A stretch of 64,000 nt of DNA, from assembly GCA_041556555.1 (NCBI GenBank), contig JBFFIE010000005.1, forward strand, positions 7,998 through 71,997, in the 5' to 3' direction. Below, in pieces: positions 1 to 64,000 of this stretch (positions are counted from its first letter, which is position 1; the number at the start of each line of letters is the position of its first letter). Origin of the DNA: Gammaproteobacteria bacterium. GTDB lineage: Bacteria; Pseudomonadota; Gammaproteobacteria; Eutrophobiales; Eutrophobiaceae. The position numbers and the translations under genes are program-made. Under the pieces are notes generated by a model that was not told the origin of the DNA, did no database searches, and was given only the letters and a program-made list of their open reading frames with translations.

Positions 1-2
1 AT

Positions 3-137
3 TACAGCGTTGGTGTATCCAAAGACATGGGCATGTTCACATTCGATCTTAGTTATGTCGATACGGACCTGGATGATAATGAGTGTGGAGATATCTGTGA
101 TTCAACTGCAGTCTTCACGGTATCCAGTAGTTTCTAA
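3..137 (+). CDS. 3' end of TorF-family putative porin (partial)
   Basis: Frame reads YSVGVSKDMGMFTFDLSYVDTD...AVFTVSSSF*; C-terminal Phe beta-barrel signature; this family typically lies upstream of glnK-amtB. Confidence 0.7.
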   Translation, partial: YSVGVSKDMGMFTFDLSYVDTDLDDNECGDICDSTAVFTVSSSF

Positions 138-152
138 TTCGTAATTAACTAA

Positions 153-545
<393 letters not shown>

Positions 546-594
546 TCATGCGGCTATTTAATCAAAGACAAACTTAATTTACAGGAGTCTTAAG

Positions 595-1869
595 GTGGAA
601 AATCAAATTTTCGAACTACAGTATGCAATTGACACTTTTTACTTTCTGGTAATGGGTGCTTTTGTGATGTGGATGGCCGCCGGCTTCTCGATGCTTGAAG
701 CAGGATTGGTTCGATCCAAAAACACAACCGAGATACTGACGAAAAATGTTGCGCTATATTCCGTCGCTTGCACAATGTACATGATCTGCGGTTATAACAT
801 CATGTACGGCGGCGGCTGGTTCCTCTCCGGTGTGGAAACCGTGGCAAATCTCGATGTTGCCGGTGCGCTGGCAGCGTCTGCGGAAAACGGCTTTGACGGT
901 GATTCTGTTTACGCCGGGGCCTCGGACTTTTTCTTCCAAGTCGTCTTCGTGGCAACCGCCATGTCGATCGTATCCGGTGCAGTGGCCGAGCGTATGAAGC
1001 TCTGGGCCTTCTTTATTTTTGCAATCGTCATGACCGGTTTCATCTATCCGATGGAAGGTGGCTGGACCTGGGGCGGCAATTCCGTATTCGGCATGTATGA
1101 ACTGAGTTACAGTGACTATGCCGGTTCCGGCATTGTTCACCTGGCAGGTGCAACAGCGGCTCTGGCCGGTGTTCTTCTGCTGGGCCCACGTAAAGGCAAG
1201 TACACTGCCGATGGCAAATCCAGGGCCATACCCGGAGCCAACCTGCCGTTGGCTACCCTGGGTACGTTCATCCTCTGGATGGGCTGGTTCGGTTTCAACG
1301 GCGGCTCGACCCTGAAACTGGGTGGCATCGCTGTGGCTAACGAGGTGGCCTATGTGTTCCTGAATACCAACGCAGCTGCTGCCGGTGGTTTGATTGCCGC
1401 GCTGCTGACTGCGAAGTTACTGTTTGGCAGGGCTGACCTGACCATGGCGCTGAACGGTGCTCTGGCCGGTCTGGTTGCAATCACAGCTGAACCTGCCGAC
1501 CCGACTGCCCTGCAGGCCACCCTGATTGGTGCCGCCGGCGGTGTTCTGGTGGTCTTCAGTATTCTGGCCATGGACAAGATGAAGATCGACGACCCCGTCG
1601 GTGCTATCTCTGTCCACGGTACAGTCGGTATCTGGGGTATCCTGGCGGTTCTCCTGACCGATGCTGATGCTACCCTCAGCGGTCAGCTGGTTGGTTTGTT
1701 AACCATCTTTGTCTGGGTATTTGTCGTCAGCCTGGTAACCTGGTTTATCCTCAAGATGGTCATGGGGATCCGGGTCAGCGAGGAAGAGGAATACGAAGGT
1801 GTCGATATCTCTGAATGTGGTGTCGAGGCTTATCCCGAGTTTACCGCTGCCAGATCACCCAACGTATAG
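595..1869 (+). CDS. amtB: Ammonium transporter (marine-subtype-like Amt)
   Basis: DYAGSGIVH, WMGWFGFNGGS, DDPVGAISVHG (both conserved His); GTG start after CAGGAG. Confidence 0.95.
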   Translation: MENQIFELQYAIDTFYFLVMGAFVMWMAAGFSMLEAGLVRSKNTTEILTKNVALYSVACTMYMICGYNIMYGGGWFLSGVETVANLDVAGALAASAENGFDGDSVYAGASDFFFQVVFVATAMSIVSGAVAERMKLWAFFIFAIVMTGFIYPMEGGWTWGGNSVFGMYELSYSDYAGSGIVHLAGATAALAGVLLLGPRKGKYTADGKSRAIPGANLPLATLGTFILWMGWFGFNGGSTLKLGGIAVANEVAYVFLNTNAAAAGGLIAALLTAKLLFGRADLTMALNGALAGLVAITAEPADPTALQATLIGAAGGVLVVFSILAMDKMKIDDPVGAISVHGTVGIWGILAVLLTDADATLSGQLVGLLTIFVWVFVVSLVTWFILKMVMGIRVSEEEEYEGVDISECGVEAYPEFTAARSPNV

Positions 1870-1891
1870 ACAGTAAAAGTCATTAACAACA

Positions 1892-1920
1892 AAAACGGGC
1901 GCTGCGGCGCCCGTTTTTTT
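1892..1920 (+). terminator. Rho-independent terminator
   Basis: AAAACGGGCGC-TGCG-GCGCCCGTTTTTTT. Confidence 0.9.
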
Positions 1921-2047
1921 ATGTGTCTGGCAAAACAACTTCCTTGTGAGGAGATTGACCGCGTGCACCTGCCCGAATTAATTGCTATTCTTCTTTCCGC
2001 ACAAAAACAGTGCGTTTATAACAAACAATCGAAAAAATCAATCCTAG

Positions 2048-2404
<357 letters not shown>

Positions 2405-2422
2405 AATTGGGGGGCTTGGAAA

Positions 2423-3712
2423 ATGCAATCGAAATTGGGGAAAAGCTTATTATTGTTGGGCCTTGCGCTGACATCCGCGGGGGTGTGTGCTGCGGAGGAG
2501 GCGATTAATGGCGCCAACACATCCTGGATTCTGACATCCACGGCGCTGGTTCTGTTTATGACAATCCCGGGTCTGGCCCTGTTTTATTCCGGGTTGGTCA
2601 GGCACAAGAATGTGCTGTCGGTATTAATGCAATGTTTTACCATCACCTGCCTAGTGTCGATCCTGTGGATGGTTTTTGCTTACGGTCTGGCCTTCGGCGA
2701 TGGCGGCAGCGCGAACAGCATGGTCGGGGGTGGCAAGCTGTTCATGGACGGGATCGGTCTGAACAGTGTCAGTGGCGACATACCCGAAACTGTCTTTTTC
2801 ATGTTCCAGATGACCTTTGCGATCATCACACCGGCCCTGATTGTGGGTGGGTTTGCCGAGCGCATGAAATTCTCGGCAGTCATCTGGTTCACCACTTTGT
2901 GGCTGGCCCTGGTCTATGCGCCGATCTGTCACTGGGTCTGGGGCGGTGGCTGGCTGGCTGACCGCGGTTTCATGGACTTTGCCGGTGGTTCCGTGGTGCA
3001 TATTAATGCTGGTGTCGCTGCCGTGGTTGCTGCGGTTTATATTGGCCGACGCCGGGGTTTTCCGGAAACTGCTATGCCACCGCATAACATGACGTTGACC
3101 GTGGCCGGGGCCTCCATGCTCTGGGTCGGCTGGTTCGGTTTTAATGCCGGCAGTGCGCTTGCCGCTGGAACCAGTGCCGGGATGGCCATGGTGGTTACAC
3201 ACATTTCAGCAGCCGCGGGTTCGCTGGCCTGGATGGCCTGTGAATGGATTCGTTACGGCAAACCCAGTGTCCTGGGAATCGTAACCGGTATGGTTGCCGG
3301 ACTGGGCACCATTACTCCGGCGTCCGGTTTTGTTGGTCCAGTAGGTGGTCTGATCATCGGGATATCAGCCGGTGTAATCTGCTACTTCGCTACCCAGTTT
3401 ATGAAGCGGGCACTGAAGATCGACGATTCACTTGATGTCTTCCCGGTCCACGGTGTGGGCGGGATGCTAGGTACGTTACTCACGGCTGTATTTGCTGCGG
3501 AATCACTGGGTGGACTGGGTCTGGAAACCAGCATCTCCGCGCAACTGGCTACCCAGTTCACTGGTGTTATTGCCACCGTGGTCTGGTGCGGGGCTATAAC
3601 TCTGTTGATACTGTTCCTTATCGACAAGGTGCTTGGTATCCGTGTGACCCCGGATCAGGAGACTGAGGGCCTGGATGTGACCCAGCACAATGAACGGGGC
3701 TATATTCTTTAA
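2423..3712 (+). CDS. amtB: Ammonium transporter, canonical AmtB type with signal peptide
   Basis: FQMTFAIITPAL, HWVWGGG, DFAGGSVVH, DDSLDVFPVHG. Confidence 0.96.
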   Translation: MQSKLGKSLLLLGLALTSAGVCAAEEAINGANTSWILTSTALVLFMTIPGLALFYSGLVRHKNVLSVLMQCFTITCLVSILWMVFAYGLAFGDGGSANSMVGGGKLFMDGIGLNSVSGDIPETVFFMFQMTFAIITPALIVGGFAERMKFSAVIWFTTLWLALVYAPICHWVWGGGWLADRGFMDFAGGSVVHINAGVAAVVAAVYIGRRRGFPETAMPPHNMTLTVAGASMLWVGWFGFNAGSALAAGTSAGMAMVVTHISAAAGSLAWMACEWIRYGKPSVLGIVTGMVAGLGTITPASGFVGPVGGLIIGISAGVICYFATQFMKRALKIDDSLDVFPVHGVGGMLGTLLTAVFAAESLGGLGLETSISAQLATQFTGVIATVVWCGAITLLILFLIDKVLGIRVTPDQETEGLDVTQHNERGYIL

Positions 3713-3733
3713 ATAGTCTCATTACGCTGGTAT

Positions 3734-3761
3734 AAACGGGCACTTCGGTGCCCGTTTTTTT
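3734..3761 (+). terminator. Rho-independent terminator
   Basis: AAACGGGCAC-TTCG-GTGCCCGTTTTTTT. Confidence 0.9.
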
Positions 3762-3911
3762 GATGGGTTTGCAAGCATGCAAAGTTGATCCAGTCCAGTG
3801 GGACACGACTATTCAGTGATTTCCCGGAGTGCTGTATCATTTGTTACTGCTTGAATCGTCAGGCAGTATCCCTCGTGGATCAATTTAAATGACTGACTGA
3901 ATAATAATTTC

Positions 3912-4961
3912 ATGGCAGAACTCGTTGAAAGGTCCATTCTAAAACAGCTGATCCCGGTCAATTCGTTGCAAGGCGAAAATTTTCAGGAATTGGCCAGCAA
4001 AGCCAGGATAGAGACTGTACCAGCAGGTAGGGTACTGTTTAAGGAAGGGCAACTGGACAAAAACAAGGTGTATCTTATTGATGGCCAGGTTGAATTAATG
4101 ACTGCGTCTGGCGACTCCACCATTATTGATGCCGGGACCAAGACAGCCAGAAATCCGCTGGATAACCACATTCCCAAGCGGCACACTGCAAAAACAAAAG
4201 TTACTTCCAAGATCACACGTATAGATGCCGATCTGCTTGACGTATTACTGACCTGGGACCAGTTGGCCGGTATTGAAGTTGATGAAATCCAGTCAGATAA
4301 GCAGGGTAAACGTGAAGGGGGTTCCGACTGGATGACCCAAATCCTGCAGTCCAAGGCCTTCCTCCAGGTTCCTCCCGCCAATATCCAGGCCATGTTCATG
4401 CGCATCAAGGAGATACCGGTTGCTGCCGGACAAACTATCGTCAGGCAGGGAGACGAAGGGGAATACTATTACATTATTCAGCGCGGCGAATGCAAGGTTA
4501 CCCGAAGTTCCAAGGCAAAAACCGAATTAACACTGGCCACGCTGAAAGAAGGAGATGCCTTCGGTGAAGAGGCTCTCCTGTCAGATGCCAAGCGCAATGC
4601 CAGTGTTACCATGAAGACAGATGGCGTGCTCATGCGACTGTCCAAGGATGATTTCAATGAATTACTGAAGGAGCCAATGTTGAGCTGGGTTGATTTCCCG
4701 CAGGCAGAGGAAATGGTTAAAAATGGCGCTGTCTGGCTCGATGTTCGTCTTGAGAGTGAACATAAAAATTCCGCATTACCGGGCAGTATGAACATGCCGC
4801 TATTTACCCTTCGTATCAAGGCAGACAAACTCGAGCCTGACAAAAAGTATATCCTTTACTGTGATACCGGACGGCGCAGTTCAGCAGGCGCCTTTCTTCT
4901 GAGTGAACGAGGTGTCCAGGCCTATTGCCTTCAGGGTGGTTTACAGGCCCGCGGCTCCTGA
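3912..4961 (+). CDS. Tandem cyclic-nucleotide-binding domains plus C-terminal rhodanese domain
   Basis: IVRQGDEGEYYYIIQRG...FGEEALL...RNASV (cNMP); LDVR...YCDTGRRS...LQGGL (rhodanese). Confidence 0.85.
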   Translation: MAELVERSILKQLIPVNSLQGENFQELASKARIETVPAGRVLFKEGQLDKNKVYLIDGQVELMTASGDSTIIDAGTKTARNPLDNHIPKRHTAKTKVTSKITRIDADLLDVLLTWDQLAGIEVDEIQSDKQGKREGGSDWMTQILQSKAFLQVPPANIQAMFMRIKEIPVAAGQTIVRQGDEGEYYYIIQRGECKVTRSSKAKTELTLATLKEGDAFGEEALLSDAKRNASVTMKTDGVLMRLSKDDFNELLKEPMLSWVDFPQAEEMVKNGAVWLDVRLESEHKNSALPGSMNMPLFTLRIKADKLEPDKKYILYCDTGRRSSAGAFLLSERGVQAYCLQGGLQARGS

Positions 4962-4987
4962 ATCGCCAGATCAATTCTTACGGATTG

Positions 4988-5839
4988 ATGACAACTTATA
5001 ATATTAATCCAGACATCGATAATTACTGTGTCATGGGGAACCCCGTTTCTCACAGTAAATCACCTTTAATCCATTCAGAATTTGCGAAACAAACCGGGCA
5101 GGAACTTTACTACCAGGCAATCGAAGTTGATACTGATGGGTTTGCCCGCGCTGTCAATGAATTTAGAACGGAGGGAGGTATGGGACTCAATGTCACCGTC
5201 CCATTCAAGGAAGAAGCCTGCCGGATTTCAGACAAGCTGACTCCAAGAGCAAATCATGCCGGCGCTGTAAACACTATTTGGTTTGAACAGAATAACACCA
5301 TCTGTTTCGGCGATAATACTGATGGCATTGGTTTAATCCGGGACCTGACCATTAATAATGACATTGATCTGGCAGGACTGGATATTCTTGTTCTGGGAGC
5401 AGGTGGCGCAGTACGCGGCATACTTGGGCCGTTGTTGAATGAATCTCCTTCCCGAGTAGTGATAGCCAATCGCACCCTGGCGCGTGCGCAAACCCTCGTT
5501 GAACTTTTTTTAACGCACGGCGATATCAGCGCAGTTGAATATTCCTCCCTGCCAGGGCAATCATTTGATCTTGTTATCAACGGCACATCTCTGGGACTGA
5601 AAGGTGAAATACCACCATTGCCTGAGGGCCTTCTCAAAGATCAAGCCAGTTGCTATGACCTTGCCTATGCAAAAGGTGATACGGCCTTTGTCAGTTGGGC
5701 CTTGCAGCAGGGAGCAGGCAAGGCAGTGGATGGCATTGGGATGCTGGTAGAGCAGGCCGCGGAGTCATTTTACATCTGGCGCGGAGTTATGCCTAAAACA
5801 GTCCCCGTGATCAGTCTGCTCAAGATGAAGATGGCCTGA
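4988..5839 (+). CDS. aroE: Shikimate dehydrogenase
   Basis: GNPVSHSKSPLIH, NVTVPFK, GDNTDG, GAGGA, GMLVEQAA; start taken at ATG 4988. Confidence 0.95.
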   Translation: MTTYNINPDIDNYCVMGNPVSHSKSPLIHSEFAKQTGQELYYQAIEVDTDGFARAVNEFRTEGGMGLNVTVPFKEEACRISDKLTPRANHAGAVNTIWFEQNNTICFGDNTDGIGLIRDLTINNDIDLAGLDILVLGAGGAVRGILGPLLNESPSRVVIANRTLARAQTLVELFLTHGDISAVEYSSLPGQSFDLVINGTSLGLKGEIPPLPEGLLKDQASCYDLAYAKGDTAFVSWALQQGAGKAVDGIGMLVEQAAESFYIWRGVMPKTVPVISLLKMKMA

Positions 5840-5861
5840 ATCAGTTCGCCTGTATTTTTTG

Positions 5862-7178
5862 CTATTTCAGGCCATGCATCCTGTCCATGATGTCCGGCAA
5901 CCACAGTACAAAATCAGGGAAAGTAATCAGAATCAGGATCCCGATTAACTGGAGTATGACAAACGGAATGATGCCGCGGTAAATGTGGTGAATATTGACT
6001 GCGGGTGGTGCAACGGCTTTCAGGTAAAATAATGAAAACCCGAATGGCGGTGTCAGGAATGACGTTTGCAGATTGATGGCTATCAAGATTGCAAACCACA
6101 ACAGGTCAACCTGCATGTGCTGGGCGATCGGGGAAAGAATGGGAACGACGATAAAACAGATTTGCAGAAAATCGAGAAAGAATCCCAGCACGAACACCAG
6201 CAACATACTGATCAGCAAAAATCCCCAGATCCCGCCGGGCAGGTTGGTCATTAGCTCCAGTACCATGATATCACCGCCCATTCCCCTGAAGACAAGACCA
6301 AAGGCATTGGCACCGATCAAAATCAGGAACACCATGCTGGTTAGCCGTGTGGTCAGGCGCATGGAATCTTTCAGGTTCGCCATTGTAAGTTTTCTATGAC
6401 TCGCTGCCAGGCACATGGCACCGAGTGCGCCTACGGCAGCAGATTCCGTTGGTGAAGCAATTCCGAAAAAGATAGAACCCAATACGGCAACGACCAGAAC
6501 CAGGGGTGGTAACAGTGAGAAGATAACCCGGGTAAAGAGGTGATTTGATTTGTCCTGTTTCAAGGCCGGCGCTGATTGGGGAAAAAACCAGGCCACACCG
6601 CCCAGATAGATACAAAACAAGACCACCAGTAACAGCCCAGGGATAACCGCTGCCATGAACAGACGACCGACAGGAACACCCATTACATCGCCCAGCAGGA
6701 TCAGGATGATGCTTGGTGGAATGATTTGTCCCAGGGTACCGGATGCCGCGATGGTGCCACTGGCCAGTTGTGGTGAGTAAGCATGCTTGAGCATGGTGGG
6801 CAGGGCAATGATGCCCATGGTAACGACCGTGGCACCAACAACACCGGTAGTGGCAGCCAACAGTGCACCGACGATCACCACCGAGAGAGCGAGGCCGCCA
6901 CGCAGACGACCAAATAACAAGGCCATGGTCTCCAGCAGTTCCTCGGCCAGTCCGGATTTGTCGAGAATTACGCCCATAAAGATAAACAGTGGTACAGCCA
7001 ACAGGCTGAAATTGGTCATAACTCCCCAGATGTTCAAAGGCAGCAGATCAAAGAATGCAAATTCCAGAAAGATGCTGCCAAACAGCAGGGCAACAGCACC
7101 CAGGGTGAGGGCAACGGGGTAGCCCAGCAGCAAGAGGACGATCAAGGCGAGGAACATGACACCGATCCAGAGGCTCAT
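5862..7178 (-). CDS. dctM: TRAP transporter large permease
   Basis: AASGTLGQIIPPS, NLQTSFLTPPFGFSLFYLK. Confidence 0.92.
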   Translation of the reverse strand: MSLWIGVMFLALIVLLLLGYPVALTLGAVALLFGSIFLEFAFFDLLPLNIWGVMTNFSLLAVPLFIFMGVILDKSGLAEELLETMALLFGRLRGGLALSVVIVGALLAATTGVVGATVVTMGIIALPTMLKHAYSPQLASGTIAASGTLGQIIPPSIILILLGDVMGVPVGRLFMAAVIPGLLLVVLFCIYLGGVAWFFPQSAPALKQDKSNHLFTRVIFSLLPPLVLVVAVLGSIFFGIASPTESAAVGALGAMCLAASHRKLTMANLKDSMRLTTRLTSMVFLILIGANAFGLVFRGMGGDIMVLELMTNLPGGIWGFLLISMLLVFVLGFFLDFLQICFIVVPILSPIAQHMQVDLLWFAILIAINLQTSFLTPPFGFSLFYLKAVAPPAVNIHHIYRGIIPFVILQLIGILILITFPDFVLWLPDIMDRMHGLK

Positions 7179-7708
7179 GACCGGTCCTCACAAAGCAAGA
7201 CGATATTTTTAAGCAGGTCGGCAATTCCCTGCAGCATCAGCAGGATAAAACCCAGTGGAATGGTACCCTTGAGTACCCAGCGCCAGGGCAGGCCGCCCGG
7301 GTCCGGTGATGCTTCTGCATGTATGAACGCCTGTGATACAAACGGCCAGGAACTGATGATGATCAGCAGGCAAAACGGGATTAACAGGAACAGGTCACCA
7401 AAGATGTTTACCAGGGCCCGGCGCCGATCAGACATAAAGCGGCTTTGGTAAAAAAGATCAAGCCGCACATGGCCGTCGTGATGGAAGGTATAGGCTGCAC
7501 CGAGTAAAAAAATAAATGAAAACAGGTGCCATTCAAGTTCCTGCAGAGCAATCGAACCACTGTTAAAGAGGTAGCGCATGGTCACGTCGTAACTGACGAG
7601 CAGGACCAGCAGTAGCACCAGCCAGGCAACAGCCCGGCCAGTGAATTCATTGAAGTCGTGAAGAATCTGCGAGGTTTTTTTTATCCAGTACAAGGGTGTA
7701 CCTGCCAT
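7175..7708 (-). CDS. dctQ: TRAP transporter small permease
   Basis: LQELEWHLF, DGHVRLD, EASPDPGGL; overlaps dctM start by 4 nt. Confidence 0.9.
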   Translation of the reverse strand: MAGTPLYWIKKTSQILHDFNEFTGRAVAWLVLLLVLLVSYDVTMRYLFNSGSIALQELEWHLFSFIFLLGAAYTFHHDGHVRLDLFYQSRFMSDRRRALVNIFGDLFLLIPFCLLIIISSWPFVSQAFIHAEASPDPGGLPWRWVLKGTIPLGFILLMLQGIADLLKNIVLLCEDRS

Positions 7709-7809
7709 CTGCTGGTTAATTATTGTTATGGGCTGCTTTCACTGACAAACAAAGGCGGCAGTATAAACCAATTTTGCCGTGAGCCAGGCAGCCGCCTGGC
7801 CGCCAAGGG

Positions 7810-7997
7810 TTATACACAAGCCGGCAAAGGGGCTTGATCAGTCCGAAGTTATGCGAGTTAACTCCGGTAAGTATTAATTTTTATTCTATAACTACTTGTT
7901 AATAAGAGAGAATAAACGGTAAATAGCCATTTCTCCTGTTTGCACCCGGATAACGGGTGGTGACTTGCCTGAATAACTAGCCACCGAGTTATACACA
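7810..7997. promoter_or_regulatory. Two DnaA boxes flanking an AT-rich tract with an IHF-like site
   Basis: TTATACACA at 7810-7818 and 7989-7997 (match TTWTNCACA); TAACTACTTGTTA at 7889-7901. Confidence 0.5.
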
Positions 7998-8004
7998 GGC
8001 TGAA

Positions 8005-8793
8005 TCAGCCGTTTTGAGCTTCAAAACAGTGGTTTGAGAGTGTTATGTACTGTTCAACCGTGAGGTTTTCGGGGCGGAGATCCGGTGCTATCCCCAGTGC
8101 CTGGATCTCTTTAGCTGCAAGCTGCCTGTGTATTGCATTACGCAGTGTCTTGCGGCGCTGGTTAAATGCATCCCTGACCAGCTCACGGAACAGGATCGGA
8201 TCCCTGATACGTGATGACAACTTGCTGTCGGGGACCAGCCGTACAACCGAGGATTCTACCCGGGGTGGTGGAGAAAAGGAGCCGGGACCAACATCAAACA
8301 ATTTTTCGATCCGGCAAACGGACTGCATCATTACCGAGAGTCTCCCGTATTGCTTGTTACCCTCACTGGCTGCCAAGCGGTCCACCACCTCTTTTTGTAA
8401 CATGAAATGCATATCGCGGATTACGTCGGCATTTTCCAGCAGGTGAAACAGCAAAGGTGTGGAAATGTTATAGGGCAGGTTCCCGACGATCCGCAGCGCC
8501 GTGTCGCCAATGCTGGTAATGTCAAACTTGAGCGCATCGACGCAATGAATGGTCACGTTTGTGTGCTTCAGGGTTTTCTCCAGGGCAGCCACAAGGTCAC
8601 GGTCAATTTCAACAACGTGCAGGTGTTCAACCTGATTTAGTAATTCCCGGGTCAGGGCCCCATGACCCGGGCCTATCTCTACCAGTGTGTCATCGGGCCG
8701 GGGATCGATTGCCCGGATTAAACGTTCTATTACCCCGGGGTCATGCAGGAAATGCTGACCAAAGCGTTTCCGGGGCCGATGAACCGGGTTCAT
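8005..8793 (-). CDS. rsmA: 16S rRNA m6,2A dimethyltransferase
   Basis: RKRFGQHFL, EIGPGHG, GNLPYNIST, MLQKEV. Confidence 0.97.
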   Translation of the reverse strand: MNPVHRPRKRFGQHFLHDPGVIERLIRAIDPRPDDTLVEIGPGHGALTRELLNQVEHLHVVEIDRDLVAALEKTLKHTNVTIHCVDALKFDITSIGDTALRIVGNLPYNISTPLLFHLLENADVIRDMHFMLQKEVVDRLAASEGNKQYGRLSVMMQSVCRIEKLFDVGPGSFSPPPRVESSVVRLVPDSKLSSRIRDPILFRELVRDAFNQRRKTLRNAIHRQLAAKEIQALGIAPDLRPENLTVEQYITLSNHCFEAQNG

Positions 8794-9834
8794 TTACCTG
8801 ACACTGACGGGGATGCTGGTTTTATCTTCCTGGTTTCCTGTCTGCTGGTTTATCAGCAAGGTCGCCTGGTAGATTGCCGCCAGCAGGCTCGACTCATTTG
8901 CCTTGCCGGTGCCGGCAAGTTCCAGGGCGGTCCCGTGGTCGACGGAAGTACGGATGATCGGCAGGCCGAGGGTGATATTGACGGTTTCACCGAATCCCTG
9001 TGCCTTGAGTACCGGCAGTCCCTGATCATGGTACATGCTTACTACGACATCAGTATGTTTGAGGTTTTCCGGAGTAAAGGCCGTGTCCGCGGGCAAGGGC
9101 CCGGTGAGTTTTATGCCTTCCTTTCTGCAATGTTCCAGGGCAGGGATGATGATGTCGATTTCTTCCGTACCCAGGTGACCATTTTCTCCGGCATGCGGAT
9201 TCAGACCACAGACCAGGATTCGAGGATCAGCAATACCGAACCGGGATTGCAAATCGTGAAAGACTGTTCGTATCACTTTCATGACCAGTTCCCCGGTGAT
9301 GTGCTGGCTGACACGGGAAAGTGGAACATGTGTCGTGACCAGGGCGACCCGGAGTTTTTCATTGGCCAGCATCATGACGGGAAAAGCGTCGCCGCAAAGA
9401 TTAGCCAGGTACTCGGTATGTCCAATGAAGTGGTAACCGGCATCATTGATGTTTGCTTTGTGCACCGGTGCAGTGACCATGGCGTCGAAAACTCCATCAA
9501 GGCAAGCCCTGCAGGCTGTCTTCAGGGTTTCCAGTACATAAGCGGCATCCCTGAAATCCAGCTTGCCGGGGCATGAAGTAAACTTATGTATTACCGGCAG
9601 GATATTAAGCTGACCGGCGCGCTGGGGAATAGCAGGGTTAGCGGCTGAGAATTCCAGTAAATGCAATGGCAGGCCCAGTTTCCGGGCCCGGTTTATCAGC
9701 AGGTCCGGATCGGCAACAACGATGATTTCAGCAGGCAGGTCATTTTGCAGGGCCTGGACAACAATATCAGGACCGATACCTGCTGGTTCCCCGGGGGTCA
9801 GTGCTATCCTGGGACAGTTTCGATCAGTTCTCAT
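8794..9834 (-). CDS. pdxA: 4-hydroxythreonine-4-phosphate dehydrogenase
   Basis: TPGEPAGIGPD, GHTEYLA, GLNPHAGE, MYHDQGL, RTSVDHGTA; start trimmed to ATG 9834 overlapping the surA stop. Confidence 0.95.
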   Translation of the reverse strand: MRTDRNCPRIALTPGEPAGIGPDIVVQALQNDLPAEIIVVADPDLLINRARKLGLPLHLLEFSAANPAIPQRAGQLNILPVIHKFTSCPGKLDFRDAAYVLETLKTACRACLDGVFDAMVTAPVHKANINDAGYHFIGHTEYLANLCGDAFPVMMLANEKLRVALVTTHVPLSRVSQHITGELVMKVIRTVFHDLQSRFGIADPRILVCGLNPHAGENGHLGTEEIDIIIPALEHCRKEGIKLTGPLPADTAFTPENLKHTDVVVSMYHDQGLPVLKAQGFGETVNITLGLPIIRTSVDHGTALELAGTGKANESSLLAAIYQATLLINQQTGNQEDKTSIPVSVR

Positions 9835-11125
9835 CCAGCCGATATTCGACATAAGCCTCATCCCTGAGGGTGCGTAACCAGTTTTGCTGGGCCTCTTCGA
9901 TCTTTCTTGCGCGGATGGCTTCCCGGGCTCGGGTGCGTTGCAGGTCTTCACTGTTGTCGTATTGTCTGCGTTCCAGGACCTGGATGATATGCCAGCCGAA
10001 CCTGGTCCTGAAGGGATAGCTGATCTCACCTTCATCCAGGTTTTCCATTTCCTGTTCGAATTTCGGAACCAGATCCCCGGGATTGGCCCAGCTCAGTTCA
10101 CCGCCATCAACGGCGCTCATAGTATCTTCAGAATGGGCGCGGGCAAGATCCCCGAAGTCTTCGCCGGCCAGAATACGCAAGCGTAACTGGTCCAGCCGTT
10201 CCCTGACATCGTCGTCCGTCATTAACTGGTTGGGCGTGATAAGGATGTGGCGTGCCTTGGTCTGGGTGACAATATTTTCCCGCTGTTCACCACGAATGTC
10301 AGTTAGTTCGATGATATGGAAACCACTCGGGCTTTCAATGATGTTACTTATATCGCCCTTTTCCATGGTTCTCACTATACCCGCAAACAGGGTGGGTATC
10401 TCTTCCGCCTTACGCCAACCGAGGTCGCCACCATCAAGGGCCTGTTGACTGTTTGAAACCTCTATGGCCAGAGTCTGAAAGCTAGTACCAGCTTCGATCT
10501 CCTGCAAAACCTTTTCTGCCTTTGCCCTGACCTGTTCAGTTTCCGCTGCGGTCGGGGCCTCAGGCAAGGCAATCAGAATATGCGACAGGCGGTATTCATC
10601 CTGGTTTTCCTGGTTTCCCTGGTTTTCAATGAAGTTGTTGATTTCCCTCTCTGTGATGGTGACGCGGTTATCGATCTGTCGTTGTTGCAGCCGGGCAATT
10701 GTGATCTCGTTACGAATGTTTTCGCGGAACATTTCATAACTGTAGCCGTCGCGTTCGAGGATGTCCCGAAACTGGGTCAGGCTCACCCCGTTTTCAGCCG
10801 CGATGTTAGCAATGGTCGCATTCAAGGTTTCATCGTCTACCTGGATACCGGTATTGGCCGCAAACTGAAGCTGCAGCTTGTTAATGATCAGTCGTTCCAG
10901 GACTTGTCGTTCCAGGATGTGGTCTGGCGGTGCCTGGGTACGGTTTTCTGCAATCTGTGCCTTGACGGTCCGAAGCTGGTTTTCCAACTCGCTTTGCATT
11001 ACCACATCATCATTTACGACTGCAACTATGCGGTCGAGTGGCACGCCTGCCTGGCTGTTGGCAAACAGGGCGATACCAGTAATTAATAACAATCTTTGAA
11101 TCAAAATCTGAAATCTAGAACTCAC
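9824..11125 (-). CDS. surA: Periplasmic chaperone/PPIase SurA
   Basis: DRIVAVVNDDVV, two parvulin domains (SHILI..GGDLGW; RHILI..GGELSW..FGWHII). Confidence 0.95.
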   Translation of the reverse strand: MSSRFQILIQRLLLITGIALFANSQAGVPLDRIVAVVNDDVVMQSELENQLRTVKAQIAENRTQAPPDHILERQVLERLIINKLQLQFAANTGIQVDDETLNATIANIAAENGVSLTQFRDILERDGYSYEMFRENIRNEITIARLQQRQIDNRVTITEREINNFIENQGNQENQDEYRLSHILIALPEAPTAAETEQVRAKAEKVLQEIEAGTSFQTLAIEVSNSQQALDGGDLGWRKAEEIPTLFAGIVRTMEKGDISNIIESPSGFHIIELTDIRGEQRENIVTQTKARHILITPNQLMTDDDVRERLDQLRLRILAGEDFGDLARAHSEDTMSAVDGGELSWANPGDLVPKFEQEMENLDEGEISYPFRTRFGWHIIQVLERRQYDNSEDLQRTRAREAIRARKIEEAQQNWLRTLRDEAYVEYRLDEN

Positions 11126-13361
11126 TCTTAAACCCGGGAATATTTTCAGTAAGGAATGTTTCTGTGCCTGTGCCCAGCCCGACGAGGCCTTTCAGCTCGA
11201 GCTGGAAGAATATACCGGTATTATACTCATCATTGACCCCGGTTAGGAAACGCCTGGCCACTGTTCGGAAGGCCCAGCAACAACTCTCGTATTCAATTCC
11301 GGCAAATACGTCGACATTTTTCCTGTCCGGCAGGGCATAGACCCAGCGTGCCAGCGCGTTCCATTTTCTTGTGATGGGCCAGTGGAACGAGAGTTCCGTC
11401 TGTTCAATATCGGTAGTCGGGTTTTCCTGTGGCCTGCGGACCCGGTAGGCCAGGTTGATGACCTTGTTATCTGCCGGGTTGTATTGTGCAGCTGCCAGGA
11501 CTTTTTCAGTCTTGCCCTCATTTGGGTCCCACTGGATGGTGCCCCGCAGGCGAAGTTGGTCAAGGATACTGGTCCCGACCTCTGCAACCAGGGGCGAGCT
11601 GCTGTTATCATTCGGCAACGAACCGGGCAGGACGACATCTTGCTCGTCCACGTAATAGATCTGGCCGAGGCTTGCATAGCCCAATTCCCGCCCGCTGTTG
11701 CTTTGGATCAGGCGTGATGTCAGTGCCAGGGTAAACTGGTTGGCATCACCGACCCGGTCAACACTGGAGAAGCGGTCTTCGCGGAACAGGGAGTCAAAGG
11801 AGAAACTGTATATGCCGGTGTCAAAGACAGGCAAGTCTGACTGGTCCTCGTCCGGTATATACAGGTAATACAAACGGGGCTCCAATGTGTGAATAAAGGA
11901 TTTTCCCAGCAGGCGAGTATCACGTTCAAAGAAGAGACCCGTATCCACACTGGTAATCGGCAGTGTTAGGCTCGGGCTGGAACTGAACTGGGTGCCCGTA
12001 TCGTGGAGATCATATTGGGTGTAGCGCACGCCGATTTTCGGTATGAAGAAGCTGGCTGGCGTGTACATCGGTAAGCTCACCGAGGGATAGAGGTGCAAAC
12101 GTCCGCCATTCACATCTTCTGTCGGAAAACCATCATCGTCCCGGTCGAAATAAGCCACCTGGGAATTGAGTGCCAGGTTGAGTCGCCGGTTTTTGAAGGG
12201 ACTGGCTGCATTAAACAGGACTTGCGGTAACCGTTGGTATGGACGAGATGTGAGGGGGATGGTGCTGTCAACGGTTTGGAAACCCTGGGCCCTGGCTGTC
12301 AGGTTCCACCAGCTACCGCTATACGCTACATCTGCCCGACGTTCCAGATACTGGATGCTAGTCAGGTTGATGGTAGAACCAAAATCATTGAAATATTCAC
12401 TGTCAGAGACACGGCTGTAGGTTAGATAAAGCCTGCCCCTGTCCGCAAAGGATTGATTATGGGTAAAGTTAAACAAATTCCTGTCTTCATCGTTAAATTC
12501 GGAGTCATTAGGCAAATATTCCAGATTTAGTTCGCCATTCCCTCTTTTGAGCAGATAACGATACTCACCCATCATCATCAAGCCACTATCAGTGAGCATA
12601 CGGGGAGTTATGGTTGCATCCATCTCCGGTGCAATATTCCAGTAATAGGGGGTTTGAACCTCAAAACCATTTCGATTGGTGCTACCAAAGCTAGGCACCA
12701 GGAATCCGGATTTGCGGTCCTTGCTTAATGGGAAAGATATATAAGGTGTATAAAACATGGGGACATTCTTGATCCTGAGCACGGCATTGCGTGCTGAACC
12801 CCATTTTTCTTCATGATCCAGCCGGATACGGCTGGAGCTGAAACGCCAGAAATTATCCTCCGGTTCGCAGGTTGTATAGGTGACCTGGGTTAATTTCGTC
12901 AGCCACGGATTTTCGTGATAGATGGTATTGGCCTTTCCCCGGCCGCGGTTTTCGAGAATGAAATAAAAAGCATCTTGAAGTGTAGTGGTTTCTTTTACGA
13001 AGTCGACCTGACCCGAGTCACTCTTGATATAAAGCATGTCGTCCCAGTATTCTACGGCGCCCATCATCGTTGCCGAATCGGATGGCTGATCATAGGTGAT
13101 GTGATCCGCCTTCAGTTGTTGTAGATTACGGGTAATCTCAACTTCGCCAACCAGTACCGAGAGGCCGTATTCTTCAAGTTCTGCCTCATCAGCTATGATG
13201 TACATTTCATCCACTGCGAGTTCCCGGTCGACTTCCGGTCGCTCAGGGATTGGCAAGCTGGCGGGGCAAAGCCCGGGTTCATTTTCCGCCGGCATTACGG
13301 TTGGTGACACGCCAGAAAGGAGCATCAAAACTAGCAGGTATTTATACAGGGACCAGTTCAA
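11115..13361 (-). CDS. lptD: LPS assembly outer membrane protein
   Basis: YTTC, RKSGFLVP, PYYWNIAP, HTLEPRLYY, YESCCW, FQLELKGL. Confidence 0.95.
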   Translation of the reverse strand: MNWSLYKYLLVLMLLSGVSPTVMPAENEPGLCPASLPIPERPEVDRELAVDEMYIIADEAELEEYGLSVLVGEVEITRNLQQLKADHITYDQPSDSATMMGAVEYWDDMLYIKSDSGQVDFVKETTTLQDAFYFILENRGRGKANTIYHENPWLTKLTQVTYTTCEPEDNFWRFSSSRIRLDHEEKWGSARNAVLRIKNVPMFYTPYISFPLSKDRKSGFLVPSFGSTNRNGFEVQTPYYWNIAPEMDATITPRMLTDSGLMMMGEYRYLLKRGNGELNLEYLPNDSEFNDEDRNLFNFTHNQSFADRGRLYLTYSRVSDSEYFNDFGSTINLTSIQYLERRADVAYSGSWWNLTARAQGFQTVDSTIPLTSRPYQRLPQVLFNAASPFKNRRLNLALNSQVAYFDRDDDGFPTEDVNGGRLHLYPSVSLPMYTPASFFIPKIGVRYTQYDLHDTGTQFSSSPSLTLPITSVDTGLFFERDTRLLGKSFIHTLEPRLYYLYIPDEDQSDLPVFDTGIYSFSFDSLFREDRFSSVDRVGDANQFTLALTSRLIQSNSGRELGYASLGQIYYVDEQDVVLPGSLPNDNSSSPLVAEVGTSILDQLRLRGTIQWDPNEGKTEKVLAAAQYNPADNKVINLAYRVRRPQENPTTDIEQTELSFHWPITRKWNALARWVYALPDRKNVDVFAGIEYESCCWAFRTVARRFLTGVNDEYNTGIFFQLELKGLVGLGTGTETFLTENIPGFKSEF

Positions 13362-13509
13362 GCTTTATGATGTTTTTTAGAATTATCTATTGGCGTGATG
13401 CTGCTAAAATCTCATAGAATGCCTTTATCTTCAAATTTTTAAGCTTAATTGCTGTCGAACTGGTCTGCTCAATGCATGGGAAAGTGACTACAGAAGTGGA
13501 TACCGCTTA

Positions 13510-14337
13510 ATGAAACCAAAGTCTGTACTAATTACTGGCTGTTCCAGCGGTATTGGTTTTCATGTAGCCAACACCCTCAAAGACCGTGGCTACCGTATTT
13601 TTGCTTCCGCACGGAAATCAAATGATGTCGAGGAGCTTAAACAGCTTGGACTTGAATCCGTGCAACTGGATCTGGCTAATAGCGCATCAATAGATTCTGC
13701 ACTGGATTTTGTGCTGAAATCTACCGGTGGTGAACTATATGGTCTCTTTAATAATGGTGCATTTGGAATCGTTGGCGCAGTTGAAGACCTCAGTCGGGAT
13801 GCCATAAGGGACCTGTTCGAGGCGAATCTTTTCGGTACCCATGAATTGACCACACGGGTTATCCCGGTAATGCGACAACAGGGCTTTGGCCGGATAATCC
13901 AGAACAGTTCGGTGCTGGGTTTTGTCGCCCTGAAATTCCGCGGCGCCTATAATGCATCCAAGTATGCTTTGGAAGGTTTAACGGATACCCTGCGCATGGA
14001 ACTTGAAGGTTCCGGTATTCATGTCTCGTTAATTGAACCAGGCCCTATTGAAAGTGAGTTTCGGAAGAACGCGTTTCTTGCTTACAGGAAATACATTGAC
14101 AAAGAACATAGTTACTTTCGTGATTTATATGATACCCAGGAAATACGCATGCAAACTGAGGGACCGGTGGTGCCATTTACCCTGGGGCCGGAAGCAGTAT
14201 GCAAAAAAGTTGTTCATGCCCTAGAGAGCAAGCGGCCTAAAGCACGTTACTTTGTGACCTTTCCAACATATTTATTTGGAACCTTGAAACGTTTGCTCCC
14301 GGATAGAGTACTGGACAGCATACTTATCCGTATCTAA
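13510..14337 (+). CDS. SDR family oxidoreductase (YbbO-like)
   Basis: TGCSSGIG, NNGA, YNASK. Confidence 0.9.
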   Translation: MKPKSVLITGCSSGIGFHVANTLKDRGYRIFASARKSNDVEELKQLGLESVQLDLANSASIDSALDFVLKSTGGELYGLFNNGAFGIVGAVEDLSRDAIRDLFEANLFGTHELTTRVIPVMRQQGFGRIIQNSSVLGFVALKFRGAYNASKYALEGLTDTLRMELEGSGIHVSLIEPGPIESEFRKNAFLAYRKYIDKEHSYFRDLYDTQEIRMQTEGPVVPFTLGPEAVCKKVVHALESKRPKARYFVTFPTYLFGTLKRLLPDRVLDSILIRI

Positions 14338-14410
14338 AACTCACAATACATAATAAAGATTTAACAATTATCTTGTGATAATTTATTAAAAATAATTCAA
14401 TCGAAATGCC

Positions 14411-14974
14411 ATGAATACGCTGAATAAATCTTTACTCATTTTACTGATTACCCAGTTCACTGCCTGTACCGCTCCGGCAGCCAAGATCTATTCCGATCGC
14501 AACCCGGATATAGATATTTCAGGCGCCACGACTTTTGCCTGGTTGAAAGACGAGTATCTATTGGTGAGTTCTGAAGAATCCAATCCCATTGTGGCAGCAA
14601 AGGTTGCCAAGGCAATAGAGTTCGAGATGCGAAAAAAAGGTTATGTCCTTGTCAAAGATCCGGAAACGGCCGATCTGGCGGTAGCATTTACTGTTGGTAG
14701 CCGTGAAGAGGTCGACATCCGGTCTTTCCCGGTGACCTATGGTGGAGGATTCCGTTGGGGCGGTCCTTATTACGGAGGAAGTTCAGTCTATGTTGGCACG
14801 GAGACACGTGCCGTCACCTATACGAAAGGCAGGTTGGCGATAGATGTATTTCACGTCGCATCCAGACAACCGGTCTGGCACGGTCTTGCCACCAAGACCA
14901 TCACAAGTTCGGATGAGAAAAACATGGATGAACTTATCAAGGATACGGTCGAGCGAATCCTTGCGAAGTTTTAA
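14411..14974 (+). CDS. DUF4136-like lipoprotein
   Basis: Lipobox-like FTAC; TFAW, ADL, YTKGRLAIDVF..PVWHG. Confidence 0.75.
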   Translation: MNTLNKSLLILLITQFTACTAPAAKIYSDRNPDIDISGATTFAWLKDEYLLVSSEESNPIVAAKVAKAIEFEMRKKGYVLVKDPETADLAVAFTVGSREEVDIRSFPVTYGGGFRWGGPYYGGSSVYVGTETRAVTYTKGRLAIDVFHVASRQPVWHGLATKTITSSDEKNMDELIKDTVERILAKF

Positions 14975-14987
14975 GCCGAGCAGCCAG

Positions 14988-15284
14988 TTATGCAGGTAGC
15001 GGAATGCGGGGTTTTTCCATATTTCGCCGGAAAAGAGTGACTGTATTTCCAATCTTCTGAACATTTTCGGAAGACGTTTGCCGGCAAATCTCGGAAATGA
15101 TTCGGTCCCTTTCCTCACGTTTACCGACCCGGACTTTGATCTTGATCAACTCATGGTGTTTCAGGGCATTCTCAATTTCAGAGAGGACCTGATCGGTAAG
15201 CCCATGCTGCCCCAGCCAGATTATCGGTTTTTTCTCATGCGCCAGTGTTCGCAGGTATTTTTCCTGGCGTTTGCTTAGAACCAT
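14988..15284 (-). CDS. yhbY: Ribosome assembly RNA-binding protein YhbY
   Basis: LRTLAH..KPIIWLGQHGL, ALKHHELIKIK, VQKIGN. Confidence 0.9.
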   Translation of the reverse strand: MVLSKRQEKYLRTLAHEKKPIIWLGQHGLTDQVLSEIENALKHHELIKIKVRVGKREERDRIISEICRQTSSENVQKIGNTVTLFRRNMEKPRIPLPA

Positions 15285-15287
15285 GAT

Positions 15288-16409
15288 TCAAGAAACCTCG
15301 GCTTGCTCTATTAGCAAGGCATCTCGATCATAACAAAGTGTCTTGTTGCGACCGCTGTTTTTTGCCATATACAGGGCCTGGTCTGCCTGTTCAACAAAAC
15401 GGTTCGCTGCTTCGGCAGCATGCTGGATTTCCTCGGCAGAGAGGGTGCTGATACCGATGGATACTGTGAGTGAAATTTCATTTTCATTTTCATCCTCGAA
15501 TGGTCTGGTGGCGATCATTTGCCGGATTCTTTCGGCGATCTCCATTGCCTTTTCCGAGGCGGTTTGCAGCAAAATGACTGTGAATTCCTCGCCACCATAA
15601 CGGGCCACCACATCTATCTGCCGGACCTGTTCCTTGATTACCTGGGCTATGTAGCGCAACACCTGATCACCAGTCTGGTGACCATAGGTGTCGTTAATGT
15701 TTTTAAAATGGTCGGCATCAATGAATAGGCAACTGCTGGGATTTCCACTGCGGCGGATGCGTGAAATCTCCTCAGTGAGGCGTTGGTCAAAGTAACGGCG
15801 ATTATTCACACCTGTAAGGTTGTCAATCAGGCCCAGATATTTCAGATGTTCCCGTGCCAGGTTGTTATCCAGGCACACGGCAATGACGGCAGCCAGGTGT
15901 TTAAGAAAATCGGCACCGGCATTTTCATCAAAGCGGTCCTTGTCATTGCTGCCGATATTGTAACTGCCGATCAGGCGGCCTTTGTGCAGAAGGGGCAGCA
16001 GGGCAATACTGGCTGGTTGTGTATCGGCATCGGGAAACAGGATGGCATGGGTTTCAAGCTGATACCGTGTCAATAGAGGCGAGAGCAGGCCCTGGTAAAT
16101 CCGGGTCAGGCAGGAATTTTCGTGAATGAAGAATAGATTGGGATTATCGGTGATCTCATGGTCGGATTGCTCAAACAGCCGCTGGATTTCGTAATCGCTG
16201 TCTACCAGAACAAGGGTGACATAATCCCAGTTAAATATCTCCTTGCTATGACATATGACCTGATCGAGAAACTCTTCAAGAGATTCGGAATCCATTAACT
16301 GTATTTCAAAGTTCTGAAACTTCCTGAGAATAGTCTCATTACGACGCGCACCCTCAAGCAATTCCGAGTACTTTTCTTTCAACTCCGAAATCTGCTCCTG
16401 AGATCTCAT
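15288..16409 (-). CDS. Diguanylate cyclase with DUF484/GAF-like sensor
   Basis: DNLTGVNNRR, DADHFKNINDTYGH, RQID I-site, GGEEF. Confidence 0.9.
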   Translation of the reverse strand: MRSQEQISELKEKYSELLEGARRNETILRKFQNFEIQLMDSESLEEFLDQVICHSKEIFNWDYVTLVLVDSDYEIQRLFEQSDHEITDNPNLFFIHENSCLTRIYQGLLSPLLTRYQLETHAILFPDADTQPASIALLPLLHKGRLIGSYNIGSNDKDRFDENAGADFLKHLAAVIAVCLDNNLAREHLKYLGLIDNLTGVNNRRYFDQRLTEEISRIRRSGNPSSCLFIDADHFKNINDTYGHQTGDQVLRYIAQVIKEQVRQIDVVARYGGEEFTVILLQTASEKAMEIAERIRQMIATRPFEDENENEISLTVSIGISTLSAEEIQHAAEAANRFVEQADQALYMAKNSGRNKTLCYDRDALLIEQAEVS

Positions 16410-16539
16410 GGGATACTCATCCGCCTGATATTTATAAAGTAGTATATCCGTTTTAATGGTAAAATTAACCCGGAAAATCAGAAATATTCCGTGATCTACA
16501 TCGCTTAAACTATTCTTGATAGCCTGGAAAATTCACTAC

Positions 16540-16791
16540 ATGCTAAAAATAATTGTTATTGTTTTCTTGCTGTTTAGTCAGTGTTTTTTGCCCTCCGCAT
16601 TTGCGGATGTAAACGAACTCAGGCTACAACTTGCTGAAATTCAGGATATGATTGAAATTGAAAAGAAAAATAATGAAGATCTGAAGGACACCCTGTTTAC
16701 CAGGAAGATCGAGCTGGCTGAGCTCAGGAAAAAACTGTCTTCCCTGGAAGAAGAGGTTGCTTTATTGAAAGCAGATCTGGATGTCCAATAA
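16540..16791 (+). CDS. Small exported coiled-coil protein A
   Basis: Signal peptide ending AFA; heptad-rich helix; similar to next ORF. Confidence 0.7.
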   Translation: MLKIIVIVFLLFSQCFLPSAFADVNELRLQLAEIQDMIEIEKKNNEDLKDTLFTRKIELAELRKKLSSLEEEVALLKADLDVQ

Positions 16792-16816
16792 AACACAATA
16801 ATATGGAGCATATATT

Positions 16817-17053
16817 ATGAAGATAATACCAGGCTTACTTGTTTTACTGGCGCTTGTCTCAATTGTTTCCAGGGCAGAGGAAGAGAACCCTGCAGCAAAG
16901 CTTGATGAAATTAATGAGATGGTTGAAGCAGAACAGGAACTGAATATGAAACTCAAAGGTGATGTGGATACCAGGGATGCCGAGCTGGCACGATTAAAAC
17001 AAAAGCTGGAAGCTCTGGAAGAGGAGCTGAACGAGCAGAACACTAATAACTAG
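16817..17053 (+). CDS. Small exported coiled-coil protein B
   Basis: GGAG RBS, signal peptide ending SRA, paralogous to ORF A. Confidence 0.75.
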   Translation: MKIIPGLLVLLALVSIVSRAEEENPAAKLDEINEMVEAEQELNMKLKGDVDTRDAELARLKQKLEALEEELNEQNTNN

Positions 17054-17137
17054 ATAATGTTTAACCTGAGGCCCTCAAGTTCATCATTATAACTCACAGA
17101 AGATGATAACAAACCGGACTGGATTTTTTTAAGGGCT

Positions 17138-18163
17138 CTAAAATTTTTCAAACGGATATATCTGTTTCCAGTCGGTCTTCATATTAACGACAGTCCATTT
17201 ATTTTTACTCGCTTCATCCAGGGCTTTGTCCAGCCTGCCTATATGGGAATCGCGATCATAGGCCCATTCACGTTCAGCATCGGTGTGATGCACGATCAGG
17301 CAAAAACCCGTACTTCCTCTCTCGCATGTCCACTGCAACATTTGTAGGTCGCCATCAGAGTTACCGAAGGCAGCCAGTGGACGACGACCGATGTGCTGGT
17401 TAATGGCAACCGGTTTACCTTCCTTATCATTGAAGAAATTCAGATCAGGTAGGCGGACTAGGACGGGCCTTCCCTCTCGTATTTCAAATTTTGTCTTGAT
17501 GCTGGAGCCAATCACCTGTTCGGGCGGAACACCATAAACTTTTTCAGAGAACACTCTCATAAATTCAATACCTCCACCTGAAACTATAAAAACCTTGAAT
17601 TGGTTGGCACGCAGGTAATCCATGAGTTCCAGCATCGGCTTAAAGACCATCTCTGTATAGCTTCGACCGGTTGCGGGATGCCGGGCCGTCGTTATCCATT
17701 CGCTTACATGGTTTGCAAATTTTTCTGTGGTCATACCAGTATGTGTTCCCATGAATAAATCCAAAAGTGCCTCCTCACCATCTGCCAGGGCAGCATTCAG
17801 ATTACCTTTTAACATCGAAGCAAAGGGTTCCTTGCTCTTCCATTCCGGATTTTGCGGGGCCATTGCTCTGACTCGATCAAACGCATAGACGGCCTGAAAA
17901 TAAAGAGGCTGTTCACTCCAGAGTGTGCCATCGTTATCGAAGACGGCAATGCGCTCTGCTGGAGCTACATAGTCTGTGCTGTCTTTGCGGGTAACTTTTT
18001 CGACAAAACTAATAACATCGTTTTTGGCACTGGTATCGTTCCAGGAGGGTAAAGGTTCATTAGCACAAGCGGTTGTGACTACTGCAAGCAAGATTGCAGA
18101 GAGTAGGAATAATAACCTTAATGCAGATGTCCCGGTGCGCGTTTCGGGTCGTGTCATGTTCAT
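17138..18163 (-). CDS. Exported HAD-family hydrolase
   Basis: FDNDGTLW, IVSGGG, GKP, FGNSDGD; start trimmed to ATG 18163. Confidence 0.88.
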   Translation of the reverse strand: MNMTRPETRTGTSALRLLFLLSAILLAVVTTACANEPLPSWNDTSAKNDVISFVEKVTRKDSTDYVAPAERIAVFDNDGTLWSEQPLYFQAVYAFDRVRAMAPQNPEWKSKEPFASMLKGNLNAALADGEEALLDLFMGTHTGMTTEKFANHVSEWITTARHPATGRSYTEMVFKPMLELMDYLRANQFKVFIVSGGGIEFMRVFSEKVYGVPPEQVIGSSIKTKFEIREGRPVLVRLPDLNFFNDKEGKPVAINQHIGRRPLAAFGNSDGDLQMLQWTCERGSTGFCLIVHHTDAEREWAYDRDSHIGRLDKALDEASKNKWTVVNMKTDWKQIYPFEKF

Positions 18164-18198
18164 GTCGATGTTCTTTTTCGCATTAGAAATCAGAAGTG

Positions 18199-18224
18199 CA
18201 GGGCGCAACGACTGTTGCGCCCTG
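18199..18224 (-). terminator. Intercistronic hairpin after sulfatase
   Basis: CAGGGCGCAAC-GACT-GTTGCGCCCTG perfect 11-bp stem. Confidence 0.6.
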
Positions 18225-18241
18225 TAAGATGAAGGCGGATC

Positions 18242-19861
18242 TTATCTGCCGCTCACGGCACCCTCTATCTGCTTCTGGACCTTTTCCAGATTAAATGAAC
18301 CCGGGCTCTGGCTCGGTGGATATTCCTTCATTGTAAGGAGGAACTTCGTGGCTAATTCTTGCAGAGGAACAAGCACAAACGGATGGTCGAGGAACCAGTC
18401 ATGATAGACATTGGCGTTGTGCTGAGCCTTTTCGAACGGGTCACGCCGCAGGTGAAACAGCAGCGGGATACGCAGTTCGGTAAATGGCTCGCGCCACACC
18501 CCAAATGCCCGGCCGCGGTTTTCGAGGAATACGGCCTTCCAGGCATCGTAACGAATAGCAACGATCTGACCGTCATCATTGACATAAAAGAACTCCTGGC
18601 GAGGCGATTCTTTTACTTTGCCGGTAAGATAATCAAGCATATTATAGCCATCAATGTAGTTACGGTATTTGCGTCCATTCAGCTTCACACCCTTCTTCAG
18701 TTGTTCCTTGATATCCGGTGCACCCGCGGCAGCAGCGAAAGTAGGCAACCAGTCCTCGTGGGCGACGATGCCATTTAGTGTCACCCCGGCCGGAAAATGT
18801 CCCGGCCAACGCACAAAGGCAGGCACGCGGTATGCACCCTCCCAGTTTGAGTTCTTTTCACCGCGGAATGGTGTAGTACCAGCATCCGGCCAAGTGTTGT
18901 AATGCGGGCCATTATCTGTGGAGTAATGAATGATAGTATTGTCAGCAATCCCCAATTCATCGAGCACATCCAGGAACTTGCCAATGTGCATGTCGTGTTC
19001 GATCATGCCGTCGGTATATTCATTATTCCCGGGATTTCGCCGTTCTTCCTTTACATGGGTGCGAAAGTGCATACGTGTGCCGTTCCACCAGACAAACCAG
19101 GGATTACCAGCCTGATGCTGTTCGCGGATAAACTCGATCGCCCGATCAGAGGTTTCATCATCGACGGTTTCCATGCGTTTCTTGGTCAAGGGACCGGTAT
19201 CTTCACATGTTTGCTTGCCTATTTTCCCGAAGCGGGGATCTTTCGTGGAGTCAGATTTATCCGTGGCATAACAATGCAACACGCCGCGTGGCCCGTATTT
19301 CTCATAAAAGGTCCGCCCATCTTTCAAGACCATGTCACGAGGATAGTCTTCGTTTTCCGGTTCTTCCTCGGCATTCAGGTGGTAGAGGTTGCCAAAAAAT
19401 TCATCGAAGCCATGAATGGTGGGAAGATGTTCATTGCGATCACCCTGATGGTTTTTTCCAAACTGGCCCGTCGAATAGCCTTGACTTTTCAATACTGTAG
19501 CCATGGTTACATCGGTTTTCTGCCAGCCTTCTTTTGCACCAGGCAGGCCAACCTTGGTCATTCCTGAACGGACCGGTACGGAGCCACTGATGAACGCAGC
19601 GCGACCGGCAGTGCAGCTTTGCTGACCGTAATAGTCAGTGAATGCCACACCTTCTTTCGCAATGCGATCGATGTTTGGTGTTTTATAACCCATCATACCG
19701 CGGTTGTTGTGGCTGATGTTCCAGGTACCAATATCATCGCCCCAGATCACCAGGATGTTAGGCTTCTTGTCGTCAGCCTGTGCAGTTAGTGAACAAACGA
19801 GGAACAGCAGAGACATTATAAGTGCTGTTGCAGGTTTGTGCTTTTCATCTGTCAAAGACAT
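18242..19861 (-). CDS. Arylsulfatase (Cys-type)
   Basis: PNILVIWGDDIG, SCTAGRAAF (CxxxR), FGKNH, STDNG. Confidence 0.93.
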   Translation of the reverse strand: MSLTDEKHKPATALIMSLLFLVCSLTAQADDKKPNILVIWGDDIGTWNISHNNRGMMGYKTPNIDRIAKEGVAFTDYYGQQSCTAGRAAFISGSVPVRSGMTKVGLPGAKEGWQKTDVTMATVLKSQGYSTGQFGKNHQGDRNEHLPTIHGFDEFFGNLYHLNAEEEPENEDYPRDMVLKDGRTFYEKYGPRGVLHCYATDKSDSTKDPRFGKIGKQTCEDTGPLTKKRMETVDDETSDRAIEFIREQHQAGNPWFVWWNGTRMHFRTHVKEERRNPGNNEYTDGMIEHDMHIGKFLDVLDELGIADNTIIHYSTDNGPHYNTWPDAGTTPFRGEKNSNWEGAYRVPAFVRWPGHFPAGVTLNGIVAHEDWLPTFAAAAGAPDIKEQLKKGVKLNGRKYRNYIDGYNMLDYLTGKVKESPRQEFFYVNDDGQIVAIRYDAWKAVFLENRGRAFGVWREPFTELRIPLLFHLRRDPFEKAQHNANVYHDWFLDHPFVLVPLQELATKFLLTMKEYPPSQSPGSFNLEKVQKQIEGAVSGR

Positions 19862-19881
19862 TTTCTCTCTCCTTTGGTCAA

Positions 19882-21027
19882 TTATTGGTTATAGATTATA
19901 CGATTTTGTTTAACTGGTATTACGCAGCGGAAACCAAGGTGATTCGTGCCCGTGGAAATCTCACCCTTACCGCGCGTTCCTACCATATAACGGGAACAAT
20001 ACTGATTAGTACACAGGAACGATCCGCCTCGGTGAACCCGTTTCATCTGATTGGGCTCGACCGGATCATAGGAAGTCTCGGGGCCTTGCGGGTTGTATGC
20101 GATCTCTCCGGTAAGCGCCAATCGTGCATAGTAATCGGGCCGGTACCAGTCACTGGTCCATTCCCAGACATTGCCCGCCACGTCATAGAGTCCATAATCG
20201 TTTGGCGGGAACTGCGCAACCGGTGAGATACCCAGGTATTGATCCTCCGCAGTATCCTGGTTGGGGAATTGGCCTTGATGCACATTCGCCATCCATTTCC
20301 CGTTTTTATGAAAACTATTACCCCAGGGATAAATCTTCCCGCTCAGGCCGCCGCGTGCTGCAAATTCCCATTCGGCCTCGGTTGGTAGTCTTTTCCCGGC
20401 CCATCTGGCATAAGCCTCAGCATCTTCATAAGCGATATGGACAACCGGATAATCTGCTCGGCCTTCCAGATTACTGCTGGGACCATATGGCTGGCGCCAG
20501 TTTGCACCTTTTACGTAGCTCCACCACTGGAAGTGATTATTGAGTGGTACCGGCTGGTTTGGTGGAGTAAACACCACGGAACCTGCCACCAGGTTTTCCG
20601 GTGGTGCACCTGGAAAATCTTCAGGTCTGGGCTTGCGTTCAGCAACAGTGATGTAACCAGTTTCTTCAACAAAGCGTGCAAATTGCTTGTTTGTGACCTC
20701 GGTCTTGTCCATCCAGAAGCCATCGACATAAACCGGGTGAATCGGCCGGGAGTCGTGCGTGGCTTGCATACCGACATCGTTCCTGTCATTACCGTAAGGA
20801 TTGGCTGCACCCATGGAAAAACGACCGCCCGGGATCCAGACCATACCATCCGGTGCGGGTCCGGGCGGTGAGACCTTATTGGGAATGGTTTCCTGGAAGA
20901 CTTCAAACTGCGGCGGGGGTGCTTCAGTTTTGCTGTCCAACTGTAATTTCCAACCTGCTATACCAATTGCAAAGAACAGGACAGCGATTAGTATGAATTT
21001 TGCTGCCTTAATGGGTCCCTTATCCAA
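19882..21027 (-). CDS. Formylglycine-generating enzyme family (sulfatase modifying factor)
   Basis: RLPTEAEWEFAARGG, GNVWEW, RGGSFLCTNQYC, GFRC. Confidence 0.92.
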   Translation of the reverse strand: MDKGPIKAAKFILIAVLFFAIGIAGWKLQLDSKTEAPPPQFEVFQETIPNKVSPPGPAPDGMVWIPGGRFSMGAANPYGNDRNDVGMQATHDSRPIHPVYVDGFWMDKTEVTNKQFARFVEETGYITVAERKPRPEDFPGAPPENLVAGSVVFTPPNQPVPLNNHFQWWSYVKGANWRQPYGPSSNLEGRADYPVVHIAYEDAEAYARWAGKRLPTEAEWEFAARGGLSGKIYPWGNSFHKNGKWMANVHQGQFPNQDTAEDQYLGISPVAQFPPNDYGLYDVAGNVWEWTSDWYRPDYYARLALTGEIAYNPQGPETSYDPVEPNQMKRVHRGGSFLCTNQYCSRYMVGTRGKGEISTGTNHLGFRCVIPVKQNRIIYNQ

Positions 21028-21327
21028 CGTCTTTTTAACCTTTCTCGCTTGTTATGATTTTCTTTGAGTTCAATTGAACATTACCTTGGGCTCCTTCTCT
21101 ACTTGGCTGTATAGGGTACGTAGGCAGCTAATATTATGAGGACTGTTAAATACAGTTATCCTTGATCAATATTTATACAGTCAAGGAAAAGCAAGGTAAA
21201 AAATAATTATATTTGAACGTGTGTTAAATCTGAATAAGTTAAATATTCTATCATAGTTTTGTCATATTATTTATCAATTAGTTAGTTGTGATAGTTGATG
21301 TAAGTAATAAGTAATTTATGAATTTCG

Positions 21328-24021
21328 TTATTTTCTAAATAGCTTGTAACCTTCGGACATCCATAAAAGGCTGGTTGCCAGTAGCAGGAGAAACAGTCCT
21401 TCCTGCAGGCTTACCGGTTTTATTACCAGTATGTCACTGAGTACGGGAAGGTGCATGGCCGTGATATGTAATAACAAGGCTGCTATAACACTTATCACCA
21501 GAAAGACATTTTGAAACGGATTATGAAGGAACACGGATCGTCGTTCAGACCGGCTGTTAAAGGCCTGGATATTTTCAAACAATACCATTAATAACAATAC
21601 AACATTTCGGGCCTCGTCTACTGTATGCCCGTTGGCAAGCAGTGATGCGAACATAACAAAAGAGATGGAACCAATTACCAGTGCGGATGAAAAGACACGT
21701 TCGATCATTATCCTGTTGAAAATCGGTTCTCTTGGGGATCGCGGTTTTTGTTTTAATTCATCGCCTTCCCCGGGCTCAAAAGCAAGTGCCACGTCCTGTA
21801 TGCCATTGGTCACCAGGTTTAACCAGAGCAATTGTACAGCTGTTAAGGGAATAGTGTGGCCGGACAGTAAAGAGAGAATAAATAAAACAATTTCTCCGAC
21901 GCCGGTCGATAATAATAAAAAGATTACCTTTCTTACATTGGCGTATGCAATACGCCCCTCTTCTATTCCAGAGATGATGGATGCGAAATTATCATCTGTA
22001 ATAATCATGTCCGAGGTTTCGCGTGCCACATCGGTCCCTTTTTTGCCCATTGCAACACCCACATGAGATGCACGCAGTGCCGGTGCGTCATTGGCACCAT
22101 CCCCGGTTACTGCAACAAAGTGACCGAGACGCTGTAATGATTGCACAATCTGTAATTTATGGTGTGGTTCAACCCGTGCAAATACTTTTGCATCTTTGAC
22201 CAGGTCATCAAAAGCTGTTTGATCAAATTCTTTGAGGAGATGATTGATTTGTTGCCCGGTAACGACTTCTTCCAGAGAGTCAGCCATACCCAGATCACGC
22301 GCAATCGCCAGTGCTGTATTCGGATGATCTCCCGTAATCATCGCGACTGATATTCCCGCATCCCGGCACTTTTTAACTGCCTCAACGGCCTCCTTGCGGA
22401 GTGGATCGATCATCCCCACCAGCCCCAGCAGGCATAATCCCTTCAGATGTTCAGGCGAAAACACCTGCTTACCACGTAAAGGGATTTCTCCATCCGCCAC
22501 TGCCATGACCCGGAAACCCTGATCTGCCATGCTTTTTGCCTGAGATATGATGTTTTCCCGGTTAATTGGTACCTCACCATCCATCGTTAGCATGTGATCG
22601 CACATCATGACGACCTGTTCGAATGCGCCTTTGACATGCGCAATCGTCGATTTATTATTTTTATTTAATGCAGCAGCGTATCTCTGTTCTGATTCATAGG
22701 GAATACTGGATATTTCCGGAAACTGATGTAATGACTCCTGTCTGGTAATTCCTGCTTTGTGGGCCATGACCAGGAATGCAATATCGACTGCATCCCCGTG
22801 ACCAGTCCATAAACCATCATGGCGGCCCAGGAAACCTTCATTTGCCAATACAGATGCTTTTGCGATTCTCTGGATAATTGATTGAAGATTTTTATCCGGG
22901 CGATTCCCGTTAAATTTGAACATTCCTTCCGGTATTAACCCTGCGCCGGAGATGTTCAGCTCTTCACCAGCGGGCAGGGCCAGTTTCCTTACCGTTAGTT
23001 CGTTTACAGTGAGTGTCCCAGTCTTGTCCGTTGCAATGAAAGTGCACGAACCCAGTGCTTCAACGGTCACCAGTTTTCGTGCAATCACATTTCGTTTTGC
23101 CATTCGTCTCATGGCAATTGAAAGTGCAATAGTCATTGCAACAGGCAAGCCTTCGGGAATGGCGGCCACTGCCAGGGCTGCGATAACCATAATGACCTGA
23201 ATCCAACCCATCCCCTGGGTGTATGCAGCAATGCCGATTAATAGTGACGCCATAAGCACCAGGACGGTGACTCGGAAGGTAAATCTCTCCATGCGGATCA
23301 ATAGCGGCGGCTTGGTCTTGCGACGGGCAAGTAATGTCTCTGCGATCTGTCCGAGCTGGGTATGGATACCGGTATGGGAAATCACACCTACCGCACGTCC
23401 TGTTGTTACCAGTGTGCCTGTAAATGCCATATTGCTTCGGTCGGCGACAGGTGTGTCAGCTTTCAAAATATCTTCATGGTTCTTGCTTACCGGTAATGAT
23501 TCACCGGTAAGTAAGGATTCATCGATCTGAAGATTTCGGGATTCAAGCAGGCGAAGATCTGCCGGAACCCTGTCACCGGATTCAAGTAGAGTAATATCAC
23601 CGGGCACGAGCTTGTCGGTTTCAATTTCATAGGCTTCCTGGTCACGTATAACCTTTGCATGTAGATTAATCAGTTGATGCAGGGATTCAGCACTTTTCTG
23701 AGCGGAATACTCCTGTATGGCACCGATAATTGAATTCAAAATTAGCACGATCATTATGAAAGAGGCATCCGAGTACTTTTCAATCGCTAATGAAGCCACT
23801 GCTGCGACAAGCAGGATATAAATCAATGGATTCAGGAATTGCTTGAAAAAAATGATGATTGGCCCAGGTAGACGAGGTCTGGGGAGTACATTCATGCCGT
23901 ATGTTGCCAGTCGTTGATTTACTTCATCCAGTGCGAGGCCATGTCGACTGCTGTTTAATGCCTTCAGGACATCCGCCGTGGCTGCGGCATGAGGTTGAAT
24001 TTGATTTTTATTAAAATTCAT
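21328..24021 (-). CDS. P2A-type cation-transporting ATPase
   Basis: LTGES, IPEGLP, DKTGTLT, TGDGANDAPAL, LWLNLVTNG. Confidence 0.93.
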   Translation of the reverse strand: MNFNKNQIQPHAAATADVLKALNSSRHGLALDEVNQRLATYGMNVLPRPRLPGPIIIFFKQFLNPLIYILLVAAVASLAIEKYSDASFIMIVLILNSIIGAIQEYSAQKSAESLHQLINLHAKVIRDQEAYEIETDKLVPGDITLLESGDRVPADLRLLESRNLQIDESLLTGESLPVSKNHEDILKADTPVADRSNMAFTGTLVTTGRAVGVISHTGIHTQLGQIAETLLARRKTKPPLLIRMERFTFRVTVLVLMASLLIGIAAYTQGMGWIQVIMVIAALAVAAIPEGLPVAMTIALSIAMRRMAKRNVIARKLVTVEALGSCTFIATDKTGTLTVNELTVRKLALPAGEELNISGAGLIPEGMFKFNGNRPDKNLQSIIQRIAKASVLANEGFLGRHDGLWTGHGDAVDIAFLVMAHKAGITRQESLHQFPEISSIPYESEQRYAAALNKNNKSTIAHVKGAFEQVVMMCDHMLTMDGEVPINRENIISQAKSMADQGFRVMAVADGEIPLRGKQVFSPEHLKGLCLLGLVGMIDPLRKEAVEAVKKCRDAGISVAMITGDHPNTALAIARDLGMADSLEEVVTGQQINHLLKEFDQTAFDDLVKDAKVFARVEPHHKLQIVQSLQRLGHFVAVTGDGANDAPALRASHVGVAMGKKGTDVARETSDMIITDDNFASIISGIEEGRIAYANVRKVIFLLLSTGVGEIVLFILSLLSGHTIPLTAVQLLWLNLVTNGIQDVALAFEPGEGDELKQKPRSPREPIFNRIMIERVFSSALVIGSISFVMFASLLANGHTVDEARNVVLLLMVLFENIQAFNSRSERRSVFLHNPFQNVFLVISVIAALLLHITAMHLPVLSDILVIKPVSLQEGLFLLLLATSLLWMSEGYKLFRK

Positions 24022-24583
24022 AAGGAAGACAGGGGTTGCAACACATATGGAAAGTCATAAAGTCTGTTGTCAGATAGCCCAGCCTCTAATTAACCACCCG
24101 GTGTTGAGTTAATGTATAAATACTCTCTGACTGACATAGAGTGTTGTGAGTGAATAAAATACAAGATCTGTTTACCAGATATCCGCCCAGGTATGGCGAT
24201 GCAACAAAAAGGATTACATCATCAGATGTGGAAGACAAGGAATTTTTTATCAGAAAAAATGTCATAAATATTCTGTCCGATCTTTAAAGAACCTGTAAAT
24301 ATTGTTCACTAATTGAGTGGTCGCTGGCAGTAAGGCAGCAAAGCAAGGCATTTCTTTACGGCTGGATTCCGGCGAATCTGGCTCCAATGGGTTCAGGAAG
24401 ACGGCTGGTCAAGGGACATCAGCAGGGGTGCGGATACCGCTTTTCTGATATGCGCCCGGTACTATTTCTAATAGTAAAATGGCACCGTGTATCCCCTGGG
24501 CCTGAAATATTCAGGCTTTTTAACCTGGGTCTGGATTCGGTAAAAGTAATAGATTTTTTACAAAGAAGTACTAATATATAGAC

Positions 24584-25033
24584 ATGCAAAAGCACCATTT
24601 TCATATCTTCAGAGCAATTCGCGCAAACGGAAGGCCGTTATCAAGTGGTTTACTTGCGCTCCTGCTCGGTAGCTGGCTATCTGTATTCTGTACATATTGT
24701 CTTGCTGCTGTGGATATTAATGATTTCGTTAACCATGCGGCGCACGCTTCTGATCAGCATTGTCCACCGGCTGAGAATATTCAAAACAGCGCCTATGATG
24801 ATGAATCATGTCGAGGAATATGTGACTGTGATGCGGTTGCTACCATGCCCGTCAAGAAATCTGATATAAAAGCTGTCGTTGTAAAACTCAGCACAGAACA
24901 TCAGTACGCCACTTTCAATCAGGATATTCAATATACCAGAAAAAATAAGAATACTTCCTGTAATAATCCTTATCAAAATCCGGAACGCTCTTATTTCCTG
25001 CCACTCGAAAGATTCTGTGTTCTCCTGAATTAG
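24584..25033 (+). CDS. Cys/His-rich small protein leading the cus operon (CzcI/DUF2946-like)
   Basis: CTYC, HAAHASDQHC, CRGICDC, C-terminal RFCVLLN; directly upstream of TolC gene. Confidence 0.6.
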   Translation: MQKHHFHIFRAIRANGRPLSSGLLALLLGSWLSVFCTYCLAAVDINDFVNHAAHASDQHCPPAENIQNSAYDDESCRGICDCDAVATMPVKKSDIKAVVVKLSTEHQYATFNQDIQYTRKNKNTSCNNPYQNPERSYFLPLERFCVLLN

Positions 25034-25089
25034 TTAACTTCTTCAGTATGTAAAACCGTTTGTTAGTGGTTTCACTGAAGGAGTTAGCT

Positions 25090-26367
25090 ATGGATAACAG
25101 AAATCAGTTATTTAAAAAAATAGTTTATTTAATAATCTATCAGGCTATAAACCTGTTTTCATTGCCGTTGTACGCTGCTGATGTATTGTCATTAAGCGAG
25201 GCGGAACAACTGGCTATCAAGCTTGATCCGATCACAAAAAGTTACGTTGCACGCTCTGAAAGTTTAGCTGAACTGTCAATTTCTGACGGTCAATTGCCTG
25301 ATCCACGATTAAAACTGGGCGCAGCGAATTTTCCTGTAGATACATTTGATCGTGGACAGGAGCCTATGACGCAATTGCAAGTAGGGATTCAGCAGTCGTT
25401 TCCGCCAGGCAACACACTTCAATACCGCAGGGAAAGAACGAAAGCCCTGTCTGATATTGAACAATCACGTTCCTTTGTTCGCACTCTCGAAGTATCGCGT
25501 AACGTGCGAATTCGCTTTCTGGAACTTTACTATCAGTCTGCAGCACAGGGCATTCTTGAAGAAAACAGGTTTTTGTTTTCACAATTGCTGAATATAACCC
25601 AGCGTCATTATGCAGCAGGGCGTAATAACCAGCACGATGTTCTCCGAGCACAACTGGAACTGTCATTGATTGATAATCGAATACTGGAAACTATCCAGTC
25701 CAGGGAAACTGCAATTGCAGAGCTGGGCAAATTCATTGGACAGGAAAACTCAATCAGGCCAGTACAGGATGAGTTCCCAGACCTTGAAAATATACCTTCT
25801 TTTTCAATCATTAAGGAAAATCTTGTAAATCACCCGTTAATAAATATTGAGGATGCAGCTTTGCTTGCCAGCGATAAAAAAATCAGTGAAGTTGAGGAGC
25901 AATTCAAACCGACTTTCAATATTGATGTGACTTATGGTGAGCGCACCGGTAAGGATTTTGAGGGTGATTCCCGGCCTGATCTTTTATCAGCGATGCTGCT
26001 GGTTGATCTGCCGATATTTACTGATAAACGCCAGGACAGGCGATTGGCTGCAGCTAAAAAAGAAAAAGTAGCCTTGCAATTTGAACGTACAGATAAACTT
26101 CTGGAGTTGAGGAGTATGGCAGAACGTGAATATGCAAACTGGAGCCGTCTGAATGACAGGCTGGAATTGTTTGAGCAACGGACAATCGCTGATGCAAAAA
26201 TGAATGTTGATTCCACACTCAGCGCCTATCAGAACGATGTAACGGACTTTACGACACTGATGCGTTCTTATTTGACGGAACTGGAAACCAGACTCGATAT
26301 GTTACGAGTAAGAGTTGAAAAAGCAAAAGTCCAGTCGAAACTGCTCTACTTGACGGGAGAATGGTAA
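25090..26367 (+). CDS. TolC-family outer membrane protein of heavy-metal RND system (CusC-like)
   Basis: LPDPRLKLG, QEPMTQ, LPIF..RQDR; upstream of cusB/cusA. Confidence 0.88.
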   Translation: MDNRNQLFKKIVYLIIYQAINLFSLPLYAADVLSLSEAEQLAIKLDPITKSYVARSESLAELSISDGQLPDPRLKLGAANFPVDTFDRGQEPMTQLQVGIQQSFPPGNTLQYRRERTKALSDIEQSRSFVRTLEVSRNVRIRFLELYYQSAAQGILEENRFLFSQLLNITQRHYAAGRNNQHDVLRAQLELSLIDNRILETIQSRETAIAELGKFIGQENSIRPVQDEFPDLENIPSFSIIKENLVNHPLINIEDAALLASDKKISEVEEQFKPTFNIDVTYGERTGKDFEGDSRPDLLSAMLLVDLPIFTDKRQDRRLAAAKKEKVALQFERTDKLLELRSMAEREYANWSRLNDRLELFEQRTIADAKMNVDSTLSAYQNDVTDFTTLMRSYLTELETRLDMLRVRVEKAKVQSKLLYLTGEW

Positions 26368-27836
26368 TGAAAAAGGTCTGGTTATTGGTGTTAGTGCTGT
26401 TCATTGCTGTTCCGGTCGTTATTTACATGCAGTATAAATCCAATACGTCCCAGAGTCATAAGGAAGATGAAAAGGAGATTTTATACTGGGTGGCGCCTAT
26501 GGACCCGAATTATCGTCGCGATAAACCCGGCAAATCACCCATGGGAATGGAACTCGTCCCCGTGTATTCAGGTTCTGAAGAGGAGGATGCGGCTGTTGTC
26601 CGTATCTCACCCGAAGTAGTCAACAATCTCGGTGTGAGAACAGCCAGAGTGGAAAAAAGCAAATTATCAAGGCGCATTGAAACTGTCGGTTATATTAATT
26701 ATGACGAGTCCAAGATAAGCCATGTCCACCTGCGTGCGGAAGGGTGGATACATAATCTCGTGGCTGATACCGAGGGAGAAAGAGTCAAAAATGGACAACT
26801 CCTGTTTACCCTTTATTCCCCTATGCTGGTCAATGCGCAGGAAGAATACCTGCAGGCTGTTGCCTCAGGTAACAAGACGCTTGCTGCTGCGTCCAGGGAA
26901 CGATTGCTGGCACTCGGCCTTGTAGATTCACAGATAAAAAAGGCAAGGGAAACAGGGAAACCATCACAATTTGTTGCCAGCTATGCAACCCAATCGGGTG
27001 TGATATCAGCCCTGAATGTAAGACAAGGAATGTATGTTAAACCTGAAACAGAAATAATGTCTCTGGCCAGTCTGGATACTATCTGGATTGAGGCCGAAGT
27101 TTTTGAACGCCAGGCCAGTTGGGTTGCAAGTGGCCAGCTGGCGGAAGCCCGGATACCGGCCATGCCGGGCCAAGTCTGGAAAGGGAATGTCGATTATGTT
27201 TATCCGGAACTTGATGCAACTACACGAACATTGCGTGTTCGACTCAAGTTTAAAAATCCTGATGAATACCTCAAGCCCAATATGTATGCAAATGTATCGA
27301 TTCTGAATGAACCGGGTGGAGCTGTTATTCATATTCCCCGTGAGGCTTTGATTCATGACGGGAGAATCCCCCGTGTCATTCTTGCGCTCGGTAACGGAAG
27401 ATTCAAGGCAAGACAGGTAATACCTGGAATGGAGGGTGATGGCCGCATCGAGATTATAGAAGGGCTGGATGAATCAGATGTGGTTGTCGTATCAGCACAG
27501 TTCCTGATCGATTCGGAAGCGAGTTTGAACGCAAGTTTCCAAAGAATGGAACCTCAAATGAGGAAAATGGAAACAAATAATCATTTTCATCCATATGGGA
27601 AAGGTACAGTCAATTCCATCGATCAAAAGAAACGTTTAATCAATATCAGTCATGAAGCAATTGATTCACTGCAATGGCCGGCGATGACGATGGATTTCAA
27701 GGTTGCTGATCATGTAGATCTTGATTCTCTGGATATTGGTGACCACGTTAAATTTTACCTTGCCAAGGCACCGAATGGTGATTTCTTTATAAGTAATATC
27801 GTCCCTGTCGTTACAGAGGGAAAAGATCATGATTGA
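26361..27836 (+). CDS. cusB: CusB-like periplasmic adaptor with N-terminal metal-binding and C-terminal CusF-like domains
   Basis: YWVAPMDP..PGKSPMGMEL; LKPNMYA; SAQFLIDSE; ISHEAI..LQWPAMTMDF. Confidence 0.9.
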   Translation: MVMKKVWLLVLVLFIAVPVVIYMQYKSNTSQSHKEDEKEILYWVAPMDPNYRRDKPGKSPMGMELVPVYSGSEEEDAAVVRISPEVVNNLGVRTARVEKSKLSRRIETVGYINYDESKISHVHLRAEGWIHNLVADTEGERVKNGQLLFTLYSPMLVNAQEEYLQAVASGNKTLAAASRERLLALGLVDSQIKKARETGKPSQFVASYATQSGVISALNVRQGMYVKPETEIMSLASLDTIWIEAEVFERQASWVASGQLAEARIPAMPGQVWKGNVDYVYPELDATTRTLRVRLKFKNPDEYLKPNMYANVSILNEPGGAVIHIPREALIHDGRIPRVILALGNGRFKARQVIPGMEGDGRIEIIEGLDESDVVVVSAQFLIDSEASLNASFQRMEPQMRKMETNNHFHPYGKGTVNSIDQKKRLINISHEAIDSLQWPAMTMDFKVADHVDLDSLDIGDHVKFYLAKAPNGDFFISNIVPVVTEGKDHD

Positions 27837-30800
27837 ATCTATCATTGACTGGTCGATCCGGAACCGTTTTTTAGTCCTGTTATTATCAGTCCTGCTGGTG
27901 TTTGCAGGAATATATACATTAAAAGAGACGCCTGTCGATGCGATTCCGGACCTGTCAGATGTGCAGGTAATCATCAAAACGTCTTATCCAGGCCAGGCAC
28001 CACAGGTTGTAGAAGATCAGGTTACCTACCCGCTGACCACTGCAATGTTGTCTGTGCCTTATGCCGTAACAGTTCGTGGTTACTCGTTTTTCGGCGATTC
28101 ATACGTGTACGTTATTTTCAAAGATGGAACCGACTTGTACTGGGCCCGCACACGCGTACTGGAATACCTGAGCCAGATTGCGAATCGTCTCCCGGCAAAT
28201 GCCAGACCGGCGCTGGGTCCTGACGCCACCGGCGTTGGCTGGATATATGAATATGCATTGGTTGACCGTAGCGGCAAAAATGATCTCTCCATGCTTCGTT
28301 CTCTGCAGGACTGGTTTCTAAAATACGAATTGCAAACCGTCCCCGGCGTTGCAGAAGTAGCGACCGTTGGCGGTTTTGTAAAACAATACCAGGTTGTGGT
28401 CGATCCCAATCGCCTGCGTGCTTACGATATCCCCATGTCCACTGTAATTCGTGAGATCAAGCGTGCAAACGAAGAAGTGGGTGCATCCGTTATAGAAATG
28501 GCGGAAGCGGAATATATGATACGTTCCAGCGGATATATAACGGGTATAGAAGACATACAAAATATACCTTTAAGTGTAACCGAACGTGGTGTTCCCGTCC
28601 TCCTGGGTGACATAGCGCATGTCCGTATCGGACCTCAGCTCAGGCGTGGTCTTGCTGAACTAAACGGCGAAGGTGAAGTGGTTGGTGGTGTTGTGATCAT
28701 GCGTTGGGGCGATAATGCCATGAAAACAATCAATGCAGTCAAGAAACGATTGCAGGAACTCGGTAACAGCCTGCCTGAAGGTGTTGAAATTATAGAAACC
28801 TATGACCGTTCGGATCTGATAAAACGGGCAATTGAAAACCTCAGGGGTAAGCTTGTTGAAGAATTTATTATTGTCGCCCTGGTCTGCGCAGTATTCCTGT
28901 TCCATTTCCGTTCATCTCTGATAATTGTTTTAAGTCTCCCGCTTGGCATCCTGATTGCCTTTATTATCATGTATCTGCAAGGCATCAATGCCAATATCAT
29001 GTCGCTTGGCGGAATAGCGATTGCCATAGGTGCCATGGTTGATGCTGCTATTGTAATGATTGAAAATGTCCACAAGCATCTGGAGAAATCTGAAGTCACA
29101 TCGGAGCAGAGATGGAAGATAATTTCCAATGTGAGCAAGGAGGTTGGCCCACCGCTGTTTTTCTCGCTTCTCATTATCACGCTCAGTTTTTTGCCGGTAT
29201 TTACACTGGAGGCTCAGGAAGGTCGGTTATTTAAGCCGCTGGCATATACCAAGACCTACGCCATGGCCGCAGCTGCTGGCCTTTCTATTACGTTGATACC
29301 TGTATTGATGGGATATCTGATCAGGGGAAAAATAATCAAGGAAAACAAAAATCCTGTAAACAGAGTGTTGATATTTTTTTACCGCCCCTTTATCAGGCTG
29401 GCGCTGACAATGCCAAAAACAATTATCTTTGCCGCAATTATAATCACCATAATAGGTTTCTATCCTCTGAAAAATCTTGGTACTGAATTCATGCCGGAAC
29501 TCGATGAAGGTGATCTGCTGTATATGCCGAGCACGTTCCCGGCGGTCTCGGTAGGTAAGGCACAGGAAATTTTACAACAGACTGATAAATTGATTCGTAC
29601 AATACCTGAAGTTGAGACAGTATTCGGTAAGATGGGACGAGCAGAAACTGCAACTGACCCTGCTCCATTGTCGATGGTGGAAACCACGATTCAATTGAAA
29701 CCGAGATCAGAGTGGCGTGAGGGCCTTGACCTGGATGGACTCAAGGCTGAACTTAATCGCCTCATACAATTTCCCGGCCTTGCCAATGTGTTTGTCATGC
29801 CAATCAAAAACCGTATTGATATGTTGGCTACGGGGATCAAAACACCGGTGGGCATAAAGATTTCCGGACCCGATTTAAATGTGATCGATAAAATCGGGCT
29901 GGCGATCGAACCTGTGGTAAAAGAAATTCCGGGTGCCGTCTCAGTATATTCCGAACGTGTTACCGGTGGGCGTTACATACAAATCGATATTGACCAGCTC
30001 AAGGCTGCCAGGTTGGGTCTTAATATCAAGGATGTACAGGAGATTATTCAGGCTGCAATCGGTGGTGTGAATGTAACCGAGACAGTTGAAGGCCTGGAAC
30101 GTTACCCGGTCAATGTCCGTTATCCCAGGGCATTCAGGGAATCCGTATCGGATCTGCGTCTGTTGCCCGTTGTCACTCCGACAGGTGCACGAATACCGCT
30201 TGGTGACATTGCCGATATTGAAATAGTCAGCGGCCCGCCAATGATAAAAAGTGAAAACGCTAGGCTTACCGGTTGGGTATTTGTTGATATTGCAGGCCGT
30301 GATATTGCCGGGTTTGTCGAGGAAGCAAAACGTGCAATAACAAACCAGGTAAATCTGCCTTCAGGTTACTCACTCGGCTGGTCCGGCCAGTATGAATACC
30401 TGCAGCGCGCCCAGGAACGGTTACGTGTCGTTGTTCCTTTTACACTGATAATTATCGCATTGCTGCTTTACCTGAATTTCCGGAACCTGGCCGAAGTCGC
30501 CATCATAATGCTCAGCCTGCCGTTTGCCCTGGTAGGTGGCATATGTTATCTCTATCTTCTGGGTTATCACCTGTCAGTGGCAATTGGAGTGGGCTTTATC
30601 GCGCTGGCTGGTGTGGCTGCAGAGACAGGGGTTATCATGCTGGTCTTTCTCAATCAGGCTTACAGGCGCAAACTTGCCATCGCAGAAAGCCACAACCAAC
30701 CGATGTCAGAATATGAACTGAAAGAGGCAGTCACCGAAGGTGCCTTGCTAAGAGTACGCCCCCTTATCATGACTGTGTCAGCCATTATTGCTGGCCTGGT

Positions 30801-30960
30801 ACCGATTATGTTCGGCACCGGCACTGGTTCTGAGGTTATGCAACGGATAGCCGCTCCCATGTTTGGAGGAATGATCACTGCAACAGTATTGACCCTGATT
30901 GTAATTCCGGCAATTTACTATCTATGGCGTAAACGATCAGTTAAATTAGCCAGTGAATAG
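27829..30960 (+). CDS. cusA: CusA/SilA heavy-metal RND permease
   Basis: DAIPDLSDVQVII, LGPDATGVGW, GAMVDAAIVMIEN, TEFMP..EGDLLYMP, MQRIAAPM. Confidence 0.96.
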   Translation: MIESIIDWSIRNRFLVLLLSVLLVFAGIYTLKETPVDAIPDLSDVQVIIKTSYPGQAPQVVEDQVTYPLTTAMLSVPYAVTVRGYSFFGDSYVYVIFKDGTDLYWARTRVLEYLSQIANRLPANARPALGPDATGVGWIYEYALVDRSGKNDLSMLRSLQDWFLKYELQTVPGVAEVATVGGFVKQYQVVVDPNRLRAYDIPMSTVIREIKRANEEVGASVIEMAEAEYMIRSSGYITGIEDIQNIPLSVTERGVPVLLGDIAHVRIGPQLRRGLAELNGEGEVVGGVVIMRWGDNAMKTINAVKKRLQELGNSLPEGVEIIETYDRSDLIKRAIENLRGKLVEEFIIVALVCAVFLFHFRSSLIIVLSLPLGILIAFIIMYLQGINANIMSLGGIAIAIGAMVDAAIVMIENVHKHLEKSEVTSEQRWKIISNVSKEVGPPLFFSLLIITLSFLPVFTLEAQEGRLFKPLAYTKTYAMAAAAGLSITLIPVLMGYLIRGKIIKENKNPVNRVLIFFYRPFIRLALTMPKTIIFAAIIITIIGFYPLKNLGTEFMPELDEGDLLYMPSTFPAVSVGKAQEILQQTDKLIRTIPEVETVFGKMGRAETATDPAPLSMVETTIQLKPRSEWREGLDLDGLKAELNRLIQFPGLANVFVMPIKNRIDMLATGIKTPVGIKISGPDLNVIDKIGLAIEPVVKEIPGAVSVYSERVTGGRYIQIDIDQLKAARLGLNIKDVQEIIQAAIGGVNVTETVEGLERYPVNVRYPRAFRESVSDLRLLPVVTPTGARIPLGDIADIEIVSGPPMIKSENARLTGWVFVDIAGRDIAGFVEEAKRAITNQVNLPSGYSLGWSGQYEYLQRAQERLRVVVPFTLIIIALLLYLNFRNLAEVAIIMLSLPFALVGGICYLYLLGYHLSVAIGVGFIALAGVAAETGVIMLVFLNQAYRRKLAIAESHNQPMSEYELKEAVTEGALLRVRPLIMTVSAIIAGLVPIMFGTGTGSEVMQRIAAPMFGGMITATVLTLIVIPAIYYLWRKRSVKLASE

Positions 30961-31137
30961 ATATAATAGAGGTTTTTCTAAATTGGTATCCTGTATTTGT
31001 GCATTTCACTGTAGCCTTGCTGGTAATTACCGGTTTTTTTCAGTTAGCATTATAGTTACCCCGGTTGAAGATAGATAAAAATTCAGCATTAATATTACAT
31101 TTTCTGTATTACTTTGCGGAAGTGTTAACCAAAACAT

Positions 31138-33423
31138 ATGAACAAGACCCATTGCCATTCACATAAATCCCAAGCACACCATACAAAAAACACAGATGGG
31201 AAATATTACTGCCCGATGTGTACTGGTGTGGAGCAGGATAAGCCGGGTGACTGTCCAAAATGCGGGATGACACTGGAAGCGTCTGTTCCGCGAAAATCAG
31301 ACTCCAAAACCCAATATACCTGTCCAATGCACCCTGAGGTTGTTCAGGATGAGCCGGGAGACTGTCCGCTGTGTGGTATGGCACTGGTGCCGATGGTTGT
31401 TTCCGGGGTCAGTGAAGATGATCTTGAACTGCGGTATATGCTCAGGCGGTTCTGGTTAAGTGTTTTATTGGCTCTCCCGGTGCTTTTCAGTGCCATGGGA
31501 TCCGAATTTTGGCCTGAACAATTTGCTGAAATAATACAACCCCGATTAAGACAATGGCTCGAGATGGTTCTGGCCACGCCGGTTGTACTCTGGGGCGGTT
31601 GGTCATTTTTTACGAGAGGCTGGAAATCTGTCATAACACGGCAACTGAATATGTTTACCCTGATCGGTCTTGGTATCGGCGTGGCATGGGCATACAGCGT
31701 GGTCGCTATCCTGTTGCCAGGAATATTCCCGGAAACAGTTAAGAATCATAATGGGATTGTGCCGGTGTATTTCGAAGCTGCTGCGGTGATTACAACCCTG
31801 GTTCTTTTGGGACAGGTGCTGGAACTGAGGGCGAGAAGCAAGACCAGCGAGGCAATCAAGATGTTACTTGGATTGGCACCCAAAACGGCGCGCGTGGTTC
31901 GGGAAGGGGGAGAAGAAGAGGATATACCGATTGGCGATGTGCAAATCGGGGACAAACTTCGTGTCAGGCCCGGTGAGAAAATACCGGTTGATGGGATTGT
32001 TATTGAGGGAAGTAGCAGTGTCGATGAATCAATGGTCACCGGTGAACCCATACCGGTCACCAAACGGATCGATGACAAACTGATCGGGGCCACAGTGAAT
32101 AGTACTGGTGGACTGGTTATGGAAGCGCAACGTGTCGGTAGTGATACCCTGTTATCCCAGATTGTGCATATGGTCTCTGAAGCCCAACGGAGCCGTGCGC
32201 CCATTCAGAAGATGGTGGATATTGTCTCCTCGTATTTCGTGCCCACTGTGGTGGTCATTGCAGTAATTACCATGATTGTATGGGGCAGCATCGGGCCTGA
32301 ACCTCGTCTGGCCCATGCCATCATAAATTCTGTTGCGGTGTTAATCATTGCCTGTCCCTGTGCATTAGGTCTGGCAACACCTATGTCTATCATGGTAGGT
32401 ACTGGCCGTGGTGCCTTGCTTGGGGTTTTGATAAAAAATGCGGAGTCACTGGAAGTCATGGAACAAATAGACACCCTGGTCGTAGACAAGACCGGAACCC
32501 TGACTGAGGGTAAACCCAGTCTCGTGAGTGTCGTTGCTATGACTGGATATGATGAAGATACCGTATTACGGCTGGCGGCCAGTCTCGAACGAAGCAGTGA
32601 ACATCCATTGGCTATGGCGATTGTCCAAGGTGCGAGAGACAGGGATATTCCACTTCTGGATGTTGCTGACTTTAACTCAATTACGGGCAAGGGTGTTTCT
32701 GGAAGAGTAGAGGGTCGCCAGGTTGCGATTGGTAACCGGAAACTGCTTGAAGACAAGGGCGTCAATGTAGATGGATTGACCGATAAGGCCGAAGAATTAC
32801 GGCGTGATGGCCAGACAGCGATGTTTGTGATTATCGATAACAAATCAGCAGGTATCCTTGGTGTGGCTGATCCCATCAAATCCTCTACGTCTGACGCAAT
32901 TAATACATTGCATGATGAAGATGTTGAAATAGTGATGTTAACTGGTGACAGTAAAACAACCGCGCAGGCGGTCGCCGGCAAGTTGAATATCGATCAAGTC
33001 ATTGCCGAGGTCCTGCCTGAGCAGAAAGTTGAAGTGATTAAACGCTTGCAGTCAGAGGGCCGCAAGGTAGCGATGGCTGGTGATGGCATTAATGATGCAC
33101 CGGCCCTGGCACAGGCCCATGTGGGTATTGCCATGGGGACAGGTACCGATGTCGCCATGGAGAGTGCCGGGGTGACCCTGGTTAAGGGAGATTTGAGAGG
33201 AATCGCAAGAGCCCGAAGACTCAGCCGAGCCACCATGCTTAATATCCGGCAGAATCTTTTCTTCGCCTTTATATATAACTCACTTGGTGTGCCTGTGGCT
33301 GCCGGTGTCCTGTATCCTTTCTTTGGTTTGTTGTTATCACCCATGATTGCAGCAGCGGCCATGAGTTTCAGTTCACTGTCAGTGGTAGCGAATGCCTTAC
33401 GCCTGCAAAAAGTAAGTTTGTAA
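31138..33423 (+). CDS. copA: Copper-translocating P1B-type ATPase
   Basis: Two N-terminal CPM..CPxCGM domains, [39 protein letters not shown]. Confidence 0.95.
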
Positions 33424-33483
33424 AAGATACAGTTTAATTAATGTATCAAGTTATTTATTTGGGGATTTTAAATAATATGAAAG

Positions 33484-33525
33484 TTGATCTTAATCAATAT
33501 ATAAAAGCAGGATGCTTTATATAAT
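33484..33525 (+). promoter_or_regulatory. FNR/ANR box with class II promoter geometry
   Basis: Perfect TTGAT-CTTA-ATCAA (33484-33497); TATAAT at 33520 starts 29.5 bp from box centre. Confidence 0.75.
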
Positions 33526-33608
33526 ATTTATATTAAATCTAATTATCTTGTTGATGTTAGTCATCGTGGCAACTGATGTTTTTATTAACAATACAGGAGG
33601 AACATGAA

Positions 33609-33875
33609 ATGAAAAAATCAATTTTCATTTTGCTTTTAACCTCGGCACTCTATGCTGGTGCAGCTGACATGGGTAATGATCAACCATTACGTTTAAAGGA
33701 CGGTTCCTATCTATTCATCAGCGAGGATAACACTATGCGCATGGTTGATAAAGATGGTAGACCTATTCAAATGAAAGATGGTGTCGAGATGGAACTGGAA
33801 GATGGTACATTGATTATGATGAAGAATGAAAAGATCTGGCGGCATGATCATAGAAAACATAAAGGTTTGAAATAA
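33609..33875 (+). CDS. copK: CopK-family periplasmic copper-binding protein
   Basis: LKDGSYLFI..MRMVDKDG..MKDGVEMELEDGTLIMMKN..IWR; GGAGG RBS. Confidence 0.85.
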   Translation: MKKSIFILLLTSALYAGAADMGNDQPLRLKDGSYLFISEDNTMRMVDKDGRPIQMKDGVEMELEDGTLIMMKNEKIWRHDHRKHKGLK

Positions 33876-33903
33876 TAACTATTGATGTGATTTCCAATTT
33901 CAG

Positions 33904-33934
33904 GATTGCAGTACTGCAGAATGGTACTGCAATC
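33904..33934 (+). terminator. Hairpin after copK
   Basis: GATTGCAGTAC-N9-GTACTGCAATC followed by T-rich tract. Confidence 0.65.
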
Positions 33935-34044
33935 TTCATTTATTTCGTTGGTATTCTGATTAATATTACAAAATGTTTAATTAATTTTAATGGGTTATTG
34001 TAAATGCTGGTGATAAATATGAACAACAATCTCTTCCAAGAATA

Positions 34045-34179
34045 ATGACGTTTCCAATATTTGTGTATTTCTACATAAGACTTGCAAGAAAGGAAGAGGA
34101 AGAAGCACTCCAAGGACTTGGAGAAAAATATAGAAATTATATGAAAACAACACCGGCGTTTATTGCATCATTAACGTAA
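34045..34179 (+). pseudogene. C-terminal remnant of isoprenylcysteine carboxyl methyltransferase-family membrane protein
   Basis: MTFPIFVYFYIRLARKEEEEALQGLGEKYRNYMKTTPAFI resembles the family C-terminus (FP..Y.RLA..EE...G..Y..Y..TPAF); N-terminal part absent. Confidence 0.6.
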
Positions 34180-34257
34180 CAGTTTCAGTGATAATAAGAT
34201 TGATTCATTGTAGAAATATACTTTGGATAAGAAACCAGGGAACCAGGGATTTTCTTT

Positions 34258-35592
34258 ATGACAGACCCACACACAAATTCAAGGGATAAAGACAGAAAAA
34301 CCATATATAAAACAAATAGCCTTTCACTCACTGGCGCTGTATCAATGGGTACCGGTGTCATGATCGGGGCAGGTATCTTTGCCCTGACCGGGCAAATTGC
34401 AGAATTGGCGGGCAGCGCATTCCCTCTGGTCTTTCTAGCAGCGGCTATTGTCACCGCATTCAGTGCCTATTCTTATGTAAAAATGTCAAATGCATATCCT
34501 TCTGCAGGTGGAATTGCAATGTTCCTGGAGAAGGCTTATGGCAAGAGCACTGTGACAGCTTCTTGTGGCTTGTTGATGTATTTTTCGATGGTTATTAATG
34601 AAAGCCTGGTTGCCAGGACTTTTGGTACCTATTCGTTGCAGTTGTTTGATATTGAACAAACCAGTTGGCTTGTTCCACTTCTTGGTGTTTGTCTTCTTAT
34701 ATTTGCTTTTATTGTAAATATTTCAGGTAATCGATTCATAGGCACTTTTTCCCTGATAATGGCATTGGTCAAAATCGGGGGTATCTCCATTTTTGCCATT
34801 GTTGGTTTATGGCTTTCCGGTTTGTCGTTTGAAAGTATTTCAACAGATCCTTCAAGTACTGGAGCTTCAGGATTTCTCGCAGCAATGGCATTGGCAATTT
34901 TGTCTTATAAGGGGTTCACAACAATTACCAACAGCGGTTCTGAAATCAGGGATCCCCATCGTAATGTTGGCCGGGCAATTATTATCTCAATTGCAATCTG
35001 CGTTGTTATCTATTTTTTGGTAGCACTGGCTGTTGCAGGGAATCTTGAGCTGTCAGAGATTATCAAAGCGAGGGATTTTGCTCTGGCAGAAGCATCACGG
35101 CCCGCACTGGGTAATTATGGTTTATGGTTTACGGTTGTGTTGGCAATTATTGCTACCGTTTCCGGAATAATTGCCAGCACCTTCGCTGTATCACGAATGC
35201 TTGCCATGCTGACGGATATGAAACTTGTTCCGCACAGTCATTTTGGCATGCCAGGAAGTATTCAAAAACACACGCTTGTTTATACTGTTGTGCTTGCCAT
35301 CGTCTTAACGGCATTTTTTGATCTCAGCCGCATCGCTTCCCTGGGGGCAATTTTTTATATCATCATGGACATTGCAGTACATTGGGGAGTTCTTAATCAC
35401 TTAAAAAAAGAGCTTCATGCCAATGTGATCATCTTATTAACAGCAATTATATTTGACATTATTGTTCTGGCCGCTTTTCTATGGATAAAAGCATCTACAG
35501 ATATATTTATTGTTTATGCATCGCTACTGGCTATAATTTTTATTTTCCTGGGAGAAAAGGTTTTTCTTTGGTTCAGGCCGGGAACCGGTTAG
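34258..35592 (+). CDS. APC-family permease
   Basis: GTGVMIGAGIFAL, PSAGG, YKGF..ITNSG.E; many hydrophobic segments. Confidence 0.88.
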   Translation: MTDPHTNSRDKDRKTIYKTNSLSLTGAVSMGTGVMIGAGIFALTGQIAELAGSAFPLVFLAAAIVTAFSAYSYVKMSNAYPSAGGIAMFLEKAYGKSTVTASCGLLMYFSMVINESLVARTFGTYSLQLFDIEQTSWLVPLLGVCLLIFAFIVNISGNRFIGTFSLIMALVKIGGISIFAIVGLWLSGLSFESISTDPSSTGASGFLAAMALAILSYKGFTTITNSGSEIRDPHRNVGRAIIISIAICVVIYFLVALAVAGNLELSEIIKARDFALAEASRPALGNYGLWFTVVLAIIATVSGIIASTFAVSRMLAMLTDMKLVPHSHFGMPGSIQKHTLVYTVVLAIVLTAFFDLSRIASLGAIFYIIMDIAVHWGVLNHLKKELHANVIILLTAIIFDIIVLAAFLWIKASTDIFIVYASLLAIIFIFLGEKVFLWFRPGTG

Positions 35593-35633
35593 AGTAAGCT
35601 TTTTGTAGTCACCATGTTTATAGATTTCCTCAT

Positions 35634-36992
35634 ATGAAAATTAGATTTCTTGGCGCCGCAGAGACTGTAACCGGTTCAAGGTTTCTGGTTGAAACCGAAG
35701 AGAAACGAATCCTGATCGATTGTGGTCTGTTTCAGGGCTTGAAAAAATTACGTCTGCGAAACTGGGCGCAATTCCCGGTCGATCCCTCCTCGATCGATGC
35801 CGTGGTACTCACACATGCACATATTGATCATAGCGGCTACCTGCCCGCACTTGTCAAGCAGGGTTTTGCAGGAAAAATCTATTGCACTCCGGCTACGGAT
35901 GCCCTCTGCAGGATCTTATTACCTGATTCCGGCTATCTCCAGGAAGAGGAAGCAAATAACGCAAACAAGTATGGTTACAGCAAACATAAACCGGCATTGC
36001 CACTTTATACACGGGATGATGCAGAAAATTGCCTTGAGTATTTTGAGACTGTTTCCAGTGAAAAGGAATTTCATCCGGCCAGGGGATTCAGTATTAAATT
36101 TAGGCCTGTCGGTCATATACTCGGGGCAGCCAGCGTGTACCTGACATTTAATGATAAAATAGTTCTGTTTACCGGTGATATCGGCAGGCCAAAAGACCCG
36201 GTAATGAAGCCGCCTGCAGACATTGAAGAAACTGATTATCTTGTTGTTGAATCAACCTATGGAGACAGGAAGCATCCCCGAACCAGCCCAAAAAAAGAAT
36301 TGGAGAGGGCAGTAAACTATGCCATTAAAAGGGGAGGGGTCGTACTTATTCCCAGTTTTGCCGTAGGACGTGCCCAGACCATAATGCATTTGATTAGTGA
36401 ACTCACTGAAGAGGGAAAGCTGCCCAATATCCCGGTTTTTCTGGACAGCCCGATGGCGATTGATGCCACCGAAACTTTTTGTTATTTCAGGGATCAGCAT
36501 CGCCTTTCAGAAGAACAATGTCGCTTGATGTGTGACAGGATAACCTATACTCGAAGTGTCGAGGAATCTAAAGCTATTGCAACTCAACTTGCGCCCAAGA
36601 TTATTATTTCAGCAAGTGGAATGCTGACCGGCGGGAGAGTGGTTCATCATTTGAAACACTATCTGGGAAGGAGAGAAAATGTGGTTGTGTTTGCCGGTTA
36701 CCAGGCAGCCGGCACCCGTGGTGCAGCCATGCAGGCAGGTGCAGAGAGCGTGAAGATTCATGGCGAATATTATCCTGTCAGGGCAAAACTGGTAACAATT
36801 GATGCCTTATCAGCACACGCTGATTATTCAGAAATAATTAATTGGTTATCTCATCTTAAACATCCACCCAAAAAAACATTTATTGTTCACGGTGAGGCCC
36901 ATAGCCAGGATGCGTTTCGGCGGCACATTAAGGATTCACTGGGATGGCAGGCAACGATACCTGAACAGGGTGATAGCGTTAAGCTGGACTAG
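35634..36992 (+). CDS. MBL-fold beta-CASP nuclease (YSH1-like)
   Basis: THAHIDH, GHILG, FTGD, VESTYG, PSFAVGR, SAHAD, VHGE. Confidence 0.92.
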   Translation: MKIRFLGAAETVTGSRFLVETEEKRILIDCGLFQGLKKLRLRNWAQFPVDPSSIDAVVLTHAHIDHSGYLPALVKQGFAGKIYCTPATDALCRILLPDSGYLQEEEANNANKYGYSKHKPALPLYTRDDAENCLEYFETVSSEKEFHPARGFSIKFRPVGHILGAASVYLTFNDKIVLFTGDIGRPKDPVMKPPADIEETDYLVVESTYGDRKHPRTSPKKELERAVNYAIKRGGVVLIPSFAVGRAQTIMHLISELTEEGKLPNIPVFLDSPMAIDATETFCYFRDQHRLSEEQCRLMCDRITYTRSVEESKAIATQLAPKIIISASGMLTGGRVVHHLKHYLGRRENVVVFAGYQAAGTRGAAMQAGAESVKIHGEYYPVRAKLVTIDALSAHADYSEIINWLSHLKHPPKKTFIVHGEAHSQDAFRRHIKDSLGWQATIPEQGDSVKLD

Positions 36993-37004
36993 ACAGCACG
37001 AAAA

Positions 37005-38531
37005 ATGAGTACACAAGCCACAGAAATCTCCAAAAATACCCTGCGGGTCAGGCGTCTGGGCATTGATACATACAGTAAGCCAGTGATCTATATGCGTCAT
37101 GATTGTCACATCTGTAAATCCGAGGGCTTTGAGGCATTGTCCAGGGTCTCGGTCTCTACGGATAAAGAAACCATTATCGCCTCACTGAATATTGTTAATA
37201 ACGAGCTATTAAATCCGGGTGAAATAGGATTATCAGATGCCGCATGGAGAATGTTGGCTCCTGATGATAACCAGGCTGTTTACCTTTCACACCCGGATCC
37301 GGTTACATCACACAGTCACGTACGCGCAAAAGTCTATGGCCACTCTTTATCTGATCATCAGCTAACGCAGATTATGCAGGATATAGTCAAAGGTCATTAT
37401 GATGATATCTATCTTTCGGCATTTATAACCGCCTGTGCGGGCAGTAGGCTGAACTTTGATGAAATTGTTTCGTTGACAAAATCCATGATAAATGTGGGCA
37501 GGCAACTTTCCTGGGGCAACGAGATCGTTGTTGATAAGCATTGTATTGGTGGTTTACCCGGTAACAGGACTACCATGATCATAGTTCCCATCGTGACATC
37601 GTTCGGACTTGTCATGCCAAAGACCTCGTCCCGTGCCATTACCTCTCCCGCAGGAACAGCAGACGCAATGGAGATGCTCGCACCGGTCAATCTCTCGGTT
37701 GAGGAATTGCGTAATGTTATTGAAAAAGAAGGAGGGTGTATTATCTGGGGAGGATCGGTTTATCTGAGTCCTGCTGACGATATTTTAATTACAGTAGAGA
37801 GACAACTTGATATTGACAGCGAGGGACAGTTAATAGCATCGGTACTCTCGAAAAAGGTGGCTGCCGGCTCAACTCATGTCCTTATTGATATTCCGGTAGG
37901 CCCAACGGCCAAGGTACGTTCATTAAACCTGGCCAATGAACTGTCCAATTTGATGATAACCGTTGGTGAAGAAATCGGGTTGAATGTTCGTACAAAGATT
38001 ACGGACGGTAGTCAACCGGTCGGGCGTGGTATTGGCCCGGCGTTGGAAGCCCATGATGTCCTGGCAGTGTTACGTAATGATCCAGGCGCACCAGAAGATT
38101 TGAGGGAGAGAAGCCTTGAACTTGCCGGTGATATCCTTGAGATATCCGGGAAAGTGCCGGAGGGGAAGGGATATACTGAGGCAATGAAAGTGCTGGACTC
38201 AGGCGCCGCCCTGGAAAAATTCCGTTCCATCTGTGAAGCCCAGGGCGAGATTCGGGAACCGGGCAAGGCGAAATATTCCCGTGACGTTTGTGCGAAAGAA
38301 GCGGGTATTGTTAGTGATATTGATAACCGCAGACTTTCCTTGACGGCAAAACTTGCCGGCGCGCCTATTGCATCTACCGCTGGTATTTACCTCCATGTAA
38401 AATTGGGTTCAGTTGTTTCCAGTGACCAACCGCTATATACCATTTATGCAGAAGCACCGGGTGAACTTGATTACGCACTAGATTACATTTCTGCGCAGGA
38501 AGATATAATCACAATCAACCCGGACGGATGA
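37005..38531 (+). CDS. Thymidine phosphorylase family, AMP-phosphorylase-like long form
   Basis: N-terminal extension with CHIC; DKHCIGGLPGNRTT, PKTSSRAITSPAGTAD, QPVGRGIGPALEA. Confidence 0.9.
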   Translation: MSTQATEISKNTLRVRRLGIDTYSKPVIYMRHDCHICKSEGFEALSRVSVSTDKETIIASLNIVNNELLNPGEIGLSDAAWRMLAPDDNQAVYLSHPDPVTSHSHVRAKVYGHSLSDHQLTQIMQDIVKGHYDDIYLSAFITACAGSRLNFDEIVSLTKSMINVGRQLSWGNEIVVDKHCIGGLPGNRTTMIIVPIVTSFGLVMPKTSSRAITSPAGTADAMEMLAPVNLSVEELRNVIEKEGGCIIWGGSVYLSPADDILITVERQLDIDSEGQLIASVLSKKVAAGSTHVLIDIPVGPTAKVRSLNLANELSNLMITVGEEIGLNVRTKITDGSQPVGRGIGPALEAHDVLAVLRNDPGAPEDLRERSLELAGDILEISGKVPEGKGYTEAMKVLDSGAALEKFRSICEAQGEIREPGKAKYSRDVCAKEAGIVSDIDNRRLSLTAKLAGAPIASTAGIYLHVKLGSVVSSDQPLYTIYAEAPGELDYALDYISAQEDIITINPDG

Positions 38532-39427
38532 TAATGCAAATGGATGCTACTGTTATTTCATTTGCAGATAACAAATCACTTGCCGGCCATATTGCAAACC
38601 AGTTAAACGCGGTTTATACAATTGCAATAGTCCATGAATTTCCTGACGGTGAATCCTGTGTACGGATAGATCCTTCAAAGATCTGTGACACGGTTTTTGT
38701 AATAAATTCGCTCTATCATCCTGACCGGCTGGTTTTGCCGTTGCTTTTCCTTGCAGAAACCTTGCGTGATTATGGCGGCAAGGAGATTACACTGGTTGCT
38801 CCTTATCTTGCCTATATGCGTCAGGACAAGCGTTTCAATGAAGGGGAGGGAATCAGCGCACATTATTTTGCCCGATTGATTTCAGAATATTTTGATGGAT
38901 TGGTTACTGTTGATCCTCACCTGCATCGGATCAAGTCTCTCGATGAAATTTATACCATCCCTTCGCATGCAATACACGCTGCACCTGTAGTGGCTGACTG
39001 GATTCACAATAATATAAAACAGCCCTTGTTAATTGGCCCTGACAGTGAAAGCGAACAATGGGTAAAGGATCTGGCACAAAGGGCACAATCACCTTATGTC
39101 GTTCTGGAAAAAATCCGGTATGGTGACAATAAAGTTGAGGTCAGTGTTCCGCAAGTTCAGAAATGGTTAAAACATACCCCTGTGTTATTTGACGATATTA
39201 TTTCTACCGGCAGGACTATGATTGAAACGATCAAGCATTTGAAACAGCCTGACTTGGCAGCACCGGTTTGCATTGGTGTGCATGGTATTTTTTCAGGCAA
39301 TGCTTACCAGGAGTTGGTTGCTGCTGGTGCCAGTAAAGTAGTTACCGCAAATACCATTGAGCATCACTCAAACGAGATTAATATTGCTATACCGATCGTC
39401 CAGGCAATTAATCAGCTAAAATTTTAG
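38528..39427 (+). CDS. Divergent ribose-phosphate pyrophosphokinase family protein
   Basis: FPDGE, PYLAYMRQD, DPHLH, GPDSES, DDIISTGRT; overlaps phosphorylase stop. Confidence 0.88.
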   Translation: MIMQMDATVISFADNKSLAGHIANQLNAVYTIAIVHEFPDGESCVRIDPSKICDTVFVINSLYHPDRLVLPLLFLAETLRDYGGKEITLVAPYLAYMRQDKRFNEGEGISAHYFARLISEYFDGLVTVDPHLHRIKSLDEIYTIPSHAIHAAPVVADWIHNNIKQPLLIGPDSESEQWVKDLAQRAQSPYVVLEKIRYGDNKVEVSVPQVQKWLKHTPVLFDDIISTGRTMIETIKHLKQPDLAAPVCIGVHGIFSGNAYQELVAAGASKVVTANTIEHHSNEINIAIPIVQAINQLKF

Positions 39428-39486
39428 TGAATTCAATGAATAATTATTTTCAGGAATGATCATGATTTGAATATATATCATGGCTT

Positions 39487-40617
39487 ATGTTTCGTTTAAT
39501 TTATAGACAGCTCCTGTACGATCGTTACCGTACACTTTTGACTGCGCTGGCCATCGGGGCGGTTATCAGCCTGATGCTCATACTTGACGGGTTTCAGCAA
39601 GGGTTATACCACCAGCTAGGGATGACTGTAAAAAACAGGGGAGCCGATTTGATTCTTTCCCAGGCTGGTGTATCCAATCTAATTGCCTCACGTTCAATTA
39701 TTCCCCAGCTTACCCGGCTTGATGTAGAAGAAATTGATGGTGTGAAGAATGCTTATCCTTTGACCAGTATATCGGCTATCTATCGAAAAAATGACAGGAA
39801 AAATCCTGTTTATGTATTTGTTTATGATGTAAAAGGCGGCCCCTTGTCATTTGTCGATGGAAATTTCATAGATGGGCCGCGTGAAATCATTATTGATCAG
39901 GCTCTGGCGAAGCTATATGACCTGGCACCAGGTGATTCGTTTGTTTTAACTGATTTCGAATTTACTATAGCAGGGATTTCAGAAAATACTTCGGCATTAT
40001 TTACACCATTTGCCTTTATCAAATTTGATGATTTGATCGATTTTTATCTGGAATCGGATATTGCCGCAGATATTACCACCTTTCCTTTGCTGAGTTACCT
40101 GCTGGTAGAGCTTGATGACAACGTAGATAAGGAGGCAGTCAGCCGGGCAATTGAAACCTCTATACCGGATGTAGATGTATTTTTACCGGAAGAACTTGCT
40201 AAAAACGATGTACAACTGGGACATGAATTATTTGGGCCTATTCTAAATCTACTTGTTCTAATTGCTTATATTATTGGCCTGTTAGCTATTGGTATTATTA
40301 TGTTTACAACTGCTCATGAGCGTAAGCGGAGTCTGGCAGTAGTCAGGGCATTGGGTTTCCCTGTTAGTAAAATCGCCATATCAGTTACAATTGAAACGGC
40401 AATATTGGTACTAATTGCATTCCCTGTTGGAATGGTTATAGCGCAGATAATCACTGGTTTGATTACCTGGGTTGCCCCGGTTTATCTTGTTTTACCCCTG
40501 GATCCATCCACGCTACTCAGGACATTATCAGCCTGCATTGTTCTTTCCTTTTTAGGGGCTTTCATTGCCATATATATCATTTCAAGAATTGAACCTGAGA
40601 TTGCCTTCAGGAGTTGA
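39487..40617 (+). CDS. ABC transporter permease (MacB/FtsX family) 1
   Basis: RTLLTALAIG, large periplasmic loop, ERKRSLAVVRALG. Confidence 0.85.
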   Translation: MFRLIYRQLLYDRYRTLLTALAIGAVISLMLILDGFQQGLYHQLGMTVKNRGADLILSQAGVSNLIASRSIIPQLTRLDVEEIDGVKNAYPLTSISAIYRKNDRKNPVYVFVYDVKGGPLSFVDGNFIDGPREIIIDQALAKLYDLAPGDSFVLTDFEFTIAGISENTSALFTPFAFIKFDDLIDFYLESDIAADITTFPLLSYLLVELDDNVDKEAVSRAIETSIPDVDVFLPEELAKNDVQLGHELFGPILNLLVLIAYIIGLLAIGIIMFTTAHERKRSLAVVRALGFPVSKIAISVTIETAILVLIAFPVGMVIAQIITGLITWVAPVYLVLPLDPSTLLRTLSACIVLSFLGAFIAIYIISRIEPEIAFRS

Positions 40618-41729
40618 TCATGTTGCGCTGGGCATTCAAAAGTTTAATTGCTGAACCCCTGAGTTTTTTATTAACTGCATTGGTGGTTGGTGTAGCGTTG
40701 GTACTGGTCATTTTTTTCGAGGCAGTATTTGCCGGGGAATCAGAAAATATTATTGCTTATCCCAAAAATATAAATCCTGATGTATGGGTGATGCAACGGG
40801 GCATATTTAATATGCATATGGCGACGTCATTCATCTGGGACTGGAAGCGGGACCGTGTTTCCGGAATTGAAGGAGTAGAAAAAGTTACTCCAATTCTTTA
40901 TATGAATAGTATCGTTGAAGCAGGGAACAAACGTTGGTTTTCATTTGTAGTCGGTTTAGTAGAAAACGATAAAAGGGCAGGTCCCTGGAAAATGGCCAGT
41001 GGAAAACCTTATCCGGATGATGGGGAGGCTGTCATACCGAAAATCCTTGCAGATAAGACCGGACTAAAACTGGGTGATGTTGTTCGTATTGCCAATGAAA
41101 CATTTAAAGTAGTGGGACTCAGTGAAGATACATTTTCAATGGCAAATTCCATTGCCTTTATTACATATTCTGATTTAAGGGAGATCATGTCATTGACAGG
41201 TTCAGACAGCTATCTTTTGGTGGATGCTGTACCTGGAACAGATCCGGCACTGTTAGCTGAACGTATTCGAAACGAAGTGGAGAAGATCAATGCCCTTCCG
41301 TCAAATGAATTTATTAAAAATGACAGGGAGCTGGCCATGCAAATGGGCGTAGAATTAATCGGTATTATGACTATAATCGGTGCCGCTCTTGCTATCTCGC
41401 TTTCCATGTTTATGTTGTATGTTTTTGCAGCCAGGAAACGGCGTGATCTGGCAATCCTCAAGGCTTTGGGTGTTAGTAATGGTGCTGTGTATATTAGCAC
41501 AATATTTCAGGCATCCTGCTTGGCAATCACGGGGCTGGTGATTGCACTTGTGCTTGTTTATGCTGCCATACCACTAACCAATTCTTTTGCACCAGAGATT
41601 ACCTTGCAGATCACCGGTTCTTCATTGCTCAGGCTAAGCTTGGTAACAATTTTAGTCGCTATACTGGCCTCACTAATACCAGTACGTCAGGTGATGAAAA
41701 TTGATCCCCTATTGGCATTCCAGCGTTAA
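40614..41729 (+). CDS. ABC transporter permease (MacB/FtsX family) 2
   Basis: DVWVMQ, RRDLAILKALG, IDPLLAF. Confidence 0.85.
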   Translation: MIMLRWAFKSLIAEPLSFLLTALVVGVALVLVIFFEAVFAGESENIIAYPKNINPDVWVMQRGIFNMHMATSFIWDWKRDRVSGIEGVEKVTPILYMNSIVEAGNKRWFSFVVGLVENDKRAGPWKMASGKPYPDDGEAVIPKILADKTGLKLGDVVRIANETFKVVGLSEDTFSMANSIAFITYSDLREIMSLTGSDSYLLVDAVPGTDPALLAERIRNEVEKINALPSNEFIKNDRELAMQMGVELIGIMTIIGAALAISLSMFMLYVFAARKRRDLAILKALGVSNGAVYISTIFQASCLAITGLVIALVLVYAAIPLTNSFAPEITLQITGSSLLRLSLVTILVAILASLIPVRQVMKIDPLLAFQR

Positions 41730-41740
41730 CAGACAATATC

Positions 41741-42613
41741 ATGATAAATCATATTCTCAGGGTTGATCATTTGACTAAGGATTTTGGTAGTGGTAATGCT
41801 AAGGTTCGAGCAGTTGATGATGTATCTTTAACGGTATTACAAGGGGAACTGGTATTAATTATGGGGCCATCCGGTTCCGGTAAGACAACCTTGTTATCCA
41901 TGTGTGGTGGTTTATTGCGTCCCACAGCTGGAAATATTTTTCTGGAACAAATCCAGATTACTGGACTGAATGAAAAACAGTTACCAACAATTCGGGCACA
42001 GAAAGTGGGTTTTATATTCCAGGCATTTAATCTTCTGGATGCCTTGACAGTTGAAGAAAATATTTTATTACCTGCCAGCCTGGTGAAGCAAAACAGATCA
42101 TATGTCAGAAGTCGTGCGCAGGAGTTAATATCTACTCTGGGTCTGAAATCCAGAATACACGCCAAGCCGCAAACCTTGTCAGGCGGGGAAAAACAACGAG
42201 TGGCTATTGCCCGTGCTCTGATTAATTCTCCACCATTAATCCTGGCAGATGAACCGACTGGTAATCTCGATTCTCACAGTGGACAGGAAGTAATGATGAT
42301 TTTGCATGATATTGTCCGTGATCAGGGTTGTTCTGTGGTGATGGTGACACATGATCCACGGGTGGAGGAAATGGCAGACAGAATCCTCTGGCTGGAAGAT
42401 GGCGCACTGCGTGATAGAAAATCTGAAAAACACAACTGGGTTCATGATCCTGTGTGTGGTATGCGAGTGGATGAATGGACAGCCGAAATATTCGAAGAAT
42501 ATGATAATAAGCAATTTGTATTTTGTTCCAATCGATGCCGGGAACGCTTCCGGGAGGACCCATCAAGATACAGTAAACAGGATCCACAAATTTCAAGCGA
42601 TCCCATCTCATGA
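41741..42613 (+). CDS. ABC ATP-binding protein with C-terminal YHS domain
   Basis: [25 protein letters not shown]; C-terminal DPVCGM..FCSNRC..F..DP..Y. Confidence 0.9.
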
Positions 42614-43305
42614 TATCATTACAATACGTCTGGTTAATATGGTCGCTGGCATTTCTTGTACCGTGGTTATTATTGTATTTATTCTTTCCGGCGCACCGGA
42701 AAGCCATGTTGTGGGCAAGCCTGTTCACCATGCCATTTGGCCTGACGGAACCCCTGTTTGTTCCTGAATACTGGGCACCTCCAAGCCTGTTTGATCTGGC
42801 GCTTACCACCGGCTTTGATATTGAAAGCCTGATTTTCTGTTTTGGAATAGGGGGGGTTGGGGTTGTCCTGTACAATATACTTACCGGTGCCCGTTTTTCA
42901 CAGGTATCAGAAACCTACCGCCGTTCACCTTTGCATAGACACCACAGGCTTGCTATTACTGCCCCCTTTATTACATATCCGATACTTTATTTTTTCCCAT
43001 GGAACCCGATATATCCTGCATTTGTGGCGATGATTGTTGGTACGATAGCCACGATTTTGTGCCGGCCGGATCTCAAAACCAAGACCTGGGTTGGCGGGTT
43101 GTTGTTTCTCGGATATTACTGGATATTTATCTCGGGGCTTGAACTGTTATCGCCCGGCTATGTGGAGCGGGTCTGGAACCTGGAAGCCTTATCAGGAATT
43201 CTATTTTTCGGGATTCCTGTGGAGGAATTTATTTTTGCATTGACTTTCGGGATGTACTGGGCCGGGGTCTATGAGCATTTTACCTGGTCAAAACCCGGAC
43301 ACTAA
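42610..43305 (+). CDS. Lycopene-cyclase-domain membrane protein
   Basis: EPLFVPEYWAPP, WNL..LSG..GIPVEE..F; multiple TM segments. Confidence 0.7.
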   Translation: MISLQYVWLIWSLAFLVPWLLLYLFFPAHRKAMLWASLFTMPFGLTEPLFVPEYWAPPSLFDLALTTGFDIESLIFCFGIGGVGVVLYNILTGARFSQVSETYRRSPLHRHHRLAITAPFITYPILYFFPWNPIYPAFVAMIVGTIATILCRPDLKTKTWVGGLLFLGYYWIFISGLELLSPGYVERVWNLEALSGILFFGIPVEEFIFALTFGMYWAGVYEHFTWSKPGH

Positions 43306-43383
43306 CATAGTTACTCAAATTAATCATCTAAATTATTAATATTTCTAAATCCATCTTTTTATCCATCCCGTTATTTAGCCATT

Positions 43384-43401
43384 AATTGATCTAGATCAAT
43401 T
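43384..43401 (+). promoter_or_regulatory. Perfect palindromic FNR/ANR box
   Basis: AA-TTGAT-CTAG-ATCAA-TT (18-bp palindrome); TATAAA at 43421; upstream of porin gene. Confidence 0.75.
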
Positions 43402-43459
43402 GCATATCCTCTATAGTTAGTATAAATATACTAAGAATGTAACTAAAAGGGGAGATGCC

Positions 43460-44680
43460 ATGAAGTTACCAGCCATTACTTCTTTTTTGTCGTCAGCTTG
43501 TTTCCTTTGTGTCCTCACTATCCCAGTTCAGACTTATGGGGCAGAGGAAGATACCGCTGCCATGAAATCCCGTATTGAGGCACTGGAAAGGGAGCTGTCT
43601 GCAATAAAAGAAAAACTTGAAGAGCAAACCCAGGAAGCTGCCACCAAGGAAGAGTTAGAGGCTGTAAAAGAAGAAGTTGAAGTGGCAAAAGCTGAAAAAG
43701 ATGAGTGGAAATATTACGACTCAAAAGTCCACCTGGCAGGTTATGGCGCGGTTGGATTTGTAAATGATGATCCTGAAAACGATCGTTTTAATCAAGTATC
43801 TTTTAATCCCATCTTCCACTATCAATACAAGAACTTGATTATGCTCGAGGCAGAATTGGAGATAGCGATAGATGGTGACGAAACGGAATTTGGACTCGAG
43901 TATATGACTGTGGACTGGTTTATAAATGACTATATGGCCCTGGTAGCAGGTAAATTTTTAAGCCCTATTGGGCAATTTCGACAGAATCTTCATCCAGCGT
44001 GGGTAAATAAACTGCCCTCTGCCCCGTCCGGTTTTGGCCATGAACAGGCTGCCCCGACTGCTGATGTCGGTGTCCAGTTAAGGGGTGGGGTCCCGATCTT
44101 CAGAGGATATGGCAATTATGCAGTTTTCGTCACGAATGGGCCGGAATTGGATGAGGACGGGGGTGAAATCCATGCCGTCCATTCCGAAGGTTCTACCAGT
44201 AATGAGGATGACAATTATCTTTTCGGGGGGCGCATCGGCATTATACCAATACCTAGACTAGAAATTGGTGGCTCTGTTGCGATTGGAGACGTCGCATTGG
44301 AAGGTGAAGATGATCGTGATTATGAGGTATACGGGTTTGATGCCAGCTGGAAATGGCGAGATCTTGATGTCAGGGGTGAATACGTAAAACAGGAGGTTGG
44401 TTCTCTGGCAACCAGTGTGGCACCGGAGAAACAGGATTGGGAAGCCTGGTATGCACAAGCTTCTCACAGTATATTATCAACTAATTTCGAGGCCGTAGTA
44501 CGTTATTCAGATTACACATCGACTCACGCTAGTGTGGAGCAGGAGCAATGGGCACTAGGTCTCAATTATCTTTTTGCACCTCACGCAATAGCTAAATTCT
44601 CATATGAATTTAATGATGGGGCAGAAGGTGAGCCTAGCAATGATGATCTTGTATTTTTACAATTTGCATACGGATTTTAA
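43460..44680 (+). CDS. Outer-membrane beta-barrel (porin-like) with N-terminal coiled coil
   Basis: Signal peptide, coiled coil, amphipathic strands, C-terminal QFAYGF. Confidence 0.8.
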   Translation: MKLPAITSFLSSACFLCVLTIPVQTYGAEEDTAAMKSRIEALERELSAIKEKLEEQTQEAATKEELEAVKEEVEVAKAEKDEWKYYDSKVHLAGYGAVGFVNDDPENDRFNQVSFNPIFHYQYKNLIMLEAELEIAIDGDETEFGLEYMTVDWFINDYMALVAGKFLSPIGQFRQNLHPAWVNKLPSAPSGFGHEQAAPTADVGVQLRGGVPIFRGYGNYAVFVTNGPELDEDGGEIHAVHSEGSTSNEDDNYLFGGRIGIIPIPRLEIGGSVAIGDVALEGEDDRDYEVYGFDASWKWRDLDVRGEYVKQEVGSLATSVAPEKQDWEAWYAQASHSILSTNFEAVVRYSDYTSTHASVEQEQWALGLNYLFAPHAIAKFSYEFNDGAEGEPSNDDLVFLQFAYGF

Positions 44681-44691
44681 AGGGGCATACG

Positions 44692-44997
44692 ATGATGAAT
44701 CATATATATAAAGTTATTTTGTATGTATTTAGCCTATTATTAGTTTTTTCGTCACCCATGTCTGCGTTTGCAGCAGATGATCTCGATAGCGCAACATTCG
44801 CACGAGGTGCACAGCAATGGGCAAATAATTGTGATCGTTGTCATAATATGCGTGATCCCAGAGAGTTCCGTGATGACCTTTGGGAACCAATCGTTGCCCA
44901 CATGCGAATCAGGGGAGGATTAACCGGGCAACAGGCACGTGACATTCTCTATTTCCTGCAGTCATCGAATTATAGTGCGTCTGCGCAATCTAAGTGA
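44692..44997 (+). CDS. Small monoheme c-type cytochrome
   Basis: Signal peptide, CDRCH heme motif, HM candidate distal ligand. Confidence 0.85.
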   Translation: MMNHIYKVILYVFSLLLVFSSPMSAFAADDLDSATFARGAQQWANNCDRCHNMRDPREFRDDLWEPIVAHMRIRGGLTGQQARDILYFLQSSNYSASAQSK

Positions 44998-45035
44998 AAT
45001 AGTCTGATTGGGGTGCATAACGTAATATTCTTTTT

Positions 45036-45062
45036 GCCAGATATCCGTCCTGGATATCTGGC
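45036..45062 (+). terminator. Hairpin after cytochrome c
   Basis: GCCAGATATCC-GTCCT-GGATATCTGGC then TTGTTATTT. Confidence 0.7.
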
Positions 45063-45101
45063 TTGTTATTTCATGGATATTACCGGGATTTATAATAGAA
45101 T

Positions 45102-45356
45102 TTGAATTCTATATTTAATTTCTTATTGTCGGTAAGTTTTGTTAATTTCATTTTGATATTTTCTGCATCAATCCTTGCGGCAGATATGAGTGAAGGCGAA
45201 ATGGCGGGCATTATCCGGTCATCAGATCATCCCTGTCACAAGGTCCTGGATTTAATGGATACGGGCGATAATTCCTGGACTGTTCAGTGTAATTCCGGGA
45301 CGTTTATTGTGAAGCGGGATGCAGAGGGGCAATACACCGTCGAACCGGTCGAGTAA
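45102..45356 (+). CDS. Small exported hypothetical protein with two Cys
   Basis: Signal peptide; IRSSDHPC...WTVQCNSG; start uncertain. Confidence 0.55.
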   Translation: MNSIFNFLLSVSFVNFILIFSASILAADMSEGEMAGIIRSSDHPCHKVLDLMDTGDNSWTVQCNSGTFIVKRDAEGQYTVEPVE

Positions 45357-45405
45357 CTTATCAATTCTATAAAGAATAAATCAATAAGAAGCCTGTTGTC
45401 CGAAC

Positions 45406-46077
45406 TTATTTAATTTGATGGATAAATTCCTGGATCTTGCTGGGATCCATCATTGTGGTCCAGCTTTTGGCACCTGCCTTGATTGAATTGGCTTCCCAAT
45501 CCTTGAGGCGCCTGCGATAAACCTCAGGATTGGAACTGTCGGCAGTTAGCTTGATGATATTCATAGCCGCAATGTCAATCCCGCTGAATTCACCCTCGCC
45601 GAATTTCCGCACAACGCCCTTAGGCAGGTCTTCTTGCATGTCACTGAAGATGAACATTACCTGGGTGCCGGCCTTGGTTTCTTTCAAGTAGTCGGAACAG
45701 AGCATCATGGCGCCACTGATATCGGTGTGCCTGGACTCCGTCAAGTTACCTGCAAATTCATCGAGAGTTGAAGAAAATGCCAGCTTCTGAGCGTTGGATT
45801 CTGATGGCTTATAATCCAGCACCAGTTTCTTCTGCAGGTTTTCTTCCGAATAACTGTTACTGTCTATAGTAATCAGAAAGATACTGTCACCGGGTATCAT
45901 CTCCGGCAGGATCCCTGCCTTGATTATTCGGGCGACACTGTGCTTTTCCTGGGCGTAGGTGCCGGAGACATCGGCCAGTGTACAGTAGGCTGTTTCATAG
46001 GCGTCATTGTCTGTACAACCCACAGCGCTAAATCCAAAAACGATCAAAATCAAAAGGTGCTTAGTCAGGTATTTCAT
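45406..46077 (-). CDS. VWA-domain lipoprotein
   Basis: Lipobox AVGC; MIDAS-like DVSGT, TDISGA, IFSDM. Confidence 0.75.
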   Translation of the reverse strand: MKYLTKHLLILIVFGFSAVGCTDNDAYETAYCTLADVSGTYAQEKHSVARIIKAGILPEMIPGDSIFLITIDSNSYSEENLQKKLVLDYKPSESNAQKLAFSSTLDEFAGNLTESRHTDISGAMMLCSDYLKETKAGTQVMFIFSDMQEDLPKGVVRKFGEGEFSGIDIAAMNIIKLTADSSNPEVYRRRLKDWEANSIKAGAKSWTTMMDPSKIQEFIHQIK

Positions 46078-46082
46078 GATTA

Positions 46083-47483
46083 TTATGTCCTGGCTTGCAT
46101 GTTTCCAATCAGGTTTGCTATCTGTGACGGGATAATGATGTAGGCGTCAAAAAGATGCGACAAGAGGTTAAACACGGCTTCAATAATATATGCGAAAGCA
46201 TCGCTGATATGGCCCAGCAGGTTCATTATTAATATGAGAATCCGGGTAAAGGCATGTTGGCTGGCCTCGATGAACATCTCCAGGGGTACAGCAACCATGG
46301 CCAGGATCCAGGGCAGCACAAAACCCAGTGTTGCCTGACCGATTACAGTGATTCGTGAGCTGGTTTCATTCAATATCACCCCGGCTGTTTCACCTGCCAG
46401 ACTGCGGTCCAGAGCAGCATCTGCTTCTGCCAGTGCTTCACGTAATATAGCCAGAGAAGCTTCAACAGAAGCCAGGAATAAAAGACCGAATAAAGAGGCA
46501 TACAAAAGTATTTTGCGTTTACTCCGCATCATGCCGGCAATCTGTGGGAAGATGTTGGTGATGCCCAGTGATTCCATCAGGAAAATTCCTAACACGATTT
46601 CAAGCGTCACGATTACCATTGCCGAGATCTCTGACACCATCATGCCGCCGATACGAGTGCCGGCGGGAACCAGTTCAGACATGGGCAATGCAATCAGCTG
46701 GAAGTTGATAATGGCGCCAAAAAAAGCAACGCCAAGAACAAACAGTGAAAAGATAAACAACTTGGTCATCTTGCTTGAAAGCATATCAATGGACTCTGGT
46801 CCACCGGCTGCGATCTTTTCAAACTGGGTCATGTACTTGTCAATACGTCCGCTGGTTTCCAGTACCGATCCCACCTTTTTATTTATATCATGACTGAGTT
46901 TTTCAAGCCGACGCCACACGGGTGCCATTGATGCCAGGATTTTATGCCGTTTTGCGGCCGTCTCCCTGAATTCCGACAGTGCTTTTTTCTCTCCGGCAAC
47001 GGCTGATTTATGAATTTCACCCAGCATCTTTTCGATGATTCGATCGCCGTTTGAGGTTTGCGCACGAGCGATGGTTTCGACGACTTCACTCCAGCCCGGT
47101 GCTTCCGGCGTTACCTGCCCACATTCCTTGTAGTCAGCTTCTATGTGTGTAATGTTGTCATCCAGTTTCAGTTGCAGTTTTGGGTAGTCTGAAAGGTGTT
47201 TGGCATACCCGGCTTCCACTGAGCGGAATTCCTGCATGATTTTTTCCTGGGCACTGGCGACACCGGATTCCAGCAGAACCTTGCGATCTTTTTCGCGCAT
47301 GGCTTCTGCAACGGATTTTGCCCAGAGTGCAGTTTTCCTCAGGCCTCCCGCAGTACCGGTCATCAGGCCTTCTATGGCCTTGTGCATGGGTACCCGGGCA
47401 AAGTAAAAAAAGACCATGCTGATGACAACCCAGATGGCGATGGAAAGACCGGGCATCGATGGAATTAGGTAAAGACTTTCCAC
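46083..47483 (-). CDS. Hypothetical membrane protein with long helical domain
   Basis: 466-aa ORF, N-terminal TM plus several C-terminal TMs; GTG start after AGAGG; 5 nt from VWA gene. Confidence 0.75.
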   Translation of the reverse strand: MESLYLIPSMPGLSIAIWVVISMVFFYFARVPMHKAIEGLMTGTAGGLRKTALWAKSVAEAMREKDRKVLLESGVASAQEKIMQEFRSVEAGYAKHLSDYPKLQLKLDDNITHIEADYKECGQVTPEAPGWSEVVETIARAQTSNGDRIIEKMLGEIHKSAVAGEKKALSEFRETAAKRHKILASMAPVWRRLEKLSHDINKKVGSVLETSGRIDKYMTQFEKIAAGGPESIDMLSSKMTKLFIFSLFVLGVAFFGAIINFQLIALPMSELVPAGTRIGGMMVSEISAMVIVTLEIVLGIFLMESLGITNIFPQIAGMMRSKRKILLYASLFGLLFLASVEASLAILREALAEADAALDRSLAGETAGVILNETSSRITVIGQATLGFVLPWILAMVAVPLEMFIEASQHAFTRILILIMNLLGHISDAFAYIIEAVFNLLSHLFDAYIIIPSQIANLIGNMQART

Positions 47484-47565
47484 GGCGGCAACCTCTCTTG
47501 TCTATTGAATTTATATAAATTAATCGGTTAGCTCCAGGAGTTTAGTGCATCTGCGAATTAATTAG

Positions 47566-47581
47566 TGTGATGCAAGTAACA
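47566..47581. promoter_or_regulatory. Possible CRP-family site
   Basis: TGTGA-TGCAAG-TAACA, one mismatch to TGTGA-N6-TCACA. Confidence 0.4.
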
Positions 47582-47625
47582 AAGTAACCGGCAAATTGGT
47601 AAATATCTGTAATCTGTCACTCAAT

Positions 47626-47687
47626 ATAAAACCTCCCTCGTGGAGGTTTTATAAGCTGGAGAAGGCGGCCAGCGTCGCTTCCGTATC
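47626..47687 (-). repeat. Degenerate copy of ssrA 3' end plus terminator
   Basis: TGGAGAAGGCGGCCAGCGTCG (47657) vs TGGTGGAGGCGGCCGGAATCG (47734); hairpin ACCTCC..GGAGGT repeated at about 77 bp offset. Confidence 0.65.
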
Positions 47688-47703
47688 ACATTACACAAAC
47701 AAA

Positions 47704-47726
47704 AATACCTCCACAAGGGAGGTATT
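47704..47726 (-). terminator. ssrA terminator
   Basis: AATACCTCC-ACAAG-GGAGGTATT; T-run follows on the minus strand. Confidence 0.8.
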
Positions 47727-47733
47727 ATTGATT

Positions 47734-48091
47734 TGGTGGAGGCGGCCGGAATCGAACCGGCGTCCGCAAGTCTTCCGCCTTTGGCTCTACATGCTTAGCC
47801 GACTCTATTCATTTAACTGCAGGCTACCCGAGCGGCAGGGAAAACCGGCAGCGAGTCCAGTTAAGTTTTAACGAATCCACCCTGAACATGTTTCATCGCG
47901 ATCTTGTGAGAGTCGACCTCTGGAAAGGGTTGCACAAGCACAATCCCAGTCAAAGGCTAGCAGGGTTTAAGCTGCTAGAGCGTAGTTGTCGTCGTTGGCA
48001 ACTATTGTTGTTGCAGCTGTGTTTACGAGGTAATCTGCTCCTCGGCATGCACCTCCGGTTTTGTACCCGCGTCGAAGCCAAGTACGCCCCC
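47734..48091 (-). ncRNA. ssrA: tmRNA
   Basis: 5' GGGGGCG pairs with 3' CGCCTCC-ACCA (G3.U70); T-arm GGTTCGATTCC; tag frame 47999-47967 = ANDDNYALAA*; near smpB. Confidence 0.97.
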
Positions 48092-48318
48092 GAAAGTAAA
48101 ATCCAGCTTTAACCTGTCCCTGATGCCTGAATGTGGCTTACTATCCATGATTCACGTTAGTCAGACCGCTTAAATTCACTAACAGGCAATATGGGTACAA
48201 CTGAATCATTCTTCAAGGATTGTACTTAATTATAAGGCAAAATTCAGGCGGATTTGTTCACTACCGCTGTATGCCCGGCCATAATATCCATATTCCCCTT
48301 GACAAATTACAAATTCGA

Positions 48319-48360
48319 TTGATCCAGGTCAAATTCGTTCCCATTGGTAATTACTATACT
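48319..48360 (+). promoter_or_regulatory. FNR/ANR-like box with class II geometry
   Basis: TTGAT-CCAG-GTCAA (one mismatch); TATACT at 48355, 29.5 bp from box centre. Confidence 0.65.
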
Positions 48361-48402
48361 TAACTCAGGGACATTTCCTGGTTAACCAGAAGGAGTCAGA
48401 AA

Positions 48403-48597
48403 GTGAGTGTGCTTACTATTGTAATCATATTGGCGTTGGTATTGACGATTGTCGTACTGTTTACCGGGCTGGGCTCCATGGGGCATGGTGGTGAGTTCGA
48501 TGAAAAACACGGAACCCAGTTGATGTTTGCCCGTGTGGTGCTACAGGGACTCACGCTTGTGCTGTTACTTGTTGCCCTTTATCTTGCAAACGCATAG
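48403..48597 (+). CDS. Twin transmembrane helix small protein (HIG1-like)
   Basis: LFTGLGSMGHGG...LMFARVVLQG; AGGAG RBS. Confidence 0.8.
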   Translation: MSVLTIVIILALVLTIVVLFTGLGSMGHGGEFDEKHGTQLMFARVVLQGLTLVLLLVALYLANA

Positions 48598-48646
48598 CGC
48601 CTGAAAGGATATACTGGCAGGTAGATAAAGATGCGCATGGCGTAGT

Positions 48647-49123
48647 CTAACTATGTTTAAGGAGACGGCGCTCCTGTCGTTGCCAGTCGCGTTCCTTGAT
48701 GGTCTGGCGTTTGTCATGGGCTTTTTTACCGTGGGCAAGACCAATCTCAAGCTTCACCCGGCCGTGTTTCCAGTACATGGCAGTGGGAATAAGCGCATAG
48801 CCCTTACGCTCAACGGCGCCAATGAGTTTATCCAGTTCCTTGCGATGCATGAGAAGTTTCCGATTGCGTTGCGGATCCGGCTGAATGTGTGTAGAGGCTG
48901 TTGGCAATGGTGTAATCAACGCGCCAAACAGCCAGGCCTCGTTATCTTTCAATAGAATATAGCTTTCACGCAATTGTACCCGGCCAGCCCGGATACTCTT
49001 GACTTCCCAGCCCTCAAGTACCAGACCGGCCTCGAACCTTTCTTCAATGAAGTAATCGAATTTGGCCTTCTTGTTGAGGGCAATGGTGCTGCCAGAATGT
49101 TGTTTATTGCTCTTTGACATCAC
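48647..49123 (-). CDS. smpB: SsrA-binding protein
   Basis: [35 protein letters not shown]. Confidence 0.97.
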
Positions 49124-49243
49124 AATGATTCAATTTTCCCAGGACGGATTATAACAGTAGTCAGGTAAGAAATTGGCGTTGTCGAGTTGAGAGAGTATTT
49201 AATTTACCGCAGAATAGCCGCTGGAAATTCAGAGGAACAGATC

Positions 49244-50605
49244 ATGACAGGCGTGCGTAAATCAATCCATGGAGAATGGTCATCGCGTTGGGCCTTCATC
49301 CTGGCAGCAACCGGTTCAGCCGTGGGACTCGGGAATATCTGGCGCTTCCCTTACATTACCGGGCAGTATGGCGGTGGAGCCTTTGTACTCCTATATATAA
49401 TGTGTGTATTGCTGATTGCCATGCCTATCATGATTTCCGAAATCATGTTGGGACGCCGCGGCCGGCAAAGCCCAATCAATACCATGTTTTCTCTCGCAGA
49501 AGAAGAGGGCCTTAACACGGGCTGGAGATACCTCGGGTGGCTGGGTGTTGTGGCCGGGTTCATGATCCTTTCCTTTTACAGTGTCATTGCCGGCTGGACC
49601 CTGGATTATATCTACCGCGCTAGCTCGGGCAGTTTTGCTGGCGTTAGTGATACGGAAATATTGTCTATTTTTAACGGCCTGCTGGGTAACCCGGAATTGC
49701 TCATAGTATTACATACCGTGTTCATGTCCTTCACGGTGATTATTGTTTCCATGGGGGTACAGAGCGGACTGGAACGTGCTGTTAAATTCCTGATGCCGGC
49801 GCTTTTTATTCTGTTGTTGATCATGGTCGGATATGCTATGTCGACTCCGGCTTTTGATCAGGGATTAAGCTATTTATTCAAACCTGACTTTTCCAGGCTA
49901 AGTGGTGAAGGTGTGCTTGCGGCAATGGGGCAGGCATTTTTCAGCCTGAGTCTCGGCATGGGCGCTATTATGGTTTATGGATCCTATCTATCATCCCGCG
50001 CATCCATAGTCAGGACATCAATTTCCATAGTCATTATGGATACCAGTGTCGCCATCCTGGCTGGTATGGCCATATTCCCGCTGGTGTTCGCCTATGGTCT
50101 GGAACCCGGGAGTGGTCCGGGCCTGATTTTTGTGACCCTTCCCATTGCTTTCGGACAGATGCCCTATGGACAGTTCTTTGGTACTGCATTTTTTGTATTG
50201 TTGATGTTTGCCGCCTGGACATCTTCCATATCTTTACTGGAACCCGCCGTGGCCTGGCTGGTGGAAAACCGGAATATGAACCGGGTCAAGGCCGCGGCCC
50301 TCGCAGGCCTTCTGGCATGGATACTGGGTATCGGGTCGGTGTTCTCATTTAATATATGGCAGGACGCCAAGCTGTTTGACAAGACCTATTTTGACATCAT
50401 GGACTATCTGACTTCCAACGTAATGTTGCCACTGGGCGGATTATTGATTGCCATTTTCTCAGCCTGGTTAATGCCACGTCGTTCTTCAGTTGATGAACTC
50501 AAACTTGGTGATGGGCTGGCCTATAAAAGCTGGCGTCTCCTTGCCCGGTATCTTGCACCGGTCGGCGTGTTAATCATTTTCCTGAATGCCATCGGTATTT
50601 TATAA
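49244..50605 (+). CDS. Sodium-dependent transporter (NSS/SNF family)
   Basis: GSAVGLGNIWRFPY, GGGAF, QAFFSLSLG, GPGLIF. Confidence 0.93.
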   Translation: MTGVRKSIHGEWSSRWAFILAATGSAVGLGNIWRFPYITGQYGGGAFVLLYIMCVLLIAMPIMISEIMLGRRGRQSPINTMFSLAEEEGLNTGWRYLGWLGVVAGFMILSFYSVIAGWTLDYIYRASSGSFAGVSDTEILSIFNGLLGNPELLIVLHTVFMSFTVIIVSMGVQSGLERAVKFLMPALFILLLIMVGYAMSTPAFDQGLSYLFKPDFSRLSGEGVLAAMGQAFFSLSLGMGAIMVYGSYLSSRASIVRTSISIVIMDTSVAILAGMAIFPLVFAYGLEPGSGPGLIFVTLPIAFGQMPYGQFFGTAFFVLLMFAAWTSSISLLEPAVAWLVENRNMNRVKAAALAGLLAWILGIGSVFSFNIWQDAKLFDKTYFDIMDYLTSNVMLPLGGLLIAIFSAWLMPRRSSVDELKLGDGLAYKSWRLLARYLAPVGVLIIFLNAIGIL

Positions 50606-50632
50606 CGGACCGAAGTACCGGTTGTTCTTGCA

Positions 50633-51067
50633 ATGGAAATCAGCCATTCCAAACAGCTTCCTTACAGCGCAGATGAAATGTATGCACTGGTAAATAATAT
50701 CAACGCTTACCCGGACTTTCTGCCATGGTGTACCAGTGCCGTAGTAACAGAAGAATCGCAATCCCATCTGGTTGCTACAGTTGGAGTTGCCGCTGGAAAG
50801 GTGAAACAGAAGTTTACAACCGAAAATTCCATGCGTCCGGGGCGATTTATCGAGATGCGTTTGGTGGAAGGCCCATTCAAATACCTGTACGGTGAATGGA
50901 ATTTTATACCTATCAGTGAAAATGCCTGTACGATAAGTTTGCGAATCGAATTTGAATTCAAGAGCAAGCTTCTCAAGCTGGCATTAAGCAGCACCTTTAA
51001 CAAAATTATGAACAGCATGGTGGAATCGTTCACACAACGTGCCCGTGAGATTTATGGCAACCGTTGA
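50633..51067 (+). CDS. ratA: RatA/PasT (Coq10-like START-domain protein)
   Basis: MYALVN..YPDFLPWC, GPFKYL.G.W.F. Confidence 0.9.
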   Translation: MEISHSKQLPYSADEMYALVNNINAYPDFLPWCTSAVVTEESQSHLVATVGVAAGKVKQKFTTENSMRPGRFIEMRLVEGPFKYLYGEWNFIPISENACTISLRIEFEFKSKLLKLALSSTFNKIMNSMVESFTQRAREIYGNR

Positions 51068-51350
51068 TCAGATTCAGGTCGAGGTAGTTTATGCACTTCC
51101 TGATGAGGTATACCGAAAATCATTGTCGGTGTCTGCCGGTACTACTTTGAAACAGGCAGTAGAACTCTCTGGTGTAAAAACAAAACATCCTGAAATTGAT
51201 CTGTCAATAAACAAGACTGGTGTCTACAGCAAACCCAGAGACCCGGATTCGATCCTGGTAGATGGTGATCGTGTAGAGATATACCGGGACCTGAAAATTG
51301 ATCCCAAGGAGGCCCGGCGCAAACGGGCGCAACAAAAAGGAAATCTATAA
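51054..51350 (+). CDS. ratB: RnfH/RatB ubiquitin-like protein
   Basis: [26 protein letters not shown]. Confidence 0.9.
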
Positions 51351-51875
51351 CTCGCTGTCGGCTTCTTTCCTGATTTCTTCGAGAGTTTCGGCCTTTTCCT
51401 TGTCTATCTGGATTTTTGGATCACGAACCTTACCTGTTCCAAACAGTCGACTGAAAAATCCCCGTTTCTTCTGTTCCAGAGGCACCATAACAGCCGGTTC
51501 CTTCAGTGGTTGATCCTGAGATTGCGGACTGGCACTTGCCTTGACATCACCCGTTATGTATTCGAGCTTGTCATCATTAAAGTGCAGTGTGATATGTCTT
51601 TGTGAGCGTTCGTCACCGCCGGGTTCCATGCTGTAAAGATAATCCCAGCGTTCAGGATGAAAAGGATCAGATATCAATGGTGTTCCCAGAATAAATCGGA
51701 CCTGATTCTTGTCCATACCGGGCCGAAGTTTATCGATCATTTTCTGGTCGACGGAGTTGCCCTGTTGAATATCAATGCGATAGACAAATGGCATTTTCCA
51801 GCTCCCGTCGACATTTCGGGAGCAGCCGCTGAGCGATAGCAGTAAAAGGGTGATAAATAATAAGGATCTGTTCAT
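51345..51875 (-). CDS. bamE: Outer membrane assembly lipoprotein BamE
   Basis: LSGC lipobox, IQQGN, GM...[13 protein letters not shown]. Confidence 0.92.
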
Positions 51876-52004
51876 AGGTTTTTCAGCCGGGTGCTGATTG
51901 TAACGTATGCCTGTAAAAAGAACACCCTTCGGCCGGGTAAGGACATCACAGGGTCATTTGAGTATACTGATCCGGGCAGGCGTTCCCTAAAAGTGGAGTT
52001 CTAG

Positions 52005-52409
52005 GTGGAATCGAAAGAGCTGAAAGAAGCGGGCTTAAAAGCAACATTACCGAGGATCCGGATACTCCAGATTCTGGAAGAATCCGACCAAAAGCATCTG
52101 AGTGCTGAAGATGTATATAAGGCCCTGCTGGATATGAACGAGGAAGTGGGGCTTGCCACGGTATACCGGGTCCTGACCCAGTTTGAATCCGCTGGCCTGG
52201 TCACACGACATAATTTTGACAGTGGCCATTCGGTTTTTGAACTCGATCGCGGTGGTCATCACGATCATATGGTGTGTGTAAAGACTGGCAAGGTCATTGA
52301 ATTCAAGAACGAGGAGATAGAGCGCTTGCAGGAGGAGATTGCCAAAAAGCATGGCTATAGCCTGGAAAGTCACAGCCTGGTGCTCTATGTGAAACCAATC
52401 GAGAAGTAG
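52005..52409 (+). CDS. fur: Ferric uptake regulator
   Basis: GLKATLPR, GLATVYRVL, HHDH; divergent from bamE. Confidence 0.95.
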   Translation: MESKELKEAGLKATLPRIRILQILEESDQKHLSAEDVYKALLDMNEEVGLATVYRVLTQFESAGLVTRHNFDSGHSVFELDRGGHHDHMVCVKTGKVIEFKNEEIERLQEEIAKKHGYSLESHSLVLYVKPIEK

Positions 52410-52431
52410 TTCCGATCAACTGGTCTTTTGT

Positions 52432-54096
52432 TTAGTTGCCCTCCAGCATTTCCCTCGCATGCGCCCGGCTTTGATCCGTGACCTTGAGTCCGCCCAGCAT
52501 CCTTGCTATTTCCTCGACCCGGTCTTCTTTCGACAGTGGCACTACCTGTGTCAGGGTGGTCTCGGCATGGGTGGATTTATTGACCAAGAGGTGATGATCG
52601 CCCAGTGAGGCAACCTGTGGCAGGTGTGTGACACAAAAAACCTGGCGGTTACCGGCGAGACTGTGCAACAGCTTGCCAACAATCTCTGCAACTCCGCCGC
52701 CGATTCCCGAATCCACTTCATCGAAAATCAGGGTTGGCAAACTCTTGTCCTTGCTGCCAATGACCTGGATGGCCAGGCTGATGCGTGACAGTTCACCACC
52801 GGAGGCAACCTTGCTCAGGGGCTGCATGGATTGTCCCGGGTTGATTGCAACCAGGTATTCGATTCGATCCAGCCCGTCGCGCATCGGGGTGTCTTTGTCC
52901 AGCTTGCTGACCTCAATTTGGAATTTGCCACCGGGCATCCCCAACTGCTTGAGTTTTTCTTCAATGGCCAGACTGATCGTTCTGGCAGCCCGTTTGCGCT
53001 TGCTATGTAATTTATCTGTGGCCGTGCGGTAATCCTGCAACGCTTTTTCCCGTGCCTGTTCCAGATCAATAACCCGTTGCTGGCTGCCTTCCAGTGTTTC
53101 CAGATCACGCCGCAACAGCTCAAGGTGGTCCGCAAGTTCTTCCGGCCGGACTTTATGTTTGCGGGCAATGTCATGCAGGGCACTGATCCGGTCTTCGACT
53201 TCACGCAGACGGGCAGGATCCAGATCCATGGTTTCGAGGTAATGGCGTGTTTCATTGACCGCCTCGTTGATTTGTATGGAAGCGTTTTCCAGTAATTCCG
53301 CGATTGCTGACAGGCCCTGATCAAAGCGTAACAGGCCCTGCATTTCATGCAGCACATGGTCGATGCCATTGCTTATGGCAGCTTCATCTTCGCTCAGCAG
53401 ATTCAGGATCTGTTGCGCGGTTTCCATGATCCGGCTGGCATTGGCAAGGCGTTTATGTTCTTCTTCCAGCGCCTCAGTCTCGGAGGGTTCCGGAGCAAGG
53501 GCCTCCAGCTCCTGCACCTGGTATTGCAACAGTGCCAGCCGGGCGTCATGGTCCTCTCCGTGACTACTGAGTTCAGCCAACTCACTGTCAGCTTGAGACC
53601 AATCCTGGTAACTGTTGCGTACCGTCTCAAGGATATCGCGATAATTTCCGGAGTCATCCAGCAGGCTGCGCTGCACATCACGCTTCAGTAATGACTGGTG
53701 CGCATGCTGACCATAGATATCAACCAGATATTCACCGATCTCCCTGAGCAACTGCGCGGGGGAAGGTGTACCGTTGACGTAGGCACGGGATCGACCGTCA
53801 CGATTGACAACCCGTCGAAGAATAACCTCGTCATTAAACTGGATGCCCTGTTCATCAAGAATTCGGGTAATGGCCGGTATATCAGTGACATCAAATATGG
53901 CGGTAATCTCGGTGCTCTCGCAGGGGTGACGAATGATCGAGCTGTCGGCCCGGTCACCCATGACCAGTCCCAGGGCATCGACGATAATAGATTTACCGGC
54001 GCCGGTTTCTCCGGTAAACACGGTCATGCCGCTATCAAACTGGACTTCCAATTCTTCAATGACAGCGAAATCGCGGATATGCAGGTGTTTCAGCAA
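52432..54096 (-). CDS. recN: DNA repair protein RecN
   Basis: TGETGAGKS, VASGGELSR, IFDEVD, THLPQVA. Confidence 0.96.
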   Translation of the reverse strand: MLKHLHIRDFAVIEELEVQFDSGMTVFTGETGAGKSIIVDALGLVMGDRADSSIIRHPCESTEITAIFDVTDIPAITRILDEQGIQFNDEVILRRVVNRDGRSRAYVNGTPSPAQLLREIGEYLVDIYGQHAHQSLLKRDVQRSLLDDSGNYRDILETVRNSYQDWSQADSELAELSSHGEDHDARLALLQYQVQELEALAPEPSETEALEEEHKRLANASRIMETAQQILNLLSEDEAAISNGIDHVLHEMQGLLRFDQGLSAIAELLENASIQINEAVNETRHYLETMDLDPARLREVEDRISALHDIARKHKVRPEELADHLELLRRDLETLEGSQQRVIDLEQAREKALQDYRTATDKLHSKRKRAARTISLAIEEKLKQLGMPGGKFQIEVSKLDKDTPMRDGLDRIEYLVAINPGQSMQPLSKVASGGELSRISLAIQVIGSKDKSLPTLIFDEVDSGIGGGVAEIVGKLLHSLAGNRQVFCVTHLPQVASLGDHHLLVNKSTHAETTLTQVVPLSKEDRVEEIARMLGGLKVTDQSRAHAREMLEGN

Positions 54097-54100
54097 GGCG

Positions 54101-54961
54101 CTATCCCCAACGTAACTTTGCCCTGAGGATAGTGAAGTGATCGTGACTGACCGGATGAATCAGGCGAATGTATTTATTCTTTTTCTCAACATGCACTCTG
54201 TCACCGGCTTCAAGCCCCATGGTGATGTTCCCATCACAGGTGACGCGAGCATGATTTTTCTCACTTGAACCGATAATAATATCCACCTTGCTGTTGCCAT
54301 TGATAACAATGGGCCGGTTGGTGAGGCTATGTGGGCAGATGGGTACCAGTACCATCGCATCCAGCGAAGGATAAAGAATTGGGCCCCCGCCGGAGAGCGC
54401 GTAAGCCGTCGAGCCTGTAGGTGAAGCGACGATCATGCCATCTGAGCGCTGTCGGTGGACAAAGATCCCATCCACATAGGTTTCCAATTCTATCAGACGG
54501 GCGACATTCCATTTCTGGACAATGACATCATTAAAGGCGTATTTCACCTGGGCACTCACATCATCTCGGAAGACCTCGCTGTAGAGCAGGAAGCGGGGGT
54601 CCTCGACATATTTTCCCTGGAGTATCTCTTCCATATGCTGCTTGACCGAGTCGGCCGCGATATCGGCCAGGAAACCCAGTCGACCCCGGTTGATCCCGAG
54701 CAGGGGGATATCGTGTGCGCAGACCAGGTGGGCGGCCTTCAGCATGGTCCCGTCACCTCCTACTGCGATGGCAAGGTCTGAACTGGCACCAATCCGTTCA
54801 GCGGTGGCAACCGGGAGGTCCGTCTGTTGCAAAACCCTGGCACTGCATTCATCGAGCTCGATCTCGATGTCCTTTTCCTTCAGAAAATCGATCAGGAACT
54901 GCAGGGTCTCCGCGACTTTTTCGGAATCAGAATTGGTGATGAGGGATATTTTCTTGAACAT
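54101..54961 (-). CDS. nadK: NAD kinase
   Basis: GGDGT, GRLGFL, FND, SPTGSTAY.LSGGGP. Confidence 0.95.
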   Translation of the reverse strand: MFKKISLITNSDSEKVAETLQFLIDFLKEKDIEIELDECSARVLQQTDLPVATAERIGASSDLAIAVGGDGTMLKAAHLVCAHDIPLLGINRGRLGFLADIAADSVKQHMEEILQGKYVEDPRFLLYSEVFRDDVSAQVKYAFNDVIVQKWNVARLIELETYVDGIFVHRQRSDGMIVASPTGSTAYALSGGGPILYPSLDAMVLVPICPHSLTNRPIVINGNSKVDIIIGSSEKNHARVTCDGNITMGLEAGDRVHVEKKNKYIRLIHPVSHDHFTILRAKLRWG

Positions 54962-55131
54962 GGTCCTTCGCTTTTTTCTTGCCAACGTTAGCATGACGGC
55001 CATAACGCGCCAATCACGGGCTGAAGGTTCCTCGGTAATTTATTCCAGGATTGCTCCAATTACATTCATAAAAAACCTAAGCTACTGAAAACAAAGGTCA
55101 TAATTAGCACAGAAAAATTGCCTCCCGATAT

Positions 55132-55158
55132 TTTGCACTCTCGCCATGAGAGTGCTAA
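55132..55158 (+). promoter_or_regulatory. CIRCE element (HrcA operator)
   Basis: TTTGCACTC-N9-GAGTGCTAA, one mismatch to consensus, upstream of hrcA. Confidence 0.88.
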
Positions 55159-55188
55159 ATTTCAGCAGTTTAAACGATCCTGCGACCG

Positions 55189-56241
55189 ATGCCCGCAAAT
55201 ACAGACATTTACAATCTACCCGAGCGTTCCCTGCGGCTCTTCAAGATCTTGGTCGAACACTTTATCCAGGATGGCCAGCCGGTCGGTTCCCGGACTCTGG
55301 CCCGCGATTCTGATCTGGATCTGAGCCCGGCCACCATCCGCAATATCATGGCAGACCTGGAAGACATCGGCCTGTTACAGTCACCGCATACCTCCGCGGG
55401 CCGTGTGCCGACTGCCAAAGGCTACCGTTTCTTCGTCGACAGCCTGTTGCGAGTCAGCGAACTCACCCACAACGAAATCCGCCGCATTGAAGAAGAACTC
55501 TCTGCCAGCGAGGACACCCAGGCCTTGTTGATGCGAACCTCCAACATGCTGTCCGATATCACCAAGCTGGCAGGAATCGTTATGCTGCCGAAACAGGAGC
55601 AGCATGCGCTCAGGCAGGTTGAGTTTGTCTCTCTGTCAGATAACCGGGTGCTGGTGATCCTGGTGTTCAATAACAACGAAATTCAAAACCGGATCATACA
55701 TACAGCTCGCCGTTTCAGTCCCGGCGAATTGCAGCAGGCTTCGAATTATCTGGTCGAGACCTACGCAGGCAAGGACCTCATTACGGTCCGCAAGGAACTG
55801 GTCCGGGAACTTGAACACATGAAACAGAATGTCACCAACATTATGACGTCGGCCATCGAAATAGCCCAACAGGCCTTCACTAAAGAACCGATCCGTGATG
55901 ATTTCGTGGTCGCGGGCCAGACTAATCTGATGGACATTGCCGAACTCTGTGATGTTGAACGCCTGAAAAAGCTCTTTGACAGTTTCAACCAGAAACGTGA
56001 CATCCTGCATCTGCTGGAACAGTCGGCCCATGCCAAGGGTGTGCAGATATTCATTGGCGAAGAGGCTGGCTATGATGTGCTGGATAATTGCAGCGTGGTG
56101 ACCTCTCCCTATGAATCCGAAGGCCAGATCCTTGGCGTCCTTGGGGTGATTGGCCCAACCCGCATGCATTACGAAAGGGTGATCCCGATTGTCGATATCA
56201 CGGCAAAAATGCTCGGATCAGCCTTGAATTCAAATAACTAA
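55189..56241 (+). CDS. hrcA: Heat-inducible transcription repressor
   Basis: PVGSRTL, SPATIRN, PHTSAGRVPT, IGPTRM.Y. Confidence 0.96.
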   Translation: MPANTDIYNLPERSLRLFKILVEHFIQDGQPVGSRTLARDSDLDLSPATIRNIMADLEDIGLLQSPHTSAGRVPTAKGYRFFVDSLLRVSELTHNEIRRIEEELSASEDTQALLMRTSNMLSDITKLAGIVMLPKQEQHALRQVEFVSLSDNRVLVILVFNNNEIQNRIIHTARRFSPGELQQASNYLVETYAGKDLITVRKELVRELEHMKQNVTNIMTSAIEIAQQAFTKEPIRDDFVVAGQTNLMDIAELCDVERLKKLFDSFNQKRDILHLLEQSAHAKGVQIFIGEEAGYDVLDNCSVVTSPYESEGQILGVLGVIGPTRMHYERVIPIVDITAKMLGSALNSNN

Positions 56242-56250
56242 CCCCCATCT
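56223..56250 (+). promoter_or_regulatory. Sigma32 promoter for grpE
   Basis: CTTGAA-N14-CCCCATCT. Confidence 0.75.
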
Positions 56251-56317
56251 GGCAGGTATTGCTCTCGCTGATAAGGCGTATGGGGGCTATTTTGACTGAG
56301 AGAAAATCGAGGGAAGT

Positions 56318-56965
56318 ATGTCAGGTAATTCAGAAAACAAGATGGTAAAAGAGAAACAGCCGTCATCTGATTCAAATGATCAGGCATCTGTTAATGAGAA
56401 TGAGACCCCTAGCGAAGGCTCGGCTAATGGCGGGGCCGGCCAGCAAGACACCAGGGCAGATGAGACGCCAGAAGAAAACATTCAGGAAGATGCCGATCAA
56501 TCAGTGGAGAAACTTATGCAGGAAATCGAAGTACTAAAGAAGCTGGCCGATGAGCACAAGGACAACGCCTTGCGCGCCCGCGCTGATCTCGAGAACATGC
56601 GCAAACGCACGATCAGGGATGTTGAAAATGCCCACAAATATGCCCTGGAAAAATTCGTCGATGAGTTATTACCGGTACTCGACAGCCTGGAACTGGGGAT
56701 TTCAGCCTCGAACACGGCAGAGGATATCGAAAGCCTGAGAGAAGGGATGGACCTGACCTGTAAGAAATTTGCCTCTACTCTGGAAAAATTCGGCGTCAAG
56801 GTCATTGATCCCCAGGGAGAGAAATTTAACCCTGAACTCCATGAGGCCGTCTCCATGCAGGAACAGGAAGGCATGGCACCTGGTACTGTGATCAGTGTGA
56901 TGCAGAAGGGTTATGAACTGAATGGCAGGCTGGTGCGGCCGGCCATGGTTATGGTGGCCAAATAG
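56318..56965 (+). CDS. grpE: Nucleotide exchange factor GrpE
   Basis: RARADLENMRKR, LLPVLDSLE, FNPELHEA, QKGY.LNGRLVRPAMV. Confidence 0.96.
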   Translation: MSGNSENKMVKEKQPSSDSNDQASVNENETPSEGSANGGAGQQDTRADETPEENIQEDADQSVEKLMQEIEVLKKLADEHKDNALRARADLENMRKRTIRDVENAHKYALEKFVDELLPVLDSLELGISASNTAEDIESLREGMDLTCKKFASTLEKFGVKVIDPQGEKFNPELHEAVSMQEQEGMAPGTVISVMQKGYELNGRLVRPAMVMVAK

Positions 56966-56979
56966 TTGGAATGCAGTGG

Positions 56980-57007
56980 CTTGAAAATTCAGCGGCCGTC
57001 CCAATAT
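56980..57007 (+). promoter_or_regulatory. Sigma32 promoter for dnaK
   Basis: CTTGAAA-N13-CCCAATAT. Confidence 0.7.
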
Positions 57008-57059
57008 AAATGGCAAATACAGTATTTAATTGTAACTAACTGAATCTCGGAGAATTTAA

Positions 57060-59000
57060 ATGGGAAAGATCATCGGAATTGACCTCGGAACGACCAACTC
57101 CTGTGTGGCCGTTCTGGAAGGCGGCAAGGCCAAGGTCATTGAAAACAGCGAAGGTACACGAACGACACCGTCAATCGTGGCCTATACCGAGGACAATGAA
57201 GTGCTGGTTGGCCAGGCAGCCAAGCGCCAGGCAGTCACCAATCCGAATAACACCCTGTTTGCCGTCAAGCGATTGATCGGGCGCCGTTTTGACGACGAAG
57301 TCGTACAGAAAGACATCAAGATGGTGCCTTACAAGATCACCAAGGCAGACAACGGCGATGCCTGGGTAGAAGTCAACGGCAAGAAAATGGCCCCGCCGGA
57401 AGTTTCCGCCCGGGTGCTGATGAAAATGAAGAAGACTGCGGAAGATTACCTGGGTGAAGAAGTCACTGAGGCCGTCGTCACGGTTCCCGCTTATTTTAAC
57501 GATTCCCAGCGCCAGGCCACCAAGGATGCCGGCAAGATTGCCGGTCTGAACGTCCGCCGTATCATCAACGAGCCGACGGCCGCTGCACTGGCTTACGGTA
57601 TGGACAAGAAACATGGCGACGTCAAGATTGCCGTGTTTGACCTGGGTGGTGGTACCTTTGATATTTCCATCATCGAGATCGCTGAAGTCGAAGGTGAACA
57701 CCAGTTTGAAGTGTTATCGACCAACGGTGATACCTTCCTGGGTGGCGAGGATTTTGACCTGCGCATCATTGATTTCCTTTGTGATGATTTCAAGAAATCC
57801 CAGGGCGTGGATTTACACAATGATCCACTGGCCCTGCAACGTCTGAAAGAAGCTGCTGAAAAGGCCAAGATTGAACTTTCGTCCAGCCAGCAGACGGACA
57901 TTAACCTGCCGTACATTACGGCTGATGCCTCCGGCCCCAAGCATCTGAATGTGAAACTGACCCGGGCCAAGCTGGAATCTCTGGTCGAGGAACTTATTGA
58001 CCGGACGATCGAGCCCTGCCGAATTGCATTGAAGGATGCAGGTGTTGCTGCCTCAGACATTACCGATGTAATCCTGGTGGGCGGCCAGACCCGTATGCCC
58101 AAGGTCCAGGAAAAAGTAAAAGACTTCTTCGGCAAGGAGGCACGCAAGGACGTTAACCCGGACGAGGCCGTGGCCGTAGGTGCCGCAATCCAGGCTGGTG
58201 TGCTGGGTGGTGATGTCAAGGACGTGCTGTTACTCGACGTTACGCCGCTGTCACTGGGTATTGAAACCCTCGGCGGTGTCATGACCAAGTTGATTGAGAA
58301 GAATACCACCATACCTACCAAGGCCAGCCAGGTCTTCTCGACTGCGGAAGATAACCAGACTGCGGTAACCGTGCATGTCCTGCAGGGTGAGCGCGAAGTT
58401 GCTTCCGGTAACAAATCACTGGGCCGGTTTGATCTGGCCGACATTCCGACGGCACCGCGTGGCGTACCACAGATCGAGGTCAATTTTGACATCGATGCCA
58501 ACGGTATCCTGAATGTCTCTGCGAAGGACAAGGCGACCGGCAAAGAACAGTCGATTGTCATCAAGGCCTCCAGTGGTCTGACTGATGAGGAGATTGACAA
58601 GATGGTCAAGGATGCCGAAGCACATGCCGAAGAGGACCGCAAGACGAAGGAACTGGTCGAGGCACGCAACATGGCCGAGAACATCATTCATGCCGCGAAA
58701 AAATCCACGAGTGAGCTTGGTGACAAGGTTGATGATGCTGAGAAGAAGGACATTGAAGCGGCGATTGCTGACCTGGAAGAAGCCATCAAGGGCGACGACA
58801 AGGCAGCCATCGAAGAGAAGACCCAGAAACTTGCAGAAGTGTCCGGTAAGCTGGCTGAGCGCGTTTATCAGGAAAAGGCTGCCGCCGATAATGAAGCTGG
58901 CCAGGCAAATGAAACCGGAGCGTCTTCTTCTGATGAAGGCAGCGACAAGGAAGATGTCGTTGACGCAGAATTTGAAGAAGTCGACGACGACAAGAAATAA
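57060..59000 (+). CDS. dnaK: Chaperone DnaK
   Basis: [32 protein letters not shown]. Confidence 0.99.
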
Positions 59001-59125
59001 ACTCTGGTAACCGGTACGGCAACATCTGCCGTGCCCGGTAAAAAGCTTCAGCTTCAATAATTTGACGAAGAGGCTCGGAAAAGGCCGCTGGCCTGTTCCG
59101 GGCTTGCGCATGTACAGAGAAAATA

Positions 59126-60283
59126 ATGGCGACGAATAAACGAGATTTTTATGAAGTGCTCGGGGTTTCCCGGGATGCCAGTGAGGCCGATATCAAGAAG
59201 GCCTATCGTCGTCTTGCCATGAAGCATCACCCGGATCGGAACCCGGACGATAAATCGGCCGAAGATAAGTTCAAGGAAGTCCAAACCGCCTATGATGTGT
59301 TGTCGGACGAGCGCAAGCGTGCCGCCTATGATCAGTTTGGTCATGACGGTTTCGACCAGGCAGCCGGAATGGGTGGAGGTGCCGGCGGCTTTGGTGGTTT
59401 TGGCGATATCTTTGACAGCGTCTTCGGTGATATTTTTGGTGGCGCGGGCGGACCCGGTCGAGGCAGGGGTCCTGGCGGTGCCCGGGTTTTTCGTGGCGCC
59501 GATCTGCGTTATGACCTGGACCTGAAGCTGGAAGAAGCAGTTGCCGGCACCACCATCAAGGTGCGAGTTCCCAAACTGGTCAGCTGTAATGAATGCCGCG
59601 GTTCTGGTGCCAAGAAGGGCACTTCGTCAGTAACTTGTCCGACCTGTGGCGGTCAGGGACAAGTACGCATGCAACAGGGCATTTTTTCCCTGCAGCAGAC
59701 CTGTCCGCAATGTCGCGGTAATGGCAAGATCATCAAGGAACCGTGTCCAGCCTGTCAGGGACAGGGCAGGGTTCGAGACACCAAGACCATTTCAGTCAAG
59801 ATTCCTCCAGGCGTTGATACCGGTGATCGTATTCGACTGGCTGGCGAAGGCGAGGCCGGTGAGAACGGGGGTCCTCCCGGTGATCTCTATGTCCACGTTA
59901 CAGTCAAGGAACACCCGATTTTTACCCGGGAAGGCGTCAACCTGCACTGTGATGTACCGATTACCATTGCCACGGCTACGCTGGGAGGTGAACTGGAGAT
60001 CCCGACACTGGATGGCCGGGTAAAATTGAAAATACCTGCAGAAACCCAGAGCGGTAAACAGTTCCGTTTACGCGGTAAAGGAGTACGCTCGGTCCGAAGT
60101 TCACAAAAGGGAGATCTCTTGTGCCGCGTCATGGTGGAAACACCAGTCAATCTTACGCGTGAGCAGAAGGATTTGCTGAAACAGTTCGATCAGTCCATGA
60201 GTTCAAATCGCAAGAAACACAGCCCCAGGGAAAACACCTGGCTGGACGGCGTGAAGAAGTTCTTCGACGATCTGACCAGTTGA
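59126..60283 (+). CDS. dnaJ: Chaperone DnaJ
   Basis: HPD J-domain, G/F region, four CxxCxGxG repeats. Confidence 0.98.
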
Positions 60284-60322
60284 TCCATCAATTCCCGCTC
60301 TGCGGTATAGTAATGCCCCTGA

Positions 60323-61171
<849 letters not shown>

Positions 61172-61195
61172 TCCGAACTGTACTGTACTTAAATC

Positions 61196-62188
61196 ATGAT
61201 CCAAAAGCCTTTTCTCGTATTTCTACTTCTTTTCGTTTTTTTGTCTGGAAATGCTGTTGAAAATGAGGTTCAGGTTGAAATCAGGGAGTGGCTGGTTCCC
61301 TGGTCTGACACGGAACCACGGAGTCCTGCAGTCGATAAAAAAGGAAGGATCTGGTTCTGCGGAAGAACAGGCCACTACCTGGCTTATTTCAATCCTGAAA
61401 GCGGTAAATTTAAAAAATTTGAACTTGATGATAAATCCATGCCGCAAAGTCTTATCATTAACAAGAAAGGCCAGATCTGGTTTTCCGATCCCGGCAGGGG
61501 ATACATTGGTCGATTATTATTGAAAAGCGGCAAGGTTGAAAAATATCCCATGCCTGAAAATTCCGGAATTGACCCCTACACACTGGTATTTAATGATGAA
61601 GGGGATATCTGGTTTACCGCAATAGGGGCAAATGCAATCGGCAAACTGGATACTGCATCAGGCGAAGTAAAGTATTCCAGCCTGGAAACCGAAGCTGCAA
61701 AACCTCTGGACATCAAACTGGATTCCGGCGAAAGACCCTGGGTGTCATTGTCGGCAACCAATCGCCTCGCCACGATTGACACGGAAACATTCGAAGTTAC
61801 TGAATACGAAATGTCCAACCAGGACATCAGACCCGGCCGTATTGCAATCACCAGTTACAACAAGATATGGTTTGTCGATACCTTGACCGGAAAACTCGGC
61901 AGATTTAATCCAAAACGAAATATTTATTCACAAAGAACCGTTCCCGGTGGTGAATCAGCCATACCATCAGCAATCATTGTAGATGAAAATGACTGGTTAT
62001 GGTTTGTTGAAACCGGTCTGAACCCCAACCGACTGGTTAGTTACAATCCCTGGGATAAGGAATTTACCTATATCAGTGATATCCCAAGTGGCGGCGACAG
62101 GATAGATGAAATGTTTTTTGATAAGGAATCCGGTCAAATATGGTTTGGATCAAATACGAATTTTATCGGCCGTGCCAAGCTTCCCTGA
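61196..62188 (+). CDS. Exported Vgb-like beta-propeller protein
   Basis: Signal peptide; repeated P....D..G.IWF......IG blades. Confidence 0.75.
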   Translation: MIQKPFLVFLLLFVFLSGNAVENEVQVEIREWLVPWSDTEPRSPAVDKKGRIWFCGRTGHYLAYFNPESGKFKKFELDDKSMPQSLIINKKGQIWFSDPGRGYIGRLLLKSGKVEKYPMPENSGIDPYTLVFNDEGDIWFTAIGANAIGKLDTASGEVKYSSLETEAAKPLDIKLDSGERPWVSLSATNRLATIDTETFEVTEYEMSNQDIRPGRIAITSYNKIWFVDTLTGKLGRFNPKRNIYSQRTVPGGESAIPSAIIVDENDWLWFVETGLNPNRLVSYNPWDKEFTYISDIPSGGDRIDEMFFDKESGQIWFGSNTNFIGRAKLP

Positions 62189-62283
62189 TATTCTCCATAA
62201 AATTTTCTTGGAATTTACAGTAATGTATCCTTAATATGTATCACTGTGTCCAGGGTGTCACAGAACTATGGGAATACATTGCC

Positions 62284-63027
62284 ATGCCAAGCAAGAAGCA
62301 AAAGAAACTCCCGATTATTGAGAATTTTGATCTTTTACCAGGCCGAATCATAGCCAAAAAATACGAGATAATTTCCCTGCTCGGGTCTGGCTGGGAAAGT
62401 GAAGTTTATCTGGTTAATGAAATCACGACTGATATTGAGCGAACAGCGAAATTCTTTTTCCCTCACCGAAATCCGCGTGACAAGGCCCTGAAATTTTATG
62501 CCAGGAAATTGCATAAATTACGCAAGTGTCCGATTGTAATCCAGTACTCGACCCAGGATACTTTTGTATATCGCAAACAGAATGTTTCTTTCCTGGTGTC
62601 AGAATTTGTGGAAGGTGATTTATTAAGCGTTTACCTCTCACGACAGCCCGGGAAAAGACTGCTTCCCTTTCAGGCGTTACATCTTCTCTATGCACTGGCC
62701 AGGGGCATTGAATGTATTCATTCAGTCGGTGATTATCATGGCGATCTCCATTCCGATAATATTATTGTACAGAGGGTCGGGCTTAATTTTGAATTGAAAT
62801 TACTGGATATGTTTCATTGGGGTGCACCGAGCGCCGAGAATATTCGTACTGATGTTATTGATTTGATCCGGATTTTTTACGATGCACTTGGCGGGAAGAA
62901 ACATTACGCAAAACAACCACAACCCATAAAGGATATATGCTGCGGTTTGAAGCGCTCTCTCATAACAAGGAAATTTAAAACAGCCGGGAAGTTAAGAATT
63001 TATCTTGAATCAATACAATGGGAATAA
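62284..63027 (+). CDS. Hanks-type Ser/Thr protein kinase, soluble and atypical
   Basis: LGSGWESEVY, TAKFF, HGDLHSDN, LLDMF. Confidence 0.8.
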   Translation: MPSKKQKKLPIIENFDLLPGRIIAKKYEIISLLGSGWESEVYLVNEITTDIERTAKFFFPHRNPRDKALKFYARKLHKLRKCPIVIQYSTQDTFVYRKQNVSFLVSEFVEGDLLSVYLSRQPGKRLLPFQALHLLYALARGIECIHSVGDYHGDLHSDNIIVQRVGLNFELKLLDMFHWGAPSAENIRTDVIDLIRIFYDALGGKKHYAKQPQPIKDICCGLKRSLITRKFKTAGKLRIYLESIQWE

Positions 63028-63861
63028 ATGAATAATAAAAACAGAATAGAAAACATGCTGACTGAGTTTCCGGAAAGCATGCGAGTTCCTGAAACAGTTT
63101 ATATCGGGACAGGAACAGCTGTTTATTTCTCCGCCCGGTCACCGGACAAGGAAACACCAAATGAAGATGCACTGGCAATGATTAGCATAGATGATATTAC
63201 CTCTGTGCTCATTGTTGCAGATGGTCTGGGGGGACAGCCTGCCGGGGAAGAGGCCTCACGAATTGTAATTAACTGTCTGCTTGAGACCCTGGAACTGATA
63301 TCTGGTGACACGGCTCGTATCAGAGAAGCTATACTCGACGGGATTGAGCAGGCCAATAATGAGTTGCTTGAATCTGGCAACGGCTCGGCAACTACAGTAG
63401 TGGTCGCTGAGATACAAGGTAAGATGCTCCGGACTTACCATGCGGGTGATTCCATGATTTTGCTGGTAGGAAATAAGGGCAGGGTAAAATATTCTATAAT
63501 TCCTCATTCGCCTACCGGTTATGCTCTGGAAGCGGGATTTATAGACGAATCTGAGGCCATGCTTCATGAAGAGAGACATTTTATATCAAATTTTATTGGC
63601 AGCCCGGAGATGAGACTGGAAATCGGACCCCAGATTGAAATGTCATCAAGGGACACATTGATACTGGCCAGCGATGGCCTGTCAGATAATCTTTACGAAG
63701 ACGAAATTGTGGAGCTGAGTCGAAAGGGTCCGCTGAAAAAATGTGCCCGGAACCTGATAGCAAGCGCCAGCAAATACATGCTGGAGGAGGCAACTGACAG
63801 GCAACAGCATCCGGATGACCTGACGTTTATCCTGTATCGTCCCGGTGCCGTTTCCGGATAA
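63028..63861 (+). CDS. PP2C-family protein phosphatase
   Basis: NEDA, VADGLGG, AGDS, LASDGL.D, PDDLT. Confidence 0.88.
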   Translation: MNNKNRIENMLTEFPESMRVPETVYIGTGTAVYFSARSPDKETPNEDALAMISIDDITSVLIVADGLGGQPAGEEASRIVINCLLETLELISGDTARIREAILDGIEQANNELLESGNGSATTVVVAEIQGKMLRTYHAGDSMILLVGNKGRVKYSIIPHSPTGYALEAGFIDESEAMLHEERHFISNFIGSPEMRLEIGPQIEMSSRDTLILASDGLSDNLYEDEIVELSRKGPLKKCARNLIASASKYMLEEATDRQQHPDDLTFILYRPGAVSG

Positions 63862-63963
63862 GAAATATTATGTCAATATGGCAGTTTGTTAGTTTCATTA
63901 CCGCTAAATAATCCGGTAGTTTAATTTCGTAATAATTTATTAAGCTATTCTGTTAAATTTTAT

Positions 63964-64000
63964 ATGAGTCGAGCATTCGTTAAGGAACCTGATGGTGACC
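63964..64000 (+). CDS. 5' end of GreA/GreB-family protein (partial)
   Basis: MSRAFVKEPDGD N-terminus. Confidence 0.55.
   Translation, partial: MSRAFVKEPDGD

Follow-up and report, generated by a model that had tools for sequence, protein, structure and literature searches.

The 64,000-nt stretch of gammaproteobacterial DNA analysed here (the window) carries, in direct succession, genes for a nuclease, a phosphorylase and a ribose-phosphate diphosphokinase (Prs) (Table 1). As a preliminary description of the sequence had stated, the three genes are coupled, with a 12-nt gap and a 4-nt overlap: the TAG of the nuclease gene ends at 36992 and is followed by 12 nt (acagcacgaaaa) before the phosphorylase ATG at 37005, and at 38528-38531 the stop codon of the phosphorylase overlaps the start codon of Prs in an ATGA, by which Prs is probably translationally coupled to the phosphorylase.

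Table 1 Features of the nuclease-phosphorylase-Prs locus and its surroundings (positions in the window).
Feature	Position	Strand	Remarks
Perfect FNR/Anr-type box TTGATCTTAATCAA	33484..33497		79 nt 5' of a copK-like ORF; nearest upstream box to the triad
APC-family amino-acid/polyamine-type permease	34258..35592	+	Pfam AA_permease_2; 41 nt 5' of the triad, co-directional
Beta-CASP metallo-beta-lactamase-fold ribonuclease-type gene	35634..36992	+	452 aa; gene 1 of the triad
Archaeal-type NMP (AMP) phosphorylase homologue	37005..38531	+	508 aa; gene 2 of the triad
Class-III-like Prs paralogue	38528..39427	+	299 aa; gene 3 of the triad
Two FtsX/MacB-type permease genes and an ABC ATPase with C-terminal YHS domain	39487..42613	+	Pfam; co-directional, downstream, context
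Perfect FNR/Anr-type box TTGATCTAGATCAA	43386..43399		61 nt 5' of ORF 43460-44680
Terminator-like hairpin, 12 pairs	45036..45062	+	First strong one after the co-directional string starting at 34258

The upstream permease is context rather than a conserved partner, as just two of 80 loci (L011 and L050) have a relative of it close to the module, and the arrangement of FtsX/MacB-type genes and ABC ATPase is repeated only in the near-identical relative L011. The region is low in GC and adjoins the tmRNA gene.

Family membership of the three proteins

The phosphorylase combines the Pfam domains Glycos_trans_3N, Glycos_transf_3 and PYNP_C and, like the T. kodakarensis NMP (AMP) phosphorylase TK0352 (PDB 4GA4/4GA5/4GA6), exceeds the cut-offs of NF003338 (688 bits, cut-off 434) and TIGR02645 (601 bits, cut-off 435), while scoring only 150 bits against thymidine phosphorylase (TIGR02643, cut-off 571) and 221 bits against the pyrimidine nucleoside phosphorylase profile (cut-off 409). 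Its closest solved structures are 4GA5/4GA6 (E 3e-95, residues 48-494 aligned), and it shares with TK0352 45% identity across ~450 residues, a four-part architecture including the N-terminal extension, and the KTSSRAITS-AGTAD and ADD motifs. The preliminary description had named the long N-terminal extension, which aligns with the N-domain of PDB 4GA5, and the motif PKTSSRAITSPAGTAD, both of which are confirmed; the archaeal kinship it proposed is borne out by profile scores, structural match and tree position alike. Unlike TK0352, the window phosphorylase scores under the AMP_phos equivalog cut-off (TIGR03327; 491.7 bits versus 535) and lies in a separate clade: in a tree made from a quick search and rooted at the midpoint only, it falls in clade B, between a clade containing PhnN and one holding all 35 rows above the AMP_phos cut-off. 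Among control genomes, the NF003338 cut-off was passed only by M. jannaschii, H. volcanii and M. acetivorans and failed by E. coli and B. subtilis. By these comparisons, the protein groups with archaeal NMP phosphorylases, not with thymidine phosphorylase; the database annotation reads 'thymidine phosphorylase family protein', and NF003338 is itself titled 'thymidine phosphorylase'. The T. kodakarensis enzyme converts AMP, CMP and UMP to ribose-1,5-bisphosphate (R15P), and haloarchaeal homologues are described as confined to species with Rubisco, according to the available part of PMC9700705. In the archaeal NMP shunt (pentose bisphosphate pathway) the partners are R15P isomerase and RuBisCO, whereas the partner here is Prs.

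Prs contains the Pfam domains Pribosyltran_N and Pribosyltran, scores 380.6 bits against NF005537 (cut-off 322, passed in 0 of 14 control genomes) and has M. jannaschii 1U9Y as its closest solved structure (E 1e-43). It shares with this archaeal class III enzyme its length class and the motifs FPD-E, RQDK, PH, PD, K-x-R and DDIISTGGT but, unlike 1U9Y, belongs to a bacterial subfamily with its own invariant GPD-x-ES-QW and PHLHR, whose members are extra copies tied to a phosphorylase; a second, housekeeping Prs (390 bits) is present elsewhere in the genome. Across the family the invariant motifs are FPD-E, RQD, PHLHR, GPD-ES-QW, K-R-D and DDI-S-T, of which GPD-x-ESEQW, DPHLHR and K-x-R-x-GD are specific to it. 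The DDIISTG and GPDSES sequences that the preliminary description had singled out as unusual are both present, but the oddity is smaller than supposed: DDIISTG also occurs in the archaeal class III structures 1U9Y, 4TWB and 3MBI and is the norm there, and every canonical catalytic residue of a ribose-5-phosphate (R5P) diphosphokinase is kept. Window Prs is an extra, class-III-like paralogue with an intact catalytic set. No feature of its sequence calls for R15P as substrate, and R5P is the default substrate and R15P a conjectural one, because the motifs are largely the archaeal norm and the canonical catalytic residues are all present. Archaeal class III enzymes lack the ADP inhibition and phosphate dependence of class I enzymes, and a class-III-type Prs would be expected to differ from the housekeeping class I enzyme in the same way.

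The nuclease has MBL (Lactamase_B), Beta-Casp and RMMBL domains and keeps the motifs HAHIDHSG, GDIG, ESTYG, SAHAD and VHGE. Its closest solved relatives are the N-terminal part of Cas14 and 'Ribonuclease TTHA0252' of Thermus (E 1e-68 to 2e-70); all metal-binding and beta-CASP motifs of TTHA0252 (T. thermophilus) and of the beta-CASP core of type VII CRISPR Cas14 are also found in the window protein. Going by its PDB name, TTHA0252 is an RNase. Assignment as Cas14 itself was rejected (417.9 bits against a cut-off of 800, and no C-terminal extension).

A conserved phosphorylase-Prs pair and PhnN as an alternative partner

We compared the locus with 79 related loci from across phyla, scoring gene order where there was room (74 for Prs, 73 for the nuclease), and with a class sample of 400 genomes from 321 genera. 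Prs directly follows the phosphorylase in 65 of the 74 cross-phylum loci, where the two genes frequently overlap by 4 nt, and in 43 of 51 loci of a second, more distant clade. In the class sample the two families occur together in 69 genomes and singly in six each, and in 68 of the 69 two-gene genomes the pair is adjacent, co-directional and in the same order. The two are also naturally fused in one protein (P0134; 724 aa, with 378.8 bits to NF005537 and 607 bits to NF003338). The nuclease is a looser partner: 41 of 73 related loci have it immediately 5' of the phosphorylase, it is adjacent in ~13 of the 75 phosphorylase-positive genomes of the class sample, and it is also found alone. Recurrence of the triad genes in other bacteria, as stated in the preliminary description, is far beyond chance. 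The conserved core is the phosphorylase-Prs pair; the nuclease, present in about half of the loci, is dispensable and less firmly attached than 'triad' implies.

Among 16 long relatives examined beside P0134, 14 had an N-terminal domain above the cut-off for the PRPP-forming ribose-1,5-bisphosphokinase PhnN (TIGR02322; 160-208 bits, cut-off 156), and seven metagenome loci carried either a PhnN-phosphorylase fusion or an overlapping phnN gene (L103 and L157). Where PhnN domains are fused to relatives of the window phosphorylase, they take the partner position of Prs. PhnN has a P-loop guanylate-kinase-like fold and no homology to Prs. PhnN-type rows of the tree are nested among Prs-linked rows. 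No Prs-type locus out of 73 carried PhnN, and the five PhnN-type loci whose downstream sequence reached 1.9 kb or more all lacked Prs. Of the genomes in the class sample, three of the six that carry the phosphorylase but not Prs have PhnN, as do 4 of the 69 with both (65 of 69 lack it) and 10 of the 325 in which the phosphorylase is missing; the window genome has none. Prs and PhnN are therefore mutually exclusive, alternative partners of the phosphorylase. Six PhnN-type loci offered 1 kb or more of upstream sequence, and all six showed a PRPP-consuming NAD-synthesis gene directly upstream (NadC five times, PncB with PncA once). Judging by the title of Hove-Jensen's 2003 paper, PhnN reportedly has a role in NAD biosynthesis. 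E. coli PhnN converts R15P to PRPP (PMC9700705, in its available part, citing Hove-Jensen 2003). The PhnN sister clade, its NadC/PncB context, the Prs-phosphorylase fusion and the Prs/PhnN exclusion were first seen here.

Neighbouring genes and oxygen

Across 80 loci, the neighbours include USP, PPK2 (14 loci), phosphoketolase (11), acetate kinase (8), PFK, class I aldolase, type II GAPDH, 2-hydroxyacid dehydrogenase and P-type ATPases, but these counts are not independent, because ~10 of the loci are near-identical copies of a single mobile cluster and ~13 are from Flavobacteriaceae. The module's best-documented property, by the available text of two papers (PMC6515984, PMC9104804), is a link to low oxygen, published for one species: in Bradyrhizobium diazoefficiens, bll3117-bll3116-bll3115 (phosphorylase family, Prs and MBL) are induced under microoxia as protein and RNA and form a predicted operon after a FixK2 box, with 6.6- to 30.6-fold lower levels in a fixK2 mutant. 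This is the only member of the module with published expression data that we found, and the available parts of those papers propose no function for it; its likeness to the window rests on family names in the papers, and its order is phosphorylase-Prs-nuclease as opposed to nuclease-phosphorylase-Prs. The lxa locus of Burkholderia cenocepacia offers a looser parallel, again by description: BCAM0300, a 'metal-dependent RNase / MBL superfamily' gene 30-fold up at low oxygen, has a membrane-protein gene and ABC transporter genes behind it, an order shared with the window, but the locus as described in the available text lists neither phosphorylase nor Prs (PMC3721108). Together, the neighbouring genes and the two Bradyrhizobium papers tie the module to low oxygen, a link that the preliminary description had not put forward as a finding.

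The window genome contains 23 perfect FNR/Anr boxes versus 2.3 expected by composition. None in the window lies directly 5' of the permease or nuclease gene, a terminator-like hairpin (33902-33936) stands between the nearest upstream box and the triad, and a box with at most one mismatch lies within 250 nt upstream in only 8 of 76 related loci. Four metatranscriptome runs, from three studies, contain contigs with matches of at least 99% to the region, two of these contigs bridging the phosphorylase/Prs junction, and one RNA-library contig (X15 record 5) extends from 39392 to 39808, over the Prs/FtsX gap, and shows 6 differences; such presence is weak evidence, because DNA can occur in RNA libraries.

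Proposed function and rival readings

The absence of R15P isomerase and RuBisCO from the window, noted in the preliminary description, extends to the whole genome (98% complete). Its sole IF-2B-family gene is MtnA (445 bits, versus 192 for R15P isomerase, cut-off 314), PhnN is also missing, and the genome appears to encode no other known sink for R15P. Our favoured interpretation, with moderate confidence, is that the locus is an accessory, horizontally spread module that recycles the sugar phosphate of used nucleotides into PRPP, the activated ribose from which cells make nucleotides and NAD. The beta-CASP enzyme would release 5'-NMPs from RNA; the phosphorylase, going by its 45%-identical archaeal relatives and its place in the tree, would convert NMP and phosphate to free base and R15P; and Prs would form PRPP, either straight from R15P, in the role that PhnN has elsewhere, or from R5P once the 1-phosphate has been removed. 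PRPP could then serve base salvage and the synthesis of NAD, histidine and tryptophan, with the module typically induced by a shortage of oxygen or energy. Use of R5P by Prs would leave a gap between R15P and R5P; the 80 loci showed no conserved phosphatase or mutase near the module. The route from NMP through R15P to PRPP, as first proposed, gains indirect support from the sister clade, where PhnN is fused to or overlaps the phosphorylase behind NadC or PncB, and from the mutual exclusion of Prs and PhnN; use of R15P by Prs itself is conjectural. In line with the preliminary description, which knew of no demonstrated function, our literature search found no paper establishing one for the triad and no published assay for any enzyme of the bacterial family.

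We consider it unlikely that the module instead serves catabolism, passing ribose phosphate from RNA and nucleotides through pentose phosphates and phosphoketolase to acetyl phosphate and ATP in non-respiring cells, with Prs perhaps running backwards (PRPP + AMP to R5P + ATP). The phosphoketolase, acetate kinase, PPK2 and glycolytic-type neighbours fit this scheme, as do phosphoketolase and acetate kinase as FixK2 targets beside the triad in B. diazoefficiens (PMC9104804, in its available part), but such neighbours are missing from the window and, one mobile cluster aside, from most proteobacterial loci, the module encodes no route from R15P to R5P or Xu5P, and PhnN fusions behind NadC/PncB indicate supply of PRPP rather than its consumption.

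A reading of the phosphorylase as a PRPP-dependent phosphoribosyltransferase akin to its fold-mate TrpD, placing ribose-5-phosphate on a base or metabolite with PRPP fed by Prs or PhnN, is quite improbable. These two partners do share PRPP as their product, and the motif KTSSRAITSPAGTAD lines up with KHGNRSVSSKSGSAD in the same genome's TrpD, whereas pyrimidine nucleoside phosphorylase carries KMSGRGLGHTGGTID at that position. Binding of the NMP 5-phosphate would explain the motif equally well, however, and the identity and N-terminal domain shared with a known NMP phosphorylase argue against this reading, as does the fact that R15P, the substrate of PhnN, is the exact product of the NMP phosphorylase reaction.

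The earlier suggestion of phage defence or stress-induced nucleotide depletion, in which nuclease and phosphorylase would use up the cell's RNA and NMPs and thereby abort infection or bring on dormancy, found no support and is very improbable. A nuclease does adjoin a nucleotide-degrading enzyme, in a low-GC region beside tmRNA, and the phosphorylase is patchily and horizontally distributed (75 of 400 class genomes and 69 of 321 genera, with both sister genera lacking it). Against this, PADLOC models match the MBL fold only weakly (E 5e-5 or worse) and leave the phosphorylase unmatched, the neighbours are metabolic, stress, fermentation and metal-transport genes with no defence genes among them, the PRPP-forming partner and NadC/PncB context are anabolic, and the published regulation is by oxygen (PMC9104804, in its available part). 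Least probable of all is that the database names are right as they stand, with a thymidine or pyrimidine nucleoside phosphorylase and a second housekeeping Prs as chance neighbours, given the profile scores, the archaea-only passing of NF003338 among controls, the adjacency kept across phyla, the fusions and the normal Prs encoded elsewhere in the genome.

Enzymes of the three-gene unit

The observation of a three-gene unit is confirmed: the three coupled ORFs claimed in the preliminary description were found at exactly the coordinates tabulated here, with the 12-nt gap between nuclease and phosphorylase and the 4-nt overlap between phosphorylase and Prs, and all of the motifs it cited in the latter two enzymes were seen in alignments.

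Positions of the triad and of other features in the window
Feature	Position	Strand	Remark
Two tandem glnK-amtB-type pairs	207-3712		P-II protein and ammonium transporter
FNR/Anr-type box	6073		perfect
FNR/Anr-type box	15136		perfect
Type II P-type cation ATPase	21328-24021	-	Cation_ATPase_N/C
FNR/Anr-type box	33484		perfect; flanks permease-triad gene string
Hairpin	33902-33936		15 pairs; between box 33484 and permease-triad string
Short open frame	34037-34179		ICMT-family-like C-terminal end
Permease gene	34258
Beta-CASP nuclease	35634-36992	+	TAG ends at 36992
Phosphorylase	37005-38531	+	ATG at 37005
Overlap	38528-38531	+	ATGA: phosphorylase stop and Prs start
Prs	38528-39427	+
ABC-transporter ATPase	41741-42613		C-terminal YHS domain
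FNR/Anr-type box	43386		perfect; flanks permease-triad gene string
ORF region	44692-44997	+	no Pfam match
ORF region	45406-47483	-	no Pfam match

The phosphorylase exceeded the cut-offs of NF003338 (688.1 bits versus 434) and TIGR02645 (600.9 bits versus 434.6) and scored below that of the AMP_phos equivalog TIGR03327 (491.7 bits, 491.5 on repeat, versus 535). Its best solved relative was the AMP phosphorylase of T. kodakarensis (4GA5/4GA6, E 3e-95). An N-terminal extension precedes the three thymidine-phosphorylase-fold domains: Pfam domains begin at residue 107, and the 4GA5 alignment, which runs from query residue 48 and chain residue 35, reaches into the segment that the N-terminally truncated construct 4GA4 lacks. 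The title of NF003338, 'thymidine phosphorylase', contrasts with its behavior on control genomes, of which only 3 of 14 reached the cut-off, all archaeal (M. jannaschii, H. volcanii and M. acetivorans). Thymidine phosphorylase itself (TIGR02643, 150.2 bits versus 570.7) and pyrimidine-nucleoside phosphorylase (TIGR02644, 220.9 bits versus 409) were rejected as identities.

The Prs belongs to subfamily NF005537 (PRK07199; 380.6 bits, above the cut-off of 322) and is nearest to the archaeal class III enzymes (M. jannaschii 1U9Y, E 1e-43). Its FPDGE, RQDK, DPH, GPD, K-x-R and DDIISTG motifs align with 1U9Y and, like the bacterial-subfamily-specific GPD-x-ES-QW, PHLHR and K-x-R-x-x-D, are invariant across 25 relatives. 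DDIISTG had been put forward as an oddity; the motif is there, but archaeal class III enzymes including 1U9Y share it. The genome also has a housekeeping Prs on another contig (390 bits). The paralogue in the window retains all canonical Prs residues and may use either ribose-1,5-bisphosphate (R15P) or ribose-5-phosphate (R5P) as substrate. A complex prediction for phosphorylase and Prs from 25-row alignments scored 0.00, which is uninformative on binding.

In the case of the nuclease, we obtained Pfam matches to Beta-Casp (125 bits), RMMBL (66 bits) and Lactamase_B (62 bits), with the motifs visible in the alignment. The protein resembles 'Ribonuclease TTHA0252' and the Cas14 core, and its metal-binding and beta-CASP motifs are intact. 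Assignment to type VII CRISPR Cas14 (NF045584) was rejected (417.9 bits versus 800, with only profile positions 1-435 of 612 matched).

The reported absence of RuBisCO and R15P isomerase from the window extends to the whole assembly (2.1 Mb, 98.2% complete). There was no RuBisCO_large match in the genome, and its sole IF-2B-family gene is MtnA (445 bits), which reached 192 bits against the R15P isomerase cut-off of 314. The PRPP-forming R15P kinase PhnN was likewise not found in the genome, nor were other genes of the thymidine-phosphorylase fold except trpD. Because RuBisCO, R15P isomerase and PhnN are all missing, any R15P formed here would, by elimination, be left to the Prs paralogue or to an as yet unknown enzyme.

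Recurrence of the phosphorylase-Prs pair

With one genome per species scanned for the phosphorylase, at least 595 relatives were confirmed, the matches listed coming from Proteobacteria, Bacteroidota, Acidobacteria, Nitrospirota, Verrucomicrobia and others. We examined the best 80 of these loci and based counts on 79, leaving out L011, nearly a copy of the window at 95% identity. Of the 74 loci with room, 65 had a co-directional Prs gene downstream of the phosphorylase, and the nuclease was upstream in 41 of 73. The full triad, already said to recur in other bacteria, does so in 35 of 68 loci.

To this we added a class sample of 400 genomes from 321 genera, drawn evenly from the window's class. 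The phosphorylase was present in 75 genomes (69 genera) and the Prs subfamily in 75, with 69 genomes having both genes, six the phosphorylase alone (two of these at contig ends) and six Prs alone. Where both occurred, they were adjacent in the same order and strand in 68 of 69 genomes. The pair was not found in either of the two other genomes of the window's own family. The nuclease family was found in 136 of the 400 genomes (E 1e-60) and forms two tiers, one at about 46-55% identity and one more distant; it also occurs without the pair, and of the 75 genomes with the phosphorylase only about 13 have it adjoining the pair. Because the nuclease is so often absent beside it, the pair is the conserved core and the nuclease a frequent add-on.

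A nearly identical gene string of ~21 kb was shared by L063, L067, L068, L075, L078, L081, L088 and L089, and with variations by L086, in hosts from Burkholderiales, Variovorax, Hydrogenophaga, Stenotrophomonas, Pseudomonas, Achromobacter and Pigmentiphaga. It comprises genes for PPK2, a P-type ATPase, MFS, the triad, DUF6629, 2-hydroxyacid dehydrogenase, ABC1 kinase, type II GAPDH and MgtC/DUF4010, and suggests a mobile element that spread recently. The gene after Prs in Flavobacteriaceae (214 aa) was considered as a homologue of the DUF6629 gene in this proteobacterial cluster and rejected, no homology being found.

PhnN as an alternative partner and the reading of the module

Searching 1.84 billion cluster representatives with HMMER, we found 787 phosphorylase relatives at E 1e-30 or better. 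From the longer proteins among the best 150 of these, 17 were compared with Pfam and 17 with NCBIfam, with 11 common to both sets. One of them, P0134, joins an NF005537 Prs (378.8 bits) and the phosphorylase (607 bits) in a natural fusion. An N-terminal PhnN domain scored above the TIGR02322 cut-off in 14 of the 16 others of the NCBIfam set (160-208 bits versus 156), namely P0150, P0168-P0170, P0176, P0178, P0192, P0200, P0215, P0268, P0184, P0236, P0264 and P0269; of the remaining two, one reached 125 bits and one had no such domain. A long open frame at the phosphorylase of genome G359 was rejected as a further PhnN fusion, since BLASTP to P0150 matched the phosphorylase part only. Inteins interrupt four of the 17 proteins in the Pfam set; P0143, P0171, P0182 and P0220 (912-1017 aa) are phosphorylase homologues split in the a/b domain by an intein with a LAGLIDADG endonuclease.

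Using the fusion proteins as queries, we recovered 80 metagenome loci, including seven of PhnN type (L099-L103, L157 and L177), with phnN a separate gene overlapping the phosphorylase gene in L103 and L157. Prs was absent from all five PhnN-type loci that offer 1.9 kb or more of downstream sequence, and PhnN from all 73 other loci, where Prs was directly downstream in 43 of the 51 with room. Six PhnN-type loci offer 1 kb or more of upstream sequence, and in all six the neighbor just upstream of the PhnN-phosphorylase unit encodes a PRPP consumer of NAD synthesis: quinolinate phosphoribosyltransferase (nadC) in L099, L101, L102, L103 and L177, and nicotinate phosphoribosyltransferase (pncB), together with an isochorismatase-family, nicotinamidase-type gene (pncA), in L157. 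PhnN converts R15P to PRPP, as described in PMC9700705, which cites Hove-Jensen 2003. Given this reaction and the nadC/pncB context, the operons would read NMP + Pi to base + R15P, R15P + ATP to PRPP, and PRPP + quinolinate or nicotinate to NaMN. These loci may represent a previously undescribed means of feeding PRPP made from NMPs into NAD synthesis. The class sample agrees with complementarity between Prs and PhnN as partners, in small numbers: PhnN was present in 3 of 6 phosphorylase-positive, Prs-negative genomes (in one, 106 nt away and divergent), in 4 of 69 with both phosphorylase and Prs (one under the cut-off) and in 10 of 325 without the phosphorylase.

We placed these proteins in a phosphorylase tree of 139 rows (quick IQ-TREE search, SH-aLRT support, midpoint root), comprising 81 full-length representatives, the 14 PhnN-fused proteins and P0134 cut to their phosphorylase part, two phosphorylases with an overlapping phnN gene, and Prs-linked rows from genomes (25) and metagenomes (16); fragments and intein-bearing proteins were left out. 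Clade A (support 96) holds metagenomic Prs-linked rows with PhnN-type rows nested within, 17 of the latter forming one group (support 99). The PhnN-type L157 groups instead with Prs-linked rows (support 82). Clade B (support 96, 37 rows) contains the window's phosphorylase, and every one of the 35 rows above the AMP_phos cut-off falls in clade C (support 97, 60 rows); B, C and the Prs fusion are joined at support 96. Based on this topology, the window's enzyme is bracketed by a clade whose one characterized member makes R15P and a clade that PhnN links to R15P. The phosphorylase has switched partner between Prs and PhnN among close relatives.

An RNA/NMP-to-PRPP route is the best-supported reading of what the module may do; with fusion and operon evidence behind it, this reading goes beyond analogy. 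PhnN fusions in the sister clade and the tree position indirectly suggest that the window's phosphorylase cleaves NMPs to base and R15P. As far as its sequences indicate, the module is the archaeal NMP-phosphorylase theme in a bacterial form, whose exit would be PRPP instead of the archaeal RuBisCO. A more specific proposal, that NF005537 Prs-like enzymes functionally replace PhnN by turning phosphorylase-released R15P into PRPP and are not ordinary R5P diphosphokinases, is tentative and on present evidence rather doubtful. Phage defense, raised earlier as an alternative, finds only weak fold-level MBL or PRTase matches in its favor in PADLOC-DB 2.0 (best E 5e-5, phosphorylase unmatched), and the neighborhoods show nothing like a defense island.

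PRPP supply is usually seen as the job of a single essential enzyme, Prs, and R15P metabolism as an archaeal specialty and a side-reaction of phosphonate use. If the proposed R15P role of Prs holds, NMP to R15P to PRPP would be a widespread bacterial route, found in about one-fifth of sampled class genomes (the module being in 75 of 400, and in at least 595 species records from many phyla), and RNA ribose-phosphate would reach PRPP by bypassing R5P, deployed on respiration failure. Conversion of RNA-derived nucleotides to PRPP would explain the upkeep of NAD and nucleotide pools in non-growing, oxygen-starved bacteria and put right the meaning of thousands of annotations that read 'thymidine phosphorylase family' or 'ribose-phosphate pyrophosphokinase'. 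The PhnN fusions after nadC and pncB make the NMP-to-PRPP idea directly testable. A full-text literature search found no function assigned to the bacterial pair and no mention of a PhnN-phosphorylase fusion. The available text of a 2026 preprint on new bacterial PRPS classes is without operon context (PMC13252144), and the pair is unmentioned in the available portions of PMC9104464 and PMC12071387.

Low-oxygen regulation and genomic surroundings

Low oxygen induces the module in the rhizobial symbiont B. diazoefficiens, where the MBL-fold gene bll3115, the Prs gene bll3116 and bll3117, of the thymidine phosphorylase family, show a microoxic rise in protein and RNA (PMC6515984). PMC9104804 lists bll3117-bll3116-bll3115 as an operon with a FixK2 box at -74, and when fixK2 is mutated its genes are down 6.6- and 30.6-fold. 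The lxa locus of B. cenocepacia, with a 'metal-dependent RNase' up 30-fold followed by ABC transporter genes, differs from the triad in that phosphorylase and Prs are not listed for it in the accessible part of PMC3721108.

The window's genome contains 23 perfect TTGAT-N4-ATCAA (FNR/Anr-type) boxes versus 2.3 expected from composition, and an FNR-type regulator with a C-x2-C-x5-C cluster is encoded at the end of contig C34. All four perfect boxes of contig C5 lie inside the window, three of them in a low-GC stretch. No FNR box was found directly upstream of the permease or nuclease gene in the window, and an FNR-type box occurs within 250 nt in 8 of 76 related loci. A hairpin separates the permease-triad string from the box at 33484, and oxygen control of the window's copy is no more than plausible. 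Four metatranscriptome runs, from three studies of marine sediment and seawater, include contigs with a match of at least 99% to the region, and two of these contigs bridge the phosphorylase/Prs junction; among the RNA-library contigs listed, none spans the nuclease/phosphorylase gap and several bins are uncovered. These contigs are weak evidence of expression because such libraries may contain DNA.

The triad has cusCBA-copA-copK on one side and a tmRNA gene on the other, and the stretch around it is of lower GC (0.41-0.48 versus 0.51-0.55). A second tmRNA 3' end (28-nt pattern, up to 3 mismatches) and convincing direct repeats, sought as island borders, were not found, and no integrase was among the Pfam matches, so that this stretch is at most a candidate mobile island. 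In the best 80 of the at least 595 loci, neighbors included a YHS/HMBD heavy-metal P-type ATPase (40 loci), 2-hydroxyacid dehydrogenase (21), MFS transporter (20), PPK2 (14), USP (13), type II GAPDH (13), phosphoketolase (11) and acetate kinase (8), counts inflated by ~10 near-identical copies of the mobile cluster (Burkholderiales, Pseudomonas and Stenotrophomonas) and ~13 flavobacterial loci. Flavobacteriaceae loci also have PFK, class I aldolase and glucan phosphorylase. The module appears to be carried by mobile copper and hypoxia islands.

Several other features of the window were observed. The ABC-transporter ATPase with a C-terminal YHS (metal-binding-type) domain follows two FtsX/MacB-type permease genes, and the same domain occurs on P-type ATPases beside the module in other loci. 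Relatives (32-37% identity) of the type II P-type cation ATPase, which is in the same low-GC stretch, adjoin the phosphorylase in L016, L041, L046 and L080. The short open frame before the permease gene resembles, by eye, the C-terminal end of the isoprenylcysteine carboxyl methyltransferase (ICMT) family; L011 has an intact 210-aa ICMT-family ORF there and an extra FAD-dependent oxidoreductase gene, so the frame in the window is probably what is left of such a gene. No Pfam match at the thresholds used was obtained for three ORFs (223, 466 and 101 aa) that separate the gene string of the module from the tmRNA gene, and the two glnK-amtB-type pairs lie near the start of the window.
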